The translations under genes were made by a program, and so were the position numbers. A stretch of DNA of 64,000 nucleotides, taken from Heterodontus francisci. Taxonomy: Eukaryota. Of the stretch, positions 1 to 64,000 are shown piece by piece (positions within the stretch are counted from its first letter, which is position 1; every line of letters begins with the position of its first letter). Under the pieces are notes generated by a model that did not search any database, had not been told where the DNA came from, and saw only the letters and a list, made by a program, of their open reading frames with translations. Location of the stretch: the NCBI RefSeq assembly GCF_036365525.1, contig NC_090393.1, positions 20,693,195-20,757,194 of the forward strand. The letters run 5' to 3'.

Positions 1-265
1 CTGGCTTGATAGTAATGGTAGAGTGGGGGATATGCTGGGCCATGAGGTTACAGTTTGTGGTTGAGTACAATTCTGCAGCAGCTGATGGCCCACAGCGCCT
101 CATGGATGCCTAGTATTGCATTGCTAGATCTGTTCGAAATCTATCCCATTTAGCATGGTGGTAATGCCAATCAACACGAAGGAGGGTATCCTCAATGTGA
201 AGGCGGGACTTCGTCTCCACAACGACTGTGCGGTAGGCACTCCGACCAATACTGTCATGGATAGT
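1..265 (-). mobile_element. LINE endonuclease-region fragment
   Basis: Reverse frame reads HDSIGRSAYRTVVVE...WHYHHAKWDRFRTDL, like the end of a LINE AP-endonuclease (degenerate SDH motif); absent from unit B. Confidence 0.55.
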
Positions 266-460
266 ATTTTAAGCCTTCCTTATGTTTTATCTCATTCTGC
301 ACATGAATTCTAATTAAATCGTAAGCATTTTCAGATACAGGCTGATCAGTGGCAATGATTAATATGCAGTGTATATAGTTGGAACTAATTCTAATTCAAT
401 CCAGTTGCAACAATGCAATATCAAAACTCAATTTAAAGTTATTAGTATTGCTATTAATTT

Positions 461-913
461 TCAAATCTCCCTGCCACCACGGAGACGCAGGTTGATGTTG
501 ATGAGAGAATGGTGCTTAATTTCATAATATTCCAGTGTGTATCTGTCTTCTAGTGGCCTCGACTGAAAGGTCAGGTAGTACTGGTGTGACGAAATGTGCT
601 CCAGGGATTCAATTTTATTTTTCAGACTCAAAACTGTGTCAGTTGGCAACACTTCAATTTTATGCTTACGTCCCTCTGCATTCTTAACGGATATCTCGAT
701 GAATAAGTGGAGTGTTGCATCAAAGAATATTCCAGACTCCAGCAAGGATTTGTTGTCAATGAGCATGGTTTCATTAAACCTCAGGCGTTGCTTGTGAGCT
801 GGAATGTTCTGGTCTTGCTGGATTCGTTCCTTGATCATTGAGATCTTGTTGTCAATGTTGACATTCAGGCGAAATGACAAACCGCCCAGGCCGATGACAA
901 AACCCTTCACTGG
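461..913 (-). CDS. OASL: OASL-A exon 6: tandem ubiquitin-like domains, LRLRGG-REI
   Basis: Acceptor ttttgttctcgtcttag|CCA, phase 0 with exon 5; two UBL patterns; TGA at 461-463. Confidence 0.88.
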   Translation of the reverse strand, partial: PVKGFVIGLGGLSFRLNVNIDNKISMIKERIQQDQNIPAHKQRLRFNETMLIDNKSLLESGIFFDATLHLFIEISVKNAEGRKHKIEVLPTDTVLSLKNKIESLEHISSHQYYLTFQSRPLEDRYTLEYYEIKHHSLININLRLRGGREI

Positions 914-3900
914 CTAAGACGAGAACAAAACATGACATTAAAAATATCTTTTTTTATTTTGGGGGGGCAGCAAAAGACAGTCAGTGATGTTCTTTTTTCA
1001 TAAGTTTTTCAATAATTATATTTCCCTAATTTTCTTGCTGTCTCTCCTGATTGATTCTTGCTGGGGTGATAACCAGACTCCAGTACCTCACAGAAATGGC
1101 CACTGTTCTTGTATAAGCTTAGACAGTAAGTGTTGTTCACCATTCAACAAAGTCTGATCCTGTACTTAACTGATGATCACACATGTACAATATATGGTCA
1201 GTGGGAATCTCAGCTGCTTCTTTCCCCACCTCCCATGCAGGGGTGCTGAGGCCAATTGTAGCAGTCCCACAGTCACCCAGCTGACACCAGCTAATTCAAT
1301 ACGGACTGAGGATTGAAGCTGCGGAGTTTCTGACTTTCCATATGCCTTTAATACTTGACAGCTGGGCTATGATTACCAGCCCAAATGAAAAGAATGAAAT
1401 ATCCAATTAAGGATTGAGGTAAGTGATGAGAACAATGGCCTTTCACCTCAGTGATCTGAATTCCGATCTATTCTCGACAGAAGCAACTCTGGGATCTAAC
1501 AACACAATCTACGGAATTTCTACTATAGACATTGCCTTGTATCAAAACGTTATCATTTATTAAAACTGTTTTACCTGGACATCCCATTCTCGGACTCCAG
1601 AGACACATAGCATGTTCATGCATTTCACGGCCTCATTTACCATCACGTCCCATCCAGTAGATGAAGCAACATTTCCAGTTGGATCAGCTGGGTCAAGAAT
1701 AATTGGCCTGAAAAATAAAAAGGCCAGAGTTTGCTGGAAACTGATGGTGAGTTTAATGATACTCTCTGTTATTAGTGTGGAAATCATCCAGCAATTCTGT
1801 TGCAAGGAAGCGATACCCATGAGTTGCCCATTGCTATAAACTGCTGGTCGATTTGAGCTGCTCTGTCAATAGCTTCACTGTCAACCTCCTTGTGCAGTTC
1901 AAGAAATTGCTGCATTTGTGTATTATTTAGGAATTAACCTCATGCAGAAAGTCAGTGTTCCAACACAGCCACCTGCCTGCCCTGCCTCCAGACTGCACAA
2001 AACAAGGTGATGTTGGCTGTGTCAAGCTGGGGAATGTTGCCCAGAATCTCACTAAGGGGCCTACTCAGAAAAAAGTAAATTCTGCCTTCATTCCTCTTCT
2101 GCTCATCAGGAAACTGGCACACCATTTCTCACTCAGTTTATTGATCTTCCAACTGGGTCCCTTTGAGGCCAAGGATACATGAAATTACAGCCTAGAGAGT
2201 TCTTACCCTCAGCCTCAGCTTTGTCAGTGGCCTTGTGTGGGCCAGGAAGGGGCTCCAGTCCCTAATTCTGGAACCATTTAAGAACCAATAGACACTACAG
2301 AGAAGGGTCTTTCTGGATGGGTGATTTAAGATGGATCGTTCGGCCTTCCTGATCCGTAATTCTATTGTGATATTGTAAATTGCAGCAATTTGCATTTATA
2401 TAGCACTTTTAATTTCATAAACATTCCCAGACATTTCAGACAGAAGAAACAGATGCTGAGCAGGAATAGAATCCGAGGATCTGACCAAAGGTTTTCAGGA
2501 GGTTATTGAAAGTGGGAGAATTTGTAGTGAGGTGAAGAAATTTCTGGAGAGTTCCATAAAGTGGGACCAAAATGGCTGCAAGCTTTGCTACTGATGGCAA
2601 ATAAGAGGAGGTTCAGGGGGAATGAGCTGGAACAATGGCTGGAGGAGGTTGCAGATCAAGTGTAGGATGAAGAGATGAGTTGGTAATGAGATTTGTAAAT
2701 AAGGGTAAAGATTTTAAGACCTTAAAAATTAGTTGAGGAAGGAGCTACAGCAGAATATTTGGTGGGAGTTAAACACGGGCCGGAATTTTACATTGGGTGG
2801 GAGGCCCTGCCCACTGGCTGAAAAGTCGATGATGAGTGTGCCTCCGCTGGGCCTGGGAGCCAGGCTGGGATTTTACAATCCCCAGGTCCTAAACTGGTCT
2901 TGAGTGGGATTTCCACCTCCTTGAGGCAAGAAGTCCCACCTAATGGAGCTGCCGGCCAATCAGTGGGCCGGCAGCTCTTAGTCCCAACAGCACCACCAGG
3001 AGCAGTGGCCACTGCTGGGACTACACCCTGCCATTGGAGGCAAAAGGAAGGATGGCCCTGGAACTCAGGTTAAGTGTTTAGGACCTTGCCGGGGACAATT
3101 GCCTGGGCCCTGGCGAGGCACGTTAGTTGGGTGGAGGTGGAGGGAGGAGAGTGTTGTGCATTGGGGGTGGTTGGAGCTTCTGGGTAGCCCTCTGAGGGGC
3201 ATAGGGTGCCCAATTAGGAGAGCCCACCCCCAGCCTGCAAGAAGGCCACGTTGTTTAACCAGGCAGGGTTCTTGGGGCATTTGCCATCTGGCCACCTGGG
3301 GTAAAATATCCGTGGTGGCGGGAGGGGGCCCTTAAGTGGCAGTTAATTGGCCATGTAAGGGCCTTGATTGGCCTGGGGTGGGCTGGCCGTATCTCGCCTC
3401 TGCCGCCCTGTGTAAAATTGCCGTGGGGGCAACCCCCCCACCTCCCACTCAATTTTACACCCCCTCCACCGCACACCTCCCCCCCCACCCACCCCCCACC
3501 ACCAGCCTGCTCAATGTGGGGGCATAAAATTCCAGCCACAATCTTGCATTACAATGGAGCATTGTCAGGACTGCTGCCTCTTAGGCACATTTTCATACTT
3601 GAACTGTGTGTCAGGTTGACTCTCACTGCTAATATTGAGCTGCACATCCATCACATTCAAATAACGCAGCCAACATGTCACTTATTTGTCACCCATGATG
3701 CCAAAGTTAAGGACAAATATTAACGATCAAGTGAACTGGACCCCAAATATTTCTTGAATCGGCCCCGTTACTTGGGAGCTGTTCAAAGAAGTGAAGCAGC
3801 TCTAATTGGTATAGTTTTAAACAGGGTTGAAGATTTTACCTGTTGCCACTCAGTTTCTTTATTAGAAAGTCTGCAACGACTCTATTATTGACATCGTACT

Positions 3901-6900
3901 CCTTGGTCCAGTAGATGCACAGCTCCTGATATCTGCAGATCAGTTTCAGGACTGTTCGGAAACCATCAGCCATGACAAATCTTTCCTGTCCACTTCCTTG
4001 CTCCCAGGCATAAATAGTCAGCAGCTCCACTGCATACTTAGCAGGCAGGCGTGCTCCAGCTTTCAGCTCAAATTTCCGTGGCTTCACATACTAGGGTAAA
4101 TGGTTGACAAATATAAAGACAGAAATGTGATATTTCAAGTATTCACTCCTCCTCCCATCCTGTATTTTGGTTTCCATACTGTGATATTTTATTATTCTAA
4201 CCGGACCAAACAACTTCCCTGATAGTGCCAGCTGGGGCTATACCCAGCCCAATACTGCTGTATAAGCATTCGCTAAGAAGTCCACCACATCTGCCCAGAA
4301 TGGCCCTCATTCCAACTCTTTCTCGTTCCATTGGATGAACTGCCTAATCTCTGCACAAAGATAAGGCTGAGAAGACAAACTCTCCATGTGGAAACTGTAG
4401 ACATGAACCTATAGAATAGTGGGTTGGAGAGTCAGGAGTCAAAAGAAAGGAAGTTCTTGGAATTAGACTGAACTGAAATTGGGCCTCGGGCATTATCAGC
4501 AAATTGCTGGGAATCTGCGGATGCCAATCAGATACAAAACAGCAGCTCATAGGCTCCAGGAGACCAAAGTTGGGCCAGCTGCCTCTCCAGGAACGGCCAT
4601 CAGATAGTGAGAGGGTGGGGAGGTAGGTGATGGTGGGCCGGCAGCAGTCTTCAGGAATGCTGTGGAACTGGGAGAAGTTCTAGGAAGTGCCTCTTGGCTC
4701 CACATAAAGACAAGTATAAAAAATGTACTTACATTGAGGCCACTTGTCGACGCAAAAATCTGAAGGGGAACAGATCCGATGCGTACGTCACGTCCTTAAA
4801 GAGCCATTAGGCCCCTCATTAATATAGTCAAGGAGCCGAGCGCCTGTTTTGAACAGCTGCCCAGGATACTGTAAATTGTTTGAGGCCATTATAGCATTGG
4901 ACATATTTCAGGCACCTTTGGTGTTGATTTTTGTGCCTATTTCCACTGGAAAAATAGCACAAGTATCAATTTCTAACCCATTGTTTTTCAATTGATCCCT
5001 CAGTTATGAACTAACTTTTGTTTGATTCTCTTTTGCTGTGAATTCTAGAGTTACTTGGCAATGGAAGATTGGATGGAGCCTTTGGTTGTAAATTGAAGGA
5101 TACTGATGAAAAATGGAGAAGGTCACTCGAAGACACACTGTTCAGGGACTGGGTGAAAAGTAAAAGATTTCAGGGTAAAAACCCTGATCCTCACTCCAAA
5201 TGGGAAGCCATGGTCGAAGGATTGAGGCTCCATTTCTGACCATGTTTCTCAGTCCACAAAATATGGGATCAGGGCATTTGCTCTTTAATTGCTTTGAGAA
5301 TCAAGATCTGGTATAACATGTGTTCAACCTAAACCAGAAGATGTACAGGAGTTCTCCCCTTCTTCCAAATTATTTTCAACAGAGGAGAAGCAAGAATCTT
5401 TATTTATTCAAATACTGACACTGACTTTCTATGGGTTTGTCAACCTCCAGTTGTAATTTCAGTGGAGACTGGTGGAACTCCCAGAGAAACAGCACAAATG
5501 GACATTTCTCCAAAAGGTTTGGCTATCTCCCACCATGCAATCATTCCAGGTTTTCATCTGCAGTGTTTGTCAATGGAGTAGCTACTGGTGGAAGTCGAGA
5601 CACAGAAGGAAGCAATCTTTTTATTTTTGGTGCAACAATCCTCCCAAATCCTCCAAGCATTAAACAACTTCCATGTTCCCCAATCACTCACCTGTTTGTA
5701 CCAATATTTTAGCAGGCGAATCAAGTCTTTAAGTTTTGAAGGACGTTGCTTCACAAATTTTCTCTGAAGCTCAGTAAAACAGGCCGAAAATTCCCCATTT
5801 ACATCTTCATTTTCATTTACAAAATTGATCAGCTCGAGATGGGCTACACTTGCATTGTCCTGTCCCACTGCAAGATATTAAATGATTAATGAACATCTTC
5901 CTGCACTTGCAAGTGTATCAGAAGACAGGTACTCAACAAAAGCAATCCAATTAGATCATTACTCTAATAGACCATTTATATCTGCTTTTTAGTGGATGCT
6001 TCCTAATTTATTTAATCTCATGAAAGCTTCTCACATTCCCAAAGGTGCCCACAATTAGGTGTCTATAGATAGAGCCATAGAGTCATTTACGGCGTAGAAG
6101 AAGGCCATTCTCATCCCATCCCACAGTAAGAGGATTGATACTTGACCTGGTCCAAAGTATCTGCAGAGCAAGAAGGTCCCAGGTTTTAGTCCTTATCTCA
6201 GCCAGGGTAGCAGTGGATAACTACAAGTGATCTCAGTGTCCCTGGTTTGGGAAGTGATATAAAATATAGTCAAATATAGTAGTTTTTTGATACCTGATCA
6301 CTACCCAGTGACCCCTTCTGGAAAGTGTACTACGTGTGGCCATCAGATACCAACATAGGAATTCGGAGCAGGAGTTGGCCACTCGGCACTTTGAGCCTGC
6401 TCCGCCATTCAGTAAGTTCCTGGCTGAACTGACTACTCCATATTTCCACCTACTCCTGATAACCTTCCATCCCCTTGCTTATCAAGAATCTATCTTCCTC
6501 TGTCCTTAAAAATATTCAAAAACTCTGTTTCCCATTGCCTTTTAAGGAAGAGAATTCCAAAGACTCAGAACCCTCTGAGAGAAAAAAATCTCTCTTAAAT
6601 GGGCAACACATCTCTTTTCTCACCCTTTGCCCTCTCTAACAGAACACAAATACTGCCAGACATACTGAGTCTTTTCAGCATTTTCTGCTATTATTTCAGA
6701 TTTCCAGCATCCACGGTATTTTGCTTTTGTTTTGCTGTTGACACTCTTGTCTTGGTATGAGAAATGATCAGCTGGGAAAAGTACCAGGGCCTTTTGGTGG
6801 CCAAGAAACGGAATCACTTCCTTTAGAAAAGGAGGGAAAAGAGAACAAATCTCAGACATTAACTTAAAGAAACAATCCTGGGTCGATTTTCAGAGTTATT

Positions 6901-8977
6901 ATCTGAGACTTCCCATCATCATCATTGTGTTAACGCCAATGTTAAAATGATGCCAATCATAAACTGGGGCTAATATGCCTCATGACTTCTCCTGTTAAGG
7001 GTCCGCAATATATCTGTGATAGTCTATTGTATCTGATCCTATCAGAAAAGCGAATTGAAACATATTCCTCCCAACAACAACTCTAATAATAAATGGAACT
7101 CAGCTCTGCATCATCTGAACTAGGAACAGAACATGTGATGGAGCAAAGTGGATAACGTGCACTTTATTCCCGTCTTTCTTGATGAGTAGCAGAGGCTCAT
7201 TGAAGAATTTAAATTAAACTGGAGCTTTAATGATATAAATTGTTATAAATTCTTACTTAATGCATCAAAGGTTGGCAAAACATCAAAATTCACACTGCCT
7301 GAATTCTTCTTTGATTTCAGTGTGAAGCTCATGGATTTTGGCGGGATGCCGCTGTTCTGTGTTATAGTGATATTGATATCACTGATCTCATACGCAATGC
7401 TTGATTTACATATTTCCAGTATTTGCTGAATTTCCTCAAGAATTTCATGCCTGGTTTCCCTCTGGTCCTGGAAATTCTTGAAACAACTGAGGAAGACGAC
7501 CAGATCCGCATCTGAGCCCTCTCTTAAAGCTGTTCCTTTCCCTGATGATCCTCCCTGAGGAGAGGAGGAAGAATAAAACATTATTTATGTATTATTTATA
7601 TTTCAGATACTGGTGAACTTACCCATTCCTTAAATATTGCATAAAGATAACGCCATTTGTTTTCTTCAGTCTTGAACAATCAGGCTCTCTGTATCATTGC
7701 TTTGAGCTCGGAATTCACACTGATACAATGTTTGCTGCCACTTTCCTTTTGATCTTTTCCCTCTTGCCCTCTTTTCATGAAGCTGCTGACTTGCTGAGAC
7801 AGTTTCACGAGCACTCATCAGCAATTCCCCGAATTATCTATTCTTCATATGTGGTCTTTGGCCACAGGTGTCAACAGGCTATTCAACTATGCCGAGAATC
7901 GCAACTCAATTTTGTCCTGTACATATAAAGTAGACTTTCAGCAAAGGTGACTGGAAAGTGAGCAGGATTGGAGACCCTGGGCTGATAGTCCTTCTTACCG
8001 AGTGCGTTGTGGTCAATTTTAACACCTACACCTGTCATCAACAGAGTGGTTTTGCCCTATTTGAGGATTTGGGGGTGTGGGGGGGGGGGCTTGCTATAAT
8101 TCCTGTCTTTCCCATCTTAACCACTGACAGAGCCAGTGCTAAGTCAGAATCTACTAAATAACTTTCTGTTTAAGCATGAGAATAAAATCATAAGATGCAA
8201 ACCACGTCTTTCTCTCTTTCTCTCTGTCTGAATTGGAAACTCACATTATTGTATCCCTTTAGAATTAAAATTGTTTTAAAAGTGTGTTGTCACTTTAAGA
8301 ATTCGAACTCTTGTTGATTTTGAGGAGCATATTTAAAGCATGTTGTACTTTTGACAGCGGTACATCTCAATGAAGTTCTTTAAGAGGAACAGATTTGAAG
8401 TAAATGTTCCCTTTAACAGAAGTCCATCGAAAGGCACAGAACCTTTAAAACAAGCAGGTCAAAAACATTCTGTCCCTTCGGGTAAAAAATCCCCATTTGG
8501 TCCAGATTTTCCGAGAAACATTCGACATCTACACAGAATTCCCAGGAAATGATGGCGATCTCACCCAATCCCGTTAATTTAGATGAGATACTGGAGGCAA
8601 CTGGCACTGGTGGAACTGAATCCCACAGCGAGACCACAACATTTGGAGAAATGGAGTTTAGCGCAGAAAACAGGAAATTTAATGTTTCAAAATGAGCAAT
8701 CACGAGAAAACATCTCCATACTTAAGCAAGGCAAGGTACCTGATATTGAAAATAGTAATTTATTGTAAACACTAGTAATTCCATAATCTCCATGAAAATA
8801 ACTTACTTTAACAGCTCTGATCACTTTGATCGTGGGTTGTTTGATAAAACATCGATTCCTTAAAAAATCGCAGATTCTGTGCACTGCGTTCCTCACTTTG
8901 ATGTTAAATTCATTTGGTTCCAGGTTATTTTTAATGAAATCGTCCAGATTCCTGGGTTCAGTTTCGTATAACCCCAT
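461..8977 (-). CDS. OASL: OASL-like gene copy A: OAS domain + two UBL domains, 493 aa; join complement(8807-8977, 7257-7554, 5692-5867, 3840-4090, 1575-1707, 461-913)
   Basis: Six exons with GT-AG junctions stay in frame (intron phases 0,1,0,2,0; 1482 nt). Kozak accATGG at 8977. OAS motifs: [69 protein letters not shown]. Last exon encodes two UBLs ending [10 protein letters not shown]. Confidence 0.93.
1575..1707 (-). CDS. OASL: OASL-A exon 5
   Basis: Acceptor ttttcag|; [13 protein letters not shown]...WDVQ; donor CAG|GTAAAA. Confidence 0.92.
2778..3537. mobile_element. GC-rich non-autonomous TIR element (Harbinger-like MITE) in OASL intron 4; copy at 31739-32513
   Basis: Termini GGCCGGAATTTTA ... 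TAAAATTCCAGCC. Confidence 0.6.
3840..4090 (-). CDS. OASL: OASL-A exon 4
   Basis: Acceptor ccctag|; [14 protein letters not shown]...GFRTVL...LCIYWT; donor AG|GTAAAA. Confidence 0.92.
5692..5867 (-). CDS. OASL: OASL-A exon 3
   Basis: Acceptor ttgcag|; [11 protein letters not shown]...[11 protein letters not shown]; donor CAG|GTGAGT. Confidence 0.92.
7257..7554 (-). CDS. OASL: OASL-A exon 2 (nucleotidyltransferase core)
   Basis: Acceptor cctcag|; [16 protein letters not shown]; donor A|GTAAGA. Confidence 0.92.
8807..8977 (-). CDS. OASL: OASL-A exon 1 ([16 protein letters not shown]...KVIRAVK)
   Basis: OAS N-terminal LDxFI motif; donor AAA|GTAAGT. Confidence 0.9.
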
Positions 8978-9020
8978 GGTTCCAGCTTTCACACAATGTG
9001 AGGTTGGTGTGACCGCAGTT

Positions 9021-9236
9021 CCTTATAAACCAGTTGCCGCGCCTTCTTTAAATATTCCAAAAATAGACGCAATTATTAAGACTTTCCAACTAACATATGA
9101 CATGCTGTCCATCAATGATTTGGATCTCCACCCAGTACAAAGTTTATATTTGCCGCTGATTCCACATCAACCGAAAATCCGTTTCAATTTCCTCAGAAAT
9201 TTCGCTCTGTTGAATTAGCTTTCAGTTTCATTTCCC
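9021..9236 (-). promoter_or_regulatory. OASL-A promoter: TATA-like box and two ISRE clusters
   Basis: Minus strand TTTATAA (about 9023-9029), GGAAATTGAAAC (9181-9192) and GGGAAATGAAACTGAAAGCT (9217-9236) matching GAAANNGAAA. Confidence 0.75.
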
Positions 9237-10129
9237 CAGTTAGCAGAGCAGTCCGTAAATTTCAACACCTTACAGGCACTGATCACGAGTTAATAAAAAG
9301 AAAGGCTTCCGTTCACGACCACAAGATGTCCCAAAGCCTTTACAGCCAATGAAGCATATTTGCAGTGCAGTCACTATTTTAATGTAGGAAAGTAATGGAA
9401 AATATAACCGTAGCTTCCTTCCTTCCAACATCTCAAGTATGTAATCGGTGCCGATTTTACAGCACAGTCTGACAGGGGAAACGACCAAGAAAATACATCT
9501 CTGAAATTCACTTTTAATCCCAAAGGGAATTTGTTAGAAATAATCCAACTCTAAAGTTGGAATCCCTGCCACAGTGCTGCTGACATGCCTGCCTTCAGAG
9601 GAGAACTGCAGCCACAGTATTGGATTCTTGGGATCTAAATGTTCATCTGTGGCCCCTTTAGTTTTCTATTTTGATCCCTATTCCTCTCTCTTTCTTCAAG
9701 GTGTTGATTCATATTATGCTACCACCAGTCCCCAGTTCCTCACTGAGGTTTGATGTTACAGTCAGAGGCATCAAAGCTGAGCCCTGCCTGATCTCAGTCA
9801 ACAGCTCAGCTTCTGCCATTTCTGCCACTCGCGAAGTGATATCAGCACCAAACAGATCTTCCCCTCCTCTGCCCTGCCCTCCCAGCACTCCAAAAGGATT
9901 GTTCCCTCTGTTACATTCAGGTTCACTTTTCCATCATCTTTACACCTTTCTGCCTTGCCTTAGTACCTTTGCATGTAAGTACAGAAGATGCAACACCTTC
10001 CCTTTCACCTCTTCCCACACCACTGTTCACATCCTTAAATGCTCCTTCTGTCTGAGCCTCAGCACTACATTAGTTTTCATATGTACAGCGAAAACACCTA
10101 GCTCGACTTCACCACCACCTCTCTCGACT

Positions 10130-10920
10130 CCTCCACTGTTATTAAATTATCAGGCTGCTTATCTGACATCCATTACTGGATGAGCAGAAATGTTTTCCAA
10201 TTAAATATTGGGAAGACTGAAGCCATTATTTTTAGTCCATGCTCCAGACTCCATTCCTTAGCTCCCGACTCCATGCCTCTCCCTGGCAACAGTCTGAGAT
10301 TAAACCAGTCTGTTCGCAATCTTGGTGTCGCATTTGATCCTGAGATGAGATTCTGACCTCATATTCACGCCATCACAAAGGCCGCCTCTTTTCACCTCCA
10401 TAACATCATTTGACTTCGCCCCTGTCGCAGCTCATCGGCTGCTGAAACCCTCATTCATGGCTTCGTTACCTGTAGACTTGACTATTCCAATGCACTCCTG
10501 ACTGATCTCCTACATTCTACCCTCCATAAACTGGAGGTCATCCAAAACTCTGCTGTTCATGTCTTAACTCACACCAAGTTCTGTTCCTCTATCACCCCTG
10601 TGCTCGCTGACTTACATTGGCTCCTGGTCAAGTAACATCTTGATTTTAAAATTCTCATCCTTGTTTTCAAATCCCTCCATGCCTCGACACTCCCTATTTC
10701 TGTCATCTCCTCCAGCCCCACAACCCTCCAAGATATCTGCACTCCTCTGATTCTGGCCTCTTGAGCATCCCTGATTATAATCACTCGGCCATTGGTGGCT
10801 GTATCTTCAGTTACCTAGGGCCTAAGCTCTGGAATAGCCTCCCCAAATCTCTCTGCCTCCCCACCTCGCATTCCTCCTTTGAGACACTCCTTAAAACCTA
10901 TCCCTTTGATGAAGCTTTTG
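10130..10920 (+). mobile_element. L2-type LINE 3' fragment
   Basis: Degenerate LNIGKTEAI, RNLGV.FD, AETLIH.FVT.RLDYSNALL motifs. Confidence 0.7.
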
Positions 10921-11600
10921 CTTCTTCTTCTTTGGCCTCCTTGTCTCGAGAGACAATGGGTAAGCGCCTAAAGGTGGTCAATGGTTTGTGAAGCAGCGCT
11001 TGGAGTGGCTATAAAGGACAATTCTAGAGTGACAGACTCTTCCACAGGCGTTGCAGATAAAATTGGTTGTCGGAGCTGTTACACAGTTGGCTCTCTCCTT
11101 GCACTTCTGTCTCTTCTCCTGCCAACTGCTAAGTCTCTTCGACTCGCCACTCTTTAGCCCCACCTTTATGGCTGCCCGCCAGCTCTGGCGATCACTGGCA
11201 ACTGACTCCCACGACTTGTGGTCAATGTCACAGGACTTCATTTCACGTTGGCAGACATCTTTAAAGCGGAGACATGGATGGCCGGTGGGTCTGATACCAG
11301 TGATTAGCTCACTGTACAATGCGTCCTTGGGGGTCCTGCCATCTTCCATGTGGCTCACATGACCAAGCCATCTCAAGCGCCGCTGGCTCAGGAAGGTGTA
11401 TATGCTGGGGATGTTGGCCACCTCGAGGACTTCAGCATTGGAGATACTATCCTGCTACCTGATGCCAAGGATTCTCCAGAGGCAGCAAAGATGGAATGAG
11501 TTGAGACATCGCTCTTGGCTGACATACGTTGTCCAGGCCTTGCTGCCGTAGAGCAAGGTACTGAGGACACAGGCTTGAAACACTCGGTTGTGTTAATGGG
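10921..11600 (-). mobile_element. RTE-clade LINE 3' fragment
   Basis: ORF 10978-11421 RRLRWLGHV..M...R.PK..LYSEL, CxxC zinc motif, (GAA)n tail. Confidence 0.8.
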
Positions 11601-12549
11601 ACAAATATTACAGATCCCCCCGTGGTCGAGGGTTGTGGTGAGGGGGCCGGAAAATGCCTCCATGAGAGGTCCGCCTGGGCCTTGATGCCGGGAAGGTTCG
11701 GCCTGATATTGCTGGCAGCGGCGAGGCCTCGTGGCAGCCCCGCTTTCCTCCCCCACACCACCCCCCCACCAGCCACTCGACGACAGGGGCCACATCTGAA
11801 TATGTTAATTAATTTAAATTAACAAATAAATTACCGACCTGCTCCCGACGTCTGCTCTGGAGCGATATTGCTGCATGTGGCTGGCACTCCCGTGCCCTCG
11901 GGTCCCCATCCGGGGATCCAAGGAGGAACACTGCTGGGGAGGGGGCAGCAGGTAAGGTTTACAGTGCAGGGTTGGGGAGTAAGTGGTATCAGATTCATGT
12001 CATTGGTCTAGGGGTGGTGGGAAGGTCTAATGTTTAAAGTTTATGAACTTTGGGGGGAAGGTCAAGAGCACGAGGTAAGTGCTTTGAGGGGGGAGAGGGC
12101 AAGTAATGAATTTTATGGTCGTTGCGGGGGATGGGAGAGGGTCAGGATTACTTTCTTTAATTTTTTAATTCATTTTTCTTTAAATATTTAAATTGCTCTG
12201 CGGGGCTCGAAGCCCTTTAAAATGGCATCAGCACCTACGGAAAGTCTGCTGACACCATTGCCGGGTATGGACCGCCCACCTCCTCCACATCATAGGATAA
12301 TAATATCGCGGTGGCTCCGTTACGTGCAGGCCGCACAGGCAGACCACCACAGTTCATGGCAGCGGACATGTAAAATGTAGCCCAATATCTTCTTATGTGG
12401 CTTGGTGTCATGTTTTGTTTAAATGCTCCTGTGAATCTCCTTGGGACATTTTATTATATTAGAGGTGCTCTATAAATAAAGGTTGTTGTTGTTGAAACAT
12501 CAATTTACATGTTCTTCCTCCAAGCTAATACAAAGTATTTGCTGCTCAC

Positions 12550-12760
12550 GCTGCAGTCTCCTCTGCATTAGGGAAACCAATTAGCAGATTAGGTGATCGC
12601 ATTGCTGAACGCCTCTGTTCTGTCGACTAGTGTGACATCAAACTCCCGGCCATTGGCCAATCCATCCCATTTCCACTCACACTCAGGCCACTCTATCTTT
12701 GGCCTTCTACGTTGTTCCAATGATGTTCAACGTAAGTTTGAGGAACAGCATTTCATTGAG
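12550..12760 (+). mobile_element. Penelope-like (GIY-YIG end) fragment
   Basis: Degenerate GLL.C....QRK.EEQH motif; split by a CR1 in unit B. Confidence 0.5.
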
Positions 12761-13430
12761 ACACGTGGTAGTTCTCTGGTTTTAACAACTTGAGACAGCT
12801 CCCATTTTCGCACATGGAAGTAGGTGCTGGACATGTGGTATAGATTTGCTGCTGTTTCTGGAGTGGGCGGGGAGAGGGGGCAAGGTGCAGGTTGGAACCT
12901 CCCTCAGAACAGTAATGGTACAGTGGTCTGCGGCCTGAGGAACAGGGCTAAGGCATAGCTGGTCAGAATTTCCAACACTGATTAAGTTTATGGAGGTGCC
13001 TTCCATGCTGTAAACATTGTACTCCTAATCTGAAGCAACAAAGGAACATGAGAAACATGGAAACTTGGGTCCAGAACAGCAGTTAAAGTGAGCAAGTGTC
13101 AGGATATTAGGATAGATTTGTTCACTGGAGCACTCTTGCAGCTCGAGTACCCAGCATGACATGGAAGTGACCCTGACCCGACAATGTGGGATGTGATCCT
13201 TGGCTTTGTGTTTAGACAGGGAAAGGGGTTTCGCTCCACCTCTCTTGTCCTGCTGGAGTGAAACTGCTGGAATTTGAGGCCCGGAGGTTTTCATGAGATA
13301 AATTAATTGATTGGTGTGATGCACTGTATTTTCATATGTTGTATTGTTCAAGCCCTGACTACAGGAAGCAGGTCCTCTGCGTCACATCTCAGCTGATGCT
13401 ACTCTGTTGTTATTTTTGACTGTGGCAGCA

Positions 13431-13640
13431 GAAAGGAACCTGAAAGTGAGAGAGATGGGAGCCCAGTACCTGTTACCTGGAGCCAGGTTCTCTCTCTGCT
13501 GCTGACTGCAATGTCATTTCCCGGACACAGAGGGGAGTTTTGGGGAAATGAAAGTTGTTTGTTATAATAGAGCCGGAGATGTCAGGCAATCAGAGTACAG
13601 CAGGGCTGTGACGTTCAGAAAGTGGGTCTGACAATAAAAG
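13431..13640 (+). promoter_or_regulatory. ISG15-A promoter: IRF-E/ISRE-like sites, CRE half-site, TATA-like
   Basis: GAAAGGAACCTGAAAGTGA (13431), GAAATGAAAGT (13545-13555), TGACGT (13609), AATAAAA (13633); the same layout is conserved in the third paralog. Confidence 0.6.
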
Positions 13641-13664
13641 GAGAGGAGGGAGCCAGAGACACAG

Positions 13665-13856
13665 CCAGATCGGATTGTTTCCCGAGAGTGGCAGAGAAAT
13701 CACGGAGCAGTTGAAGCAGAGAGAGTTTTATTCACTCATTGCAGAGAATCGGTGTGAAGGAAAACAGAAAAAACAAACTGCGCAGGAAAAGTGAATCAGA
13801 CACGATTCTACAGAACAACTTCTGATTCACCTGGGCTTGTGCTTCCAGCAAGGATT
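13665..13856 (+). other. ISG15: ISG15-A non-coding exon 1 (start approximate); intron 13857-14857
   Basis: Homologous to 53475-53636; donor |GTGAGG; branch CTGAC and acceptor tcaacag| at 14857. A 5'UTR intron is typical of fish ISG15. Confidence 0.6.
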
Positions 13857-14869
13857 GTGAGGTAGCCTGTCTTTTATTTAGGAATCCCAATATTCTAATT
13901 CTAAACTTTAAAATGGGATGTTTTGAAAATTAATGAAATACACAGTTTAAAATAAGTTATTATTATTATCTGAACCGGGAGAGGAACATTTTAAAAATGC
14001 AACCTGTAAGTTACTGTAGACAATATTAAGCAACGTCTGCTATAATGCATGAAGTATTTATTATCTAATATTATCAGGATAATTCCTTGTTTTTAAATAG
14101 AATGGCTGAGTCTGAGATGAACCATTTCTGTACAGGATAACTCTCTGCTGAGTGGTTTTTACATAACTGGACAGATTTCATTCATGGACCACTGTATCAA
14201 AGAAAACATTCTACTCAATGCAAGGGTGCTTTTCTTGTCTATTGGACTAGAGGTGTCCTGGCTTCTGGTTCAGAGAGTTATATGGGCGGTTTCTTTAATA
14301 TGATCCTGAAACTCTGTGGCCATTTTCCTCCATTTACACACATTCTCTAGATTCTGCTGATGACTTGCTGAGGTTATGGTGGAAGATGAGGAGAAAACCC
14401 ACAGAATTTCTGGGCCCATGTTTTTATGTCCCCATTAACCTGAGTCTCAGACTCTGAAATGTTACACTGAAAGCTTCTTCAGGCGGCTGACCAGTATTGC
14501 AACTCAGTAACCAGCAGACCCTCGAGTTTCTGAAGATTTTATCAATGTCAGGATAGGGCAGCAAAGATACAACCAAATGCAAAAGGCAGAACAGATTGGA
14601 AATCTGCCACTTTTTCTTGGCTGGAAGTAAAGAGTTTGGGAAGAATATTGGTTCCTTCGGGATTCAGATGTCAATAGGAAGGAAGACTTGGGGATTAGTG
14701 TAGGTGAACCTTACACAAGAATTGATCCCAGCTTCTGTCTGTACAGCTAATGCTTGGGAGAATGTGTTGTGAGTTTTAAATTCTATCATTTATTCCTTGC
14801 AATTGATTTGTGATATAAAGTGTCCACATCACTGACATCCTGTTCATTTCTCAACAGCAAGTGAACAAG

Positions 14870-15337
14870 ATGAGACTCCAGGTGAAGTTTATGACCGGTG
14901 AGATTATCGAACTTGTGATCGACCCTTCCATCCAAGTGTCGGCTCTCAAGATGTTGATATTTGAAAAGAGCAAGGTGCCCTATTTCCAACAGCGTCTGAT
15001 GGTGCAAAACGGGAGCAGTGTGGAGCTGAAGGATGACAAGAGGCTGTCCGACTACAATGTCTCTCCCAGCGACGCTGTCCTGCTGCTTGTCAAGAATGAG
15101 CAGTGCATGCAGATATTCCTGCAGAATGACAAGGGGAAAACATCTACATACGACGTTCTTCCCTCTGAGTCAGTTCAGGCTTTTAGAGCACGAGTACAAC
15201 GGCAGGAGGGTGTCCCAGCCAACCAGCAGCGCCTGATGTATGAGGGGAAACAGCTGGAAGATGGTCGATTGCTCTCTGACTACAATATTCAGCCTCAGGG
15301 CACCATCTTTCTCCTGCTACGTCTACGGGGGGGTTAA
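14870..15337 (+). CDS. ISG15: ISG15-like di-ubiquitin protein copy A, 155 aa, ends LRLRGG*
   Basis: Two UBL domains; FQQRL in N-lobe, [16 protein letters not shown] in C-lobe (fish ISG15-like); aagATG just after the splice acceptor. Confidence 0.9.
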
Positions 15338-16206
15338 CTTGAACTTATAGCGGTTAATCAGATGAACTATAGATATTACAGAAATAAGTTATTTATAGTG
15401 CCAATTCATCAACTTTTTTCATAACTCCTGTTTTCTAATGCGCAGTTTGTAAGAGGCCAAGATTGCACAGTCACTGACATGTCCAATACACTTTTGGTTC
15501 TTATTCCTGTCTGCCCTGCTTTAGTTTATAACAGGGGGAAGTTTGGTCACCTGTTACTGTCTGGCTACAGAATGATGGCGATGGAGGCCTGGGTGCAGCT
15601 CACCTTCCTGCATTCTCAGCTAGGAAAGGGTGCTGATATAAGACACTGGATGCAATTTTTACAAGGAACAGCAGCATAATTAACAGCGCAGAAGATATCG
15701 GGAGACTAGTAAAGCAATCTGTTTGATTCTGATCATTGTCCTCTGATACTTCTATTGAAATCAAGCTTAGACCCATAGGCCAAAAGTATATTCTGTTACC
15801 CTTAAGGATTCTGTTGAAGAGCTGGACTAATCTCAATCTAGCGAGTGAGTCTCTGACGAGTCCACAGCTCAAAACTGGCCTTTCATTCGGTACTAATTCA
15901 CATTCTCAGAGGCCATGATAGCTGATGTGGCATTTCCAAAATGTTACACTCGGCAGGAGAGACCATGCCAAAAATTCCCCATACAAAGATCAACAAAGAT
16001 TGTCTGTCTGCTTTACTTTAAAATGATTCCAGGTAGTCTGTAAATAATTGCTTTAACCTTAATGTGTTCTGGGAGAAATGTATGTGTTCAGCATTGGAAT
16101 GTTTTAATCTGAGTGCTTTCCATTTTACAATAGCAGATTATATCAGGCCTGCAATTTGTATCTGGCAAAATATCCAATGTTGTTTGAAAGTAAAGCTGTT
16201 CATGTT

Positions 16207-16212
16207 AATAAA
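16207..16212 (+). terminator. Candidate polyadenylation signal of ISG15-A
   Basis: AATAAA inside a 3' block conserved with the third paralog, which has AATAAA at 57515-57520. Confidence 0.45.
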
Positions 16213-17480
16213 AAACAAAATCAGTTTTTATAATCTGTCTGAATTGTCTGTGGCTCTGCCTGCGTTACATCCGGGATCTGTATTTAAACCCAATTTAAGA
16301 TGATTTACCCGAACCAAGTGTTGATTCAAGAATCAGCTGTGAATGAGGCACCTTTCAATGTCCAGGAATCACACCAACCCCGATCACTGTTCCATATTTT
16401 CCACTGTTGAATTATATTATACCGGTTGATTTCCTGTGGCCTTTCACATGACATTTTAGAGAATATGGGCAGGATTTTTAGGTCCTTGTGTGGGTGAGAA
16501 CTGAGGTGGGTGGCTGCTAAAAATAGCCAAAAAATGAATGGTACTGATGCATCCTGGGAAATTAGGTACACTGCACATGCTCAGACTGCACAATCTAAAT
16601 GGTTCTCACAGCACCACAGCTTTGGGTAAAAATAGCAAATGCAAGCCCAGGCTTTTGGGAGAACAATAAAGGTTTACAACGCAGAAATATTGGCCTATCA
16701 TGTCTGCATTGACTGTTTGCTGAACTATCAAGTAAAAATGTTAATTAAGGCAGCAAATGATACAAAAGATAATTCCACTGATTAAATTAGTTATAACAAT
16801 GAAATATGTCTTTAGAATTGTCTTTTGCTCTAGCCCCTATTTTGAACATTAGAAATTTTGACATGGCATGTTTCTTATTCAAACACCTGCCCAGATGCAC
16901 CTACTTGGGACAAGGGCATTACTGAGGCAGAGAGGATGTCACTCAGTGACTCACAGAGCACTAGTGAGCAGGTGGCAGTCCAAGAGGTCAATGCAGCCTC
17001 AAGACATCAGCAAGAGGCTCACAGAGCAGTTTTGTTTCTGGAGTGGCGCCAATGACTGCTTACATAGATGGCCAGAAGAGGCAGTAATCACAGGGCTTTG
17101 CTGGAACTATTCAACCTGCTCTCACACAGACTATTAGTTCAAATGAGCCCATGTTCAGAATTGGTGAACTGTAAGGAGTGGTCAGAGAAGTCACTGCTTT
17201 TTATGGCAATGACGTGAGTCTCAGATCAAGGAAGTGTTTTTCCAGGGAGGCCTCCTGCTACTTCAAAATGGGTGAGGCATAAAGTGGAACAGTAGAAAAG
17301 GGTGAGGGGAGAGCGGAATGGAGTGGAGCACAAGCAAAGAGTGGTACAGTAGAAAAGGGAGATCGTTGAGTCTGTGAGCAGCATGGTAAAGAAAATTCAC
17401 AATGTGACATCACAGCACAAGGAGGGAAGGCAGGGTAAGTTACAGGTAAATATCAATTTAATCTATAACTTAGACTATAT

Positions 17481-18506
17481 TGTTATGACTGAGGCAGGAG
17501 GAGTGCACTGTTTATTCTAGTTCCACTTCTCCACGATCACAACATATTTATAAACTTTTTCCCGCTTACCGATACAGTCAATCATAGACTCTATTTGTAT
17601 CCCAGAATAAACACACCAACCAGGTTTCTTTAATCAATGACAAAATTAACAGTTTATTATAAAAGAATTTTTATCCAGTAATGAAGTAAAGCATAAATAC
17701 ACAAATTGAAATATTCAAGTTCCCTTTTTATCTTCGCTCCCCATACACATACACCGGTTAACGGGAAAAATAAAGGGATTTTTGTTTTAGGGCTCTATTA
17801 GACAAAAAAACACTTGGGTTGAATACTTGCTCATTCTTGAAGAAACAGCAGATGAGATATGTTGTGTTCCAAAACTGGCATACAGTCTGCCTTCAAAGTA
17901 CACGTAGATGGGTCACTGGGATCTTTTAGAACAGTTCTTTTAAGGCAGTGTTGATAACTAATTTATCAGGCTTTTCTTCAAAGACAGGAGACACGATGAG
18001 TTGACACAGTGGACTTCTCAGGGTCTTTTAGCGATGTGCTGGAAAGCTGAGCTTGGTTATGGTCTTCTCTTGTTTGTTGGGAATTCTATTTTCTCCTTGG
18101 AGGTTCTCTCCCTTTTGATACAGTTCAAACCCAACTCAAAGCAATTCAAAAGCAAAACCGACAACAGGAGGTCAACTTTTGACCGCCATCCAGCTTGACG
18201 AGTCACTTCTTTGTAAACAACTTCTCCAGGTGTCCAAAGTGCTCTGTTGTTTATTGAGCTAGAAGTCAGGTGGTTTCCTGGAATGGCTTGTTGTTTCTGC
18301 AAGTCAGGTGGTTTCTCAGAAAGGCTTGTTTGCTTCACAAGACCTCTCAGTGCCCCTTTTAAAAAACATTTCCAGGGACTGTTTTCAACGCCGACTGCCT
18401 TTACGTGACTCCCTTTGAAAACCCCAAAGTTTAACATTTCTTCAATCTTTCAAAAATGAATCCTCAAAAAATACATTTAACAAAACACAGAGGGACTTTT
18501 GCAACA
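17481..18506. mobile_element. Solo LTR with 4-bp TSD; copy at 46218-47244
   Basis: TGTT...AACA termini flanked by ATAT on both sides. Confidence 0.7.
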
Positions 18507-18975
18507 ATATCAAGTAATTATCTTAAAGACTAAAAAAATGCTAAGTTGTTTCAATACATAAGCTTTAAATAATTAAATAAATAAGAAAATATTGTGTGGG
18601 AATGACAGAGCGGGTGGTGTGCTGCAACTGTGGGAGTTTGTGGACAGCATTGTAATAGCAGACATCCACATCTGCAGTAAGTGTCTGCATCCTGACCGCG
18701 GCACCATGGTCCAAGAAGCCATTTAAGGGGGGGTGGGTGTGGAGGTGAGGAATGTGGCAGCTGTAGAGGACAGTATAGTCAGGGGGATTGATACTGTTCA
18801 ACAGGGAGTTCCCAAGGTTGCATTACCTGCCCAGTGCCCCAGCTAGTTCCTGACACACTGATCTTGAAAACTTTTCGGAATGCATTCGAGAAACACATTC
18901 TCCACATTATTACTTCAACTTTGTTTGGCCAGTCTACATGACAAGATTAAAGTCTTCCATGATGAAAGACTCATA

Positions 18976-19699
18976 GGCCAGAATTTTACCAGCCCTTTGG
19001 AGATGGGCTGAGAGGCAGGAGGGATGGTAAAATGGTGATGGAAGGCTTCAGAAGGGAAGCTTGACGTCGGGAGATATTCACAGTGGTGGGAACAGGAGCA
19101 GCATGGCCGCCCACCAACAGGAGGTGTCTGACCAATTAAGACAATTAATTGGCCTATTGACATCCATTTTACCACCCCGCCAGCATTTTGACTGGGTCAG
19201 AATGCCCTCCCTCCCAAGGCACGAGGCAGCCTTCCAGCAGCTTCCAAGGGGCCACCTTCCTTTCCGAATGTTTCATTACACACGGAGGGGCCCACCGGGG
19301 GCAACGGCCACCCCTGCAGCTCCGCACTGCTGCTGGAGGGCTCACCCCTCCGATCGCCGGAGCCTGCCTGTCTGGCCCCAGCACATTACTACTTTTTTCT
19401 GCCAGGCCTCCAAGGACATCTCAATACGGAGACACCCGCTCTTTCCCCTTGCAGCCTCGGCAACGGCCGCCTCTATCAGTGGTTCTGCCGAGGCTGCAGA
19501 GCTGCTGGCCCTCTGATTTGGCGGACAGCTCGGAGAGGTACACCACCATCCTGAATGGGATGGTGGGACCAGCAGCAGCCTCGTAATTGACCATCACTGG
19601 TAAAATTATCACCACGGTCCCACCCTTCACCTGTGTGGGCTCGAGTCCCACATTTCGTCTCAACATCGAGACTTGCGGCATCCCGATAAAATCGTGACC
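18976..19699. mobile_element. Harbinger-like MITE
   Basis: GGCCAGAATTTTA ... TAAAATCGTGACC, 3-bp TSD ATA. Confidence 0.55.
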
Positions 19700-20269
19700 A
19701 TAGAATCATTATGGAAGAGAAGGAGGCTATTCGGCCCATTGTTAACTCTCAGTAGAGCAATCCAGTCAGTCCCATTCCCTGGCTCTATCCCTGTAACCCT
19801 GCAAGCTCATTTCTCTCATATGCCCATCCAATTTCCTTTTCAAAACATTAATCATCTCCGCTTCTGCCATCCTCATAGACAGCAAGTTCCAGGTCATTAC
19901 TAATAGATGCATAAAAAAGATTTTCCTCACATCCTGCTGGAAAGTGCTGGAAAATGGAATTAGAATAGGTAGGTGCTTGATGGCCAGCACAGACACGATG
20001 GGCCAAAGGGCCTGTTTCTGTGTTCTATCACTCTATGAGTCTATGACTCTATGCTCCCTGTATCTTTGGGCCAAAACCTTAAATCTATGTCCCCTAGTCC
20101 TTGTACTTTCAACCAATGGGAACAGCTTTTCTTGGTCTGTTTTATCTAAACCTTTCATAATATTGTTGGTACCTCCGTTGGTGTTATCTGTTTCCCAGAA
20201 GCTTGACTATTATTGATCTCCACCTCTGTCTGTTCTCTGCTGTTCTTACACATTCTGCATAGTTCAACT

Positions 20270-21255
20270 GCATCCAGTCCATTATATCCGTCATTCATTC
20301 TTTTCTTTCCTTCTCTCCTACGTTTTCCATCAATCTTTCCTTTCAATAATTGTCTCCGTCTACCTTCTGCTCAAAAAATGTGACTGAAGTATTGTATTTT
20401 TCTCTCTTTGATGTTATGCAGTAATTTCCTTTTCTCTCCAGCCATTTCCAGCACTTCCTCATTCGTCTTTCTGTCTGTGTAGGATATGCAGAACATCATC
20501 TGATATTTCCTCATCTTGAATGCATTCAGATTATCAATAGTCAGTTTGTTTGTTGTCCATGTCTCCGAGGCGTAGAACATTGATGACAAAATGTAACACC
20601 TCAGCATTCTTTTCCTAAGATTCAGGTTCAGTTTCTTTGATGTTAACAAGTCCTTCATTCTGATAAAGCTGGTCTGGGCTATCTCAATTCTCCTTCAGAT
20701 CTCACAATCACATCTCCCATCATCTGTGATAATCTGTCCAAGGTCAATAAACCTTTTCACTTGTTCCAGGACTTGTCCATTTACTTCAGTTTTCACTTCC
20801 AGGGTTAGGTCTCTGCTTATCACCATTGTCTTGGTTTCCTTCACATTCATGTTAATCAATATTCCGCACTCCTTGCATACATTTGTTCACAATTTCCTGC
20901 AGGGCCTCTTCTCACTCTTCAATCAGTGCAGGGTCATCTGCATATCTCAAGTTGTTAACGTTCAACCCATCAATATTGCAACCCGGTAGATGTTCCATGT
21001 CTCTGAAGATCTCTTCAACATTCAGGTTGAACAGTTTTGGGACATAACACATCGCTGACACACTCTTCTTTTGATTAGGAAACTGTCAGACAAGCTGTTA
21101 TCAAGCCTCATCACCACTGATTGCTTCCAATATAGATTCTGAATCATCCTTATATAATTCTGTCAATTTCTAGTTTGTTTATACATTCCATTATTTTCTG
21201 ATGGTAGACTCGATCAAATGCCTTCTCATAGTCTATAAAGCATACACAGGTTTTT
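20270..21255 (-). mobile_element. RTE-like LINE RT fragment
   Basis: ORF 20371-20658 LRKRMLRCYI.S...YASETWT...SYTDRKTNEEVL. Confidence 0.75.
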
Positions 21256-24200
21256 GTATTTCCAGATATCTTTCAGTCACTACAAAATTCTTATAGGGCT
21301 CAACAGAGTAAATACAGGAAGGCTGTTTCCTCTGGTTGAGGAGTCCAGTACCAGGGAACACAGTCTCAGAATAAGGGGCAGGCCACTTAGGACTGAGATG
21401 AGGAGGAATTTCTTCACTCAGAGGGTGGCAAATCTTAGGAATTCTCTGTCTTAGAGGGCTGTGGAGGCTCAGTCATTGAGTATGTTCAAGACTGAGATCA
21501 ATAGATTTCTACATATTAAAGACATGAAGGGATACAGCAATAGTACAGGAAAATGGTGTTGAAGTAGAAGATCAGCCTTGATCTCAAAATAAGAAATACC
21601 AGAAATGCTCGAAGCAGAGTTAACGTTTCAGATCAGTGACCCTTCATCAGAACTTCATCAGCCATGATTTCATTGAATACGTAATGGAAACCATACCTGT
21701 GAAATGGAAACAGATTAATTTTGTCATGTGGAACACTATTTGGCTGGACATTGAAAATAACTTGTTTCAAAAGACCACAGAAAAGTGGCTGAAAACATGG
21801 CTGCACACTTGCATTCCTAGAGACAGTTGCACAGGGAGACAATGGAACTGCCCCCTGATTCAATTAGCCAGATGTGTTTTGTCAATAGTGATAATCAAAA
21901 GATATTGAGAGTCATTGTCTGTGTAAGAGCCAGGAGTCCTCTCTCTCCCCACCACCACCACCCCCACCCCCGCCACACTGTGTGTGTCTCGTAACCTTTG
22001 AAGAATCAACAAACCTGGCAGGCAATGCTGTCTCAAACAATGAGTTGGTCACATGACTAACCTGCTGACCAACCTGGGAACTGATTGAATTGTGCATCAC
22101 AGTAAAGTTTTTGACAGACTGCTTTTGAAGACCAAAAGAGGAGCAAGATCTCTCTCTCTCTCTCTCCCTGTCTCTCTCTCACGCAAAGTTACAGGGATGC
22201 ATGGAAGTAAGTTCAGCATCAAGACAGAAGACTGCTGCAGCCTTCTGGCACCAGCAAAACAAGTTTGAAAGTGTGCATGGGCCCCAGTGAGAACTGCAAG
22301 ACTTAACTTCAATCAAAGACTTTACGTCCAACCCAAAACCAGTAACTGAATTCCATCTACTACTTCAAACCTCCGCCCACAATTTAATTCTTTCTGCCCC
22401 TCTGTAACTATTTGTGTGTGTGTTTATTGCATATACGTGCTAGCATAGTTGTGTCACGTATTTTTGTAGTTGTAACTGAGTTAGAGTTTTAAGGTTAATA
22501 AACTTGCACCTTCATTGTTTAAACCCGAGAAAACCTGTCTGGTTGATTCCTTTACAATTACAAATAGAGAGCAGTGTGCAAGGACTCACTGAGGGGAATT
22601 TAAAAGAAAAACAGTGTTTTAAAAGTAAACCCTGTTCTGGTCAAAACAGGAAAAGGCTGAAAGGGGAGTCCTAGACCCCTTCCTCACCTGGTCATAACAG
22701 AAATTTTGGGGCTCGTCTGGGATTGGACCCACAGACAAACGAGAAATTGGAAATGGGAAATCAAATTGATCCCAATCAAAAAGAGAAAAGATTTCAATAC
22801 AGGTTTTCTTGTGGTTGTGCGTGCTAGAATACTATATTCTGTCCGTGACCGAAGCCAGTACACTCCCAAGCCAGGGTGAAGTAACTTTGGATAAGTTAAA
22901 GGCACTGTCTATGGAGGAGTTGAGAAATATGGCTGAGCGGTGTGGGATCACTTTCCGTGCCAAGGCTAGGAAGTCCAAACTCCTAAGACTAATGGCCAAC
23001 CATTTTTCCCTCGAGTCGGAAGAATCAGAGACAGGGTTAGAAATAAACTCTGACAGGATATTGCTAGCAAAGATACAATTGGAACAGAGGAAACTTGAAT
23101 TAGAAGACAGGGAAAGAGAGAGAGAAAGGGCGAGAGAGGAAAGAGAGAAAGACAGGAGAAAGAGACAGAAATTTCCAGGAGATAAGAGAGCTGAAGCGGC
23201 TTGAGTTAAGTAGGGGGCGACAGAGTAACCCCAGTGAAAGCATGGAAAATACAAGTGGTGCGGGGCTGTGGAGTGAGTTTTAAAAATTTTCCCAACTGAT
23301 TCCAAAATTTAATGAGGGAGATGCGGAATGACTGGCAAGGCTGTTAAAATGGCCGGCTGAGAGTTGGACACTTCTGCTGCAAAGTAAGCTAACCAGAAAA
23401 GCCCATGAGATTTATTCCCTGTTACCAGATAAGAGTTCATCAAATTATGAACTGACATAAATGTTATCCTCGGGGTATATGAGCTAGTACTGGAAGCCGA
23501 CTGCCAGAAGTTCCGAACCCTCAGGAAACAAGCTGATCAAACTTACTTGGAATTTGAGAGAAGTAAGCAACTGGTTTTTGATCAGTGGTTGAGGGCTGTT
23601 AAAGTGCAGCCCAGCTATGAAATCCTCAGAGAAGTGATTTTGCTAGAGGAATTTATAAACTCTCTCCCCCTCTCCATAAAGACCCACATGGAGGAACAAA
23701 AAGTACATAGAGCGAGGCAAGCCTCAGTTCTGGCTGATGAATTTGCTCTAATATACAAGTTGGTTCCCCAGAGGAAAACCTTTCCGAGTCACCCCCACAA
23801 ATCCAAAAAGGAGAAAGGTTGGAAAGGTGTCAGGAGCCCAAGCAGTCCTGGGAGAGAAAAAAAAGCAGGTCACACAGGGGGCCTATCTCCAGCCAAAAAG
23901 GATAGTGCTGTAAGTAGGAGTGAGACCTGGAGACCTGTGTGTTTCAATGTAATAAGGCAGGTCATCCAAGAGCTGACTGCTGGAAACTATGGGGAAAGCC
24001 TGTCGGGTTCATCAGGGCACACCCACTCAGTGAAAGAGAAGGGACCGTGATGGAAAACACAGCTGTGGCTTTAAGTGCAGCAATAGTAAGACCCAGGAAA
24101 CATACTGCTGCAGCTGCGGAAAAATTTAATCGGATCCCAGAAGGTTAACAGGATTTTGTGTCAGAAGGGAGAGTAACCCCATACCCCTCAAGGAAGACCA

Positions 24201-25145
24201 GAGTAATCCTCAGGCACGCAGGGGCCACTAGATCCCTTTTACTGGGAAAAGGCCTGACCTTTCCCCCAGAGAGTGTACCAGAATGGTGGCAAATAGTATT
24301 GGAGGGCAGTGTGCGCCTGTTCCTTTACACCGGGTGCACTTGGAGTGTGACCTAGTTTCAGGACTGATGACCATAGGGATTGTCCCTAGTTTGCCTGTGG
24401 ACAGGATTGATCTGCTCCTAGGTAATGATCTGGTGAGGGTGAAGGTGGTAGCTTTCCCAGTAGTGAAAGAGAGACCGCAGGAGGTCAGAGAGACATGGCA
24501 GTGGTAGGAGATGGTCCCCTGCAGTTCCCCTGAATGTGTAGTGAATTGGGCCATGGCCAAACCAGCTTCCCCCAGAGGAGACTGAATTGGCACTGCAGGC
24601 AGATGACCATGAGGTCTGTCTTTCTGAAACTTTCTTTGGAAAGTTAGAAGACCCAGGGAATGGATTAAATGGATTTTGCCTAGCTGAGGCGCAGCGAGCC
24701 GACCCAGTATTGAAAGAGTTAACGCAGGCTGCCCAGTCTGAAATTGAAGAAGAGGGAATCCTTGATTGCTACTATCTAATGAATGAGGTACTGATGAGGA
24801 AGTGGAGTTCTCCTCACCCACCTGAGGAGAAAGAGTGGACAGTTGTTCACCAGTTAGTGGTGCTGCAGAGGTACCGGAAAGAAATATTAAGAATGGCCCA
24901 TGGCTTGACAATGGCTATCCATGTCAGTTTGACTGACCAAAACTCCACAAAGATGCAGTGGAGTACTGTAGGAGTTGCCACGTGTGCCACGTTGAGGGGA
25001 AACCCCAACCTACAGTGAAATCTGCACCCCTAATTCCTGTATCGGCTTTTGGGAAATCTCCCAGCAGAGGGCTGGTGAATTGCAAGGGACCCCTGCTGAG
25101 AACAAAAGGCGACAGACGGGCACAGGTCTGGCAGAGAGTTAGAGA

Positions 25146-25487
25146 GGCACAGTGGCGCAGTGGTTAGCACCGCAGCCTCACAGCTCCAGCGACCCGGGTT
25201 TGATTCTGGGTACTGCCTGTGCAGAGTTTGCAAGTTCTCCCTGTGACTGCGTGGGTTTCCGTCAGGTGCTCCAGTTTCCTCCCACAACCAAAGACTTGCA
25301 GGTTGACAGGTAAATTGGCCATTGTAAATTGTCCCTAGTGTAGGCAGGTGGAAGGAGAATGGTGGGGATGTGGTAGGGAATATGGGATGAATGTAGGATT
25401 AGTATAAATGGGTGGTTGATGGTCAGCACAGACTCGGTGGGCCGAAGGGTCTGTTTCAGTGCTGTATCTCTAAATAATATAAAAAAA
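25146..25487 (+). mobile_element. tRNA-derived SINE (HE1/V-SINE type) nested in the Gypsy element
   Basis: A box TGGCGCAGTGG, B box GGTTTGATTC, V-SINE-like core, A-rich tail. Confidence 0.8.
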
Positions 25488-26049
25488 GAGGACAGGTTAA
25501 AGGAGGTCTGTAAGGATTCCCAAATGAAAACCCCTACTGTCCTGTCAACCAACCCCTAGATTTTGGAAAAATTAGACCCCATATTCTCCTATGTAAATGC
25601 AGACACCAGAAGCACCCCACCAGGGATGCTAACAGCACTTGCAGAAACCTGCAGGGACAAAGAAAGTCCTCAAGAGGGCAGAGAAACAGTGAGGATGAGG
25701 CCGAACCTGGTAGAAGTGCTGCAGTGGAGTGCAGTAGAATCTGGACAAATACTTGAAAGCAGGAGTGTCCCCGAGGACAACAAAAAGATTATCAAATAAT
25801 CCACCCCCACAGTCAGGAGAAAAGAGAACCAACAATACCCTAAAGTGAACAGCACTTGCATGACTCGGCAGAGCACTGAAAGAGAGGTCAGAGTGGATCC
25901 ACTCACTGTGACTCCCATGATCAGAGCTCCAATCCAGAGCTAATTGAATTTAACCATCCCCCTGCAGGCCCCAACAGGAACAAAGGCACCCGAGACAATC
26001 ATTGAAATGTGCAAACCTCAAACCTCCCCAAAAACCACGTTTATTGGCA

Positions 26050-26845
26050 TTTTTTTATTTTTTTATTTCCAAAATATACTTTATTCATAAAAATCTGTAA
26101 AAATTACATTCCCAAACAGTTTAAAACAGCATCAAGTCAAAAAATACAAACAGTGCAAAGGTGATCAGTTTCCTTCTATACAATTATCAGTTGCCTCACA
26201 ACCCTTCCATTTCACATTTGTCCTGCCAGATACATTTTTACATTATACAGGAGACAGAAATTTTCCCGATACAGTTCGAGGGGTTTCCCATGGATCCAGC
26301 CCCTCAGTTCAGCTTGGGGGGGGACCTTACACTGTGCTCTTTCCCCATTGAGCCTTTGCTGTGGCTGCCCCAAGCTTTAGTGCGTCCCTCAGCACGTAGT
26401 CCTGGACCTTGGAATGTGCCAGTCTGCAACATTCGGTGGTGGACAACTCTTTTCGCTCGAAGACCAGCAGGTTTTGGGCAGACCAAAGGGCGTCTTTCAC
26501 CGAATTGATAGTCCTCCAACAGCAGTTGATGTTTGTCTCGGTGTGCGTCCCTGGGAACAGCCCGTAGAGCACAGACTCCTGTGTTACAGAGCTGCTTGGG
26601 ATGAACCTCGACAAAAACCACTGCATCTCTTTCCACACCTGCTTTGCGAAGACACATTCCAGGAGGAGGTGGGCAACCGTCTCTTCCCCACCACAGCCAC
26701 CGCGGGGGCATTGTGCGGAGGGGGCGAGACTTCGGGCGTGCATGAAGGATCTGACGGGGAGGGCCCTTCTCACCACCAGCCAAGCTACGTCTTGGTGCTT
26801 GTTTGAAAGTTCTGGTGATGAGGCATGCCCATTCCCAACATACTG
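26050..26845 (-). mobile_element. Tx1/L1-type LINE 3' end nested in the Gypsy element
   Basis: ORF 26327-26776 CPR..C...ETVAHLLLEC..AK.VW; poly-A tail at 26050-26068. Confidence 0.8.
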
Positions 26846-28562
26846 CAGGCTGAAAGTAAAGAGCCTTTAAACCCCTTTATCAACACATAGCTATCTCTGA
26901 CCCACCTCAAGGGAAAAGGGGCTGTTTGAAGCAGCACTGCTACAAAGGAAAGACAAGCTGAAACAATTTCTAAGATTTCTGAATGAATGCGAATGAATGA
27001 GAGAAATGCATGTGTGCTTTCCTGTACTTTCTCTCCCTTGTAATTTATAATGAAATGCTCCCCTAATGTCATTCGGCGAGGGTGGACGTATGACAGAAAT
27101 CACACCTGCCAAATGGAAACATATTAATTTTGCCATATGGGACACAACTTGAACTTTTTTTTACTGGACATTGCACAGAATTTGTTTCTTTTTAAAAAGA
27201 ACTGAGCGGCTGAAAACATGTTGCACATTTGCATTCTGTGAGAAAGTTGAATCGAGAGACGATGGAAGTGCTCACTGATTCAATTAACAAGATTGGTCTG
27301 GGCAACAGTGATGATCCACATCTTGTCTGTGTAAGAGACACCACTTCACCACCCCCTCCAACCGAGTGTCTGGGAGACTCTGAAGTCCAACAACCCTCTA
27401 AGAAGTTGCTATTTCAAACAAAGAGATGGTCACATGACTTACCTGCTGGCCAAACTGGGGACAGTTTGAATTGTGCCATACAGAAAGGTAACAGACTGTA
27501 ATTTGAAGACAAAAGAGAAGGAAGGTCTCTCCCTGTCTCTCTCTCTCCAGCAAAGTCCCAGGGACCCACAGTAGCAGCTTCAGCCTCAAGACAGAGCACT
27601 TCTTCAGCCTTCTGGTACCAGAGAAGCAAGTTGGAAATTGTGCACTGGGCCCCAGCAAGAACTCCAAGACTTCAGTTTTTATCAAGGACATTTCCACCCA
27701 GTAACTGAAATTCCTTTATTACGAATTCTACTTCAACAGCCATGCCCGCCTAATTCTTTCCTCCCATCTGTATCTATTTGTATGTGTGCTTCTCTCATAT
27801 GCATGCTAGCATGGTTGTGTCCCGTATTTTAGTAATTTTAACCGCTCAGGCTAATAAACTTACATCTTTCTTGTTTAAACCTATGAAAACCTGTCTGATT
27901 GGTTCATTTGCAATTACAATTAAAGTGCAGTGAGCAAAAGGCTCTCTGAGGGGTGAAGCTAAGATCACTGTGTTTTAAAAGATAAACCCTGTTACGGCCA
28001 AACCAGGAAGGGGGCAAGAGGGGAGGCTGAGACCCCTTCCTCAGCTGGCAATAACATATATACAATTCACTTGACAAATAATCTACTCACTGTACCTTCA
28101 AACGCATGTCCGTAGATTAATAATTGAATTTCTTTCCCTCCTTTAAACCCGGATAATAAATGACCACAACAACAACATGGTTGCTAACATTAAATCAAAG
28201 AATTAGGGTTTATTTACACACTCTTAAACTTGGGAAGGGGTTTAACTTCGCTATGCACACTGACAAACATTCAGGGAAAGGCTAAAGGTATAACAAGGCA
28301 AGGACACTTACTAAATAGAACTATAAGCTAACATGAATTTCAGTTAAAACTTGTGCACATTGAAATTATCAGAAAGAGTCCAAAAATTGGAGATCACCGA
28401 TTGGAAATGCCGAATTGGGGAGGAGCTATTGGAAATTTCTCTTCTCTTACAAATTTCTTCTTCTTTGCACTCTCAAAGGTAAATGAGGTAGCTTAATTTG
28501 GCTGTAGTCACCTTTTTCTTAGATAGAGAGGATGCTAGCAGAAAGCAGGATTTCTTACTATC

Positions 28563-28708
28563 TTTGCAGACTGTATCTTTCATCTTCGTCGCTGTTTGCA
28601 GTTTTGGGTCTTCTTTAATTTTTTGGCTTTTGCAGACTATGTCTTTAATTTTCTTTGATGTTTGCAGTCTGTGTCTTCTTTAATTTTTCTGGCTTTCTGC
28701 AGCCTGTG
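28563..28708. repeat. Degenerate minisatellite, about 33-bp unit
   Basis: Recurring TTTGCAG....GTCTT(CTT)TAATTTT, 4-5 units. Confidence 0.55.
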
Positions 28709-29424
28709 CCTTAGCGAGAGGTGTGCAGGTTCATGCAGCTAGACTACACTGCCCCAAAGGTAGCTGTGTATTGGAAATAGGCTATACCTTCAAACTGTTA
28801 CAGTTTCCAGTCCAGGCAAGTTGGACAGGGGTTTCCTGGGTCCTAAGACTAGACCCTATTCAAGTTGCTTTCCCACCTGATCTCTCTCCTCCATTTTGAC
28901 AATTGGAACAAAGAAGTAAAAACTTAAACATGATGTATAAAATGGTGGTTGACATTAATACTCAGATGCACAATACACAAGTTACAGGGAGTTCTCATCG
29001 ATTCGTGACACGGTTAATGACAGTAAATGAAACATGTTCTATGAATGAGCAAAATCAGTTGAAGAATCTATCGTATTTTAAAGGAGCTTTATTTATTCTG
29101 CAGTTGGCAACAGAATTGCTGTCAATACAAAACATAAAATAAATGTAAATGATCTTTATTCGGTCAACTAACATTCTTCAATGACTAATGGTTTAACATA
29201 GATGTTTCAGAATGCACAGGATCACCTCCATTTTAAACCTTCCTTACGTTTTATCTCATTCTGCACATGAATTTTATTTAAATCGTAAGCATTTTCAGAT
29301 ACAGGCTGATCAGTGGCAATGATTAATATGCAGTGTATATAGTTGAAACTAATTCTGATTCAATTCAGTTGATACAATGCAATATTAAAATTCAATTTAA
29401 AGTTATTAGTATTGCTATTAATTT

Positions 29425-29877
29425 TCAGATCCCCCTGCCACCACGGAGACGCAGGTTGATGTTGATGGTACAATGATGCTTAATTTTGTAATATTCCAGT
29501 GTGTATCTGTCATCTAGCTTCATCGTCTGAAAGGTCAGGTAGTACTGGTGTGACGGAATGCGCTCCAGGGATTCAATTTTATTTTTCAGACTCAAAACTG
29601 TGTCAGTTGGCAACACATTAATTGTCAGGTTACGTCCCTCTGCATTCTTAACGAATATCTCCATGAATAAGTGGAGTGTTGCATCAAAGAATATTCCAGA
29701 CTCCAGCAAGGATTTGTTGTCAATGAGCATGGTTTCATTAAACCTCAGGCGTTGCTTGTGAGCTGGAATGTTCTGGTCTTGCTGGATTCGTTCCTTGATC
29801 ATTGAGATCTTGTTGTCAATGTTGACATTCAGGCGAAATGAGAAACCGTCCAGGCCGATGACAAAACCCTTCACTGG
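29425..29877 (-). CDS. OASL: OASL-B exon 6: tandem UBLs, LRLRGG-RGI
   Basis: Acceptor cttag|CCA; 18 substitutions versus A. Confidence 0.88.
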   Translation of the reverse strand, partial: PVKGFVIGLDGFSFRLNVNIDNKISMIKERIQQDQNIPAHKQRLRFNETMLIDNKSLLESGIFFDATLHLFMEIFVKNAEGRNLTINVLPTDTVLSLKNKIESLERIPSHQYYLTFQTMKLDDRYTLEYYKIKHHCTININLRLRGGRGI

Positions 29878-32800
29878 CTAAGACGAGAACAAAACAGAAG
29901 ATAGAAATTTTTTTGTGGGGTGGGGGGGGGCAGCAAAAGGCAGTCAGTGATGTTCTTTTTTCATAAGTTTTTCAATAATTATATTTCCCTAATTTTCTTG
30001 CTGTCTCTCCTGATTGATTCTTGCTGGGGTGATAACCAGACTCCAGTACCTCACAGAAATGGCCACTGTTCTTGTATAAGCTCAGACAGTAAGTGTTGTT
30101 CACCATTCAACAAAGTCTGATCCTGTACTTAACTGATGATCACACACGTACAATATATGGTCAGTGGGAATCTCAGCTGCTTCTTTCCCCACCTCCCATG
30201 CAGGGGTGCTGAGGCCAATTGTAGCAGTCCCACGGTCACCCAGCTGACACCAGCTAATTCAATACGGACTGAGGATTGAAGCTGCGGAGTTTCTGACTTT
30301 CCATATGCCTTTAATACTTGACAGCTGGGCTATGATTACCAGCCCAAATGAAAAGAATGAAATATCCAATTAAGGATTGAGGTAAGTGATGAGAACAATG
30401 GCCTTTCACCTCAGTGATCTGAATTCCGATCTATTCTCGACAGAAGCAACTCTGGGATCTAACAACACAATCTACGGAATTTCTACTATAGACATTGCCT
30501 TGTATCAAAACGTTATCATTTATTAAAACTGTTTTACCTGGACATCCCATTCTCGGACTCCAGAGACACATAGCATGTTCAAGCATTTCATGGCCTCATT
30601 TACCATCACGTCCCATCCAGTAGATGAAGCAACATTTCCAGTTGGATCAGCTGGGTCAAGAATAATTGGCCTGAAAAATAAAAAGGCCAGAGTTTGCTGG
30701 AAACTGATGGTGAGTTTAATGATACTCTCTGTTATTAGTGTGGAAATCATCCAGCAATTCTGTTGCAAGGAAGCGATACCCATGAGTTGCCCATTGCTAG
30801 AAACTGCTGGTCGATTTGAGCTGCTCTGTCAATAGCTTCACTGTCAACCTCCCTGTGCAGTTCAAGAAATTGCTGCATTTGTGTATTATTTAGGAATTAA
30901 CCTCATGCAGAAAGTCAGTGTTCCAACACAGCCACCTGCCTGCCCTGCCTCCAGACTGCACAAAACAAGGTGATGTTGGCTGTGTCAAGCTGGGGAATGT
31001 TGCCCAGAATCTCACTAAGGGGCCTACTCAGAAAAAAATAAATTCTGCCTTCATTCCTCTTCTGCTCATCAGAAAACTGGCACACCATTTCTCACTCAGT
31101 ATATTGATCTTCCAACTGGGTCCCTTTGAGGCCAAGGATACATGAAATTACAGCCTAGAGAGTTCTTACCCTCAGCCTCAGCTTTGTCAGTGGCCTTGTG
31201 TGGGCCAGGAAGGGGCTCCAGTCCCTAATTCTGGAACCATTTAAGAACCAATAGACACGACAGAGAAGGGTCTTTCTGGATGGGTGATTTAAGATGGATC
31301 GTACGGCCTTCCTGATCCGTAATTCTATTGTGATATTGTAAATTGCAGCAATTTGCATTTATATAGCACTTTTAATTTCATAAACATTCCCAGACATTTC
31401 AGACAGAAGAAACAGATGCTGAGCAGGAATAGAATCCGAGGATCTGACCAAAGGTTTTCAGGAGGTTATTGAAAGTGGGAGAATTAGTAGAGGTGAAGAA
31501 ATTTCTGGAGAGTTCCATAAAGTGGGACCAAAATGGCTGCAAGCTTTGCTACTGATGGCAAATAAGAGGAGGTTCAGGGGGAATGAGCTGGAACAATGGC
31601 TGGAGGAGGTTGCAGATCAAGTGTAGGATGAAGAGATGAGTTGGTAATGAGATTTGTAAATAAGGGTAAAGATTTTAAGACCTTAAAAATTAGTTGAGGA
31701 AGGAACTACAGCAGAATATTTGGTGGGAGTTAAACACGGGCCGGAATTTTACATTGGGTGGGAGGCCCTGCCCACTGGCTGAAAAGTCGATGATGAGTGT
31801 GCCTCCGCTGGGCCTGGGAGCCAGGCTGGGATTTTACAATCCCCAGGTCCTAAACTGGTCTTGAGTGGGATTTCCACCTCCTTGAGGCAAGAAGTCCCAC
31901 CTAATGGAGCTGCCGGCCAATCAGTGGGCCGGCAGCTCTTAGTCCCAACAGCACCACCAGGAGCACTGCTGGGACTACACCCTGCCATTGGAGGCAAAAG
32001 GAAGGATGGTCCTGGAACTCAGGTTAAGTGTTTAGGACCTCGCCGGGGACAATTGGCCGGGCCCTGGCGAGGCAAGTTAGTTGGGTGGGGGTGGGGGGAG
32101 GAGAGTGTTGTGCGTTGGGGGTGGTTGGAGCTTCTGGGTAGCCCTCTGAGGGGCATAGGGTGCCCAATTAGGAGAGCCCACCCCCAGCCTGCAAGAAGGC
32201 CACGTTGTTTAACCAGGCAGGGTTCTTGGGGCATTTGCCATCTGGCCACCCGGGGTAAAATATCCGTGGTGGCGGGAGGAGGCCCTTAAGTGGCAGTTAA
32301 TTGGCCATGTAAGGGCCTTGATTGGCCTGGGGTGGGCTGGCCGTTTCTCGCCTCTGCCGCCCTGTGTAAAATTGCCGTGGGGGCGGAACGGGGTCAGGAA
32401 TAGTAACCCCCCACCTCCCACTCAATTTTACACCCCCTCCACTGCACACCTCCCCCCCCCCGCCCCACCCACCACCACCAGCCTGCTCAATGTGGGGGCA
32501 TAAAATTCCAGCCACAATCTTGCATTACAATGTAGCATTGTCAGGACTGCTGCCTCTTAGGCACATTTTCATACTTGAACTGTGTGTCAGGTTGACTCTC
32601 ACTGCTAATATTGAGCTGCACATCCATCACATTCAAATAGCGCAGCCAACATGTCACTTATTTGTCACCCATGATGCCAAAGTTAAGGACAAATATTAAC
32701 CATCAAGTGAACTGGACCCCAAATATTTCTTGAATCGGCCCCGTTACTTGGGAGCTGTTCAAAGAAGTGAAGCAGCTCTAATTGGTATAGTTTCAAACAT

Positions 32801-35800
32801 GGTTGAAGATTTTACCTGTTGCCACTCAGTTTCTTTATTAGAAAGTCTGCAACGACTCTATTATTGACATCGTACTCCTTGGTCCAGTAGATGCACAGCT
32901 CCTGATATCTGCAGATCAGTTTCAGGACTGTTCGGAAACCATCAGCCATGACAAATCTTTCCTGTCCACTTCCTTGCTCCCAGGCATAAATAGTCAGCAG
33001 CTCCACTGCATACTTAGCAGGCAGGCGTGCTCCAGCTTTCAGCTCAGATTTCCGTGGCTTCACATACTAGGGTAAATGGTTGACAAATATAAAGACAGAA
33101 ATGTGATATTTCAAATATTCACTCCTCCACCCATCCTGTATTTTTGTTTCCATGCTGTTATCTTTTATTATTCTAACCGGACCAAACAACTTCCCTGATA
33201 GTACCAGCCGGGGATATACCCAGCCCAATACTGCTGTATAAGCATTCGCTAAGAAGTCCACCACATCTGCCCAGAATGGCCCTCATTCCAACTCTTTCTC
33301 GTTCCATTGGATGAACTGCCTAATCTCTGCACAAAGATAAGGCTGAGAAGACAAACTCTCCATGTGGAAACTGTAGACATGAACCTATAGAATAGTGGGT
33401 TGGAGAGTCAGGAGTCAAAAGAAAGGAAGTTCTTGGAATTAGACTGAACTGAAATTGGGCCTCGGGCATTATCAGCAAATTGCTGGGAATCTGCGGATGC
33501 CAATCAGATATAAAACAGCAGCTCATAGGCTCCAGGAGACCAAAGTTGGGCCAGCTGCCTCTCCAGGAACGGCCATCAGATAGTGAGAGGGTGGGAGGTA
33601 GGTGATGGTGGGCCGGCAGCAGTCTTCAGGAATGCTGTGGAACTGGGAGAAGTTCTAGGAAGTGCCTCTTGGCTCCACATAAAGACAAGTATAAAAAATG
33701 TACTTACATTGAGGCCACTTGTCGACGCAAAAATCTGAAGGGGAACAGATCCGATGCGTACGTCACGTCCTTAAAGAGCCATTAGGCCCCTCATTAATAT
33801 AGTCAAGGAGCCGAGCGCCTGTTTTGAACAGCTGCCCAGGATACTGTAAATTGTTTGAGGCCATTATAGCATTGGACATATTTCAGGCACCTTTGGTGTT
33901 GATTTTTGTGCGTATTTCCACTGGAAAAATAGCACAAGTATCAATTTCTAACTCATTGTTTTTCAATTGATCCCTCAGTTATGAACTAACTTTTGTTTGA
34001 TTCTCTTTTGCTGTGAATTCTAGAGTTACTTGGCAATGGAAGATTGGATGGAGCCTTTGGTTGTAAATTGAAGGATACTGATGAAAAATGGAGAAGGTCA
34101 CTCTAAGACACACTGTTCAGGGACTGGGTGAAAAGTAAAAGATTTCAGGGTAAAAACCCTGATCCTCACTCCAAATGGGAAGCCATGGTCGAAGGATTGA
34201 GGCTCCATTTCTGACCTGTTTCTCAGTCCACAAAATATGGGATCAGGGCATTTGCTCTTTAATTGCTTTGAGAATCAAGATCTGGTCTAACATGTGTTCA
34301 ACCTAAACCATAAGATGTACAGGAGTTCTCCCCTTCTTCCAAATTATTTTCAACAGAGGAGAAGCAAGAATCTTTAATTATTCCAAATACTGACACTGAC
34401 TTTCTATGGGTTTGTCAACCTCCAGTTGTAATTTCAGTGGAGACTGGTGGAACTCCCAGAGAAACAGCACAAATGGACATTTCTCCAAAAGGTTTGGCTA
34501 TCTCCCACCATGCAATCATTCCAGGTTTTCATCTGTAGTGTTTGTCAATGGAGTAGCTACTGGTGGAAGTCGAGACACAGAAGGAAGCAATCTTTTTATT
34601 TTTGGTGTAACAATCCTCCCAAATCCTCCAAGCATTAAACAACTTCCATGTTCCCCAATCACTCACCTGTTTGTACCAATATTTTAGCAGGCGAATCAAG
34701 TCTTTAAGTTTTGAAGGACGTTGCTTCACAAATTTTCTCTGAAGCTCAGTAAAACAGGCCGAAAATTCCCCATTTACATCTTCATTTTCATTTACAAAAT
34801 TGATCAGCTCGAGATGGGCTACACTTGCATTGTCCTGTCCCACTGCAAGATATTAAATGATTAATGAACATCTTCCTGCACTTGCAAGTGTATCAGAAGA
34901 CAGGTACTCAACAAAAGCAATCCAATTAGATCATTACTCTAATAGACCATTTATATCTGCTTTTTAGTGGATGCTTCCTAATTTATTTAATCTCATGAAA
35001 GCTTCTCACATTCCCAAAGGTGCCCACAATTAGGTGTCTATAGGTAGAGCCATAGAGTCATTTACGGCGTAGAAGAAGGCCATTCACATCCCATCCCACA
35101 GTAAGAGGATTGATACTTGACCTGGTCCAAAGTATCTGCAGAGCAAGAAGGTCCCAGGTTTTAGTCCTTATCTCAGCCAGGGTAGCAGTGGATAACTACA
35201 AGTGATCTCAGTGTCCCTGGTTTGGGAAGTGATATAAAATATAGTCAAATATAGTAGTTTTTTGATACCTGATCACTACCCAGTGACCCCTTCTGGAAAG
35301 TGTACTACGTGTGGCCTTCAGATACCAACATAGGAATTCGGAGCAGGAGTTGGCCACTCGGCACTTTGAGCCTGCTCTGCCATTCAGTAAGTTCCTGGCT
35401 GAACTGACTACTCCACATTTCCACCTACTCCTGATAACCTTCCATCCCCTTGCTTATCAAGAATCTATCTTCCTCTGTCCTTAAAAATATTCAAAAACTG
35501 TTTCCATTGCCTTTTAAGGAAGAGAATTCCAAAGACTCAGGACCCTAGAACATAGAACATAGAACATTACAGCGCAGTACAGGCCCTTCAGCCCTCGATG
35601 TTGCCGACCTGTGAAACCATCTGACCTACACTATTCCATTTTCATCCATATGTCTATCCTCTGAGAGAAAAAAATCTCTCTTAAATGGGCAACACATCTC
35701 TTTTCTCACCCTTTGCCCTCTCTAACAGAACACAAATACTGCCAGACATACTGAGTCTTTTCAGCATTTTCTGCTATTATTTCAGATTTCCAGCATCCAC

Positions 35801-38230
35801 GGTATTTTGCTTTTGTTTTGCTGTTGACACTCTTGTCTTGGTATGAGAAATGATCAGCTGGGAAAAGTACCAGGGCTTTTTGGTGGATAAGAAACTGAAT
35901 CACTTCCTTTAGAAAAGGAGGGAATAGAACGATTCTCAGACATTAACTTAACGAAACAATCCTGGGTCGATTTTCAGAGTTATTATCTGAGACTTCCCAT
36001 CATCATCATTGTGTTAACGCCAATGTTAAAATGATGCCAATCATAAACTGGGGCTAATATGCCTCATGACTTCTCCTGTTAAGGGTCCGCAATATATCTG
36101 TGATAGTCTATTGTATCTGATCCTATCAGAAAAGCGAATTGAAACATATTCCTCCCAACAACAACTCTAATAATAAATGGAACTCAGCTCTGCATCATCT
36201 GAACTAGGAACAGAACATGTGATGGAGCAAAGTGGATAACGTGCACTTTATTCCCGTCTTTCTTGATGAGTAGCAGAGGTTCATTGAAGAATTTAAATTA
36301 AACTGGAGCTTTAATGATATAAATTGTTATAAATTCTTACTTAATGCATCAAAGGTTGGCAAAACATCAAAATTCACACTGCCTGAATTCTTCTTTGATT
36401 TCAGTGTGAAGCTCATGGATTTTGGCGGGATGCCGCTGTTCTGTGTTATAGTGATATTGATATCACTGATCTCATACGCAATGCTTGATTTACATATTTC
36501 CAGTATTTGCTGAATTTCCTCAAGAATTTCATGCCTGGTTTCCCTCTGGTCCTGGAAACTCTTGAAACAACTGAGGAAGACGACCAGATCCGCATCTGAG
36601 CCCTCTCTTAAAGCTGTTCCTTTCCCTGATGATCCTCCCTGAGGAGAGGAGGAAGAATAAAGCATTATTTATGTATTATTTATATTTCAGATACTGGTGA
36701 ACTTACCCATTCCTTAAATATTGCATAAAGATAACGCCATTTGTTTTCTTCAGTCTTGAACAATCAGGCTCTCTGTATCATTGCTTTGAGCTCGGAATTC
36801 ACACTGATACAATGTTTGCTGCCACTTTCCTTTTGATCTTTTCCCTCTTGCCCTCTTTTCATGAAGCTGCTGACTTGCTGAGACAGTTTCACGAGCTCTC
36901 ATCAGCAATTCCCCGAATTATCTATTCTTCATATGTGGTCTTTGGCCACAGGTGTCAACAGGCTATTCAACTATGCCGAGAATCGCAACTCAATTTTGTC
37001 CTGTACATATAAAGTAGACTTTCAGCAAAGGTGACTGGAAAGTGAGCAGGATTGGGGACCCTGGGCTGATAGTCCTTCTTACCGAGTGTGTTGTGGTCAA
37101 TTTTAACACCTACACCTGTCATCAACAGAGTGGTTTTGCCCTATTTGAGGATTTGGGGAGGGGGGGGGGGGGTGCGGGAGGGCTTGGTTTAATTCCTTGC
37201 CTTTCCCATCTTAACCACTGACAGAGCCAGTGCTAAGTCAGAATCTGCTAAATAACTTTCTGTTTAAGCATGAGAATAAAATCATAAGATGCAAACCACG
37301 TCTTTCTCTCTTTCTCTCTCTCTGACATTTTACAAAGTGAACAGCTTTTAATAGGGGTGAAGCCACTAACTAACATTTCGCTCAGGTCTGTTCTCGCCTC
37401 CTTTCCTTGTACAAGAGTAAATGTGACATATTCACGATGTTGTTTCTTCACTGCAGCTGACTGGAGACGGGGTGAATGGAGACTGAATTGGAAACTCACA
37501 TTACTGTATCCCTTTAGAATTAAAATTGTTTTAAAAGTGTGTTGTCACTTTAAGAATTCGAACTCTTGTTGATTTTGAGGAGCATATTTAAAGCATGTTG
37601 TACTTTTGACAGCGGTACATCTCAATGAAGTTCTTTAAGAGGAACAGATTTGAAGTAAATGTTCCCTTTAACTGAAGTACATCGAAAGGCACAGAACCTT
37701 TAAAACAAGCAGGTCAAAAACATTCTGTCCCTTCGGGTAAAAAATCCCCATTTGGTCCAGATTTTCCTGGAAACATGTGACATTCGACATCTACACAGAA
37801 TTCCCAAGAAATGATGGCGATCCCGTTAATTTAGATGAGATACTGGAGGCAACTGGCACTGGTGGAACTGAATCCCACAGCGAGACCACAACATCTGGAG
37901 AAAAGGGAGTTTAGCGCAGAAAACAGGAAATTTAATGTTTCAAAATGAGCAATCACGAGAAAACATCTCCATACTTAAGCAAGGCAAGGTACCTGATATT
38001 GAAAATAGTAATTTATTGTAAACACTAGTAATTCCATAATCTCCATGAAAATAACTTACTTTAACAGCTCTGATCACTTTGATCGTGGGTTGTTTGATAA
38101 AACATCGATTCCTTAAAAAATCGCAGATTCTGTGCACTGCGTTCCTCACTTTGATGTTAAATTCATTTGGTTCCAGGTTATTTTTAATGAAATCGTCCAG
38201 ATTCCTGGGTTCAGTTTCGTATAACCCCAT
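29425..38230 (-). CDS. OASL: OASL-like gene copy B, 493 aa; join complement(38060-38230, 36341-36638, 34667-34842, 32816-33066, 30538-30670, 29425-29877)
   Basis: Same exon sizes and splice sites as copy A; catalytic motifs intact; ends [10 protein letters not shown]. Confidence 0.93.
30538..30670 (-). CDS. OASL: OASL-B exon 5
   Basis: [13 protein letters not shown]; two substitutions versus A. Confidence 0.92.
32816..33066 (-). CDS. OASL: OASL-B exon 4
   Basis: One substitution (F>S) versus A. Confidence 0.92.
34667..34842 (-). CDS. OASL: OASL-B exon 3
   Basis: Same peptide and splice sites as A. Confidence 0.92.
35547..35657 (-). mobile_element. Short CR1-type 3' end inserted only in OASL-B intron 2
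   Basis: (AGAACAT)3 tail, flanked by CCT duplication; empty site at about 6571 in unit A. Confidence 0.65.
36341..36638 (-). CDS. OASL: OASL-B exon 2
   Basis: [16 protein letters not shown]; one substitution (N>S) versus A. Confidence 0.92.
38060..38230 (-). CDS. OASL: OASL-B exon 1
   Basis: Same peptide as copy A; accATGG; donor GTAAGT. Confidence 0.9.
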
Positions 38231-38273
38231 GGTTCCAGCTTTCACACAATGTGAGGTTGGTGTGACCGCAGTT

Positions 38274-38489
38274 CCTTATAAACCAGTTGCCGCGCCTTCT
38301 TTAAATATTCCAAAAATAGACGCAATTATTAAGACTTTCCAACAAACAAATGACATGCTGTCCATCAATGATTTGGATCTCCACCCAGTTCAAAGTTATT
38401 ATTTGCAGCTGATTCCACATCAACCGAAAATCCGTTTCAATTTCCTCAGAAATTTCGCTCTGTTGAATTAGCTTTCAGTTTCATTTCTC
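38274..38489 (-). promoter_or_regulatory. OASL-B promoter with TATA-like box and ISREs
   Basis: GGAAATTGAAAC (38434-38445) and GAAATGAAACTGAAAGCT (38470-38487) on the minus strand. Confidence 0.75.
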
Positions 38490-38899
38490 CAGTTAGCATA
38501 GGATGATAATATCGCGGTGGCTCCGTTACGTGCGGTCCGCACAGGCAGACCACCACAGTTCATGGCAGCGGACAAGTAAAATGCAGCCCAATATCTTCTA
38601 ATGTGGCTTGGTGTCATGTTTTGTTCAAATGCTCCTGTGAATCTCCTTGGGACATTTTATTATATTAGAGGTGCTCTATAAATAAAGGTTGTTGTTGTTG
38701 AAACATCAATTTACATGTCCTTCCTCAAAGCTAATACAAAATATTTGCTGCTCACGCTGCAGTCTCCTCTGCATTAGTGAAACCAATTAGCAGATTAGGT
38801 GATCGCATTGCTGAACGCCTCTGTTCTGTCGACTAGTGTGACATCAAACTCCCGGTCATTGGCCAATCCATCCCATTTCCACTCACACTCAGGCCACTC

Positions 38900-41421
38900 G
38901 ATGGAAAGATGGAAAGGTAACAGGGTTGTAGTGGTGGGTGATTTTAACTTCCTCTATATTGACTGGGACTGGGACTCATTTAGTGCTAGGGGCTTGGATG
39001 GGGCTGAATTTGTAAGGAGCATCCAGGAGGGCTTCTTGAAACAATATGTAGATAGTCCAACGAGGGATGGGGCTGTACTGGACCTGGTTTTGGGGAATGA
39101 GCCCGGCCAGGTGGTCGAAGTTTCAGTCGGGGAGCATTTCGGGAACAGTGACCATAATTCCATAAGTTTTAAGATACTTGTGGAAAAGGATAAGAGTAGT
39201 CCTCGGGTGAAGTTGCTAAATTGGGGGAAGGCTAATTATAACAATATTAGGCAGGAACTGAAGAATTTAGATTGGGGGCGGCTGTTTGAGGGTAAATCAA
39301 CATCTGACATGTGGGAGTCTTTCAAATGTCAGTTGATTAGAATCCAGGACTGGCATGTTCCTGTGAGGAGGAAGGATAAGCTTGGCAAGTTTCGGGAACC
39401 TTGGATAACGCGGGATATTGTGAGCCTAGTCAAAAAGAAAAAGGAAGCATTCGTAAAGGCTGGAAGGCTAGGAACAGATGAATCCCTTGAGAAATATAAA
39501 GACAGTAGGAAGGAACTTAAGCAAGGAGTCAGGAGGGCTAAAAGGGTCATGAAAAGTCATTGGCAAACAGGATTAAGGATAATCCCAAGGCTTTTTATAT
39601 GTATATAAAGAGCAAGAGGGTTACCAGGGAAAGGGTTGGCCCACTCAAGGACAGAGAAGGGAATCTATGAGTGGAGCCAGAGGAAATGGGCAAGGTACTA
39701 AATGAATACTTTGCATCAGTATTCACCAAAGAGAAGGACTTGGTGGATGATTAGCCTAGGGAAGGGAGTGTAGATAGTCTCAGTCATCTCATTATCAAAA
39801 AGGAGGAGGTGTTGGGTGTCTTGCAAAGCATTAAGGTAGATAAATTCCCAGGGCCTGATGAGATCTACCCCAGAATACTAAGGGAGGCAAGGGAAGAAAT
39901 TGCTGGGGCCTTGACAGAAATCTTTGCATCCTCATTGGCTACAGGTGAGGTCCCAGAGGACTGGAGAATAGCCAATGTTGTTCCTTTGTTTAAGGAAGGT
40001 AGCAAGGATAATCCAGGAAATTATAGGCCAGTGAGCCTTACGTCAATGGTAGGGAAATTATGAGAGAGGATTCTTCGGGACAGGATTTACTCCCATTTGG
40101 AAACAAACCAACTTATTAGCGAGAGGCAGCATGGTTTTGTGAAGGGGAGGTCGTGTCTCACTAATTTGATTGAGTTTTTTGAGGAAGTGACAAAGATGAT
40201 TGATGACGGAAGGGCAGTGGATGTTATCTATATGGACTTTAGTAAAGCCTTTGACAAGGTCCGTCATGGCAGACTGGTACAAAAGGTGAAGTCACATGGG
40301 ATCAGAGGTGAGCTGGCAAGATGGATACAGAACTGGTTCAGTCATCAAAGACAGAGGGTAGCAGTGGATAGGTGCTTTTCTGAATGGAGGGATGTGACTA
40401 GTGGTGTTCCGCCGGGATCAGTGCTGGGACCTTTGCTGTTTGTAGTACATATAAATGATTTGGAGGAAAATGTAGCTGGTCTGATTAGTAAGTTTGCGGA
40501 CGACACAAAGGTTGGTGGAGTTGCAGATTGTGATGAGGATTGTCAGAGGATACAGCAGGATATAGATCGGTTTGAGACTTGGGCGGAGAAGTGGCAGATG
40601 GAGTTTAATCTGGACAAATGTGAGGTAATGCATTTTAGAAGGTCTAATGCAGGTGGGAAGTATACAGTAAATGGCAGAACCCTTAGGAGTATTGACAGGC
40701 AGAGAGATCTGGGCGTACAGGTCCACAGGTCACTGAAAGTGGCAATGCAGGTGGATAAGGTAGTCAAGAAGGCAGATGACATGCTTGCCTTCATCGGTCG
40801 GGGCATAGAGTATAAAAATTGGCAAGTCATGCTGCAGCTGTACAGAACTTTAGTTAGGCCACACTTAGAATATTGCGTGCAATTCTGGTCGCCACACTAC
40901 CAAAAGGATGTGGAGGCTTTGGAGAGGGTACAGAAGAGGTTTACCAGGATGTTGCCTGGTCTGGAGGGCATTAGCTATGAGGAGAGGTTGGATAAACTCG
41001 GATTGTTTTCACTGGAACGACGGAGGTGGAGGGGCGACATGATAGAGGTTTACAAAGTTATGAGCGGCATGGACAGAGTGGATAGTCAGAAGCTTTTTCC
41101 CAGGTTGGAAGAGTCAGTTACTAGGGGACATAGGTTTAAGGTGAGAGGGGCAAAGTTTAGAAGGGAAGAGCGAGGCAAGTTCTTTAGACAGAGGGTGGTG
41201 AGTGCCTGGAACTTGCTGCCGGGGGAGGTGGTGGAAGCAGGTACGATAGCGACGTTTAAGAGGCATCTTGACAAATACATGAATAGGATGGGAATAGAGG
41301 GATACGGTCCCCGGAAGTACAGAAGGTTTTAGTTTAGGCAGGTATCAAGATCGGCACAGGTTTGGAGGGCCGAATGGCCTGTTCCTGTGCTGTACTGTTC
41401 TTTGTTCTTTCTTCTTTCTTC
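38900..41421 (+). mobile_element. 5'-truncated CR1 LINE specific to unit B
   Basis: Endonuclease GDFN/LDLVL/SDH and RT DFSKAFD, GSVLGP, FADD; disrupted by stops and frameshifts; empty site CCACTC|TATCTTTGG at about 12693 in unit A. Confidence 0.92.
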
Positions 41422-42165
41422 TATCTTTGGCCTTCTACGTTGTTCCAATGATGTTCAACATCGGTTTGAGGAACAGCATTTCATTGAGACACGTGGTAGT
41501 TCTCTGGTTTTAACAGCTTGAGGAGACAGCTCCCATTTTCGCACATGGAAGTAGGTGCTGGACATGTGGTATAGATTTGCTGCTGTTTCTGGAGTGGGCG
41601 GGGAGAGGGGGCAAGGTGCAGGTTGGAACCTCCCTCAGAACAGTAATGGTACAGTGGTCTGCGGCCTGAGGAACAGGGCTAAGGCATAGCTGGTCAGAAT
41701 TTCCAACACTGATTAAGTTTATGGAGGTGCCTTCCATGCTGTAAACATTGTACTCCTAATCTGAAGCAACAAAGGAACATGAGAAACATAGAAACTTGGG
41801 TCCAGAACAGCAGTTAAAGTGAGCAAGTGTCAGGATATTAGGATAGATTTGTTCACTGGAGCACTCTTGCAGCTTGAGTACCCAGCATGACATGGAAGTG
41901 ACCCTGACCCTACAATGTGGGATGTGATCCTTGGCTTTGTGTTGAGACAGGGAAAGGGGTTTCGCTCCACCTCTCTTGTCCTGCTGGAGTGAAACTGCTG
42001 GAATTTGAGGCCCGGAGGTTTTCATGAGATAAATTAATTGATTGGTGTGATGCACTGTATTTTCATATGTTGTATTGTTCAAGCCCTGACTACAGGAAGC
42101 AGGTCCTCTGCGTCACATCTCAGCTGATGCTACTCAGCTGATGTTATTTTTGACTGTGGCAGCAA

Positions 42166-42375
42166 GAAAGGAACCTGAAAGTGAGAGAGATGGGAGCCCA
42201 GTAGCTGTTACCTGGAGCCAGGTTCTCTCTCTGCTGCTGACTGCAATGTCATTTCCCGGACACAGAGGGGAGTTTTGGGGAAATGAAAGTTGTTTGTTAT
42301 AATAGAGCCGGAGATGTCAGGCAATCAGAGTACAGCAGGGCTGTGACGTTCAGAAAGTGGGTCTGACAATAAAAG
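42166..42375 (+). promoter_or_regulatory. ISG15-B promoter
   Basis: Copy of 13431-13640; GAAATGAAAGT at 42280-42290; non-coding exon ends 42591, acceptor at 43592. Confidence 0.6.
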
Positions 42376-43604
42376 GAGAGCAGGGAGCCAGAGACACAGC
42401 CAGATCGGATTGTTTCCCGAGAGTGGCAGAGAAATCACGGAGCAGTTGAAGCAGAGAGAGTTTTATTCACTCATTGCAGAGAATCGGTGTGAAGGAAAAC
42501 AGAAAAAACAAACTGCGCAGGAAAAGTGAATCAGACACGATTCTACAGAACAACTTCTGATTCACCTGGGCTTGTGCTTCCAGCAAGGATTGTGAGGTAG
42601 CCTGTCTTTTATTTAGGAATCCCAATATTCTAATTCTAAACTTTAAAATGGGATGTTTTGAAAATTAATGAAATACACAGTTTAAAATAAGTTATTATTA
42701 TTATCTGAACCGGGAGAGGAACATTTTAAAAATGCAACCTGTAAGTTACTGTAGACAATATTAAGCAACGTCTGCTATAATGCATGAAGTATTTATTATC
42801 TAATATTATCAGGATAATTCCTTGTTTTTAAATAGAATGGCTGAGTCTGAGATGAACCATTTCTGTACAGGATAACTCTCTGCTGAGTGGTTTTTACATA
42901 ACTGTACAGATTTCATTCATGGACCACTGTATCAAAGAAAACATTCTACTCAATGCAAGGGTGCTTTTCTTGTCTATTGGACTAGAGGTGTCCTGGCTTC
43001 TGGTTCAGAGAGTTATATGGGTGGTTTCTTTAATATGATCCTGAAACTCTGTGGCCATTTTCCTCCATTTACACACATTCTCTAGATTCTGCTGATGACT
43101 TGCTGAGGTTATGGTGGAAGATGAGGAGAAAACCCACAGAATTTCTGGGCCCATGTTTTTATGTCCCCATTAACCTGAGTCTCAGACTCTGAAATGTTAC
43201 ACTGAAAGCTTCTTCAGGCGGCTGACCAGTATTGCAACTCAGTAACCAGCAGACCCTCGAGTTTCTGAAGATTTTATCAATGTCAGGATAGGGCAGCAAA
43301 GATACAACCAAATGCAAAAGGCAGAACAGATTGGAAATCTGCCACTTTTTCTTGGCTGGAAGTAAAGAGTTTGGGAAGAATATTGGTTCCTTCGGGATTC
43401 AGATGTCAATAGGAAGGAAGACTTGGGGATTAGTGTAGGTGAACCTTACACAAGAATTGATCCCAGCTTCTGTCTGTACAGCTAATGCTTGGGAGAATGT
43501 GTTGTGAGTTTTAAATTCTATCATTTATTCCTTGCAATTGATTTGTGATATAAAGTGTCCACATCACTGACATCCTGTTCATTTCTCAACAGCAAGTGAA
43601 CAAG

Positions 43605-44072
43605 ATGAGACTCCAGGTGAAGTTTATGACCGGTGAGATTATCGAACTTGTGATCGACCCTTCCATCCAAGTGTCGGCTCTCAAGATGTTGATATTTGAA
43701 AAGAGCAAGGTGCCCTATTTCCAACAGCGTCTGATGGTGCAAAACGGGAGCAGTGTGGAGCTGAAGGATGACAAGAGGCTGTCCGACTACAATGTCTCTC
43801 CCAGCGACGCTGTCCTGCTGCTTGTCAAGAATGAGCAGTGCATGCAGATATTCCTGCAGAACGACAAGGGGAAAACATCTACATACGACGTTCTTCCCTC
43901 TGAGTCAGTTCAGGCTTTTAGAGCACGAGTACAACGGCAGGAGGGTGTCCCAGCCAACCAGCAGCGCCTGATGTATGAGGGGAAACAGCTGGAAGATGGT
44001 CGGTTGCTCTCTGACTACAATATTCAGCCTCAGGGCACCATCTTTCTCCTGCTACGTCTACGGGGGGGTTAA
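43605..44072 (+). CDS. ISG15: ISG15-like copy B, 155 aa, protein identical to copy A
   Basis: Only two synonymous differences from 14870-15337 were seen. Confidence 0.9.
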
Positions 44073-47000
44073 CTTGAACTTATAGCGGTTAATCAGATGA
44101 ACTATAGATATTACAGAAATAAGTTATTTATAGTGCCAATTCATCAACTTTTTTCATAACTCCTGTTCTCTAATGCGCAGTTTGTAAGAGGCCAAGATTG
44201 CACAGTCACTGACATGTCCAATACACTTTTGGTTCTTATTCCTGTCTGCCCTGCTTTAGTTTATAACAGGGGGAAGTTTGGTCACCTGTTACTGTCTGGC
44301 TACAGAATGATGGCGATGGAGGCCTGGGTGCAGCTCACCTTCCTGCATTCTCAGCTAGGAAAGGGTGCTGATATAAGACACTGGATGCAATTTTTACAAG
44401 GAACAGCAGCATAATTAACAGCGCAGAAGATATCGGGAGACTAGTAAAGCAATCTGTTTGATTCTGATCATTGTCCTCTGATACTTCTATTGAAATCAAG
44501 CTTAGACCCATAGGCCAAAAGTATATTCTGTTACCCTTAAGGATTCTGTTGAAGAGCTGGACTAATCTCAATCTAGCGAGTGAGTCTCTGACGAGTCCAC
44601 AGCTCAAAACTGGCCTTTCATTCAGTACTAATTCACATTCTCAGAGGCCATGATAGCTGATGTGGCAATTCCAAAATGTTACACTCGGCAGGAGAGACCA
44701 TGCCAAAAATTCCCCATACAAAGATCAACAAAGATTGTCTGTCTGCTTTACTTTAAAATGATTCCAGGTAGTCTGTAAATAATTGCTTTAACCTTAATGT
44801 GTTCTGGGAGAAATGTATGTGTTCAGCATTGGAATGTTTTAATCTGAGTGCTTTCCATTTTACAATAGCAGATTATATCAGGCCTGCAATTTGTATCTGG
44901 CAAAATATCCAATGTTGTTTGAAAGTAAAGCTGTTCATGTTAATAAAAAACAAAATCAGTTTTTATAATCTGTCTGAATTGTCTGTGGCTCTGCCTGCGT
45001 TACATCCGGGATCTGTATTTAAACCCAATTTAAGATGATTTACCCGAACCAAGTGTTGATTCAAGAATCAGCTGTGAATGAGGCACCTTTCAATGTCCAG
45101 GAATCACACCAACCCCGATCACTGTTCCATATTTTCCACTGTTGAATTATATTATACCGGTTGATTTCCTGTGGCCTTTCACATGACATTTTAGAGAATA
45201 TGGGCAGGATTTTTAGGTCCTTGTGTGGGTGAGAACTGAGGTGGGTGGCTGCTAAAAATAGCCAAAAAATGAATGGTACTGATGCATCCTGGGAAATTAG
45301 GTACACTGCACATGCTCAGACTGCACAATCTAAATGGTTCTCACAGCACCACAGCTTTGGGTAAAAATAGCAAATGCAAGCCCAGGCTTTTGGGAGAACA
45401 ATAAAGGTTTACAACGCAGAAATATTGGCCTATCATGTCTGCATTGACTGTTTGCTGAACTATCAAGTAAAAATGTTAATTAAGGCAGCAAATGATACAA
45501 AAGATAATTCCACTGATTAAATTAGTTATAACAATGAAATATATGTCTTTAGAATTGTCTTTTGCTCTAGCCCCTATTTTGAACAATAGAAATTTTGACA
45601 TGGCATGTTTCTTATTCAAACACCTGCCCAGATGCACCTACTTGGGGCAAGGGCATTACTGAGGCAGAGAGGATGTCACTCAGTGACTCACAGAGCACTA
45701 GTGAGCAGGTGGCAGTCCAAGAGGTCAATGCAGCCTCAAGACATCAGCAAGAGGCTCACAGAGCAGTTTTGTTTCTGGAGTGGCGCCAATGACTGCTTAC
45801 ATAGATGGCCAGAAGAGGCAGTAATCACAGGGCTTTGCTGGAACTATTCAACCTGCTCTCACACAGACTATTAGTTCAAATGAGCCCATGTTCAGAATTG
45901 GTGAATTGTAAGGAGTGGTCAGAGAAGTCACTGCTTTTTATGGCAATGACGTGAGTCTCAGATCAAGGAAGTGTTTTTCCAGGGAGGCCTCCTGCTACTT
46001 CAAAATGGGTGAGGCATAAAGTGGAACAGTAGAAAAGGGTGAGGGGAGAGCAGAATGGAGTGGAGCACAAGCAAAGAGTGGTGCAGTAGAAAAGGGAGAT
46101 CGTTGAGTCTGTGAGCAGCATGGTAAAGAAAATTCACAATGTGACATCACAGCACAAGGAGGGAAGGCAAAGTAAGTTACAGGTAAATATCAATTTAATC
46201 TATAACTTAGACTATATTGTTATGACTGAGGCAGGAGGAGTGCACTGTTTATTCTCGTTCCACTTCTCCACGATCACAACATATTTATAAACTTTTTCCC
46301 GCTTACCGATACAGTCAATCATAGACTCTATTTGTATCCCAGAATAAACACACCAACCAGGTTTCTTTAATAAACGACAAAATTAACAGTTTATTATAAA
46401 AGAAGTTTTATCCAGTAATGAAGTGAAGCATAAACACACAGATTGAAATATTCAAGTTCCCTTTTTATCTTCGCTCCCCATACACATACACCGGTTAACG
46501 GGAAAAATGAAGGGATTTTTGTTTTAGGGCTCTATTAGACAAAAAAACACTTGGGTTGAATACTTGCTCATTCTTGAAGAAACAGCAGATGAGATATGTT
46601 GTGTTCCAAAACTGGCATACAGTCTGCCTTCAAAGTACACGTAGATGGGTCACTGGGATTTTTTAGAACAGTTTTTTTAAGGCAGTGTTGATAACTAATT
46701 TATCAGGCTTTTCTTCAAAGACAGGAGACAAGATGAGTTGACACAGTGGAGTGCTCAGAGTCTTTTAGAGAGGTGCTGGAAAACTGAGCTTGTTTATGGT
46801 CTTCTCTTGTTTGTTGGGAATTCTATTCTCTCCTTGGAGGTTCTCTCCCTTTTTATACAGTTCAAACCCAACTCAAAGTAATTCAAAAGCAAAACGAACA
46901 ACAGGAGGTCAACTTTACACCCCCATCAATCTTGACGATTCACTTCTTTGTAAACAACTTCTCCAGGTGTCCAAAGTTCTCTGTTGTTTTTTGAGCTGGA

Positions 47001-47668
47001 AGTCAGGTGGTTTCCTGGAAAGGTTTATTGTTTGTGCAAGTCAGGTGGTTTCCCAGAAAGGCTTGTTTGCTTCACAAGACCTCTCAGTGCCCCTTTTAAA
47101 AAATATTTCCAGGGACTGTTTTTCAACGTCGACTGCCTTTACGTGACTCCCTTTGAAAACCTCAAAGTTTAACATTCCTTCAATCTTTCAAAAATGAATC
47201 CTCAAAAAATACACTTAACAAAACACAGAGGGACTTTTGCAACAATATCAAGTAATTATCTTAAAGACAAAAAAAATGCTAAGTTGATTCAATCCATAAG
47301 CTTTAAATAATTAAATAAATAAGACAATGTTGTGTAGAAATGACAGAGCGGGTGTTGTGCTGCAACTGTGGGAGTTTGTGGACAGCATTGTAATAGCAGA
47401 CATCCACATCTGCAGTAAGTGTCTGCATCCTGACCGCGGCACCATGGTCCAAGAAGCCATTTAAGGGGGGGTGGGTGTGGAGGTGAGGAATGTGGCAGCT
47501 GTAGAGGACAGTATAGTCAGGGGGATTGATGCTGTTCAACAGGGAGTTCCCAAGGTTGCATTACCTGCCCAGTGCCCCAGCTAGTTCCTGACACACTGAT
47601 CTCGAAAGTTTTTCGGAATGCATTCGAGAAACACATTCTCCACATTATTACTACAACTTTGTTTGTAG

Positions 47669-48497
47669 TAGATCGGTTGGAGACTTGGGTGGACAAATGT
47701 GAGGTAATGCATTTTGGAAGGTCTAATGCAGGTGGGAGGTATACAGTAAATGGCAGAACCCTTAGGAGTATTGACAGGCAGAGAGATCTGGGCGTACAGA
47801 TCCACAGGTCACTGAAAGTGGCAATGCAGGTGGATAAGGTAGTCAAGAAGGCATACGGCATGCTTGCCTTCATCGGTCGGGGCATAGAGTATAAAAATTG
47901 GCAAGTCATGTTGCAGCTGTACAGAACTTTAGTTAGGCCACACTTAGAATATTGCGTGCAATTCTGGTCGCCACACTAACAGAAGGACGTGGAGGCTTTG
48001 GAGAGGGTACAGAAGAGGTTTACCAGGATGTTGCCTGGTCTGGAGGGCATTAGCTATGAGGAGAGGTTGGATAAACTCGGATTTTTTTCACTGGAATGAC
48101 GGAGGTGGAGGGGCAACATGATAGAGGTTTACAAAGTTATGAGCGGCATGGACAGAGTGGATAGTCAGAAGCTTTTTCCCAGGGTGGAAGAGTCAGTTAC
48201 TAGGGGACATAGGTTTAAGGTGCCAGGGGCAAAGTTTAGAGGGGATGTGCGAGGCAAGTTTTTTACACAGAGGGTGGTGAGTGCCTGGAACATGCTGCCA
48301 GGGGAGGTGGTGGAAGCAGATACGATAGCGACGTTTAAGAAACATCTTGACAAATACATGAATAGGAAGGGAATAGAGGGATATGGGCCCCGGAAGTGCA
48401 GAAGGTGTTAGTTTAGGCAGGCATCAAGATCGGCGCACGCTTGGAGGGCCAAATGGCCTGTTCCTGTGCTGTACTGCACTTTGTTCTTTGTTCTTTG
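47669..48497 (+). mobile_element. CR1 3' fragment at the right boundary of unit B
   Basis: Near-identical to 40563-41410; (TTTGTTC)n tail. Confidence 0.88.
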
Positions 48498-49639
48498 CAC
48501 CTACCCCACATAGACTGCAGTGGTTCAAGAAGGCAGCTCACCACCATCTTGTCAAACGCAATTATAGATGGACAATAAATGCTAGCCTGGCCAGCAGCGC
48601 CCACATCACTGGAACGAATAAAAAAACCTTCTCTCTCTGTATGTCCTGCCATCTTCAAAGATCTATGCACATGAACCCCAGATCCCTCTGTTGCTGCACA
48701 CTCTTTAGAACTGTACCATTAAGAATTATGATTGGTCAGAGTCAACATGGATGTATGAAAGGGGAATTGTGTTGAATAAATCTGTTTCAGTTTTTGAAGC
48801 TGTAACTAGCAGGATGGTTAAGGGGGAACCAATTGATGTAGTGTTGGATAAGGTGCCAAACAATAGTTCATTACAAAAGATTAGGGCTATTGGATTGGGG
48901 CTAATATATTAGCTTGGATTGAGGATTAGTTAATGACAGAAAACAGAGAGTGAGAATAAACAGGTCATTTTCGGGTTGGCAAGATGCAACTAGTGGGGTA
49001 TTGCAAGGATCAGTGCTTGGGCCTGCTTGATGGCCACGGGGTGTCTGGGACCACGTCATCCCTCTTCTGGGCATCTTCATCCTGAAATGCAAATTGTTCT
49101 CCAGCACCTTTCTCATCTTCACCTATTCAATCTCTGCCTGTGTGCCATTGTGCAGATTTAGCACTGACACGTTTACAGAAATGCTGATTTTCAGGGATGG
49201 TAACTGGGTGGAAACACAGGAAAATCTGGGTAGCCAGTCCTTTGCTTCATTTAATTGCAACAGTATTCACTTTCAGAAGGTGGATCAAGGTCACAGCAAC
49301 ATCATGGGAGGGGAAATACAGCAGCCATTTTTAGTGGTGTACCTTTGGTGGAGGGCCTCTCTCCTCATTTACTTGCTAGAGGAATGAGGTATATCTGTGC
49401 CAAAATGTCAAACTTAATTTTTAAGAGCAGAGTCTGATTTTACTGCCTGGTTGGGTTAGGTCTGGATTTGCAATTAATCTCAGTAATCATCCCCACAATC
49501 AGTTCAGAATAGTAGCAGTATTTCATTTGACTAGATTTTTAAAATACTGGTGAACTTACAAATCAAATAAGAACATACGAAATAGGAGCTGGAGTAGTTC
49601 CTTTGGTCCTTCGAGCCTGCTGCGCCATTCAACAAGATC

Positions 49640-50330
49640 ATAGAATCATAGAAGGGTTACAGCACAGAAGGAGACCATTCAGCCCATCATGTTCATGCCG
49701 GCTCTCTGCAACAGCAACTCACCTAGTCCCACTCCCCCGCCTTTTCCATGCAGCCCTGCAAATTTTTCTCCTTTCAGATAATTATCCAATTCTCTTTTGA
49801 AGGCCTCAATTGACTCTGCCTCCACTACACACTCAAGCAATGCATTCTAGATCTGAACCACTCTCTGCGTAAAAGAGTTTTTCCTCATGTTGCCTTTGGT
49901 TCTTTTGCCAATCACCTTAAATTAGTGTCCTCTGGATTTGCATCCCTCCAGCAATGGGTACAGTTTCTCCACATCTACTCTGACCAGACCCCTGATGATT
50001 TTGAACACCTCTATCAAATCTCCTCTTAATCTTCTCTACTCCAAGGAGAACAGCCCAGCTTCTCCAACCTATCCACGTAACTGAAGTTCCTCATCCCTGG
50101 AACTGTTTTTATGAATCTTTTCTGCACCCTGTCTAATGCCTTCATATCCTTCCTAAAAAGTGATGCCCAGAACTAGACACAATCTTCCAGTTGAGGCCAA
50201 ACCAGTGTTTTATACAGATTTATCATAACTTCCTTGCTTTTGTACTCTATGCCCCTATTTATAAAGCTCAGGATCCCATATGCTTTTATTCAGTACTTTC
50301 TCAACCTGCACTGCCACCTTCAATGATTTG
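49640..50330 (-). mobile_element. Older CR1 3' fragment
   Basis: ATCATAGA tail repeats; reverse frame KSLKVAVQVEKV. Confidence 0.65.
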
Positions 50331-50844
50331 TTAGTGTCACTTTTCAGTCTGGATTGGAGTTCTAGCTGCCTGGAGCACATACTATCAAGCTCTACTGCAC
50401 ATGGGTGCAGTGCATACAGGCACAGCACGCCAACAGACATCCACATCCAGCAACCTGTACAAGCTGTGCAATCCGTACACCTGTATAGCTCATTTGCATA
50501 AGCAACACTCGTCAGCACTGCTGTGTTAGGAGTGAGAAAAATCAGCTCGGTTTCCCACTCTGTTATTCATTGGCACCTAATGGAAAGTGTGATTGTGTAT
50601 GTGAACAGGATCAGACCTAGCTGTGAAGCAACTCACCCCCTCTCCTGCCCCACAATAGACAACAGCCTGCAGTCTCACGCATGAGGAAACTGAAAGATGC
50701 CAGTGTGGTACTGCCCTTGGAACTCGAAGAGTCACACCTTCTGGGCAGGAGAGGAAGAATTGGGAAGAAAGAACTGTGCTGGAGATTGCAGCCCTGGACT
50801 GCATTCAGTATTTCCAATTATCATTGTTCTTCGGTGTCACTGGA

Positions 50845-52385
50845 CTTTTTTCCCCAAAAATATACTTTACTCATAAAAATCTGTAAAAAAAAATACATTA
50901 CAAAACAGCACCAAGTTGACATTCCAAAAAGTGCAAAGGAAATCAGTTTTCTTCAATGCAGGAGTAAGTTGCCTCACAACCCTTCCATTCCATTTTGTAC
51001 ACCATTTCCTTATCCTGTAGGGTCTTGAGGACATTCCGTGCAGACCACTGCCTGATGGATTGGTGGTCAAAGGTGTTTTTCCGCAGAAACTTTTCCACGA
51101 AGGATAGGTGGTACAGCATGAGCATTCCGCAGCAATGTGACCAGCCCATCCTTCGCAACAACGGGGACAGATAGAACCTCAGCATGTAGTGACACTTGGT
51201 GTTTGCATAGGAGGGCTCTATGCGCAGCTTAATGCATCCACACACGAAGGTGGTCATCGGGATGAGGGCGACATTGGGTACATTTTTTCTGCCCTTATCC
51301 AGAAGTTTGAACATTGTGTCCCTCCGGACCCGATCCATTTTGCATCTCCAGATGAAGCGGAAAAGGGCTCGGGTGACTGCCACGGGGCAGGAGTGGGGTA
51401 TGGGCCAGACCTGCGCCACGTACAGCAACAATGTGAGCGCCTGGCACCTGATGATCAGGTTCTTACCCACAATGGAGAGAAAACGCTGCTCCCGCATGCT
51501 CAGCTTATGTTGTACCCTGACTACTCGCTCCTTCCAGGTTTTGGTGCACGCCCCGGCCCTTCTGAACCATATCCCCAGCACCTTCAGGTAATCTGACCTG
51601 ACGGTGAAGGGGACAAAGGATCGGTCAGCCCAGTTCCCAAAGAACATGGCCTCGCTCTTGCCATGGTTAACTTTGGCTCCCAAGGCCAGTTCGAACTGGT
51701 CACAGATGCTCATCAGTCTGCGAACAGACAGCGGATCCGAGCAGAAGACGGCGCGTCATCCATGTACAGGGAGGTTTTTACCTGAGTGTCTCTGCTGCCT
51801 GGGATTGTCACCCCTCTTATGTCCACATCCTTCCTAATAGACTCAGCAAAAGGTTCGATACAGCAAACATACAAGACAGGGGAGAGAGGACAGCCCTGTC
51901 TGACTCCAGATTGGATCGGGAAACTTTCTGATTCCCACCCATTGATTGAGACTGCGCTACTGATGTTTGTGTAGAGCAGTTTGATCCAATTGCGAATTCC
52001 CTCCCCAAACCCCATTTTGCAAAGCACGTCCATCATGTAGGTGTGCGATATCCTGTCAAAAGCCTTCTCCTGGTCCAGGCTGATGAGGTAGGTGTCCACC
52101 CTCCTGTCCCGTACATCGATGATCATATCCCTGAGTAGCATGAGACTATCAGAGATCTTCCTGCTGGGTACTGTACAGGTCTGGTCAGGGTGAATCACCA
52201 ACTCCAGAGCAGACTTGACCCGACTTTGGACAGAACCTATAGTCAACATTAAGCAGTGAGATGGGCCGCCAATTTCTGATTTCCGCCCTCTCCCCCCTTC
52301 TGCTTGTAGATGAGGGTGATGATGCCTTTCCTCATGGATTCTGACATGCTGCCAGCCAGAAGCATACTCACTCTCGTATACTTCA
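50845..52385 (-). mobile_element. Tx1/L1-type LINE RT fragment
   Basis: LDQEKAFDRI, GVRQGCPLSP, YMDD; 3' end similar to the 26050 element. Confidence 0.85.
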
Positions 52386-53228
52386 GTGTCACTGGACAGC
52401 ATTTTCAAACCTGTAGCAATCTTAACAGGCCAAGCCAGTACCCTACCAGTAAAGTGTGTGTACATATGCAACAAAAGGCCACTTCATAGTGAACATCTCT
52501 GACGAGTGTTACTAATACAAATGAGCAATACAAATACACAGACCACACAGCCCATACTAATTGCCAGATGCAAAAACCTGCCAGCACATGGCACTCACAC
52601 ACACCACACCCATGCACCACACAGCCCAATGATGGCTGATCTTTTAATGTATCTCAACTCCACCTTCCCACACTATCCCCATATCCCACATAAGCCAAGT
52701 CAAAATACTCAACTCAGGCACGTGGACCTTGACCACCCAGGAAACTTTGCATTGTCAGGGCACAGTACATTGTGTGGCCACTTCCAGTTTTCATACCCTC
52801 TCCTCAATTTGAATGAAAACTAAAATAAAATGAAATAGTTTACATCACTGTTGGCAATGTGGAGATGCCATTGTGCCACCAGCCACATCACTGTAACCAT
52901 TTCCATGTTTACATAGTTATGTTGCCACAGGAATTATAAAATGAGAGTGCCATACATCATAGGGTGTGAGCCAGAACGGCTGGCTGACTTGGGACGTTTC
53001 ATGGTAAATGCATGCTGACTTTCATGCCAGTAAGTTTAATGTTTGCACTGTATGTGGTATCATGGTTAAGTGAATGTAGTGCACTGCGTCTAGTACTGCT
53101 CTTTTAAAAAATTTAAAAGAAAATATTGGTTGAAGATGAAATTTACAGCAGTAATAACTATTCAAAGCGACAGAATCAAATCCTCCTGAGTCATTGCTCA
53201 GCAGTTGAAGCTGCAGGTTGCGGTACCA

Positions 53229-53450
53229 GAAATGAAACAGAAACCGAAACAAATCAGGGCCAGTGCCTGTTATCAGCTGCAAAACTCTATCTGCTGCTGA
53301 TTCTGAGATCATTTTCCAGACACAGGGGAGTTTTGGAGAAACGAAACTTAGCTCAGATCTCACTTGTTTATTCTAACCGATCGGGAGAGCGTTAGTCAAT
53401 CAGAGGGCAGCGGGGCTGTGACGTTTAGAAACTGGGTTTGAGAATAAAAG
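53229..53450 (+). promoter_or_regulatory. ISG15-C promoter with strong tandem ISREs
   Basis: GAAATGAAACAGAAACCGAAAC (53229-53250), GAAACGAAAC (53338-53347), TGACGT (53419), AATAAAA (53443). Confidence 0.8.
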
Positions 53451-53474
53451 GAAGAAGGCAGAGGATTGTTTAAC

Positions 53475-53636
53475 AGAGAGAAATACAGTAGAGAGGAGTT
53501 GAAGCAGAGAGAGATTTATTCACTGATTCCAGCCAGATCTGAGAGAGAAAAACGCAGAAAGCAAACTGCGCAGAAAAGTGAATCAGAAAAAACTCTGCAG
53601 ATCAACTTTTCGGGACTTGTACATCCAGCGAGGACT
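53475..53636 (+). other. ISG15: ISG15-C non-coding exon 1 (start approximate); intron 53637-56232
   Basis: Canonical donor |GTGAGT; homologous to the exon 1 of copies A and B. Confidence 0.6.
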
Positions 53637-54284
53637 GTGAGTTTATTCTGCCTTTTGGGGGGAATCTCAATATTCTGTTTCTGGTGTGTAAAATGGGTTG
53701 TTCTGAATCTCAGAGACACCATTTAAGAGAAATTATTATATTCTTAAAATCGGGTGAGAGCATATATAAAAATCATTATTTAAAAATTGACCTGACATTT
53801 ATGCGACATCCGTTTTGTCTGTTATTCTACCGGAGGCATTCAACTATTTAAAATAATGCATTCAGCATTCATTAACTAATATTACCAAGGGGTTATTTGT
53901 TGTTTTTAAGCAGAATGGCTTTTGTAAAACGAGTCTGATGGTAAATTTACTTGGGGAGTTCTGAATGGGTTATGCTGAATCTCAGTGATACTCGCGACTT
54001 TAAGATAAAATAATAACCTTTCAATGTGATAGTAATATAACTGCAAATTTAAATAGTGTATTTGTTGTACGAGAGATGAGTGAGATGAAGCATTTCTGTA
54101 ATGCTATTGGCAGATCTTGAATTTGAGCAGTCTGGCAAGTCTAATTTCATTCTTAGAACAGTATCTAAAACAAAAGTTATTATTTCTGGTTTACAGTGCA
54201 CTGCTGCTGGTTTATTTAATATGTTTTGTGCTCTTGATAAGTTAAACCCTTCACGTTTTCTAATGTTAACCCAGCTTACTTGGA

Positions 54285-54715
54285 AAAAAAACTTGCAATT
54301 ATATAGCCCTTTTCATGACCACAAGGCGTCTCAAAGTACTCGACAGCCAATTACTAACTTTTGAAGTGTAGACACTGTCGTAATGTAGGAAATACAGCAG
54401 CCATCTTACACACTGCAAACTCCCACAAACAGCAGTGTGACAATGACAAGATAATCTGTTTTTGTGATGTTGATTGAGAGATAAATATTGGCCAGGACAC
54501 TAGGATTACTCCCCTGCTCTTCTTCAAATAGTGCCATAGGATCTTTTACATCCACCTGAGCAGGCAGATGGGACCTTGGGTTTAAGGTCTCATCCAAGAG
54601 ACAGCACAGCACACACTCTCTGCTCCAGTGAAGCATTAGCCTTGATTTTAGTGCTCAAGTTAGACTTGAATCCAGAACCTTATGACTCAGATGAGAGGGC
54701 TACCAACTAAGCCAC
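54285..54715 (-). mobile_element. tRNA-derived SINE (Deu-type) in the ISG15-C intron
   Basis: Reverse-strand tRNA-like head near 54665-54715 and SINE core recognised from memory. Confidence 0.55.
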
Positions 54716-56244
54716 TTGTGTGCCATAGGCCTGGTATTGCAACTCAGCAATGACCTGAATATTTTAACAACAATAGTTCACAGCAGCAGTTGTATAAATA
54801 TTTCTAACTCAGTTACTGCCTCATTCAAACTGGAAAACCAAGATACATCTAAATGGGAATGTGGGACGGTTGGCAAGAATGGGTTTGTGAGGAGTCGGAG
54901 CAATGTTATTTCTTCCAGTTCTGACAAAGTGTTTACCCCTCTCAGTTTGGGTTCTGCTAGGATCACTCGGTTCCAGACCTCATTACAGCCTTGGTCCAAA
55001 CCTGGACAAAAGAGTGAAATTCCAGTGGTGAAGTGGGGGTGACTGCCCTTGACATCAAGGCAGATTTGACCAAGTGTGGCATCAAGGAGCCCTGGTAAAG
55101 TTGAAGGCAATGGGAATCAGGGGGAAAACTCTTCAATGGCTGGAGTCATACCTAGAGTGAAAGAAGGGAGTGGGGCTGGCATAGTGGTAATATCACTGAC
55201 CTACTACTGCAGAGGATTGCTGGAGGCATGGGTTCAAATTCTGCTGGTGGAATATAAATTCAATTAATTAATAAAAGTCTGGAATTAGAAGCTAGTCTCA
55301 GTACTGGTGCTAAAAACCCATGTGGTTCACTAATACTTTTTAGGGAAGGAAATCTGCTGTCCTTACCTGGTGTGGTCTACATGTGATGCTCCACCATCAA
55401 CATCCTGGGGTTACCATTGACTTGAAACTTTACTGGACCACCCATATTATAAATACTGTGGCTATAAGCAGGTTAGGAAACTGGGTATTCTATAGTGAGT
55501 AACTCATCTCCTGATTAGCAAAGCCTTTCCACTATCTACAAGTCAGGAGTGTGATGGAATATGCTCCACTTGCCCGGATGAGTGCAGTTCCAACAACACT
55601 CAATAAGCTTGACACAAAGCAGCCTGCCTGATTGGCACCTCATCCTCCACCACTGTGTCTGAAGTGTATGTTATCTGCAAGATGCATTGCAGCAACTGAA
55701 CAAGGCTTCTGCACCTTCCAAACCTGTGAACTCTACCACTGTGAAGGACAAGGGCAGCAGATGCATGGGAACACAACCACTTCCAAGTCACATACCATCC
55801 TGACCTCTAACTATATCAACAATCTGTATTTGTCACTGGGTCAGAATTCGAGAACTCCCCACCTAATAGCACTGTGGGTGTACCTATACCACATGCACTG
55901 CAGTGGTTCAAGAAGGTGACTCACCACCACCTTCTCAAGGGCATTTAGGTAGATGCCCAAATCCCATGAACAAATTTTTAAAAACATGTCTCTCCATAGA
56001 TACTGACTGACCTGCTTAGTGTTTTCAGCAGTCCATGGCTTTGTGAGGAATAAACCATTGAAAGGGAGTTTGAGTGGGTTGGCAGGACCAGAGATGTATG
56101 TTGCACAATACAGTAGTTCACTAGATTCTGCCAATGTTTGGTACAATGCATTACATATTTAAAAGTGTATTATGTGACAAATACATAATACGCAATGTCC
56201 ACATCACTGACATCCTGTTCATTCCTCAACAGCAATTGAACAAG

Positions 56245-56718
56245 ATGAGACTCCAGGTGAAGTTTATGACCGGTGAGATTATCGAACTTGTGATCAACCC
56301 TTCCATCCAAGTGTCGGCTCTCAAGATGCTGATATTTGAAAAGAGCAAGGTGCCCTATTACCAACAGCGTCTGATGGTGCAAAACGGAAACAGTGTGGAG
56401 CTGAAGGATGACAAGAGGCTGTCCGATTACAATGTCTCTCCCAGAGACGTTATCCTGCTGCTTGTCAAGAATGAGCAGTGCATGCAGATATTCCTGAAGA
56501 ATGACAAGGGGAAAATATCTACATATGACGTTCTTTCCACTGAGTCAGTTCAGGCTTTCAGAGCACGAGTACAGCAGCAGGAGGGTGTCCCAGCCAACCA
56601 GCAGCGCCTGATGTATGAGGGGAAACAGCTGGAAGATGGTCGGTTGCTCTCTGACTACAATATTCAGCCTCAGGGCACCATCTTTCTCCTGCTACGTCTA
56701 CGGGGAGGTTTTTTGTGA
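56245..56718 (+). CDS. ISG15: ISG15-like copy C, 157 aa, ends LRLRGG-FL*
   Basis: 11 aa substitutions versus A/B plus a two-residue extension; acceptor tcaacag| at 56232. Confidence 0.9.
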
Positions 56719-57791
56719 CAGTGCGAATATGGAATGAGCATTAGATGTTACACAAATAATCATTTTAAAAACCCATTGATTTTTTTTCCAATGATGCAAC
56801 TTCTATGAGATTAAGGGTTGCAGTCAGTAGGTAAAAGATACTTTGGCTGTCCCTCTTGCTCTGTCTAATTTATAACAGGGGATGTTCATGCACATATTAG
56901 TGTCTGGCTACTGAGCAGGCACCTGCCCTCATATCTAGTGAGAGATGTGTTGTACAAGGCAAGGGAGGGGAACTTAAAAAAAGAACAGAAAAATAATGTT
57001 TTTCTTAAACTGAGAATGAAGACTATTAAACCTTTTTTTTGGAACCTTAGTTCAGATCAGGCCCAACCTCCCTTAGCCTGCTGACTGTAGGGATCCTCTT
57101 TGTAATAAGTTGAGTGAATGTCAGTGTTGACTTACACCATGAATGTGATTCTTTTCAGTACTAATTGGCAATGCCACTCAGGCATGCCACAAGATGGTTC
57201 ATATGAGTCATGGAGAAATGGGACCCTTGTTGTTGAACACTGTAAATGACTAAATAATGGATGTCAAAAATGATTACATATATATCTTCAGTTAACAATG
57301 GTGTTAAATCTTTTTCTTCTTTGGCCTCCTTGTCTTGAGAGACAATGGGTATGCACCTAGAGGTGGCCAGTTTAAAACCACTGGTTTTAAATATTTTGCA
57401 AGTATTTGTTTTAACCTTACTTGGTGTCATGAGACATGTATGTGTTCTGTATTGGAAAGCTTTAATCAGAGTGCTTCATCTTTTGCAACAGAATATATCA
57501 AAATATGCAATGAAAATAAAACTGTTACTTTGGATACAAATCTAAATGCTGTGTTGTTGTTTCTACTTCTTGAAGATCTGTAAGTGTGAATTATCTGTGA
57601 ATCCATGTACCATGTGATTCCATCAGGGATCCATACTTAAACCCAGTTTCAGATGAGTTTTCCTAACCAAGTGTTTATTGTTGAAACAGTGATTGATGCA
57701 CTGAGTACTCATTAGCGACTAAATTGAGATGAGCACTGAGGCACCTAGTAACAGTGTCCAGGAATTTAGTCATGAGAAATGCAAACACAAA

Positions 57792-60658
57792 GGGCTTGAA
57801 ATTCATTGCGGTAGTGCTGCTGATTGGCTGAGGCACAATGTGCTACCAGCTGCTTCCTGTGAAGCATTCCATTAGTAAAAGAGCACATGTGGGGACATCC
57901 CCTATGTGCAGCAGACGGCCAACCAGCTGACATGACGACAGGCTACCAAACTTGGTCCAGGCAACATATTCATACATCAATCTACAAACAATAGGCGCAG
58001 AAGGCCTTAAATGGCCAAGCACCCAAATTGTAGGTCAGGGAATTTTAAGAACTTCTGTGATTGCAGATGGGGCAATTAGCCCTGCAGCAGGCAGCTTGTC
58101 ACTGCACAAGAGGCACGGCACAAAAAAACATGCAGGCTGCTTCCCAGCTCCATGGAGTTGGGGGGGGTTGCGGGGGGGAACAGGAATTCCCTCGTTAAAA
58201 GGCACTCAGTGCCTGAACGAGGAACTCGTCATTGGGAAGGGGGGGGGGCCTACTGAGGGCCACCTCTCCCCCCGCCCTTGCTGCTGACACCCCTCCCCCG
58301 CGACCCCCCACCCCGCAAGACCCTTCCCGTCCTGACCTACCTGAGGCCTGGTTCCAGCAACACTCCTGGTCCTCCAGCAGCTGCACTTGCAGCAGCAGAT
58401 ATCACCTCCACAGTGGCACTTCAGCTGCTGGTCTCTGATTAGCCAGTAGCTTGGCAAGGACGGGACGTCCGGCGCTGGGATCCTTGATCCTGTGGAAGGT
58501 CCACCGCTGTCCAGTTCAGGGCCTGTATGGATAAAATTCCAGGATAAAATTCCCCCCAAACTATGTGGAGATATTCTGGAGTGTTTTTGGAGGTGTTGTG
58601 GTGAGTTCCTGGATTTGTCAGAGAATGTTGTTGCATTCTGACAGGGAGGGCAGAGGATTTGGTGATCCATCCACACAAAGGCTGCAACAGGTATAGGGGC
58701 AGCAGTGGCGGTACCTCTGGGTCTGCAGCATGATAGTGGAGATGGAGCAAAGAGGGGAAGCTCTGCACCATGTCCTCCGTCAACTTGGAGAAAGACTCCT
58801 CCATGCTCCATGACAGAGACAGGGTGCAGTGGGGCAGGCCTGCCAATGCATCCAGCTTCTTGGTATGCAATGCCCATCAGTGGTCTCCTGTATGCCATCC
58901 CATCAAATTCTCATTGGAGTCTCCTGCAGCAGCACTTGCCTGTGACCTCACCCTCCAGGAAGCTGGCACATGAACCATCCTTTACCCCTGGGCTGACTGT
59001 AACCCACTCGTGCCTGGTGACTTACCACATGCTGATCCCACGCTGGTGGCTGTGAGAATCAGGTCAAGTGTTGGTGCGAAAGGATGTAAATGTGCTGGAG
59101 GCGGTTCAAAGGAGGTTTACTAGATTGACACCTGGAATGAGCAGGTTGGTTGGACAGACTGGCTTGTTTTCACTGCAGTTTAGAAGAGTGAGGGGAGACT
59201 TGGTTGAAGTTTATAAGATCCTGAACGGCCTTGACAAGGTGCATTTGGAGAGGATGTTTCCTCATGTGGGTGAGTCCAGAACTAGGGGGCACTGTTTTAA
59301 AATTAGGGGATGCCCTTTAGAATTTTTTTCTCTGAGGGTTGTGCGACTTTGGAACTCTCTGCCTCAGAAGTGGTGGAGGCGGGGTCATTGAATATTTTTA
59401 AGGTGGAGGCAGATAGATTCTTGTTAGGCAAGGGAATCAAAGATTATCGGGGGTAGATGGGAGTGTGAATCTCGAGACAGAAACAGATCAGCCATGATCT
59501 TATTGAATGGCGGAGCAGGCTCGAGGGGCCGAATGGCCTACTTCTGCTCCGAATTCGTATGTTCAGCAGTGCTGTGCTGTTGCTCTCTGAATTCCTCCTT
59601 TTGCTGCTGTGGCTGTGAGCTGGCAGTTCTTGGGTGTTTAAAAGCAGAAAATCAGAAGGGGAAGGTTAGAATGAGGAAAGGGGTGGGGTGGGAAACAAGT
59701 GGTCGATGATCAGATCATCAGCAGCTTGCACATCATGCCAGATAGCAAGATGAGGATGAGCTGGGTGTTGAAAAGGGGAATAAGGTAGGAAAATACTGCC
59801 TTCCTCAATGTTCTCAGCACACTGGATGGCAGGGCCATCTCCTCCATACGGCTCAAGAAATACAGGCATCCTTCTCCCCACCGCCTCGTCTCTGCTCCCT
59901 TCTATTGTGGGTTATCTTGTCCTGCAAGAGAGAGGGTAGAATGCCTACCATAGCTGAATATCTGGAGGTATTTGCAGGCAGCGAGAAGGTAGGTATGAAG
60001 TTGGCAGCACTGGTAGGTGAGTAAGGGTGAGGTGGAGTATCTGGATGTTAGGCATGAGTCCTCCATGCCAGGGAGCACTGCTGGGTGGGTTATGGGGTAT
60101 GGTGTGTTGAGCAACATGAGAGATTGGTGTTGTGGTGGGTTGGCGATGTTATGTGAAGTTGCATTCACTGACGTTGACCACCTGCATGAGGCCATTACAC
60201 TTCTTAAGACACAGCTGCCAGATCCTCAGGTCCAGATGCTGGGCACTGACCTCCCTGACCACCTGCTTCCATGCCCTTCTCAGGGTGGTCCTTGAGGGCC
60301 TCCTGCACCAACCACCCCCCGCCCCACCACAGATGGTTCACTTTTCCATCATTTAAATTCCACCAATATTATTCAGTGCAGCTTCCTTTTAAGAGGGACA
60401 GCCTGCCTTTGAGAAGAGCAGGCTGGCAGCACCACGTGGTATCTGCATAACACTGCTCTCCCCCTGCTGAATGCAGAGGCAGCCGGCAGGGTGAAGAAGA
60501 AGGAAGCAGTGCAGGACTCATACGGCCAGACACAGCAATCATGTAGATGAAGTGGCTGCCCCAAATTCACGTGGTGCTCACCTCAATCAGAACCACATGG
60601 GCAGGTAGCAAATTGTGACCCATGCACCCAAAAAAAGAGCCACACGAATTTCTAGCCT
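57792..60658 (-). mobile_element. Decayed PIF/Harbinger element with Myb/SANT gene remnant
   Basis: TIRs GGGCTTGAAATTC ... GAATTTCTAGCCT, AAA TSD; reverse frame RRPSRTTLRRAWKQVVREVSA...RIWQLCLKKCNGL (about 60173-60310) then ag|DKITHNRREQ (about 59920). Confidence 0.6.
59065..59562 (+). mobile_element. CR1 3' fragment nested in the Harbinger element
   Basis: ORF 59068-59391 LEAVQRRFTRL.PG...RGDL.EVYKI. Confidence 0.8.
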
Positions 60659-61202
60659 AAAGAGATAAAACTACACCTGCCCAAATATTCACTCTCTAGT
60701 CTGTACAGTTTATCTACTCTTTAAAACTGGTGGTTCTTCCATTGCATTAATCATGGGTTCTCTGAAATTTGAATAAATCTTCTAATTTAAAGGGAAACAC
60801 CCACACCACCAACTGAGCAAAGCTGCCACATGGGACCAATTCTTATTTCCTTTGTGCCCTATAAATATAAGCAATTGAGGTGTGAAGGGATAAGTAGGTG
60901 GAGATCAGTTATTGTTGGAATACCACATTTTGAATATCACCAATTTCCACCAGTGAAACGTCTCAAGAAGCTCCTACCAAAAGCAAGAATTTCATTGCAA
61001 TATAATAATGCAATAGAAATTTGGGGTTTGAATCCACAATCTTCTGACAGAGGTGAGAGTGCTAACACTGAGCCAGAGCTGACATGGTAAATCAAGGCTT
61101 TTCCCCTCTGAAGCTTGGAGGCACTGAAACAATTACAACACCTTAGCTGAGATAAGCTAACTCAACACATATCATGGCATCAAACCTTCTGCTCTATATG
61201 GC

Positions 61203-62143
61203 TGTTATGACCTCTGTGAGACCATTAAAACACAAGATAGGAGCTCCCCAGACCAATTTAAAGAAGCACACGATAAGATTTCACATTTTAAGACTTTTAC
61301 TACAACAACTAAACTAAAAATCAACATTCACTAAATGGTACTTTGTAAGCAACTGATACACTAAATTACATAGAAAGGTGTTTCCCTTAAACTTATTAAA
61401 ACACTTGAAAACCCCACACCACATTTACACATTACACAGTCCTCTTTAAATTGATATCTTTGCAGTTAAAGGTCCCAAACTTCTCCCAGTGCAATGGGTT
61501 GGATCTCCCAGTCCTTCTCAGAAGTCAATATCCGCGTCGTTCACTTCTTCCAAGCATTTTCAACCTGGACTTCTGTGAATGAGGTGACCTCTGATGACCC
61601 CCATTGATTCTCTTTTTTCCCTCCACAAACCTTTCGTATTGGGTTCAAGTCTTCACAGTCTTTCACTGTATCAGTCTTCTGAGAGCAGACGTTTTCTCTC
61701 TCTCTCTCTCTTCTGAGGCTGCTGCTGTTGGTTTTTGTCTTCCGGTCTTCCTTACAGCCTCCAGACTTAATAAAGTCTCTTGAATTTATCCAGAAACAAA
61801 AGTCAATAGACATTTGTCTTTTCCAATATGCAGAGTCCACAAATATGACCAAAGCAGAACCACCCAGGCCTTCCTTAGTTTCCAATTTTAAAACTTTCAC
61901 TTCGAGTTTGCACCTTCACAGCCCCGACTCCCTGTTTATGATCTGAAAGTCTGAGAGAGCAAAACCTATTGTTTTTCAAGTATTACAACCTTGTCGTCTG
62001 CTTTCAAAAGGGTCTGGGTTCCTTTTTTTCATGGTAACCAGGATCCCTGGCTTGTTTCAGGGCAGACTTTGTGTGAGGTCACTGCATTAAAGATCACAGT
62101 TCTTAAAAACATAATCACATGACAAACTCCAGCACTCATAACA
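61203..62143. mobile_element. Solo LTR with 5-bp TSD
   Basis: Perfect TGTTATGA...TCATAACA termini flanked by ATGGC on both sides. Confidence 0.75.
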
Positions 62144-62632
62144 ATGGCTCTGTCACAAACGGATGGTTCTCTTATCATGGGAGAGGCAGGAGGGTGGGGT
62201 GTGGGGGGAGGGGGGATTGTTAGAAGTAGAGCTTTGAGCTGGGAACACCTGTGATCACGTGGGCTAAGGTGCTGAAGTTAGGCTCTACCCTGTAGTTGTG
62301 AATCATTTCATCAGCAAGGAAAGCAAAGCTGAACAAGTTCTGAGCTACTGTGTTTAGAATGGGAAAATCCCCTAATCATTAATAGGTAGTGGAAAAATAC
62401 AGGCTGACTGGAACTTCCAAGCAGACAGGTCCATTAAGAGCCTGGCAAAGGACAAGTGAGCTAAAGAGTTTCAAATACTGTATTGATGCAAAAGAGGGGG
62501 GTAGAAGTGATTTAAATAATGGAACAGAAATCCCCGAGCAACATAGCCTTTCCTGGTGGAAGTAGCCTATAGTTGACATATTTTCCCAATAACAACCCGC
62601 TTTCTAAGGGAATGATAATCAGAAAAGTCTCA

Positions 62633-63310
62633 GGTTGGGATTTTATACCCCCCACCCCTCCCCTGGAGTGAGCTGGGAAGCAGGTGGGGGAGGGAAGTCG
62701 GGGTATGTAAAATTAGTAGAATGGTGGGGGTGCTGTGCCCAACGCCTACCTGCACCAGCGGTGGGGTAGGTGGCAGGCAACCCGCCTGCCCTTAGCAGCA
62801 GCTGATGGGCGCTTTGCCACCTGGAGAGGTTGCTCAGTTAAACCTGGCAGCTGCTTTGTGGATTGGGAGGTTTCCCTCCTGATCGGGCACCCAGTGCCCC
62901 ACAGAGGGCCACCTAGTGGCACGGGTCCCCCCCCCCAATGGAAGTCCCCCATGCCCTTGCGATCGATGTGCCCCTCGCCAGGGCCTGGCTGATTGGCCTC
63001 AGTAAGTCCCAACCCCACTTACCTTGTTCTCCGGCCTCCATCACTAGCTGGGTCCAGGGACTCTGCAGACTCAGCAGAGGCCACCACTGCCGGTGGTGCC
63101 GCTAGGACTGGAGCAGCCAGCCCTCTGATTGGACAACAGCTCTTGGAGGTGGGAGATCCTGCCTCAAAGGGGTGGAAGCCATGACTGCAGGCAATTAATT
63201 GCTTGAGTCACACAAAATAGCGTCGTGGCTTGCAGGGTCGGCAAAAGCAGGCTCGCCCCTGACTTTCCAGTCAGTGGGCAGGGTCACTACCTCCTTGTAA
63301 AATCCCAGTC
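62633..63310. mobile_element. Harbinger-like MITE
   Basis: GGTTGGGATTTTA ... TAAAATCCCAGTC; internal similarity to 2778-3537. Confidence 0.55.
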
Positions 63311-64000
63311 TTCATCTGTGAATCTTGGTGAGTGGGTATGAGCATGTAGGGAAGATATGCCTTTTGTGATACCTCACTCTAAAAGCCACCAATCCAGTCT
63401 CTGCCATGTCCTCATCTTCATAGCATCAGGAAAGAGGGACTCAAATTTGGAAATCCGTCTCACCAGTGCAATGTAGTACTTTAAGCAGAGCTGACTGAAG
63501 CTAACAGTAAAGTCTTAATTAAACCTCTTAAGTACTAAAGAGATATTCAGGTCAATCAATACCAACCACTCCAGTACCAGCATTTAAAATGACCCCTCAC
63601 TGCAATACCCACCTCAGCGATTCTTACCTGCAGCTCCGACCATCACTTACACGCTGCCAATAATTATTTAGGGTGGAAATTGCGGGAATAGTTGGGGGAA
63701 TTGATCACAGCCCCTTGACCCTATTTACATAAGGCGGATCAGTCTCCCTTTTAAAGGGAACATCACAGTTTATGGGAAGATGAAGATTACAGGGGTAGAT
63801 ATTTTGCAGTGACTTTCAGGCAGTAGCCTCGAAGAACTCATTTTTTCCAATTTACCTCCACAAATCCTTCCCAAAAATGGGCAGTAATCTGGAAGGAAAT
63901 CCAGGGCAAGGTGTAAGTGAAACACAAAGAGGAAATACTCGATAATCAGAAGAAGGGAAAATTAAAAAGTAAGCAACCAGAAAGAGCGTTTAAGAAAATA

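Follow-up and report, generated by a model that had tools for sequence, protein, structure and literature searches.

Neither the source of the UBL tail of OASL nor the origin of ISG15 has been settled. Human OASL and ISG15 are on different chromosomes. Published work places the gain of the OASL UBL in early jawed vertebrates, names no donor, and goes no further than noting the resemblance between avian OASL and ISG15. The main text of PMC10400998 describes OASa.U (NTase-OAS1_C-UBL) as the ancient architecture, gained before the last common ancestor of jawed vertebrates, and reports that ghost-shark OAS-RNase L is active in yeast; that main text mentions neither ISG15 nor synteny and does not address the source of the UBL. 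Here we analyzed a 64,000-nucleotide stretch of DNA from the shark Heterodontus francisci (the window) in which OASL and a free di-UBL gene are neighbors, and asked what this arrangement says about the history of the two genes. An ancient OASL-ISG15 arrangement would account for the twin UBL module common to both, and a common origin, if true, would explain the use of OASL as a modifier in birds.

OASL and a free di-UBL gene are head to head in a duplicated unit

The first-pass annotation described OASL (OAS plus di-UBL) and a free di-UBL gene pointing away from each other, a repeat of the pair at 29425-44072, and a single terminal exon for each di-UBL. The gene structures bear this out: the two genes are divergent, each di-UBL is one terminal exon, and a second copy of the whole unit follows in tandem ~29 kb on. 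We also found a third, unpaired free di-UBL gene in the window and an OAS gene with a CaaX-type end 21-31 kb to the left of the window. The order is INPP5J-type gene, OAS-UBL-CaaX, OASL, ISG15, OASL, ISG15, ISG15, P2X receptor, POLE and a PXMP2-type gene; the 5' end of POLE was not found. The features in the window are as follows.

8977 to 461, minus strand: OASL-A, six coding exons, 493-aa open frame, ends LRLRGG-REI
461..913, minus strand: OASL-A terminal exon with both UBL domains, LRLRGG plus a 3-residue extension (REI) and a phase-0 acceptor (joint 913/1575 in 4 of 4 runs)
1575..8977, minus strand: OASL-A coding exons 1-5 at ~8806-8977, 7257-7553, 5692-5867, 3839-4090 and 1575-1706 (some edges +/-1)
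9182..9235, minus strand: OASL-A ISRE-type pair (GAAATGAAACTGAAAG; GAAATTGAAAC), putative function
9248..12290, no strand: 3.0-kb segment found only in unit A, partly LINE-like repeats, a gain in A or a loss in B
12291..13543, no strand: spacer common to both units, separating the OASL sites from the ISG15 sites by ~1.27 kb
13431..13553, plus strand: ISG15-1 degenerate IRF-type sites (GGAAATGAAA at 13544), which align with the stronger copy-3 sites
13648..13861, plus strand: ISG15-1 non-coding exon 1, GT donor after 13861 (contigs end at 13470 or 13648; the true start may differ)
14858..15337, plus strand: ISG15-1 coding exon, acceptor 12 nt 5' of the ATG, CDS 14870-15337, 155 aa, ends LRLRGG
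29425..38230, minus strand: OASL-B, intact, six exons, ends LRLRGG-RGI
38435..38488, minus strand: OASL-B ISRE-type pair
38903..41419, plus strand: LINE (reverse-transcriptase frame) found only in the unit-B spacer, which we take to be CR1-type
42279..44072, plus strand: ISG15-2, site at 42279, CDS 43605-44072
53228..53346, plus strand: ISG15-3 strong ISRE array (GAAATGAAACAGAAACCGAAAC; GAGAAACGAAAC)
56233..56718, plus strand: ISG15-3 coding exon, an unpaired older paralogue, CDS 56245-56718, ends LRLRGG-FL

OASL has the make-up of OASL / OASa.U, with NTase, OAS1_C and tandem UBL domains in a single spliced frame. Exons 1-5 of OASL-A encode the OAS domain (GGSSGKGT loop, SDADLVVF and FDVLP), and the three catalytic aspartates are kept; based on this triad, shark OASL is predicted to be an active-type OAS. 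Public contigs from four of four runs (two samples, two studies) span all five OASL introns and the single ISG15 intron. These contigs are presumed to represent RNA, and depth was not used to rank genes. Deep nodes of a 21-row OAS tree (Rhineura left out) were open, including those that bear on 1:1 orthology with mammalian OASL.

Units A and B align in five blocks with 96.7-98.6% identity (~98%). OASL-B differs from OASL-A at 22 residues, 16 of which are from residue 415 onward (second UBL and tail), and a patch that is 6-9% divergent between the units covers the OASL terminal exon and reaches into the 3' UTR. Comparison of the units gave no support for positive selection on UBL2 (pN 0.104, pS 0.085). 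The ISG15-2 protein is identical to that of ISG15-1, with two silent changes between the genes, and ISG15-3 is 93% identical in amino acids to the other free copies. Real multi-unit OAS-UBL proteins can be rejected at this locus because each unit has its own stop and promoter motifs and a gene on the opposite strand lies between.

OASL and ISG15 have separate upstream sites

The promoters of the pair had been placed ~4.2 kb apart, each with ISRE-type sites. Measured from site to site, the distance is 4.3 kb for unit A and 3.8 kb for unit B, and strict sites are present at OASL and absent from free copies 1 and 2. The strict motif, GAAANNGAAA, occurs as a pair at the 5' end of each OASL (9182-9229; 38435-38482) and as a further pair at the third free copy (53234-53249), and these are the only genes with strict sites nearby. 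Free copies 1 and 2 have GGAAATGAAA instead (13544; 42279). Window-wide, the strict motif was not clearly enriched (10 matches versus 4.78 expected; 6 of 100 shuffles reached 10). All six matches to RGAAAYGAAA were at the five gene 5' ends, versus 0.96 expected, a pattern that was picked after the sites had been seen. Judged by these motifs, OASL and ISG15 are putatively ISRE-driven.

A bidirectional promoter pair has starts within ~1 kb and shared elements. We rejected this arrangement, since the promoters here are 3.8-4.3 kb apart and have separate sets of sites, with a common spacer of 1.27 kb. In the mechanism that we propose, each gene would respond to interferon or virus through IRF/ISGF3 factors acting at its own ISRE-type sites, and OASL and ISG15 would be co-induced from two neighboring promoters, not from one common promoter. 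OASL is predicted to bind dsRNA and to produce 2-5A for RNase L. Once its short extension is trimmed off, it might also be conjugated via LRLRGG, in the manner of chicken OASL. Free copies 1 and 2 of ISG15 would be made ready for conjugation, and copy 3 would need two residues taken off.

The free di-UBL gene is most likely ISG15

We found that the free shark gene has the features of ISG15: two tandem UBL domains with no internal LRLRGG, a C-terminal LRLRGG that is bare or has a short extension, and two exons with the whole di-UBL in exon 2. Teleost ISG15 likewise has a non-coding exon 1 and one coding exon (PMC9680060). The first-pass annotation held that its reading would fall if the plus-strand gene grouped with FAT10 or polyubiquitin and not with ISG15. 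In a tree without FAT10 or tetrapod ISG15, the gene grouped with one annotated teleost ISG15 and not with polyubiquitin: the shark free di-UBLs, platyfish ISG15 and a coelacanth tail (see below) formed one clade (97/89, starred). The trees held no mammalian or reptile ISG15, no FAT10 and no chimaera sequence, and the matches returned by homologue searches included no tetrapod ISG15, FAT10 or chimaera sequence. Two long-branch marsupial tails were left out of the domain trees.

Twenty-eight sequences matched residues 1-125 of the free di-UBL, and the sole one from outside the chondrichthyans was a platyfish protein (45%) in a cluster partly named ISG15. Shark residues 3-96 scored 47.7 bits against human ISG15 residues 5-98, and linear ubiquitin chains scored 40.7-42.6 bits per stretch with a 3-residue gap. 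Counting against ISG15 identity, the whole free protein is 42-44% identical to linear di-ubiquitin and 34-37% identical to mammalian ISG15. The equivalent of human ISG15 F41, an interdomain residue with a described role (PMC8764230), is F39 in the shark, and 16 of 19 sequences have F or Y at this position. Polyubiquitin was rejected: the free gene has 30% and 54% identity to ubiquitin, and real polyubiquitin is on contig C30. FAT10 was without a match among the best 60 PDB matches for the free di-UBL; atlas scores were 0.95 and 0.94 for two ISG15 clusters and 0.93 for Ubiquitin D. An AlphaFold model (pLDDT 85, pTM 0.56) used with Foldseek did not separate ISG15 from di-ubiquitin. A search for UBA7 gave one divergent E1 UFD exon, on C44.

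No other ISG15-like locus was found in the shark genome. Ten other UBL loci showed no di-UBL of ISG15 or FAT10 type in the sequence examined at each, and the agrin contig (C37, agrin NtA) had no UBL match among 110 candidates; the HES4-AGRN synteny of mammalian ISG15 was not seen. This synteny does not define the family, since salmon ISG15 also lacks it.

Teleost ISG15 (platyfish P0168, salmon ssISG15.1-6 and Asian seabass ISG15A/B) resembles the shark gene in being a di-UBL of 155-157 aa with an LRLRGG end and a 5' UTR intron, in its upstream IRF-type sites, tandem copies and nearby PXMP2, and in belonging to one clade, although identity is only 47%. Teleosts are reported to be without OAS (10.1101/693333), and so their ISG15 has no OAS neighbor. 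Mammalian ISG15 is a co-linear di-UBL with the F41 equivalent, an NxKG-x-x-x-TY strand and LRLRGG, but is only 34-37% identical, and a C-terminal extension is absent from shark copies 1 and 2. Human ISG15, unlike that of the shark, is between HES4 and AGRN and has its ATG in exon 1. We conclude that the shark free di-UBL is most likely a true ISG15 orthologue.

The linkage extends to other sharks and rays

The linkage of OASL and ISG15 is not restricted to one assembly, as judged from the lengths of sequence records, the order of accessions and a single chimeric model, not from DNA. Both genes are on the same record length in 10 of the 11 other elasmobranchs with both on record; the sole miss is the whale shark, with its short scaffolds. 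Accession numbers of the two genes are within 25 of each other in four of seven species and distant in three. A chimeric OAS model of a second shark (P0195) has an antisense ISG15 inside it (63% over 38 aa, E 2e-9), indicating that the orientation is the same as in H. francisci. Antisense ISG15 was present in 2 of 84 OAS-bearing proteins, one of them from H. francisci itself, and the 82 misses are uninformative. Records of other sharks and rays also include tandem copies. In the records examined, the shark genes are called 'polyubiquitin-like' or left uncharacterised, and chimeric models often merge the OAS genes, which would hide the arrangement from annotation-based surveys. The linkage appears unreported: we found no report of it in a literature search whose reach ended short of the supplement of PMC10400998, which could bear on novelty.

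Beyond POLE, ~390 kb from ISG15-3, there is an exon that we take to be PXMP2-type from its motifs and a Pfam family match. Salmon ISG15.1 is listed beside PXMP2 (PMC12234341 supplement), and the shark locus and teleost ISG15 have this one neighbor in common. PLBD2 is another neighbor of salmon ISG15, and a PLBD-type gene is 18 Mb from the shark locus. The flanks of salmon and human ISG15 have zero genes in common (PMC12234341 supplement). Zebrafish and human ISG15 have been called syntenic (PMC5381560), which would argue against a move of ISG15 in amniotes.

The coelacanth OAS models P0207/P0344 have an ISG15-type tail, which scored 141-166 bits against 10 shark free di-UBLs versus 57-84 bits against eight shark OASL tails (52% identity to shark ISG15 and 32% to the shark OASL tail). 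Forcing this tail, which is from a predicted model, to group with OASL tails was not rejected (p-AU 0.224, 0.327 and 0.098). As in the shark, the coelacanth (H3BDF0 / XP_014342322.1) has OAS plus di-UBL and then, in the same direction, a single-UBL OAS that ends in a CaaX-type motif. Unlike in the shark, the tail is ISG15-type, with Ile at the position of the start Met of free ISG15. The suggestion that the shark locus preserves that of the jawed-vertebrate ancestor thus gains indirect support from the salmon ISG15 neighbors and the coelacanth tail, while all direct adjacency is chondrichthyan. Ancestral OAS-ISG15 linkage in jawed vertebrates is likely.

Origin of the two di-UBL exons

With both genes at one locus in the shark and an ISG15-type tail on a coelacanth OAS, a common origin can be put to the test through synteny and phylogeny. 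The first-pass annotation proposed that one di-UBL arose from the other by local inverted duplication. Derivation of one from the other, in either direction and with or without inversion, is favored; independent origins were not rejected. In the best cross-domain tree, N domains grouped with N (92/89) and C with C (81/73), neither starred. Independent origins of both di-UBLs gave p-AU values of 0.079 and 0.178, and an origin of one from the other within sharks only was rejected (p-AU 0.003). Read against H. perlo OASL, the acceptors of OASL and ISG15 are both four codons before ubiquitin position 1. This is a weak argument: an in-frame acceptor is found in shark polyubiquitin too, 6 nt 5' of the ATG, and the H. 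francisci OASL exon has a 3-codon deletion at this place. A common origin of the two exons is favored but unproven.

Avian OASL (chicken, PDB 7SBI; PMC8764230) is like that of the shark in having catalytic aspartates in the OAS domain, a di-UBL and LRLRGG with a short extension, and chicken OASL has been shown to conjugate (PMC8764230). Birds are reported to be without ISG15, whereas the shark retains OASL and ISG15 side by side. Tetrapod OASL has a loop insertion in UBL1 that is missing from shark OASL.

One di-UBL exon may have been duplicated before the split of sharks and bony fish, with one copy staying free (ISG15) and one spliced onto OAS. Teleosts would then have lost OAS and kept ISG15 in the same chromosome region, amniote ISG15 would have moved elsewhere, and birds would have retained only the OASL version. 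In a more specific form, which we give slightly less than an even chance, ISG15 and the OASL tail are sister exons from a local duplication in an interferon-controlled OAS locus of the first jawed vertebrates; sharks and rays kept the locus, and the ISG15-type exon of the coelacanth OAS was re-captured or never diverged. If the exons are sisters, then ISGylation and avian OASL conjugation would be two inherited forms of a single system, teleosts having kept the free form and birds, reciprocally, the fused one.

Preferred and alternative explanations

We think that the shark cluster, with an intact OASL and a likely true ISG15 head to head and co-duplicated, probably preserves the ancestral jawed-vertebrate OAS-ISG15 locus. 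It is unlikely, but worth weighing, that the linkage is common to sharks and rays because it arose in cartilaginous fishes, from genes on the same ancestral chromosome that were joined later, with each di-UBL derived separately from polyubiquitin. Such a history is consistent with the purely chondrichthyan adjacency, the failure to reject independent origins, and the mere 27-29% identity of the shark OASL tail to shark ISG15, each being closer to di-ubiquitin (38-42%). However, a coelacanth OAS with an ISG15-type tail needs proximity or common ancestry outside sharks, PXMP2 is common to salmon ISG15 and the shark locus, and an alignment shows a T/A-Y-x-V strand motif in ISG15 and in bird, lungfish and coelacanth OASL tails that ubiquitin does not have. 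We consider it quite improbable that the free gene is a fish-type di-UBL, ISG15-like in function, and that the mammalian gene had a separate origin, for example in a copied OASL-type tail exon moved to the HES4-AGRN region. Human ISG15 matches the shark free gene better (88 bits) than the OASL tail (58-59 bits), the free gene is co-linear with it and keeps the F41 position, and zebrafish and human ISG15 are handled as 1:1 (10.1101/693333). These points have to be set against the lack of a common flanking gene between salmon and human ISG15, the different intron positions in fish and human (PMC9680060), and the second UBL of shark OASL, which scores 47-52 bits against mammalian ISG15 C-domains versus 43-45 bits against single ubiquitins and has a YYLTF/FWLTF-like strand in common with human ISG15.

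It is very improbable that the pair is real and the second unit reflects either misassembly, with two haplotypes set in tandem, or copy-number variation in this individual. Most of the unit differs by only ~1%, and where differences between the units are best supported, the contigs of both samples show the unit-B letters; minor variants are dropped in contigs, which are therefore no proof that unit A is absent or silent. Against an artefact or variant, there are zero N across 464 kb around the locus, other sharks and rays likewise have tandem copies in their records, and two kb-scale segments as well as the divergent patch over the OASL terminal exon set the units apart.

An intact, duplicated pair of OASL and probable ISG15 genes

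We found that OASL and a free gene encoding two ubiquitin-like domains (di-UBL) lie head to head and that the pair is duplicated, as the first-pass annotation had proposed for OASL and ISG15. This cluster of two known kinds of genes is real, intact and spliced.

Features of the locus (contig C23; short coordinates are window positions)
C23:20693195-20757194: the window, within the 6.0-Gb genome
Left flank: INPP5J-type gene (Pfam family plus motifs and gene order)
C23:20662438-20671734 (stretches L003-L004), minus strand: additional OAS gene, single divergent UBL, ending WCILM
Minus strand: OASL-A, six coding exons giving a 493-aa frame, terminal di-UBL, ending LRLRGG-REI
14870-15337, pointing away from OASL-A: free di-UBL copy 1, 155 aa, ending LRLRGG
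56245-56718: free di-UBL copy 3, 93% identity
Right flank: P2X receptor, POLE and PXMP2-type exon (Pfam family plus motifs and gene order)

Names of flanking genes finer than the Pfam family are our assignment, based on motifs and the order of the genes. The OASL-A frame contains the GGSSGKGT loop and the SDADLVVF and FDVLP aspartates. Self-comparison of the window aligned the unit with a second one ~29 kb further downstream, over five blocks that are 96.7-98.6% identical. OASL-B is an intact gene, and the proteins encoded by free copies 1 and 2 are the same. There are no N bases across 464 kb of locus sequence. Contigs, presumed to be from RNA, spanned each of the five OASL introns, as well as the free gene's GT..AG intron (13862-14857), in four of four runs (two samples, two studies). 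At the best-supported differences these contigs match unit B or copy 3, which is no proof that unit A is silent. All close homologues of the locus genes are from sharks and rays, and a chimeric OAS model on record for H. francisci is 100% identical.

Across the terminal exon and 3' UTR of OASL (266-1000 compared to 29230-29964), units A and B are 6-9% divergent; elsewhere the divergence is mostly ~1%. The last 81 OASL codons have 19.5 replacement and 4.5 silent changes; the OAS domain has 4 and 0. We read this patch, at the unit edge, as older or converted.

A retrovirus-like gag-pol stretch containing long open reading frames, with RT and RNase H identified by Pfam, lies ~50 kb to the left of the OAS cluster (L009:2890-7927; C23 ~20.606-20.611 Mb).

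The free gene is probably ISG15

Overall, the free gene is closer in sequence to linear di-ubiquitin (42-44% identity) than to mammalian ISG15 (34-37%), and the accessible text of PMC5381560 reports the same for zebrafish ISG15. Residues 3-96 scored 47.7 bits against human ISG15 5-98, compared to 40.7-42.6 per stretch, with a gap needed, for ubiquitin chains. Of 28 matches to residues 1-125, 27 were shark or ray proteins or close relatives of these, and one was a platyfish protein that belongs to a cluster with ISG15 among its names. A tree of 27 rows was built, in which the shark free genes, platyfish ISG15 and a coelacanth tail formed a starred (support-marked) clade (97/89), which places the plus-strand gene with ISG15 rather than polyubiquitin, as first annotated. 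The F41-equivalent aromatic is present in 16/19 sequences and NxKG in all 19, and the exon layout is that of teleost ISG15 (accessible text of PMC9680060). We found no ISG15-like locus in the genome beyond the three copies, and none of 50 ubiquitin-family matches fell on the agrin contig (C37).

Linkage in other elasmobranchs

The linkage extends beyond one assembly. OASL and ISG15 are on source records of equal size in 10 of the 11 other elasmobranchs for which both proteins and the record size are available (Heptranchias, Cetorhinus, two Scyliorhinus, Mustelus, Hemiscyllium, Mobula birostris, Hemitrygon, Hypanus and Rhinoraja); the exception is the whale shark, with short scaffolds. Accession numbers of the two are at most 25 apart in four of seven species having both, consistent with adjacent genes. 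In the chimeric protein model P0195 (91% identical to basking-shark OASL, 73% to H. francisci), an antisense ISG15 separates an OASL tail from the OAS unit that follows, as in the H. francisci chimeric model, indicating the same head-to-head order in a second shark. The arrangement is very probably common to elasmobranchs.

Model P0121, which runs through stop codons and across an antisense ISG15, is a chimera of tandem single-unit genes. The public shark and ray 'OAS2/OAS3-like' models (P0121, P0122-P0129, P0141, P0175, P0192, P0195) all appear to be such chimeras.

Origin and age of the two di-UBLs

A clade of shark free genes and shark OASL tails was rejected (p-AU 0.003). This rules out a shark-only origin of one di-UBL from the other; that is, the two diverged before the shark/bony fish split.

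The first-pass annotation had suggested that the di-UBLs may have arisen from one another. In a 28-row tree of N and C domains, the N domains of both genes grouped together (92/89), as did the C domains (81/73), neither starred. In both, the exon acceptor sits four codons ahead of ubiquitin position 1, where a partial catshark model also begins, but an acceptor at -6 nt in polyubiquitin is similar. Separate origins were not rejected (p-AU 0.079, 0.178). A common origin is favoured, with roughly even confidence.

A coelacanth (Latimeria) OAS model, P0207, was recovered by profile search. Its di-UBL shows 52% identity to the free gene of the shark, against 32% to the OASL tail of the shark, and scored 125-166 bits against every free di-UBL compared to 39-97 bits against every OASL tail. 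P0207 and P0344 have this ISG15-type tail without a start Met. In the N-domain tree the P0207 tail fell outside a starred clade (97/91) that holds the 20 other UBLs attached to OAS, among them the coelacanth's own; constraining it among OASL tails was not rejected (p-AU 0.224, 0.327, 0.098). The tail may come from an exchange of exons, it may be an ancestral tail that has evolved slowly, or annotation may have wrongly joined a neighbouring ISG15 to the OAS gene. All three readings connect ISG15 with OAS beyond the sharks.

We take human OAS1-3 to be flanked by TPCN1-IQCD-CFAP73, and the neighbours of salmon ISG15 are presumably human 12q24 genes. In the accessible supplement of PMC12234341, salmon ISG15.1 is flanked by PXMP2 and RBM19, ISG15.2 by TPCN1 and IQCD, and human ISG15 by HES4 and AGRN. 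Counter to this salmon/human 12q24 picture, the accessible text of PMC5381560 terms zebrafish and human ISG15 syntenic. It is likely that the OASL-ISG15 arrangement is ancestral to jawed vertebrates.

In their accessible parts, PMC10400998 takes OAS-UBL to be the form ancestral to jawed vertebrates, with no mention of ISG15; PMC6307210 proposes a UBL fusion and names no donor; and PMC8764230 shows conjugation by chicken OASL, with an ISG15-like structure. The gene kinds are known; we did not find their linkage described in the search listings and open-access passages covered, those of 10.1101/693333, PMC13030082 and PMC11354881 among them.

Promoter sites

Promoters ~4.2 kb apart, with sites of one type at each, had been proposed. 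OASL and ISG15 site sets are 4.3 kb (unit A) and 3.8 kb (unit B) apart. GAAANNGAAA has 10 matches in the window (4.78 expected; 6/100 shuffles reach 10), four at the two OASL 5' ends and two at free copy 3. Free copies 1 and 2 lack it and have GGAAATGAAA, aligned with a copy 3 site. RGAAAYGAAA, a pattern chosen post hoc, has all six of its matches in the window at the five genes (0.96 expected), with seven more in 400 kb of flanks. The spacer common to both units is only ~1.27 kb; the remainder is a 3.0-kb segment (A) or a 2.5-kb LINE (B). This layout suits a pair of neighbouring promoters better than a single bidirectional one. Judging from sequence, the OASL/ISG15 pair would be inducible.

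Related genes

An ISRE-type site pair precedes the first coding exon of the WCILM OAS gene by ~3.5 kb. WCILM-like CaaX-type ends were seen in shark, ray, coelacanth, caecilian and amphisbaenian OAS models, suggesting an ancient, putatively prenylated class that we presume to be like human OAS1 p46. In the caecilian Rhinatrema, OAS units (P0198) end in a single C-type UBL with LRLRGG, and lie next to an OAS whose UBL is N-type and whose end is CaaX-type.

Elsewhere in the H. francisci genome, a multi-copy gene (L045, C28:7385490; repeats on C28 and C262) has a single divergent UBL ending KVWGG. A lone OAS1_C match beyond the cluster is at C4:77231773-77231976 (L051). An intronless, divergent E1 ubiquitin-fold-domain exon (L053, C44:7976174-7976422) is possibly a UBA7 relative.

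Follow-up and report, generated by a model that had tools for sequence, protein, structure and literature searches.

A shark OASL with a conserved active site and a tailed LRLRGG end, a candidate conjugatable 2-5A synthetase encoded beside ISG15 genes

The nearest described system is chicken OASL, an active enzyme made with residues after its LRLRGG motif, which on overexpression forms conjugates, mostly with itself, including a 120-kDa species in which FLAG and HA tags are found together (PMC8764230, 2022). Among viral proteases, 7 of 14 nairoviral OTUs and 3 of 6 PLpros trim it; the main text of that study names neither a GG mutant nor an E1, and the work was framed around birds as animals lacking ISG15 (PMC8764230). 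The initial annotation of the DNA considered here had put forward a conjugatable OASL, citing for birds only the retained motif; since an OASL pro-tail, conjugates, and OTU and PLpro cutting were already reported for chicken, the idea as such is not new. Within vertebrates, the OAS-UBL architecture (class OASa.U) is regarded as the ancestral form and as occurring throughout jawed vertebrates, cartilaginous fish included, and the shark protein shares its NTase-OAS1_C-UBL order (PMC10400998). The relevant parts of that paper do not treat the diglycine end, ISG15 or CaaX motifs, and those of PMC6307210 and PMC13185871 add nothing further on fish OASL.

A more distant parallel, also drawn in the initial annotation, is bacterial CBASS, where Cap2 joins a CD-NTase to its targets via the enzyme's own C-terminal glycine and conjugation raises cGAMP output (PMC10097602). 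The parallel holds as an analogy, in that a second-messenger nucleotidyltransferase is ligated there through a C-terminal glycine, but not as shared machinery: the type II system relies on a dedicated E1/E2 fusion and the relevant parts of its description name no UBL, whereas the shark protein carries two UBLs and is encoded at a vertebrate locus. The literature searched, with most subscription journals outside it, held no conjugatable OASL outside birds, no OAS-ISG15 linkage, and no fish CaaX OAS. Against that literature, four features of the present locus are apparently new, namely the coexistence of a presumably ancestral motif with ISG15, a putative ISG15-type E1 patch, an OAS-ISG15-P2RX linkage shared with squamates, and a UBL-CaaX neighbour.

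The window, i.e., the whole 64,000-nucleotide stretch of Heterodontus francisci DNA that was analysed, contains a ~29-kb block duplicated at 97-98.6% identity, each unit consisting of an OASL gene on the minus strand head-to-head with an ISG15 gene on the plus strand. A six-frame scan of the window returned five LRLRGG motifs: the two on the minus strand are at OAS gene ends, the three on the plus strand at ends of ISG15-like frames. Besides OASL copy A, detailed further below, the features are:

29425-38230, minus strand: OASL copy B, 493 aa, tail RGI, K49; the copy found in spliced contigs
38230-38060, 36638-36341, 34842-34667, 33066-32816, 30670-30538 and 29877-29425, minus strand: exons of OASL copy B
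14870-15337, plus strand: ISG15a, 155 aa, ending LRLRGG-stop; non-coding exon 1 at ~13470-13861, intron 13862-14857
43605-44072, plus strand: ISG15b, protein same as ISG15a
56245-56718, plus strand: ISG15c, 93% identical, LRLRGG followed by a tail FL
9246-12290, no strand: repeat-rich insert, present solely between OASL A and ISG15a
9218-9235, minus strand: tandem ISRE-like element at the OASL A 5' end, found in copy B too at 38471-38487

Without the copy-specific inserts, the 5' ends of OASL and ISG15 lie ~1.2 kb apart. The initial annotation had placed bona fide ISG15 genes alongside OASL, and this is borne out by three stand-alone two-UBL genes ending in LRLRGG, with a full-length match to human ISG15 (88 bits) and a grouping with squamate ISG15 parts (98/95). 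ISRE-like elements lie near the 5' ends of all five genes of the window (two OASL, three ISG15). A strict ISRE pattern had no match in the window, and a looser one had 12 against a shuffle mean of 3.9 and maximum of 10 (mononucleotide shuffles, overlapping matches counted), a weak enrichment. Outside the window, 21-31 kb downstream, is a third OAS gene (G000:C23:20671731-20662438), whose product has a single UBL ending WCILM-stop (UBL-CaaX). Its assignment as an orthologue of mammalian OAS1 was unsupported, as it groups with the shark LRLRGG genes (SH-aLRT 80) inside the OASL clade. A P2X receptor gene begins 40 kb beyond the window end.

OASL copy A runs on the minus strand from an ATG at 8977 to a TGA stop at 463-461, in six exons (1,482 nt, 493 aa) separated by GT-AG introns of matching phases:

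8807-8977, minus strand: exon 1, coding part (aa 1-57); transcript contigs reach ~9251
7257-7554, minus strand: exon 2, P-loop GGSSGKGT and D72/D74/D148 (PF01909, NTP_transf_2; OAS1 alignment)
7512-7510 (D72), 7506-7504 (D74) and 7284-7282 (D148), minus strand: catalytic Asp codons
5692-5867, minus strand: exon 3, start of OAS1_C and basic RNA/NTP-binding stretch (Pfam; alignment with OAS1)
3840-4090, minus strand: exon 4, OAS1_C (Pfam, contigs)
1575-1707, minus strand: exon 5, end of OAS1_C, phase-0 donor (Pfam, contigs)
701-913, minus strand: exon 6, UBL1 (aa 344-414; Pfam, structure model)
473-700, minus strand: exon 6, UBL2 (aa 415-490, 76 aa), ending in LRLRGG at 490-473
461-472, minus strand: tail REI and stop TGA (tail pLDDT <50)

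The P-loop GGSSGKGT occupies residues 58-65, followed by D72-A-D74 and by D148 within FDVLP, and both P-loop and triad align with human and pig OAS1, the human OAS1 triad being D75-D77-D148 (PMC6019448). The initial annotation had read these motifs as intact and the alignment agrees; judged by these residues, the shark protein would have the active site of a functional 2-5A synthetase. At the other end of the protein, LRLRGG (residues 485-490) is followed by REI in copy A and by RGI in copy B, exactly as first annotated. The 76-aa UBL described initially corresponds to the last domain, but exon 6 encodes two such domains rather than one: Pfam assigns PF01909 to exon 2, PF10421 to exons 3-5, and PF00240 twice to exon 6, and two beta-grasps appear in an AlphaFold model built with 16 sequences (mean pLDDT 84.6; residues 148-150 <50). 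Searched with Foldseek, this model retrieved di-ubiquitin, ISG15, and chicken OASL (7SBI) at a TM of ~0.5, and 7SBI also matched by sequence at 63 bits; the top protein match was 100% identical (Heterodontus francisci). Shark and avian OASL have in common an OAS domain with an intact active site, a tandem UBL, LRLRGG, and a short pro-tail, and the shark OAS domain falls in the clade of finch OASL. They differ in UBL2 (Y42/N70 in shark, R42/L70 in finch), in the inter-UBL linker, which is shorter in shark and in copy A shorter than in other sharks, in the presence of two recent shark copies with different UBL2, and in their surroundings, birds lacking ISG15 whereas the shark genome has three ISG15 genes beside OASL.

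The initial annotation had called for confirmation of exon 5-6 splicing, for which assembled contigs from 4 of 7 listed runs, presumed to be RNA, are informative. A single 1,748-nt contig from run X3 carries exons 1, 2, 4, 5, and 6 in a row, interrupted by a 176-nt gap of the size of exon 3, and a contig from run X5 (a second study and second organism) joins exons 6, 5, 4, and 2. Exon 6 is therefore spliced to OAS exons in the contigs of two studies, but the letters are mostly those of copy B: at the listed A/B-differing letters between 310 and 698, copy B was found at 31 of 31 places (runs X1-X3 where covered), including a run X2 contig that continues unbroken from 913 to 266 through the position of the stop codon. 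Because the contig letters are those of B, exon 5-6 splicing is demonstrated for copy B, as it is for the second organism, and a mature transcript of copy A itself is hinted at by run X1, in which A letters make up about one third of the depth at 504-558 and part of it at 310-313, with none at 464, 468, or 597-698.

These contigs also bear on two other readings of the locus. Copy A might be a weakly expressed or decaying duplicate with copy B as the working gene, an option that we regard as doubtful yet worth keeping in mind: it would fit the uniform copy-B letters, the 3-kb insert upstream of copy A, and the finding that no AATAAA or ATTAAA lies within 400 nt of the copy A stop while copy B has three, but the A frame is open, its splice sites are intact, its ISRE-like element is present, part of the X1 depth does carry A letters, and rare variants are lost from contigs. 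Far less credible is a single 1,974-aa polyprotein comprising B, A, and the downstream OAS gene and cut at LRLRGG in the manner of polyubiquitin, as one database model (P0001) would have it. Several sharks and rays do have fused models of this kind (P0001-P0009, P0021-P0023), but their linkers vary between species, the contigs continue past the stop as 3' UTR, and exon 1 reaches 9251 on its 5' side with no splice ahead of it. Model P0001 is largely refuted as an artefact, because its linker consists of the antisense of ISG15a plus repeats and its exit from exon 6 falls within the stop codon, at a site lacking a GT.

The C-terminal motif is not confined to this species. The shark and ray set (P0001-P0023) spans 15 named genera and yielded 31 UBL2 units above 80 bits, of which 26 end in LRLRGG and 28 in RGG; the three that do not (GA, GA, and VA) are all at internal junctions of fused models. 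In ubiquitin numbering, R74 and G75 occur in 30/30 and G76 in 28/30 units, neighbouring positions 48, 53, and 68 take 7, 7, and 12 different residues, and each of the 11 stand-alone models ends in a tail of 3-15 aa of variable sequence. The initial reading hinged on LRLRGG being conserved in related species, and sharks and rays indeed keep both motif and short tail. Further afield, LRLRGG recurs with the tails SIPY in coelacanth, VGPQLP in finch, and LNLF in skink, and is also present in lungfish, caecilian, and tortoise. In axolotl, one model terminates in RLRGG and a second, with the GG lost, in LREG. No tail follows the GG in lungfish, tortoise, and one axolotl model. The single marsupial and the single bat sampled lack the diglycine end. 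This bony-vertebrate sample is thin, with one representative per 50% cluster among the best 150 of 23,978 matches and 20 of these checked for a name.

A quick tree built from 56 OAS units puts the shark genes in a clade of 35 units that also includes OASL of bat, coelacanth, finch, and marsupial (SH-aLRT 98 from the quick run, no bootstrap), apart from OAS1-3. Therian OASL shares domain order and clade with the shark protein, but the sampled marsupial and bat are without the diglycine and the human enzyme is inactive (PMC8764230, PMC10400998). Taken together, the sampled taxa suggest that LRLRGG was ancestral in jawed vertebrates and lost in therian mammals. With the motif in sharks, rays, coelacanth, and lungfish, conjugation may be as old as jawed vertebrates and no bird speciality, and the conservation of RGG ahead of a variable tail in sharks and rays, with coelacanth, lungfish, amphibians, and reptiles alongside, provides independent evolutionary support for use of the diglycine. 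This matters since OASL conjugation rests on one chicken paper, and diglycine conservation would move its origin to the jawed-vertebrate root.

Because it ends in an LRLRGG tag like that reported for chicken, shark OASL probably loses its tail to a host protease, after which the entire enzyme is probably joined to lysines on other proteins or on OASL itself. Expression would be induced by interferon through the ISRE-like element, in a layout common to the neighbouring ISG15, and the message would be the six-exon spliced mRNA seen for copy B. The protein is then predicted, from its conserved residues, to make 2-5A in response to dsRNA and to activate RNase L: an RNase L-like exon was found in this genome (G000:C8:115518234-115518365; the sole PDB matches are RNase L, E 0.0016), and a chimaera OASa and RNase L pair acts in yeast (PMC10400998). 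By comparison with chicken, a DUB-type protease would remove REI or RGI, and, following activation by an E1, conjugation would keep the sensor attached to its targets or link its copies into chains, the latter in keeping with the dominance of self-conjugation in chicken.

For the activating enzyme, human structures offer a guide, as ISG15 residues W123, T125, P130, F149, and N151 (corresponding to ubiquitin R42, I44, Q49, H68, and V70) select UBA7 and exclude UBA1 (PMC10693564, PMC10409785). Counting back from the GG, shark and ray UBL2 has Y42 in 30/30, T44 in 29/30, N70 in 28/30, and P49 in 19/30 units; copy A reads Y42, T44, P49, N68, and N70 and copy B differs by K49. With Y, T, and N at positions 42, 44, and 70, shark OASL would more likely be charged by an ISG15-type E1 than by UBA1. 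The resemblance to ISG15 extends to a tandem UBL from one coding exon, LRLRGG, a precursor tail, and, in copy A, Y/T/P/N at the positions of W123/T125/P130/N151 (PMC10693564, PMC10409785), whereas shark OASL is only 27-30% identical to ISG15, carries a 343-aa enzyme, and has N rather than F at position 68, and K49 in copy B. The human rules may not carry over to other vertebrates, because the Y/T/N patch is absent from the shark ISG15s, which read R/M/Q/F/L at these five positions, and from finch, tortoise, coelacanth, and lungfish OASL, all of which have R42. Three E1-type loci were detected in the genome (C4, C19, C44), and the two E1 pieces compared matched UBA1 best (37 and 80 bits) and UBA7 at lower scores (18 and 31-34 bits), and neither was assigned to UBA7.

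These E1 scores would also suit a different role of the C-terminus, in which it is kept for non-covalent recognition (of RIG-I, a DUB, a viral protease as decoy, or RNA) and the enzyme is never ligated. We consider this rather unlikely, while giving weight to the facts that human OASL acts on RIG-I without the motif, that avian UBLs bind dsRNA (PMC6019448), and that the chicken conjugation, in the main text, comes without a GG control (PMC8764230). It accounts poorly for near-invariant R74, G75, and G76 ahead of a freely varying tail, which is the pattern of a processed precursor, and for the FLAG/HA co-species of chicken (PMC8764230). Mammals, moreover, kept the RIG-I role, yet lost the motif. 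C-terminal GG degrons act as turnover signals, and it is conceivable, if quite improbable, that the tail is cut mainly to expose such a signal and limit a dangerous enzyme, with little conjugation. All 11 stand-alone shark and ray models having a tail while ISG15a and ISG15b end directly at GG would agree with this, but conservation of the full LRLR stretch and of an E1-type surface goes beyond the needs of a degron, and lungfish and tortoise OASL and one axolotl model, which end tail-less at GG, do not fit it. Trimming followed by ligation remains the preferred reading of the shark C-terminus, and a species with both ISG15 and a conjugatable OASL makes it testable which E1 and E2 charge the 56-kDa enzyme and whether 2-5A output changes on attachment, in the way that cGAMP output changes in CBASS. 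A GG remnant cannot separate OASL from ubiquitin. Copies A and B, with P49 and K49, form a natural pair for studies of E1 and protease specificity.

At the protein level, UBL2 differs between the two copies at 15 of 76 residues (positions 1, 4, 12-14, 16, 35, 37, 47-49, 51, 60, 65, and 66), compared with 4 of 343 for the OAS domain (P 5e-9); at the nucleotide level, the figures are 22 of 228 for UBL2 and 102 of 7,008 for introns (P 3e-11). Positive selection on UBL2 was considered and rejected as an established explanation: pN of 0.104 does not differ significantly from pS of 0.069 (dN/dS ~1.5, P 0.43), divergence is elevated in the 3' flank too (11/195; UBL2 against flank P 0.15), no comparable UBL2-only excess was present in 10 other pairs (8 within one model or genus-level paralogues, 2 further), and the boundary of a conversion tract fits equally well. 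Protease-driven selection on these changes is possible. The initial annotation had taken retention of LRLRGG in both copies, despite heavy change around it, as a sign of conservation; these are ~98% identical duplicates, and 15 changes among 76 residues would spare six given positions by chance with P = 0.25, so the comparison of A with B is no evidence on this point.

Finally, the layout of the locus hints at how OASL may have arisen. The acceptor of the ISG15 coding exon is in frame and of phase 0, compatible with the phase-0 donor of OAS exon 5 (1 in 3 by chance). The tail of coelacanth OASL shares 52% of its residues with shark ISG15 and 31% with shark OASL. The OAS-ISG15-P2RX linkage of sharks and squamates, the phase-0 acceptor, and the ISG15-like coelacanth tail make exon capture from a neighbouring ISG15 plausible. 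We tentatively propose, with more doubt than confidence, that OASL arose by OAS capture of an adjacent ISG15 exon, that the jawed-vertebrate ancestor had two conjugatable modifiers, both induced by interferon and one of them enzymatic, that sharks bring sensor molecules side by side either covalently (LRLRGG genes) or by prenylation (UBL-CaaX gene), and that in sharks OASL rather than ISG15 bears the human-ISG15-type E1 patch. The coelacanth tail groups with ISG15 (98/95), but its assignment as ISG15 was not retained, as monophyly of all OASL tails is compatible with the data (p-AU 0.073, axolotl row omitted) and the model may be a fusion of neighbours. Fused database models in three squamates (P0074, P0183, P0185) likewise place ISG15 beside OAS and P2X genes, and in a white shark model ISG15 lies antisense between OASL units (E 7.6e-9), matching the order read from the shark DNA.

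The two tandem minus-strand OASL copies, A and B, have not diverged evenly: over the second ubiquitin-like domain (UBL2) and its 3' flank (266-700 versus 29230-29664 of the window), divergence is four to seven times that of the introns. Both A- and B-type letters are present at positions 653-665 in X5, a run of spliced contigs, presumably RNA, from a second study and a second organism; because of this, the two UBL2 types may be older than the species split. At the junction between UBL1 and UBL2 (window 701-715), A and B both lack about six linker residues found in ISG15 and about four found in other shark OASL, and the predicted structure has one continuous strand connecting the two domains.

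A third OAS gene lies before the window, and its C-terminus is a CaaX-like box, WCILM:

G000:C23:20671731-20662438 (flanking stretches L003/L004), located 21-31 kb ahead of where the window begins: the third OAS gene, with its triad intact and one UBL
L004, -30400 to -29950 relative to the window: incomplete copy, in inverted orientation, of the end of this gene's last exon

Similar UBL-CaaX ends were found in 11 shark or ray models, caecilians, coelacanth, and worm lizard, and OAS proteins of gecko, rhino, and opossum end in CTIL. These ends suggest a putative prenylated OAS that would either long predate human OAS1 p46 or have originated repeatedly. Orthology of the third gene to OAS1 was considered and is not supported by its tree placement. 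The inverted copy sits in intron 5 (216 nt, 89%).

Among database models from many sharks and rays (P0001-P0009, P0021-P0023), neighboring genes of the OAS locus are merged into "OAS2/OAS3-like" proteins, and multi-unit OAS counts in these groups may be inflated by such fusions. Fused squamate models also carry the order OAS-ISG15-P2X, matching the shark cluster, which is adjoined by:

G000:C23:20797638-20827823: P2X receptor gene

The C-terminal domains of shark ISG15a (window 14870-15337), ISG15b (43605-44072), and ISG15c (56245-56718) have an E1 patch of ubiquitin-like appearance (R42, Q49). ISG15a and ISG15b end at GG with no pro-tail, and ISG15c carries an FL tail after it. The tandem UBL of coelacanth OASL (P0033/P0170) clusters with ISG15 and is 52% identical to shark ISG15. 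It may have been recaptured recently or have evolved slowly, or the gene model may be a fusion.

The window also contains the following:

9246-12290, 38799-41419, 50946-52483, 26307-26876, and 23451-24047: inserts specific to one copy, and open frames resembling those of retroelements

The stretch 10-17 kb ahead of the window is occupied by a 7-kb tandem repeat.

Follow-up and report, generated by a model that had tools for sequence, protein, structure and literature searches.

An amniote ISG15-type recognition face on the terminal UBL domain of OASL in the shark Heterodontus francisci

Related OASL and ISG15 systems and the shark cluster

OASa.U, or OASL, has been placed across the jawed vertebrates and OASa of the elephant shark has been tested in yeast (PMC10400998). 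Its domain order, P-loop, aspartates and tandem UBL are the same as those of the shark OASL proteins described here. The word ISG15 does not occur in the main text of that study, and no analysis of the UBL lobes was found in it; it does report that ray-finned fish lost OAS-RNase L, and these fish therefore have no linked OASL. Like shark OASL, the chicken OASL tandem UBL (PDB 7SBI) ends in LRLRGG followed by a tail, and the chicken protein conjugates to itself and to other proteins in chicken cells (PMC8764230). Chicken OASL is also the best natural single-domain PDB match for the shark OASL query (57.1 bits). It differs, however, in that avian UBL2 has a QQRL-type strand (R42, E49 and L70 in the finch) where the shark tail has Y42, P49 and N70, and birds are without ISG15 whereas sharks have both ISG15 and OASL.

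In human ISG15 the residues W123, T125, P130, F149 and N151 correspond to ubiquitin R42, I44, Q49, H68 and V70 (bioRxiv 2023.04.06.535837), and positions in C-lobes and terminal UBLs are given below in the latter numbering. A preliminary description of the locus had given W123 and P130 as the human specificity residues, which that source confirms, and had assigned fish ISG15 a QQ-type strand; R and Q are reported for the W and P sites of fish ISG15 (PMC6240716). The amniote ISG15 C-lobe resembles the shark OASL tail in its aromatic residues at 41/42, in T44, P49 and N70 (the last toggling between N and H) and, in geckos and turtles, in H64. It differs in that shark OASL has Y and not W at 42, no F68 and another scaffold at residues 1-35 and 55-63, and in that the shark face is attached to OAS whereas amniote ISG15 is free. 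In the literature searched, which included few subscription journals, nothing was found on an exchange of lobes between ISG15 and OASL, on ISG15/OASL linkage or on shark OASL tails. Two metagenome scans for further ISG15 sequences returned nothing, and ESM Atlas gave generic ubiquitin clusters alone. Both gene families at the shark locus are known; a description of this arrangement, with the amniote ISG15 face on shark OASL, was not found.

The window, which is the whole stretch of 64,000 nucleotides that was analysed, contains OASL-A (minus strand), ISG15-1 (plus), OASL-B (minus), ISG15-2 (plus) and ISG15-3 (plus) in this order. A unit of about 29 kb is present twice with copies that are 97-98% identical, and OASL-A and ISG15-1 lie head to head with starts about 4.2 kb apart. 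OASL-A and OASL-B each encode 493 aa from six GT-AG exons. In OASL-A the OAS exons are located at 8977-8807, 7554-7257, 5867-5692, 4090-3840 and 1707-1575 (span 1575..8977, minus strand), and the last exon (461..913, minus strand) has a phase-0 acceptor and comprises UBL1, UBL2, the tail REI and the stop. UBL1 and UBL2 are predicted to form two beta-grasp domains (mean pLDDT 83.5). The splice joint 913/1575 is crossed by contigs of all four public runs and a single contig of one run carries OASL-A from 9251 to 469; these joints are read from contigs presumed to be RNA, whose depth is not a measure of expression level. ISRE-like elements lie at the 5' end of the gene (9181..9236, minus strand) according to a pattern scan run without a shuffle control, and run contigs begin near 9250.

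The OAS part of OASL-A contains a P-loop ([13 protein letters not shown]) and the FDVLP aspartates, and the P-loop with three catalytic aspartates ([18 protein letters not shown]) was found in OASL. The order NTase, OAS1_C and then UBL agrees with OASa.U/OASL, and one of the OAS exons shares 99% identity with a database protein from H. francisci. OASL-A and OASL-B are both found letter for letter inside the database model P0005 (PF01909, PF10421, PF00240). This model joins three OAS genes and crosses the antisense of ISG15-1 (window 14789-15169, minus strand; residues 495-840), a fusion that is likely an annotation artefact which hides ISG15.

ISG15-1 begins with a non-coding exon 1 (13470..13861, plus strand) that includes an ISRE-like element at 13545 and is spliced to 14858, a joint present in contigs of three of the four runs. 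Its exon 2 (14858..15337, plus strand) holds the CDS (14870-15337) for a protein of 155 aa ending in LRLRGG-stop, with Q41, R42, M44, Q49, F68 and L70 in the C-lobe (15107-15334, plus strand). ISG15-2 (42205..44072, plus strand; exon 1 42205-42596, CDS 43605-44072) encodes an identical protein, and ISG15-3 (53229..56718, plus strand) combines an ISRE-like cluster (53229-53350), an exon-1-like segment (53364-53608) and a CDS (56245-56718) ending in LRLRGGFL. ISRE-like elements lie upstream of ISG15 in a scan without a control and its contigs are spliced; interferon may induce these genes. The plus-strand genes encode free tandem UBLs with LRLRGG in which both lobes group with amniote ISG15, and the three C-lobes read [35 protein letters not shown], which bears out their earlier description as ubiquitin-like. 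A search of the shark genome, in which 23 candidates were scored, found no ISG15 outside the window. An HNF1-family gene is located 28 Mb away on the same contig as the window and agrin is on contig C37; zebrafish and human ISG15 have been stated to be syntenic (PMC5381560).

On the minus strand, 21-30 kb to the left of the window (contig C23, approximately 20,663,900-20,671,700), is another OAS gene, which has a single UBL and a CaaX-like end. It ends in a UBL1-type domain, which also has YYL at 41-43, and the CaaX-like SWCILM; such ends are also present in other sharks, the coelacanth and caecilians, and the shark gene is reminiscent of the human OAS1 isoform that is prenylated. A long tandem repeat of low complexity separates the shark gene from OASL-A, and retroelement-like ORFs are found approximately 10-17 kb left of the window. 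Within the window, the segments 22770-24100, 38799-41417 and 50946-52483 contain what we presume from motifs to be LINE-type reverse transcriptase pieces and a gag-like ORF.

The arrangement of these families varies in other vertebrates. Three Latimeria models (P0131, P0267, P0051) consist of OAS and a tandem UBL of which both lobes are of the arginine type and group with ISG15, and if the gene models are right a coelacanth OASL would have taken up a whole ISG15 exon. In the snake Candoia one model (P0172) joins an OAS3-like gene to ISG15 on one strand, possibly by an annotation merge, unlike the shark locus, where all OAS genes run on one strand and ISG15 on the other. Such a fusion may be the squamate clade of UBL-bearing OAS (PMC10400998). 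Some amphibian OAS models (P0024, P0144, P0269) have UBL2 alone without UBL1 and end in LRLRGG or a close variant, with P49 in the caecilian.

The recognition face of the shark OASL tail

The terminal UBL2 of OASL-A (473..700, minus strand) is an open domain of 76 aa that ends in LRLRGG and carries Y41, Y42, T44, P49, H64, N68 and N70. Its sequence contains VKN..GR...EV..T.TV..LK, YYLTF, PLED and NLRLRGG, exactly the motif on which the preliminary description had based the likeness to mammalian ISG15. OASL-B (29425..38230, minus strand; 493 aa) has its UBL2 at 29437-29664 with Y41, Y42, T44, K49, H64 and N70, followed by the tail RGI. At positions 42/44/49/68/70 the residues are Y, T, P, N, N in OASL-A, Y, T, K, N, N in OASL-B and R, M, Q, F, L in shark ISG15. 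The equivalents of T125, P130 and N151 in OASL-A are thus exact (T44, P49, N70), and since copy B has K49 the PLED motif is not fixed. The W123 and F149 states are absent from OASL UBL2, which has the similar but not identical Y42 as well as N68, and F68 sits instead in shark ISG15.

The spread of the face was assessed in three sets of filtered terminal lobes. Among chondrichthyans 76 UBL domains in 28 proteins yielded 35 OASL terminal lobes, among reptile ISG15 62 domains in 33 proteins yielded 28 C-lobes, and among lungfish and tetrapod OASL 19 domains in 9 proteins yielded 8 lobes, 7 of them distinct, the mammalian ones having been dropped. For the control, 1136 domains from 110 unrelated proteins were reduced to 440 divergent UBLs. 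An aromatic residue at 41 together with Y42 is present in 35/35 chondrichthyan tails, and the aromatic 41/42 pair occurs in 28/28 reptile C-lobes, 0/7 lungfish/tetrapod OASL tails and 0/440 unrelated UBLs. The shared states are five, aromatic 41, aromatic 42, P49, H64 and N70, at sites picked post hoc after the data had been seen. All 35 chondrichthyan tails and 27/28 reptile C-lobes have three to five of these states, the lungfish/tetrapod tails have none or one (7/7), and at least three are found in 0/440 unrelated UBLs, three of which have two. Taken singly, the states are infrequent in the control (aromatic 41 1.6%, aromatic 42 3.0%, P49 12.7%, H64 2.3%, N70 2.0%), in which Q41 is conserved in 401/440. 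P49 is labile, being found in 22/35 chondrichthyan tails and 5/28 reptile C-lobes. Over the 35 shark tails position 49 takes 7 states and position 68 takes 12, and position 70 toggles between N and H in the shark OASL and reptile ISG15 lineages alike. The likeness of shark OASL to the amniote ISG15 face is real, lineage-wide and beyond ordinary drift.

OASL-A and OASL-B differ at 15/76 residues in UBL2, 2/71 in UBL1 and 4/343 in the OAS domain, a pattern of divergence from which the lobe is taken to be both an older block and either weakly constrained or diversifying. Positive selection on UBL2 between the copies was considered and is not significant (pN 0.104, pS 0.069, pN/pS 1.5, Fisher p 0.79). 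When 266-700 is compared with 29230-29664, the upstream sequence is 96-100% identical save for one gapped acceptor block and the stretch from UBL2 into the 3' UTR is 87-96% identical, the residue differences including 47-49. In one run the segment 474-591 is matched by an A-type contig (0 differences) and upstream by a B-type contig only; these contigs, whose records are possibly filtered, suggest an OASL recombinant with its break within codons 37-47 of UBL2. The codon at the human P130 site (window 554-556) encodes Pro in A, Lys in B and Met in a related organism (two runs).

Descent and exchange of the C-lobe

The preliminary description had explained the likeness by a reciprocal exchange of entire C-lobes between ISG15 and OASL through one inversion, an account that now appears barely credible. 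In the trees 18 reptile ISG15 lobes (of 33) stand in for the amniotes, with mammalian, teleost, lungfish and amphibian ISG15 absent. Over residues 1-71 reptile ISG15 shares 54% of its residues with shark ISG15 as against 35% with shark OASL (53%/40% for 36-71 and 63%/45% for 50-71), and the OASL tails of non-mammalian tetrapods and lungfish are 37% identical to shark OASL and 36% to shark ISG15. The C-lobe tree (49 rows) unites reptile ISG15, shark ISG15 and the coelacanth lobe with support of 97/93, a branch that receives 87/88 when the tree is cut to 29 rows. The N-lobe tree (33 rows) again groups reptile ISG15, shark ISG15 and the coelacanth lobe (95/90) and puts shark OASL UBL1 on one side of a branch with the other OAS-attached UBL1 domains (90/95), so that the N-lobes behave as had been stated. 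The separate phylogenies of N- and C-lobes that had been put forward as a check are therefore congruent (95/90 and 97/93) and go against the proposal. In PDB searches a reptile ISG15 profile scores up to 157 bits with mammalian ISG15, up to 146 with di-ubiquitin and 124 with chicken OASL.

The decisive evidence comes from residues 1-35, the 35/36 split having been set after looking at the alignment. These residues reject the swap tree with p-AU of 0.024 (free constrained trees) and 0.011 and 0.042 (fixed species trees), and reptile ISG15 is there 54% identical to shark ISG15 as against 31% to shark OASL. In the same half N.KG.TSTY.VLPS..V..F..RV is common to reptile and shark ISG15, and tortoise and caecilian OASL have TVLSLK.KIE in common with shark OASL. 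Pooling all 71-76 columns favours the exchange to the extent that the swap tree is not rejected over the whole lobe (p-AU 0.42, 0.37, 0.26 and 0.39), but it escapes rejection because residues 36-71 pull the opposite way. An exchange of whole lobes requires both halves to fit the swap tree and is therefore not supported; likewise, orthology of OASL UBL2 with the ISG15 C-lobe over the whole lobe fails at residues 1-35. What survives of the original proposal is a break near residue 34-36, as the best-fitting tree of the distal half.

Of four fixed species trees, the one that places a reciprocal exchange on the stem of lungfish and tetrapods gives residues 36-71 the best fit, with a gain over orthology of 8.3 and 9.3 lnL, orthology itself not being rejected (p-AU 0.24 and 0.16). 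Residues 36-54 alone, a segment picked post hoc, reject orthology (p-AU 0.003 and 0.039), residues 55-71 give a tie, and the best suffix favouring the swap begins at residue 34. The sites for the swap are 37, 41, 42, 49, 64 and 70 and those for orthology 55, 58 and 63. Removal of the E1-contact sites 42, 44, 49, 68 and 70 reduces residues 36-71 to a tie (0.2 and 1.0 lnL), with 37, 41 and 64 still strongly backing the swap tree, a result matched by 0/60 orthology simulations. The observed distal conflict was reached by 0/150 orthology simulations and by 0/100 under each of two models; the trees behind these runs, and behind the swap runs of 100 replicates below, had been fitted to the observed data, a source of bias toward conflict, and a repeat on fixed trees agreed (0/60, two models). 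A pure distal swap fits poorly too, as its simulations reached the observed total in 0/100 and 5/100 cases and the three strong orthology sites (55, 58, 63) in 0/60 under either model. Reptile ISG15 residues A38, YEGK 45-48, K55, D58, N60 and P63 match shark or coelacanth ISG15. In PDB searches the first half of OASL-A UBL2 finds chicken OASL as its best single natural domain (19.5 bits, with no ISG15 in the top 60) and the second half finds mammalian ISG15 (20.8 bits versus 18.9 for chicken OASL), preferences that rest on small margins. The predicted fold was tried as a discriminator and rejected, as di-ubiquitin, ISG15 and chicken OASL are matched alike (TM 0.45-0.52). Overall, the distal half is a mosaic and neither simple history accounts for the pattern.

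The favoured reading, at just under an even chance, is that the likeness arose by convergent remodelling of the face read by E1 enzymes and deconjugases. The shark OASL UBL2 would be a domain of the OASL lineage whose recognition face converged on the amniote ISG15 residues, and amniote ISG15 would have gained the same face later and on its own. In residues 1-35 shark UBL2 clusters with the OASL tails, the states in common lie at or beside positions read by E1 enzymes and deconjugases (42, 44, 49, 70), and convergence needs no extra event. The CaaX-ended OAS of sharks also has aromatic residues at 41/42 of its UBL1-type domain, and a coelacanth one has Y42. Viral OTU proteases read the ISG15 face, with 130 and 149-151 as selectivity sites (PMC6927636), and so does USP18 (PMC6240716). 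Against convergence, the orthology simulations never gave the distal conflict and Q41 is rarely lost; these simulations include no convergent selection and therefore cannot separate convergence from exchange. With Glu in place of Ala138 in shark USP18, it is unlikely that a common USP18 pocket drove the convergence.

A tentative alternative, held at somewhat under an even chance, is that from residue 34-36 or thereabouts the distal part of OASL UBL2 replaced that of a linked ISG15 on the amniote lineage, whether by crossing-over of the inverted exons or through conversion tracts, with the N-lobe-facing residues 55-63 restored or re-adapted afterwards. The switch of signal at residue 34, the rank of the exchange tree for residues 36-71, the split of the half-domain PDB scores and the rarity with which Q41 and E64 change in such a way all argue for it. 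A later restoration is conceivable for 58-61, which face the N-lobe (58, 60 and 61 in converted numbering are interface positions; PMC8764230). The locus also appears prone to shuffling: the coelacanth has OAS with an entire ISG15-type exon, the OASL last exon and the ISG15 exon both have phase-0 acceptors, copies A and B diverge in a block beginning at UBL2 and contigs suggest an A/B recombinant at codons 37-47. ISG15 and an OAS3-like gene are on equal-sized listed contigs in 10/11 reptile species with sizes given for both (Lepidochelys kempii being the exception), a linkage deduced from those contig sizes and from fused gene models. However, orthology is not rejected for 36-71, a pure distal swap fits poorly, and the ISG15-type residues of reptiles at 38, 45-48, 55, 58, 60 and 63 are interleaved with the shared sites. 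As 7/7 lungfish/tetrapod OASL tails have none or one of the five states, a one-way donor must have been lost, and nesting of amniote ISG15 within these tails is rejected (p-AU 0.004-0.005). Reciprocity depends on the single site L70; the corollary, also part of the original proposal, that the QQ-type tetrapod OASL tails came from an ISG15 donor is weak, since QQRL is the ubiquitin state and L70 the only unique derived share. No conversion tract is seen in the present shark ISG15/OASL DNA, where 12-22/30 bases are identical per full 30-base block.

It is improbable that the aromatic face was instead already present on an additional OASL or ISG15 paralogue before sharks and bony vertebrates diverged, and was distributed by differential loss or by reversion to the residues of ubiquitin-like type. 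Such a history would suit the birth and death with conversion by which OAS genes evolve (PMC10400998), and residues 36-76 fit a tree in which shark OASL plus reptile ISG15 forms the sister group of the other OASL tails about as well as they fit the swap tree; yet this history needs an exact return to Q41 and R42 in shark and teleost ISG15, the coelacanth exon and tetrapod OASL, and a swap placed on the stem of the chondrichthyans has a poorer fit (p-AU 0.05-0.06, 36-71). Convergence is placed ahead of exchange within the lobe because the lnL gain of the exchange comes almost entirely from five functional sites and is explicable by selection; the weights given to these two readings are our judgement and not computed.

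Predicted conjugation of the tail and its meaning for ISG15

Ubiquitin residues at four or five ISG15 sites let UBA1 charge ISG15 (bioRxiv 2023.04.06.535837). By analogy with the residues of human ISG15, Y42, T44, P49 and N70 would stop UBA1 from charging the tail of shark OASL, and as in chicken OASL the three-residue tail may be trimmed and the protein conjugated via LRLRGG. The shark OASL tail is thus predicted to be kept out of the ubiquitin-activating pathway and still to be conjugatable. A divergent single-exon E1 UFD (C44:7,976,156-7,976,428, minus strand) scores 37 bits with UBA1 and gives no match to UBA7, and is possibly UBA7; no exons tied to it were found upstream within 50 kb, and a search for the UBA7 pattern ETAYLL gave three matches, none of them convincing.

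Fish USP18 has a polar pocket suited to ISG15 of the R/Q type and cross-reacts with ubiquitin (PMC6240716). The shark resembles this teleost pair in its ISG15 residues R42/Q49 and in a Glu at the mouse Ala138 position of USP18, and differs in that Leu142 is retained in shark USP18, as His251 appears to be from its motif alone. The USP18-like gene is spread over approximately 210 kb (C18:88,701,000-88,911,000, minus strand), and all four PDB matches of one of its exons are USP18 (E 0.016-0.1). This exon reads QHDAEELFL where mouse has QHDAAQLYL, with Glu at Ala138, a mapping that takes chain position 88 as residue 133 on the basis of construct length. The exon with Ser192 was looked for and not found. 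From this one residue and the polar pocket of fish USP18, shark USP18 likely pairs with ISG15 and not with the OASL tail, and shark ISG15 would, like that of teleosts, keep an arginine/glutamine face and work with a USP18 that has a polar pocket.

The W123/P130 face governs the choice of E1 for ISG15, of the host protease that takes it off and of the viral proteases able to cleave it, and for the origin of this face from the R/Q face of fish the literature searched holds no explanation. Possibly, though at less than an even chance, amniote ISG15 captured the face from a linked OASL tail by recombination within the lobe and sharks preserve the earlier arrangement; if so, the conjugation tag on shark OASL would be orthogonal and the face of shark ISG15 would have stayed ubiquitin-like. 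Two separate origins in interferon-induced LRLRGG modifiers would make the face a clean example of convergence; the other option is its transfer from one linked gene to another. The presence of ISG15 inside the shark OAS cluster, its linkage to OAS in reptiles and its fusion to OAS in the coelacanth models bear on the origin of ISG15.

Follow-up and report, generated by a model that had tools for sequence, protein, structure and literature searches.

Two OASL genes that are nearly identical over most of their length lie in tandem in the window studied here, which is the whole stretch of 64,000 nucleotides from contig NC_090393.1 of Heterodontus francisci (positions 20,693,195 to 20,757,194). 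Their amino acid differences are concentrated in the last ubiquitin-like domain, UBL2. The question is whether this concentration reflects selection on the surface of the domain or the age of the sequence that encodes it.

The window contains a tandem duplication with unit A at 266-18927 and unit B at 29230-47665. In each unit an OASL gene on the minus strand is placed head-to-head with an ISG15-like open reading frame (ORF). Rebuilding the exons gave six in each OASL copy, all flanked by AG/GT, with a reading frame of 493 codons and a stop. Copy A occupies 461-8977 and its frame is intact. In copy B exons 1-5 (38230-38060, 36638-36341, 34842-34667, 33066-32816 and 30670-30538, minus strand) encode the OAS part, and exon 6 encodes two UBLs. 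UBL1 is found at 29665-29877, UBL2 (residues 415-490, with the LRLRGG end) at 29437-29664, and a tail of three residues past the di-glycine, plus stop, at 29425-29436, all on the minus strand; UBL2 of copy A is at 473-700 of the same strand and is likewise followed by LRLRGG and three residues. The joints of exons 4, 5 and 6 are corroborated by the spliced contigs of a related organism in all four runs compared. In both copies, exons 3, 4 and 5 score above the cut-off of the PF10421 (OAS1_C) profile. The tandem character of the C-terminal UBLs is indicated by sequence only, as a match of exon 6 to the ISG15-like ORF across 134 residues (E 1e-14). In the NTase lobe the catalytic aspartates D72, D74 and D148 stand in the expected motifs, identified by motif and not by a profile scan of the lobe; those of pig OAS1 are given as D74, D76 and D147 (PMC6307210). 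The three residues past the di-glycine of OASL B may represent the tail of a pro-form, by comparison with chicken OASL (PMC8764230).

The two units also differ by large insertions. Copy A has a 3-kb insertion (9248-12291) 19 bases before its ISRE-like element and an insertion of about 2.2 kb in its 3′ flank (region 1-265), and a LINE-like ORF block is present upstream of B only (38902-41420). The ISRE-like element is located at 9220-9229 in A and is the same in B, upstream of OASL at 38473-38482 (minus strand); both were called against the ISRE consensus. An AATAAA at 29273 is present in B and absent in A. An OAS paralogue of greater age, with the same orientation, lies 21.5-29.3 kb before the window. 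Its exons show 47-60% identity, and after it comes nothing more than a weak UBL-like remnant (E 0.057). Between this paralogue and copy A, at about 10-17 kb ahead of the window, there is a tandemly repetitive block of 7 kb. A further OAS1_C match was obtained with PF10421 on another contig (77231773-77231976). Within the reach of these searches a third close donor for UBL2 was rejected, since exon 6 has two copies only in the genome search and PF10421 finds the older neighbour and the match on the other contig.

ISG15-like ORF 1 (14870-15337, plus strand) and ORF 2 (43605-44072, plus strand) encode the same protein and differ by two silent changes; the gaps between them and their OASL partners are 8977-14870 and 38230-43605. 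A third ISG15-like ORF (56245-56718) ends with LRLRGG plus two residues. Its coding sequence shows 96% identity with ORFs 1 and 2, compared with 69-79% for the matching flanks, which suggests that conversion or strong constraint may be confined to the exon. If the head-to-head order is ancestral, the tandem UBL of OASL may derive from a duplicate of the neighbouring ISG15; among the papers listed in our literature search, none treated ISG15-OASL synteny in cartilaginous fish.

The concentration itself is confirmed. A sequence-only reading of the locus had counted four amino acid differences between A and B in the OAS part, two in UBL1, 15 in the 76 residues of UBL2 and one in the tail, with three purely silent codons in the last two parts, and had listed the clusters KHKIE>NLTIN, SRPLED>TMKLDD and SL>CT. 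Our recount agrees in every item. The OAS part (residues 1-343) has four replacement and no silent changes (4/1029 coding bases over 30538-38230), and UBL1, which is homogenised, has two and none (2/213 bases). UBL2 has 22 base differences, giving 15 replacement codons and two silent ones, and the tail has one of each; when the mutational paths in the codons hit more than once are counted, the three silent codons correspond to 4.5 silent steps. The excess in UBL2 is not due to chance (15/76 against 6/414 residues, P=5e-9). In the 414 codons of the OAS part and UBL1 we count zero silent differences between the copies. At the base level UBL2 and the tail differ at 24/240 positions, against 1.55% across 13,655 aligned non-coding bases; at the opposite end of the unit, one window of 240 bases without coding sequence has 24 differences too.

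This high divergence continues past the gene. In the 3′ flank of copy B (29230-29424) 11/195 bases differ from A. Homology extends collinearly beyond 266 in A and 29230 in B, across the insertions of A, with 11/208, 29/409 and 49/426 mismatches; this outer paralogous flank (28127-29237) matches the A-side sequence just before the window, which is interrupted by insertions, with about 5-12% mismatches, far above the 1.55% of the body. The flank contains a dispersed repeat, whose best match is the paralogous place (93%, at most 88% elsewhere), and its last 200 bases match only there among 40 scored candidates out of 886, in a check that covered the blocks short of the outermost one. The far end of the unit (46700-47300) has 94% identity to A and windows diverged by up to 10%, with up to 24 differences per 240 bases, in a part that lies inside another dispersed repeat. 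The best breakpoint of a two-rate fit, from which a 36-base T/G tract was left out, is 29662 (support 29629-29689), which is the first codon of UBL2; 35/433 and 39/3380 bases differ on its two sides. The longest identical run between the copies is 915 bases, whereas the permutation mean is 380 and none of 2000 shuffles reached this length. The silent divergence of UBL2 (0.053-0.064) is approximately equal to that of the flank.

The body is thus much more alike than the paralogous flanks and holds long identical runs, the picture expected of concerted evolution. We suggest that the duplication probably has a neutral age of 6-12% and that its body was levelled later, presumably by gene conversion; one unequal crossover would leave the same pattern. 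Escape from conversion, added by the sequence-only reading as a contributing caveat, proves to be the main effect, UBL2 being part of the end that conversion did not reach in this old duplication. By this comparison the concentration of differences in UBL2 is mostly age. The peak of divergence described for opsins, with low divergence on both sides, is not seen between A and B, where divergence is high on the 3′ side.

What age leaves to be explained is the kind of changes. The same reading had proposed diversifying selection, and the outcome is divided: the surface of the domain has moderate and partly post-hoc support, while dN/dS is not significantly above 1. For the A/B pair pN/pS is 1.7-2.1 in UBL2 and 1.35-1.7 with the tail (P 0.2-0.5), overall 1.35-2.14, non-significant under three transition weights. 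When four forms are pooled by hand parsimony, there are 25 replacement to 4 silent steps in UBL2 (P 0.05-0.14) and 37 to 6 in the whole gene as far as it is covered (P 0.03-0.12); the pooled dN/dS test restricted to the surface gives P 0.02-0.04 and is post hoc. None of the 21 core and tail positions varies (P=0.004 for A/B and 0.0007 for all forms), the core positions being those of ubiquitin. The surface of UBL2 has a pN of 0.14-0.15 against 0.063-0.081 in the flank (P 0.002-0.026, post hoc). For the whole domain the comparison with the flank is non-significant when the far block is included (P=0.17), and with the adjacent flank P=0.11. The oddity that matters here is that a domain whose core is frozen shows as much replacement divergence as the neutral level, or more. 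Ubiquitin positions 13, 35 and 49 each have three residues across the four forms, and an excess of repeat hits was not found (P 0.10-0.32). Between ISG15-like ORFs 1 and 3 we count 11 replacement and 8 silent changes, a ratio distinguishable from the pooled 25:4 of UBL2 (P=0.04), the A/B pair alone giving P=0.10. In the OAS part and UBL1, A, B and the relative together show 11 replacement changes for 1 silent one (P 0.12-0.22); hence, the whole OASL gene is replacement-rich.

Sequencing runs, from the related organism and from what is probably the source sample of this genome, add further forms. Part of the stretch is contained in 15 of the 20 runs listed, six of which were compared through their contigs. 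The relative's main transcript is B-type: it differs from B at 5/240 bases of UBL2 and tail, where A differs from B at 24/240, so that orthologues are closer than paralogues in this part, and at 2/195 bases of the 3′ flank, against 11/195 for A (P=0.02). The separation of A and B thus probably preceded that of these organisms, and the two types are likely older than the species split. Over OAS exons 4 and 5 and UBL1, A and B differ at 5/597 bases and B and the relative's main form at 7/602. Between B and this form UBL2 does not evolve faster than the rest (5/240 against 7/602, P=0.34).

A second form of the relative, a contig of 122 bases, was found in two of its four runs, from two studies (X10 and X12). 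It has nine differences within 29600-29661, and this patch of 62 bases nearly coincides with the A/B cluster of the beta1-beta2 region (29600-29662, minus strand, ubiquitin positions 1-22). All nine are replacements and none is silent (P 0.05-0.09). The ninth letter was placed at 29661 from the contig ends; both sense codons that it could form give a replacement, and the remaining letter would make a stop. Five of the nine changes are the letter of A (P about 8e-6 under a rough model) and produce three A residues in the beta-2 cluster and one intermediate codon; the three listed non-A changes are new replacements. The contigs flanking the patch are unbroken on both sides, including the side of the edge, and low divergence on both sides fits this 62-base patch only. 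The second form was not seen in the contigs of X9 and X13, a blank that carries no weight because contigs drop rare variants.

Another mosaic comes from run X5, a sample that may be the source of this genome and is presumably RNA. A contig of 119 bases has all 12 A letters of 29468-29526 (minus strand, ubiquitin positions 47-66, covering the P130 loop with the equivalents of ISG15 P130 and E132), and B sequence resumes at either end of this tract. At 29556 the contig has the B letter, so that it corresponds to neither assembled copy. No full A-type contig is seen in X5 (four contigs) or X8 (one contig), which carries no weight for the same reason. Judged from contigs alone, the mosaic forms could be alleles or paralogues, and it is likely that two UBL2 types have been reshuffled between the copies.

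The changed residues can be placed on the modifier surface. The neighbouring ISG15-like ORF has a C-domain to which the 76 residues of UBL2 align without gaps, 23-27 of them identical, and residues 80-155 of this ORF align to ubiquitin 1-76, their end level with ISG15 157. Conversion of UBL2 by ISG15 was rejected at this identity. The earlier assignment of one A/B site to ISG15 P130 is right: OASL residue 463 corresponds to ubiquitin position 49 and ISG15 130. The A/B sites fall on ubiquitin positions 1, 4, 12-14, 16, 35, 37, 47-49, 51, 60, 65 and 66, and those other than the ISG15 130 and 132 equivalents probably lie mostly on the beta1-beta2 face, which USP-type enzymes grip. ISG15 contacts its E1 via 123, 125, 130, 149 and 151, and P130Q is an ISG15-to-ubiquitin swap (PMC10693564); residues 89, 121, 130, 132 and 149-151 set the species preference of viral OTU proteases (PMC6927636). 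The proposal that the changes lie on the surface bound by E1 and deconjugases stands for two of the 15 sites (130 and 132), without enrichment: two of nine contacts are changed and 1.8 are expected. Two of seven OTU sites and one of five E1 sites are changed, counted on mammalian contacts that may not transfer. At the five E1 contacts UBL2 of OASL A (473-700) has Y, T, P, N and N, where human ISG15 has W, T, P, F and N and the ISG15-like ORF (43605-44069) has R, M, Q, F and L, nearer ubiquitin at the first and third; the OASL tail resembles mammalian ISG15 at these contacts more than the ISG15-like gene does.

On balance we favour the following mechanism, which we consider rather probable. An old tandem duplication would have made A and B. 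Gene conversion would have levelled the middle up to the first UBL2 codon, and UBL2 would keep the old differences. The surface of UBL2 would diversify by selection with the fold and the LRLRGG end constant, and short conversion tracts would carry A-type patches into B-type backbones, producing new surface combinations. Conversion, which removes differences elsewhere, would at UBL2 shift surface patches between copies. OASL would be induced via the ISRE-like elements, lose its tail and be conjugated through the di-glycine in the manner of chicken OASL, and the binders of the last UBL would favour new surfaces. We rank viral deconjugases that bind the C-terminal UBL first among the possible sources of pressure, by analogy and as a supposition that falls short of probable; the choice of host E1 or USP, ranked second, would be an unlikely source. 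More tentatively, UBL2 might be a variable module in the style of MHC, in which two surface types that predate the separation of the species are maintained by balancing selection and recombined patchwise by conversion, so as to give a repertoire of conjugatable antiviral tags with a fixed E1-binding tail.

The step and the mosaics might also be a pure edge effect, in which conversion fades beside the insertions at the end of A, UBL2 records the age of the duplication on a weakly constrained surface, and the mosaics are neutral tracts visible only where the copies differ. Transposable elements and large indels are reported to terminate gene conversion (PMC3924837), and here homology is cut off by an insertion 195 bases after the stop codon; divergence is high at the two ends of the unit, at the far one without any coding sequence, the silent divergence of UBL2 equals that of the flank, and all whole-domain dN/dS tests are non-significant. 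However, this leaves the replacement divergence at or above the neutral level despite 21 frozen positions, the step falls at the domain start, and the relative's patch has unbroken flanks, also on the edge side, and zero silent changes. We regard the edge effect alone as rather doubtful. The decay of copy A, which as a silent gene would gather neutral replacements and be a conversion donor at most, would be in line with the 3-kb insertion so close to its ISRE-like element, with the missing AATAAA and with three replacements outside UBL2 (329, 353 and 355) that are private to A when B and the relative are compared. But copy A retains an intact frame, its splice sites, the catalytic aspartates and LRLRGG, core and tail are unchanged, and one neutral branch should not lift pN above the neutral level, which makes such decay very improbable.

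Under a fixed specialisation A and B would be kept different by the enzymes or partners that each one uses in the host (choice of E1, maturation protease, or packing of UBL1 against UBL2), with selection blocking conversion as in the red/green opsins. Position 49, P in A and K in B, helps to decide between UBA1 and UBA7 charging of ISG15 (PMC10693564), the B type is maintained across two species, and position 60 may sit at the inter-domain interface when residues of chicken OASL are numbered backwards from its di-glycine (PMC8764230). Against this, position 49 is M in the relative and takes the A form within a B backbone in X5, which fits polymorphism better; A and B agree at the four remaining E1 contacts and in the tail, and P130Q alone gave no gain of UBA1 charging (PMC10693564). 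We consider specialisation distinctly improbable. An assembly artefact, with two haplotypes set in tandem, is hardly credible. The 1.55% divergence of the body is near allelic levels, and copy A is known from the assembly; nevertheless, the outer flanks reach 12%, well beyond the 1-2% that separates B from another organism, the insertions are specific to each copy, and A letters occur in independent contigs of the relative.

The favoured mechanism, with old differences kept in UBL2 and surface patches exchanged between copies, would be a further case of a known process, as divergence islands and the making of mosaics under conversion are already established. The locus is a clean case of conversion edges mimicking selection, with a striking concentration that is mostly age. 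If the surface types are indeed shared across species and recombine, they would point to a binder that has chased conjugatable OASL in a lineage which has kept ISG15, and they would provide natural variants at a residue that helps to set E1 choice. In the literature listings and abstracts searched, which include few subscription journals, we found no description of OASL divergence confined to UBL2 or of mosaic forms.

The closest counterpart in protein architecture is avian OASL (chicken, PDB 7SBI; PMC8764230), which shares the OAS unit with two UBLs, LRLRGG with a short tail, and the catalytic aspartates. Chicken OASL is conjugated, and its pro-form is cleaved by viral proteases in a species-dependent way. 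LRLRGG with a tail of the removable type is present in both copies here, and covalent conjugation of their UBL2 may be proposed on the chicken precedent. Birds lack ISG15, whereas here two near-identical copies adjoin ISG15-like genes. The NTase-OAS1_C-UBL order is shared with the ancestral OASa.U of jawed vertebrates, a family reported, Chondrichthyes included, to have undergone duplication, positive selection and, occasionally, gene conversion (PMC10400998; see also PMC6307210); the selected sites are described in PMC10400998 as dispersed along the genes, and the parts of that account considered here mention neither UBL2-limited divergence nor patch mosaics. With ISG15 and viral OTU proteases (PMC6927636) the present case shares variation at 130 and 132, the E/D change at 132 being a difference between human and sheep, but the other determinants (89, 121 and 149-151) are invariant between A and B and 13 of the 15 changes lie elsewhere. 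Red/green opsin exon 5 (PMC3924837) resembles UBL2 as a locally diverged coding segment in a homogenised pair, with orthologues closer than paralogues, while the high zone between A and B is one-sided and extends into the flank. The shuffling of MHC and R-genes (PMC3924837) likewise uses short tracts from paralogues to build mosaic surfaces of immune proteins; here, in two mosaics known at the level of contigs, the shuffled part would be a ubiquitin-like modifier domain.
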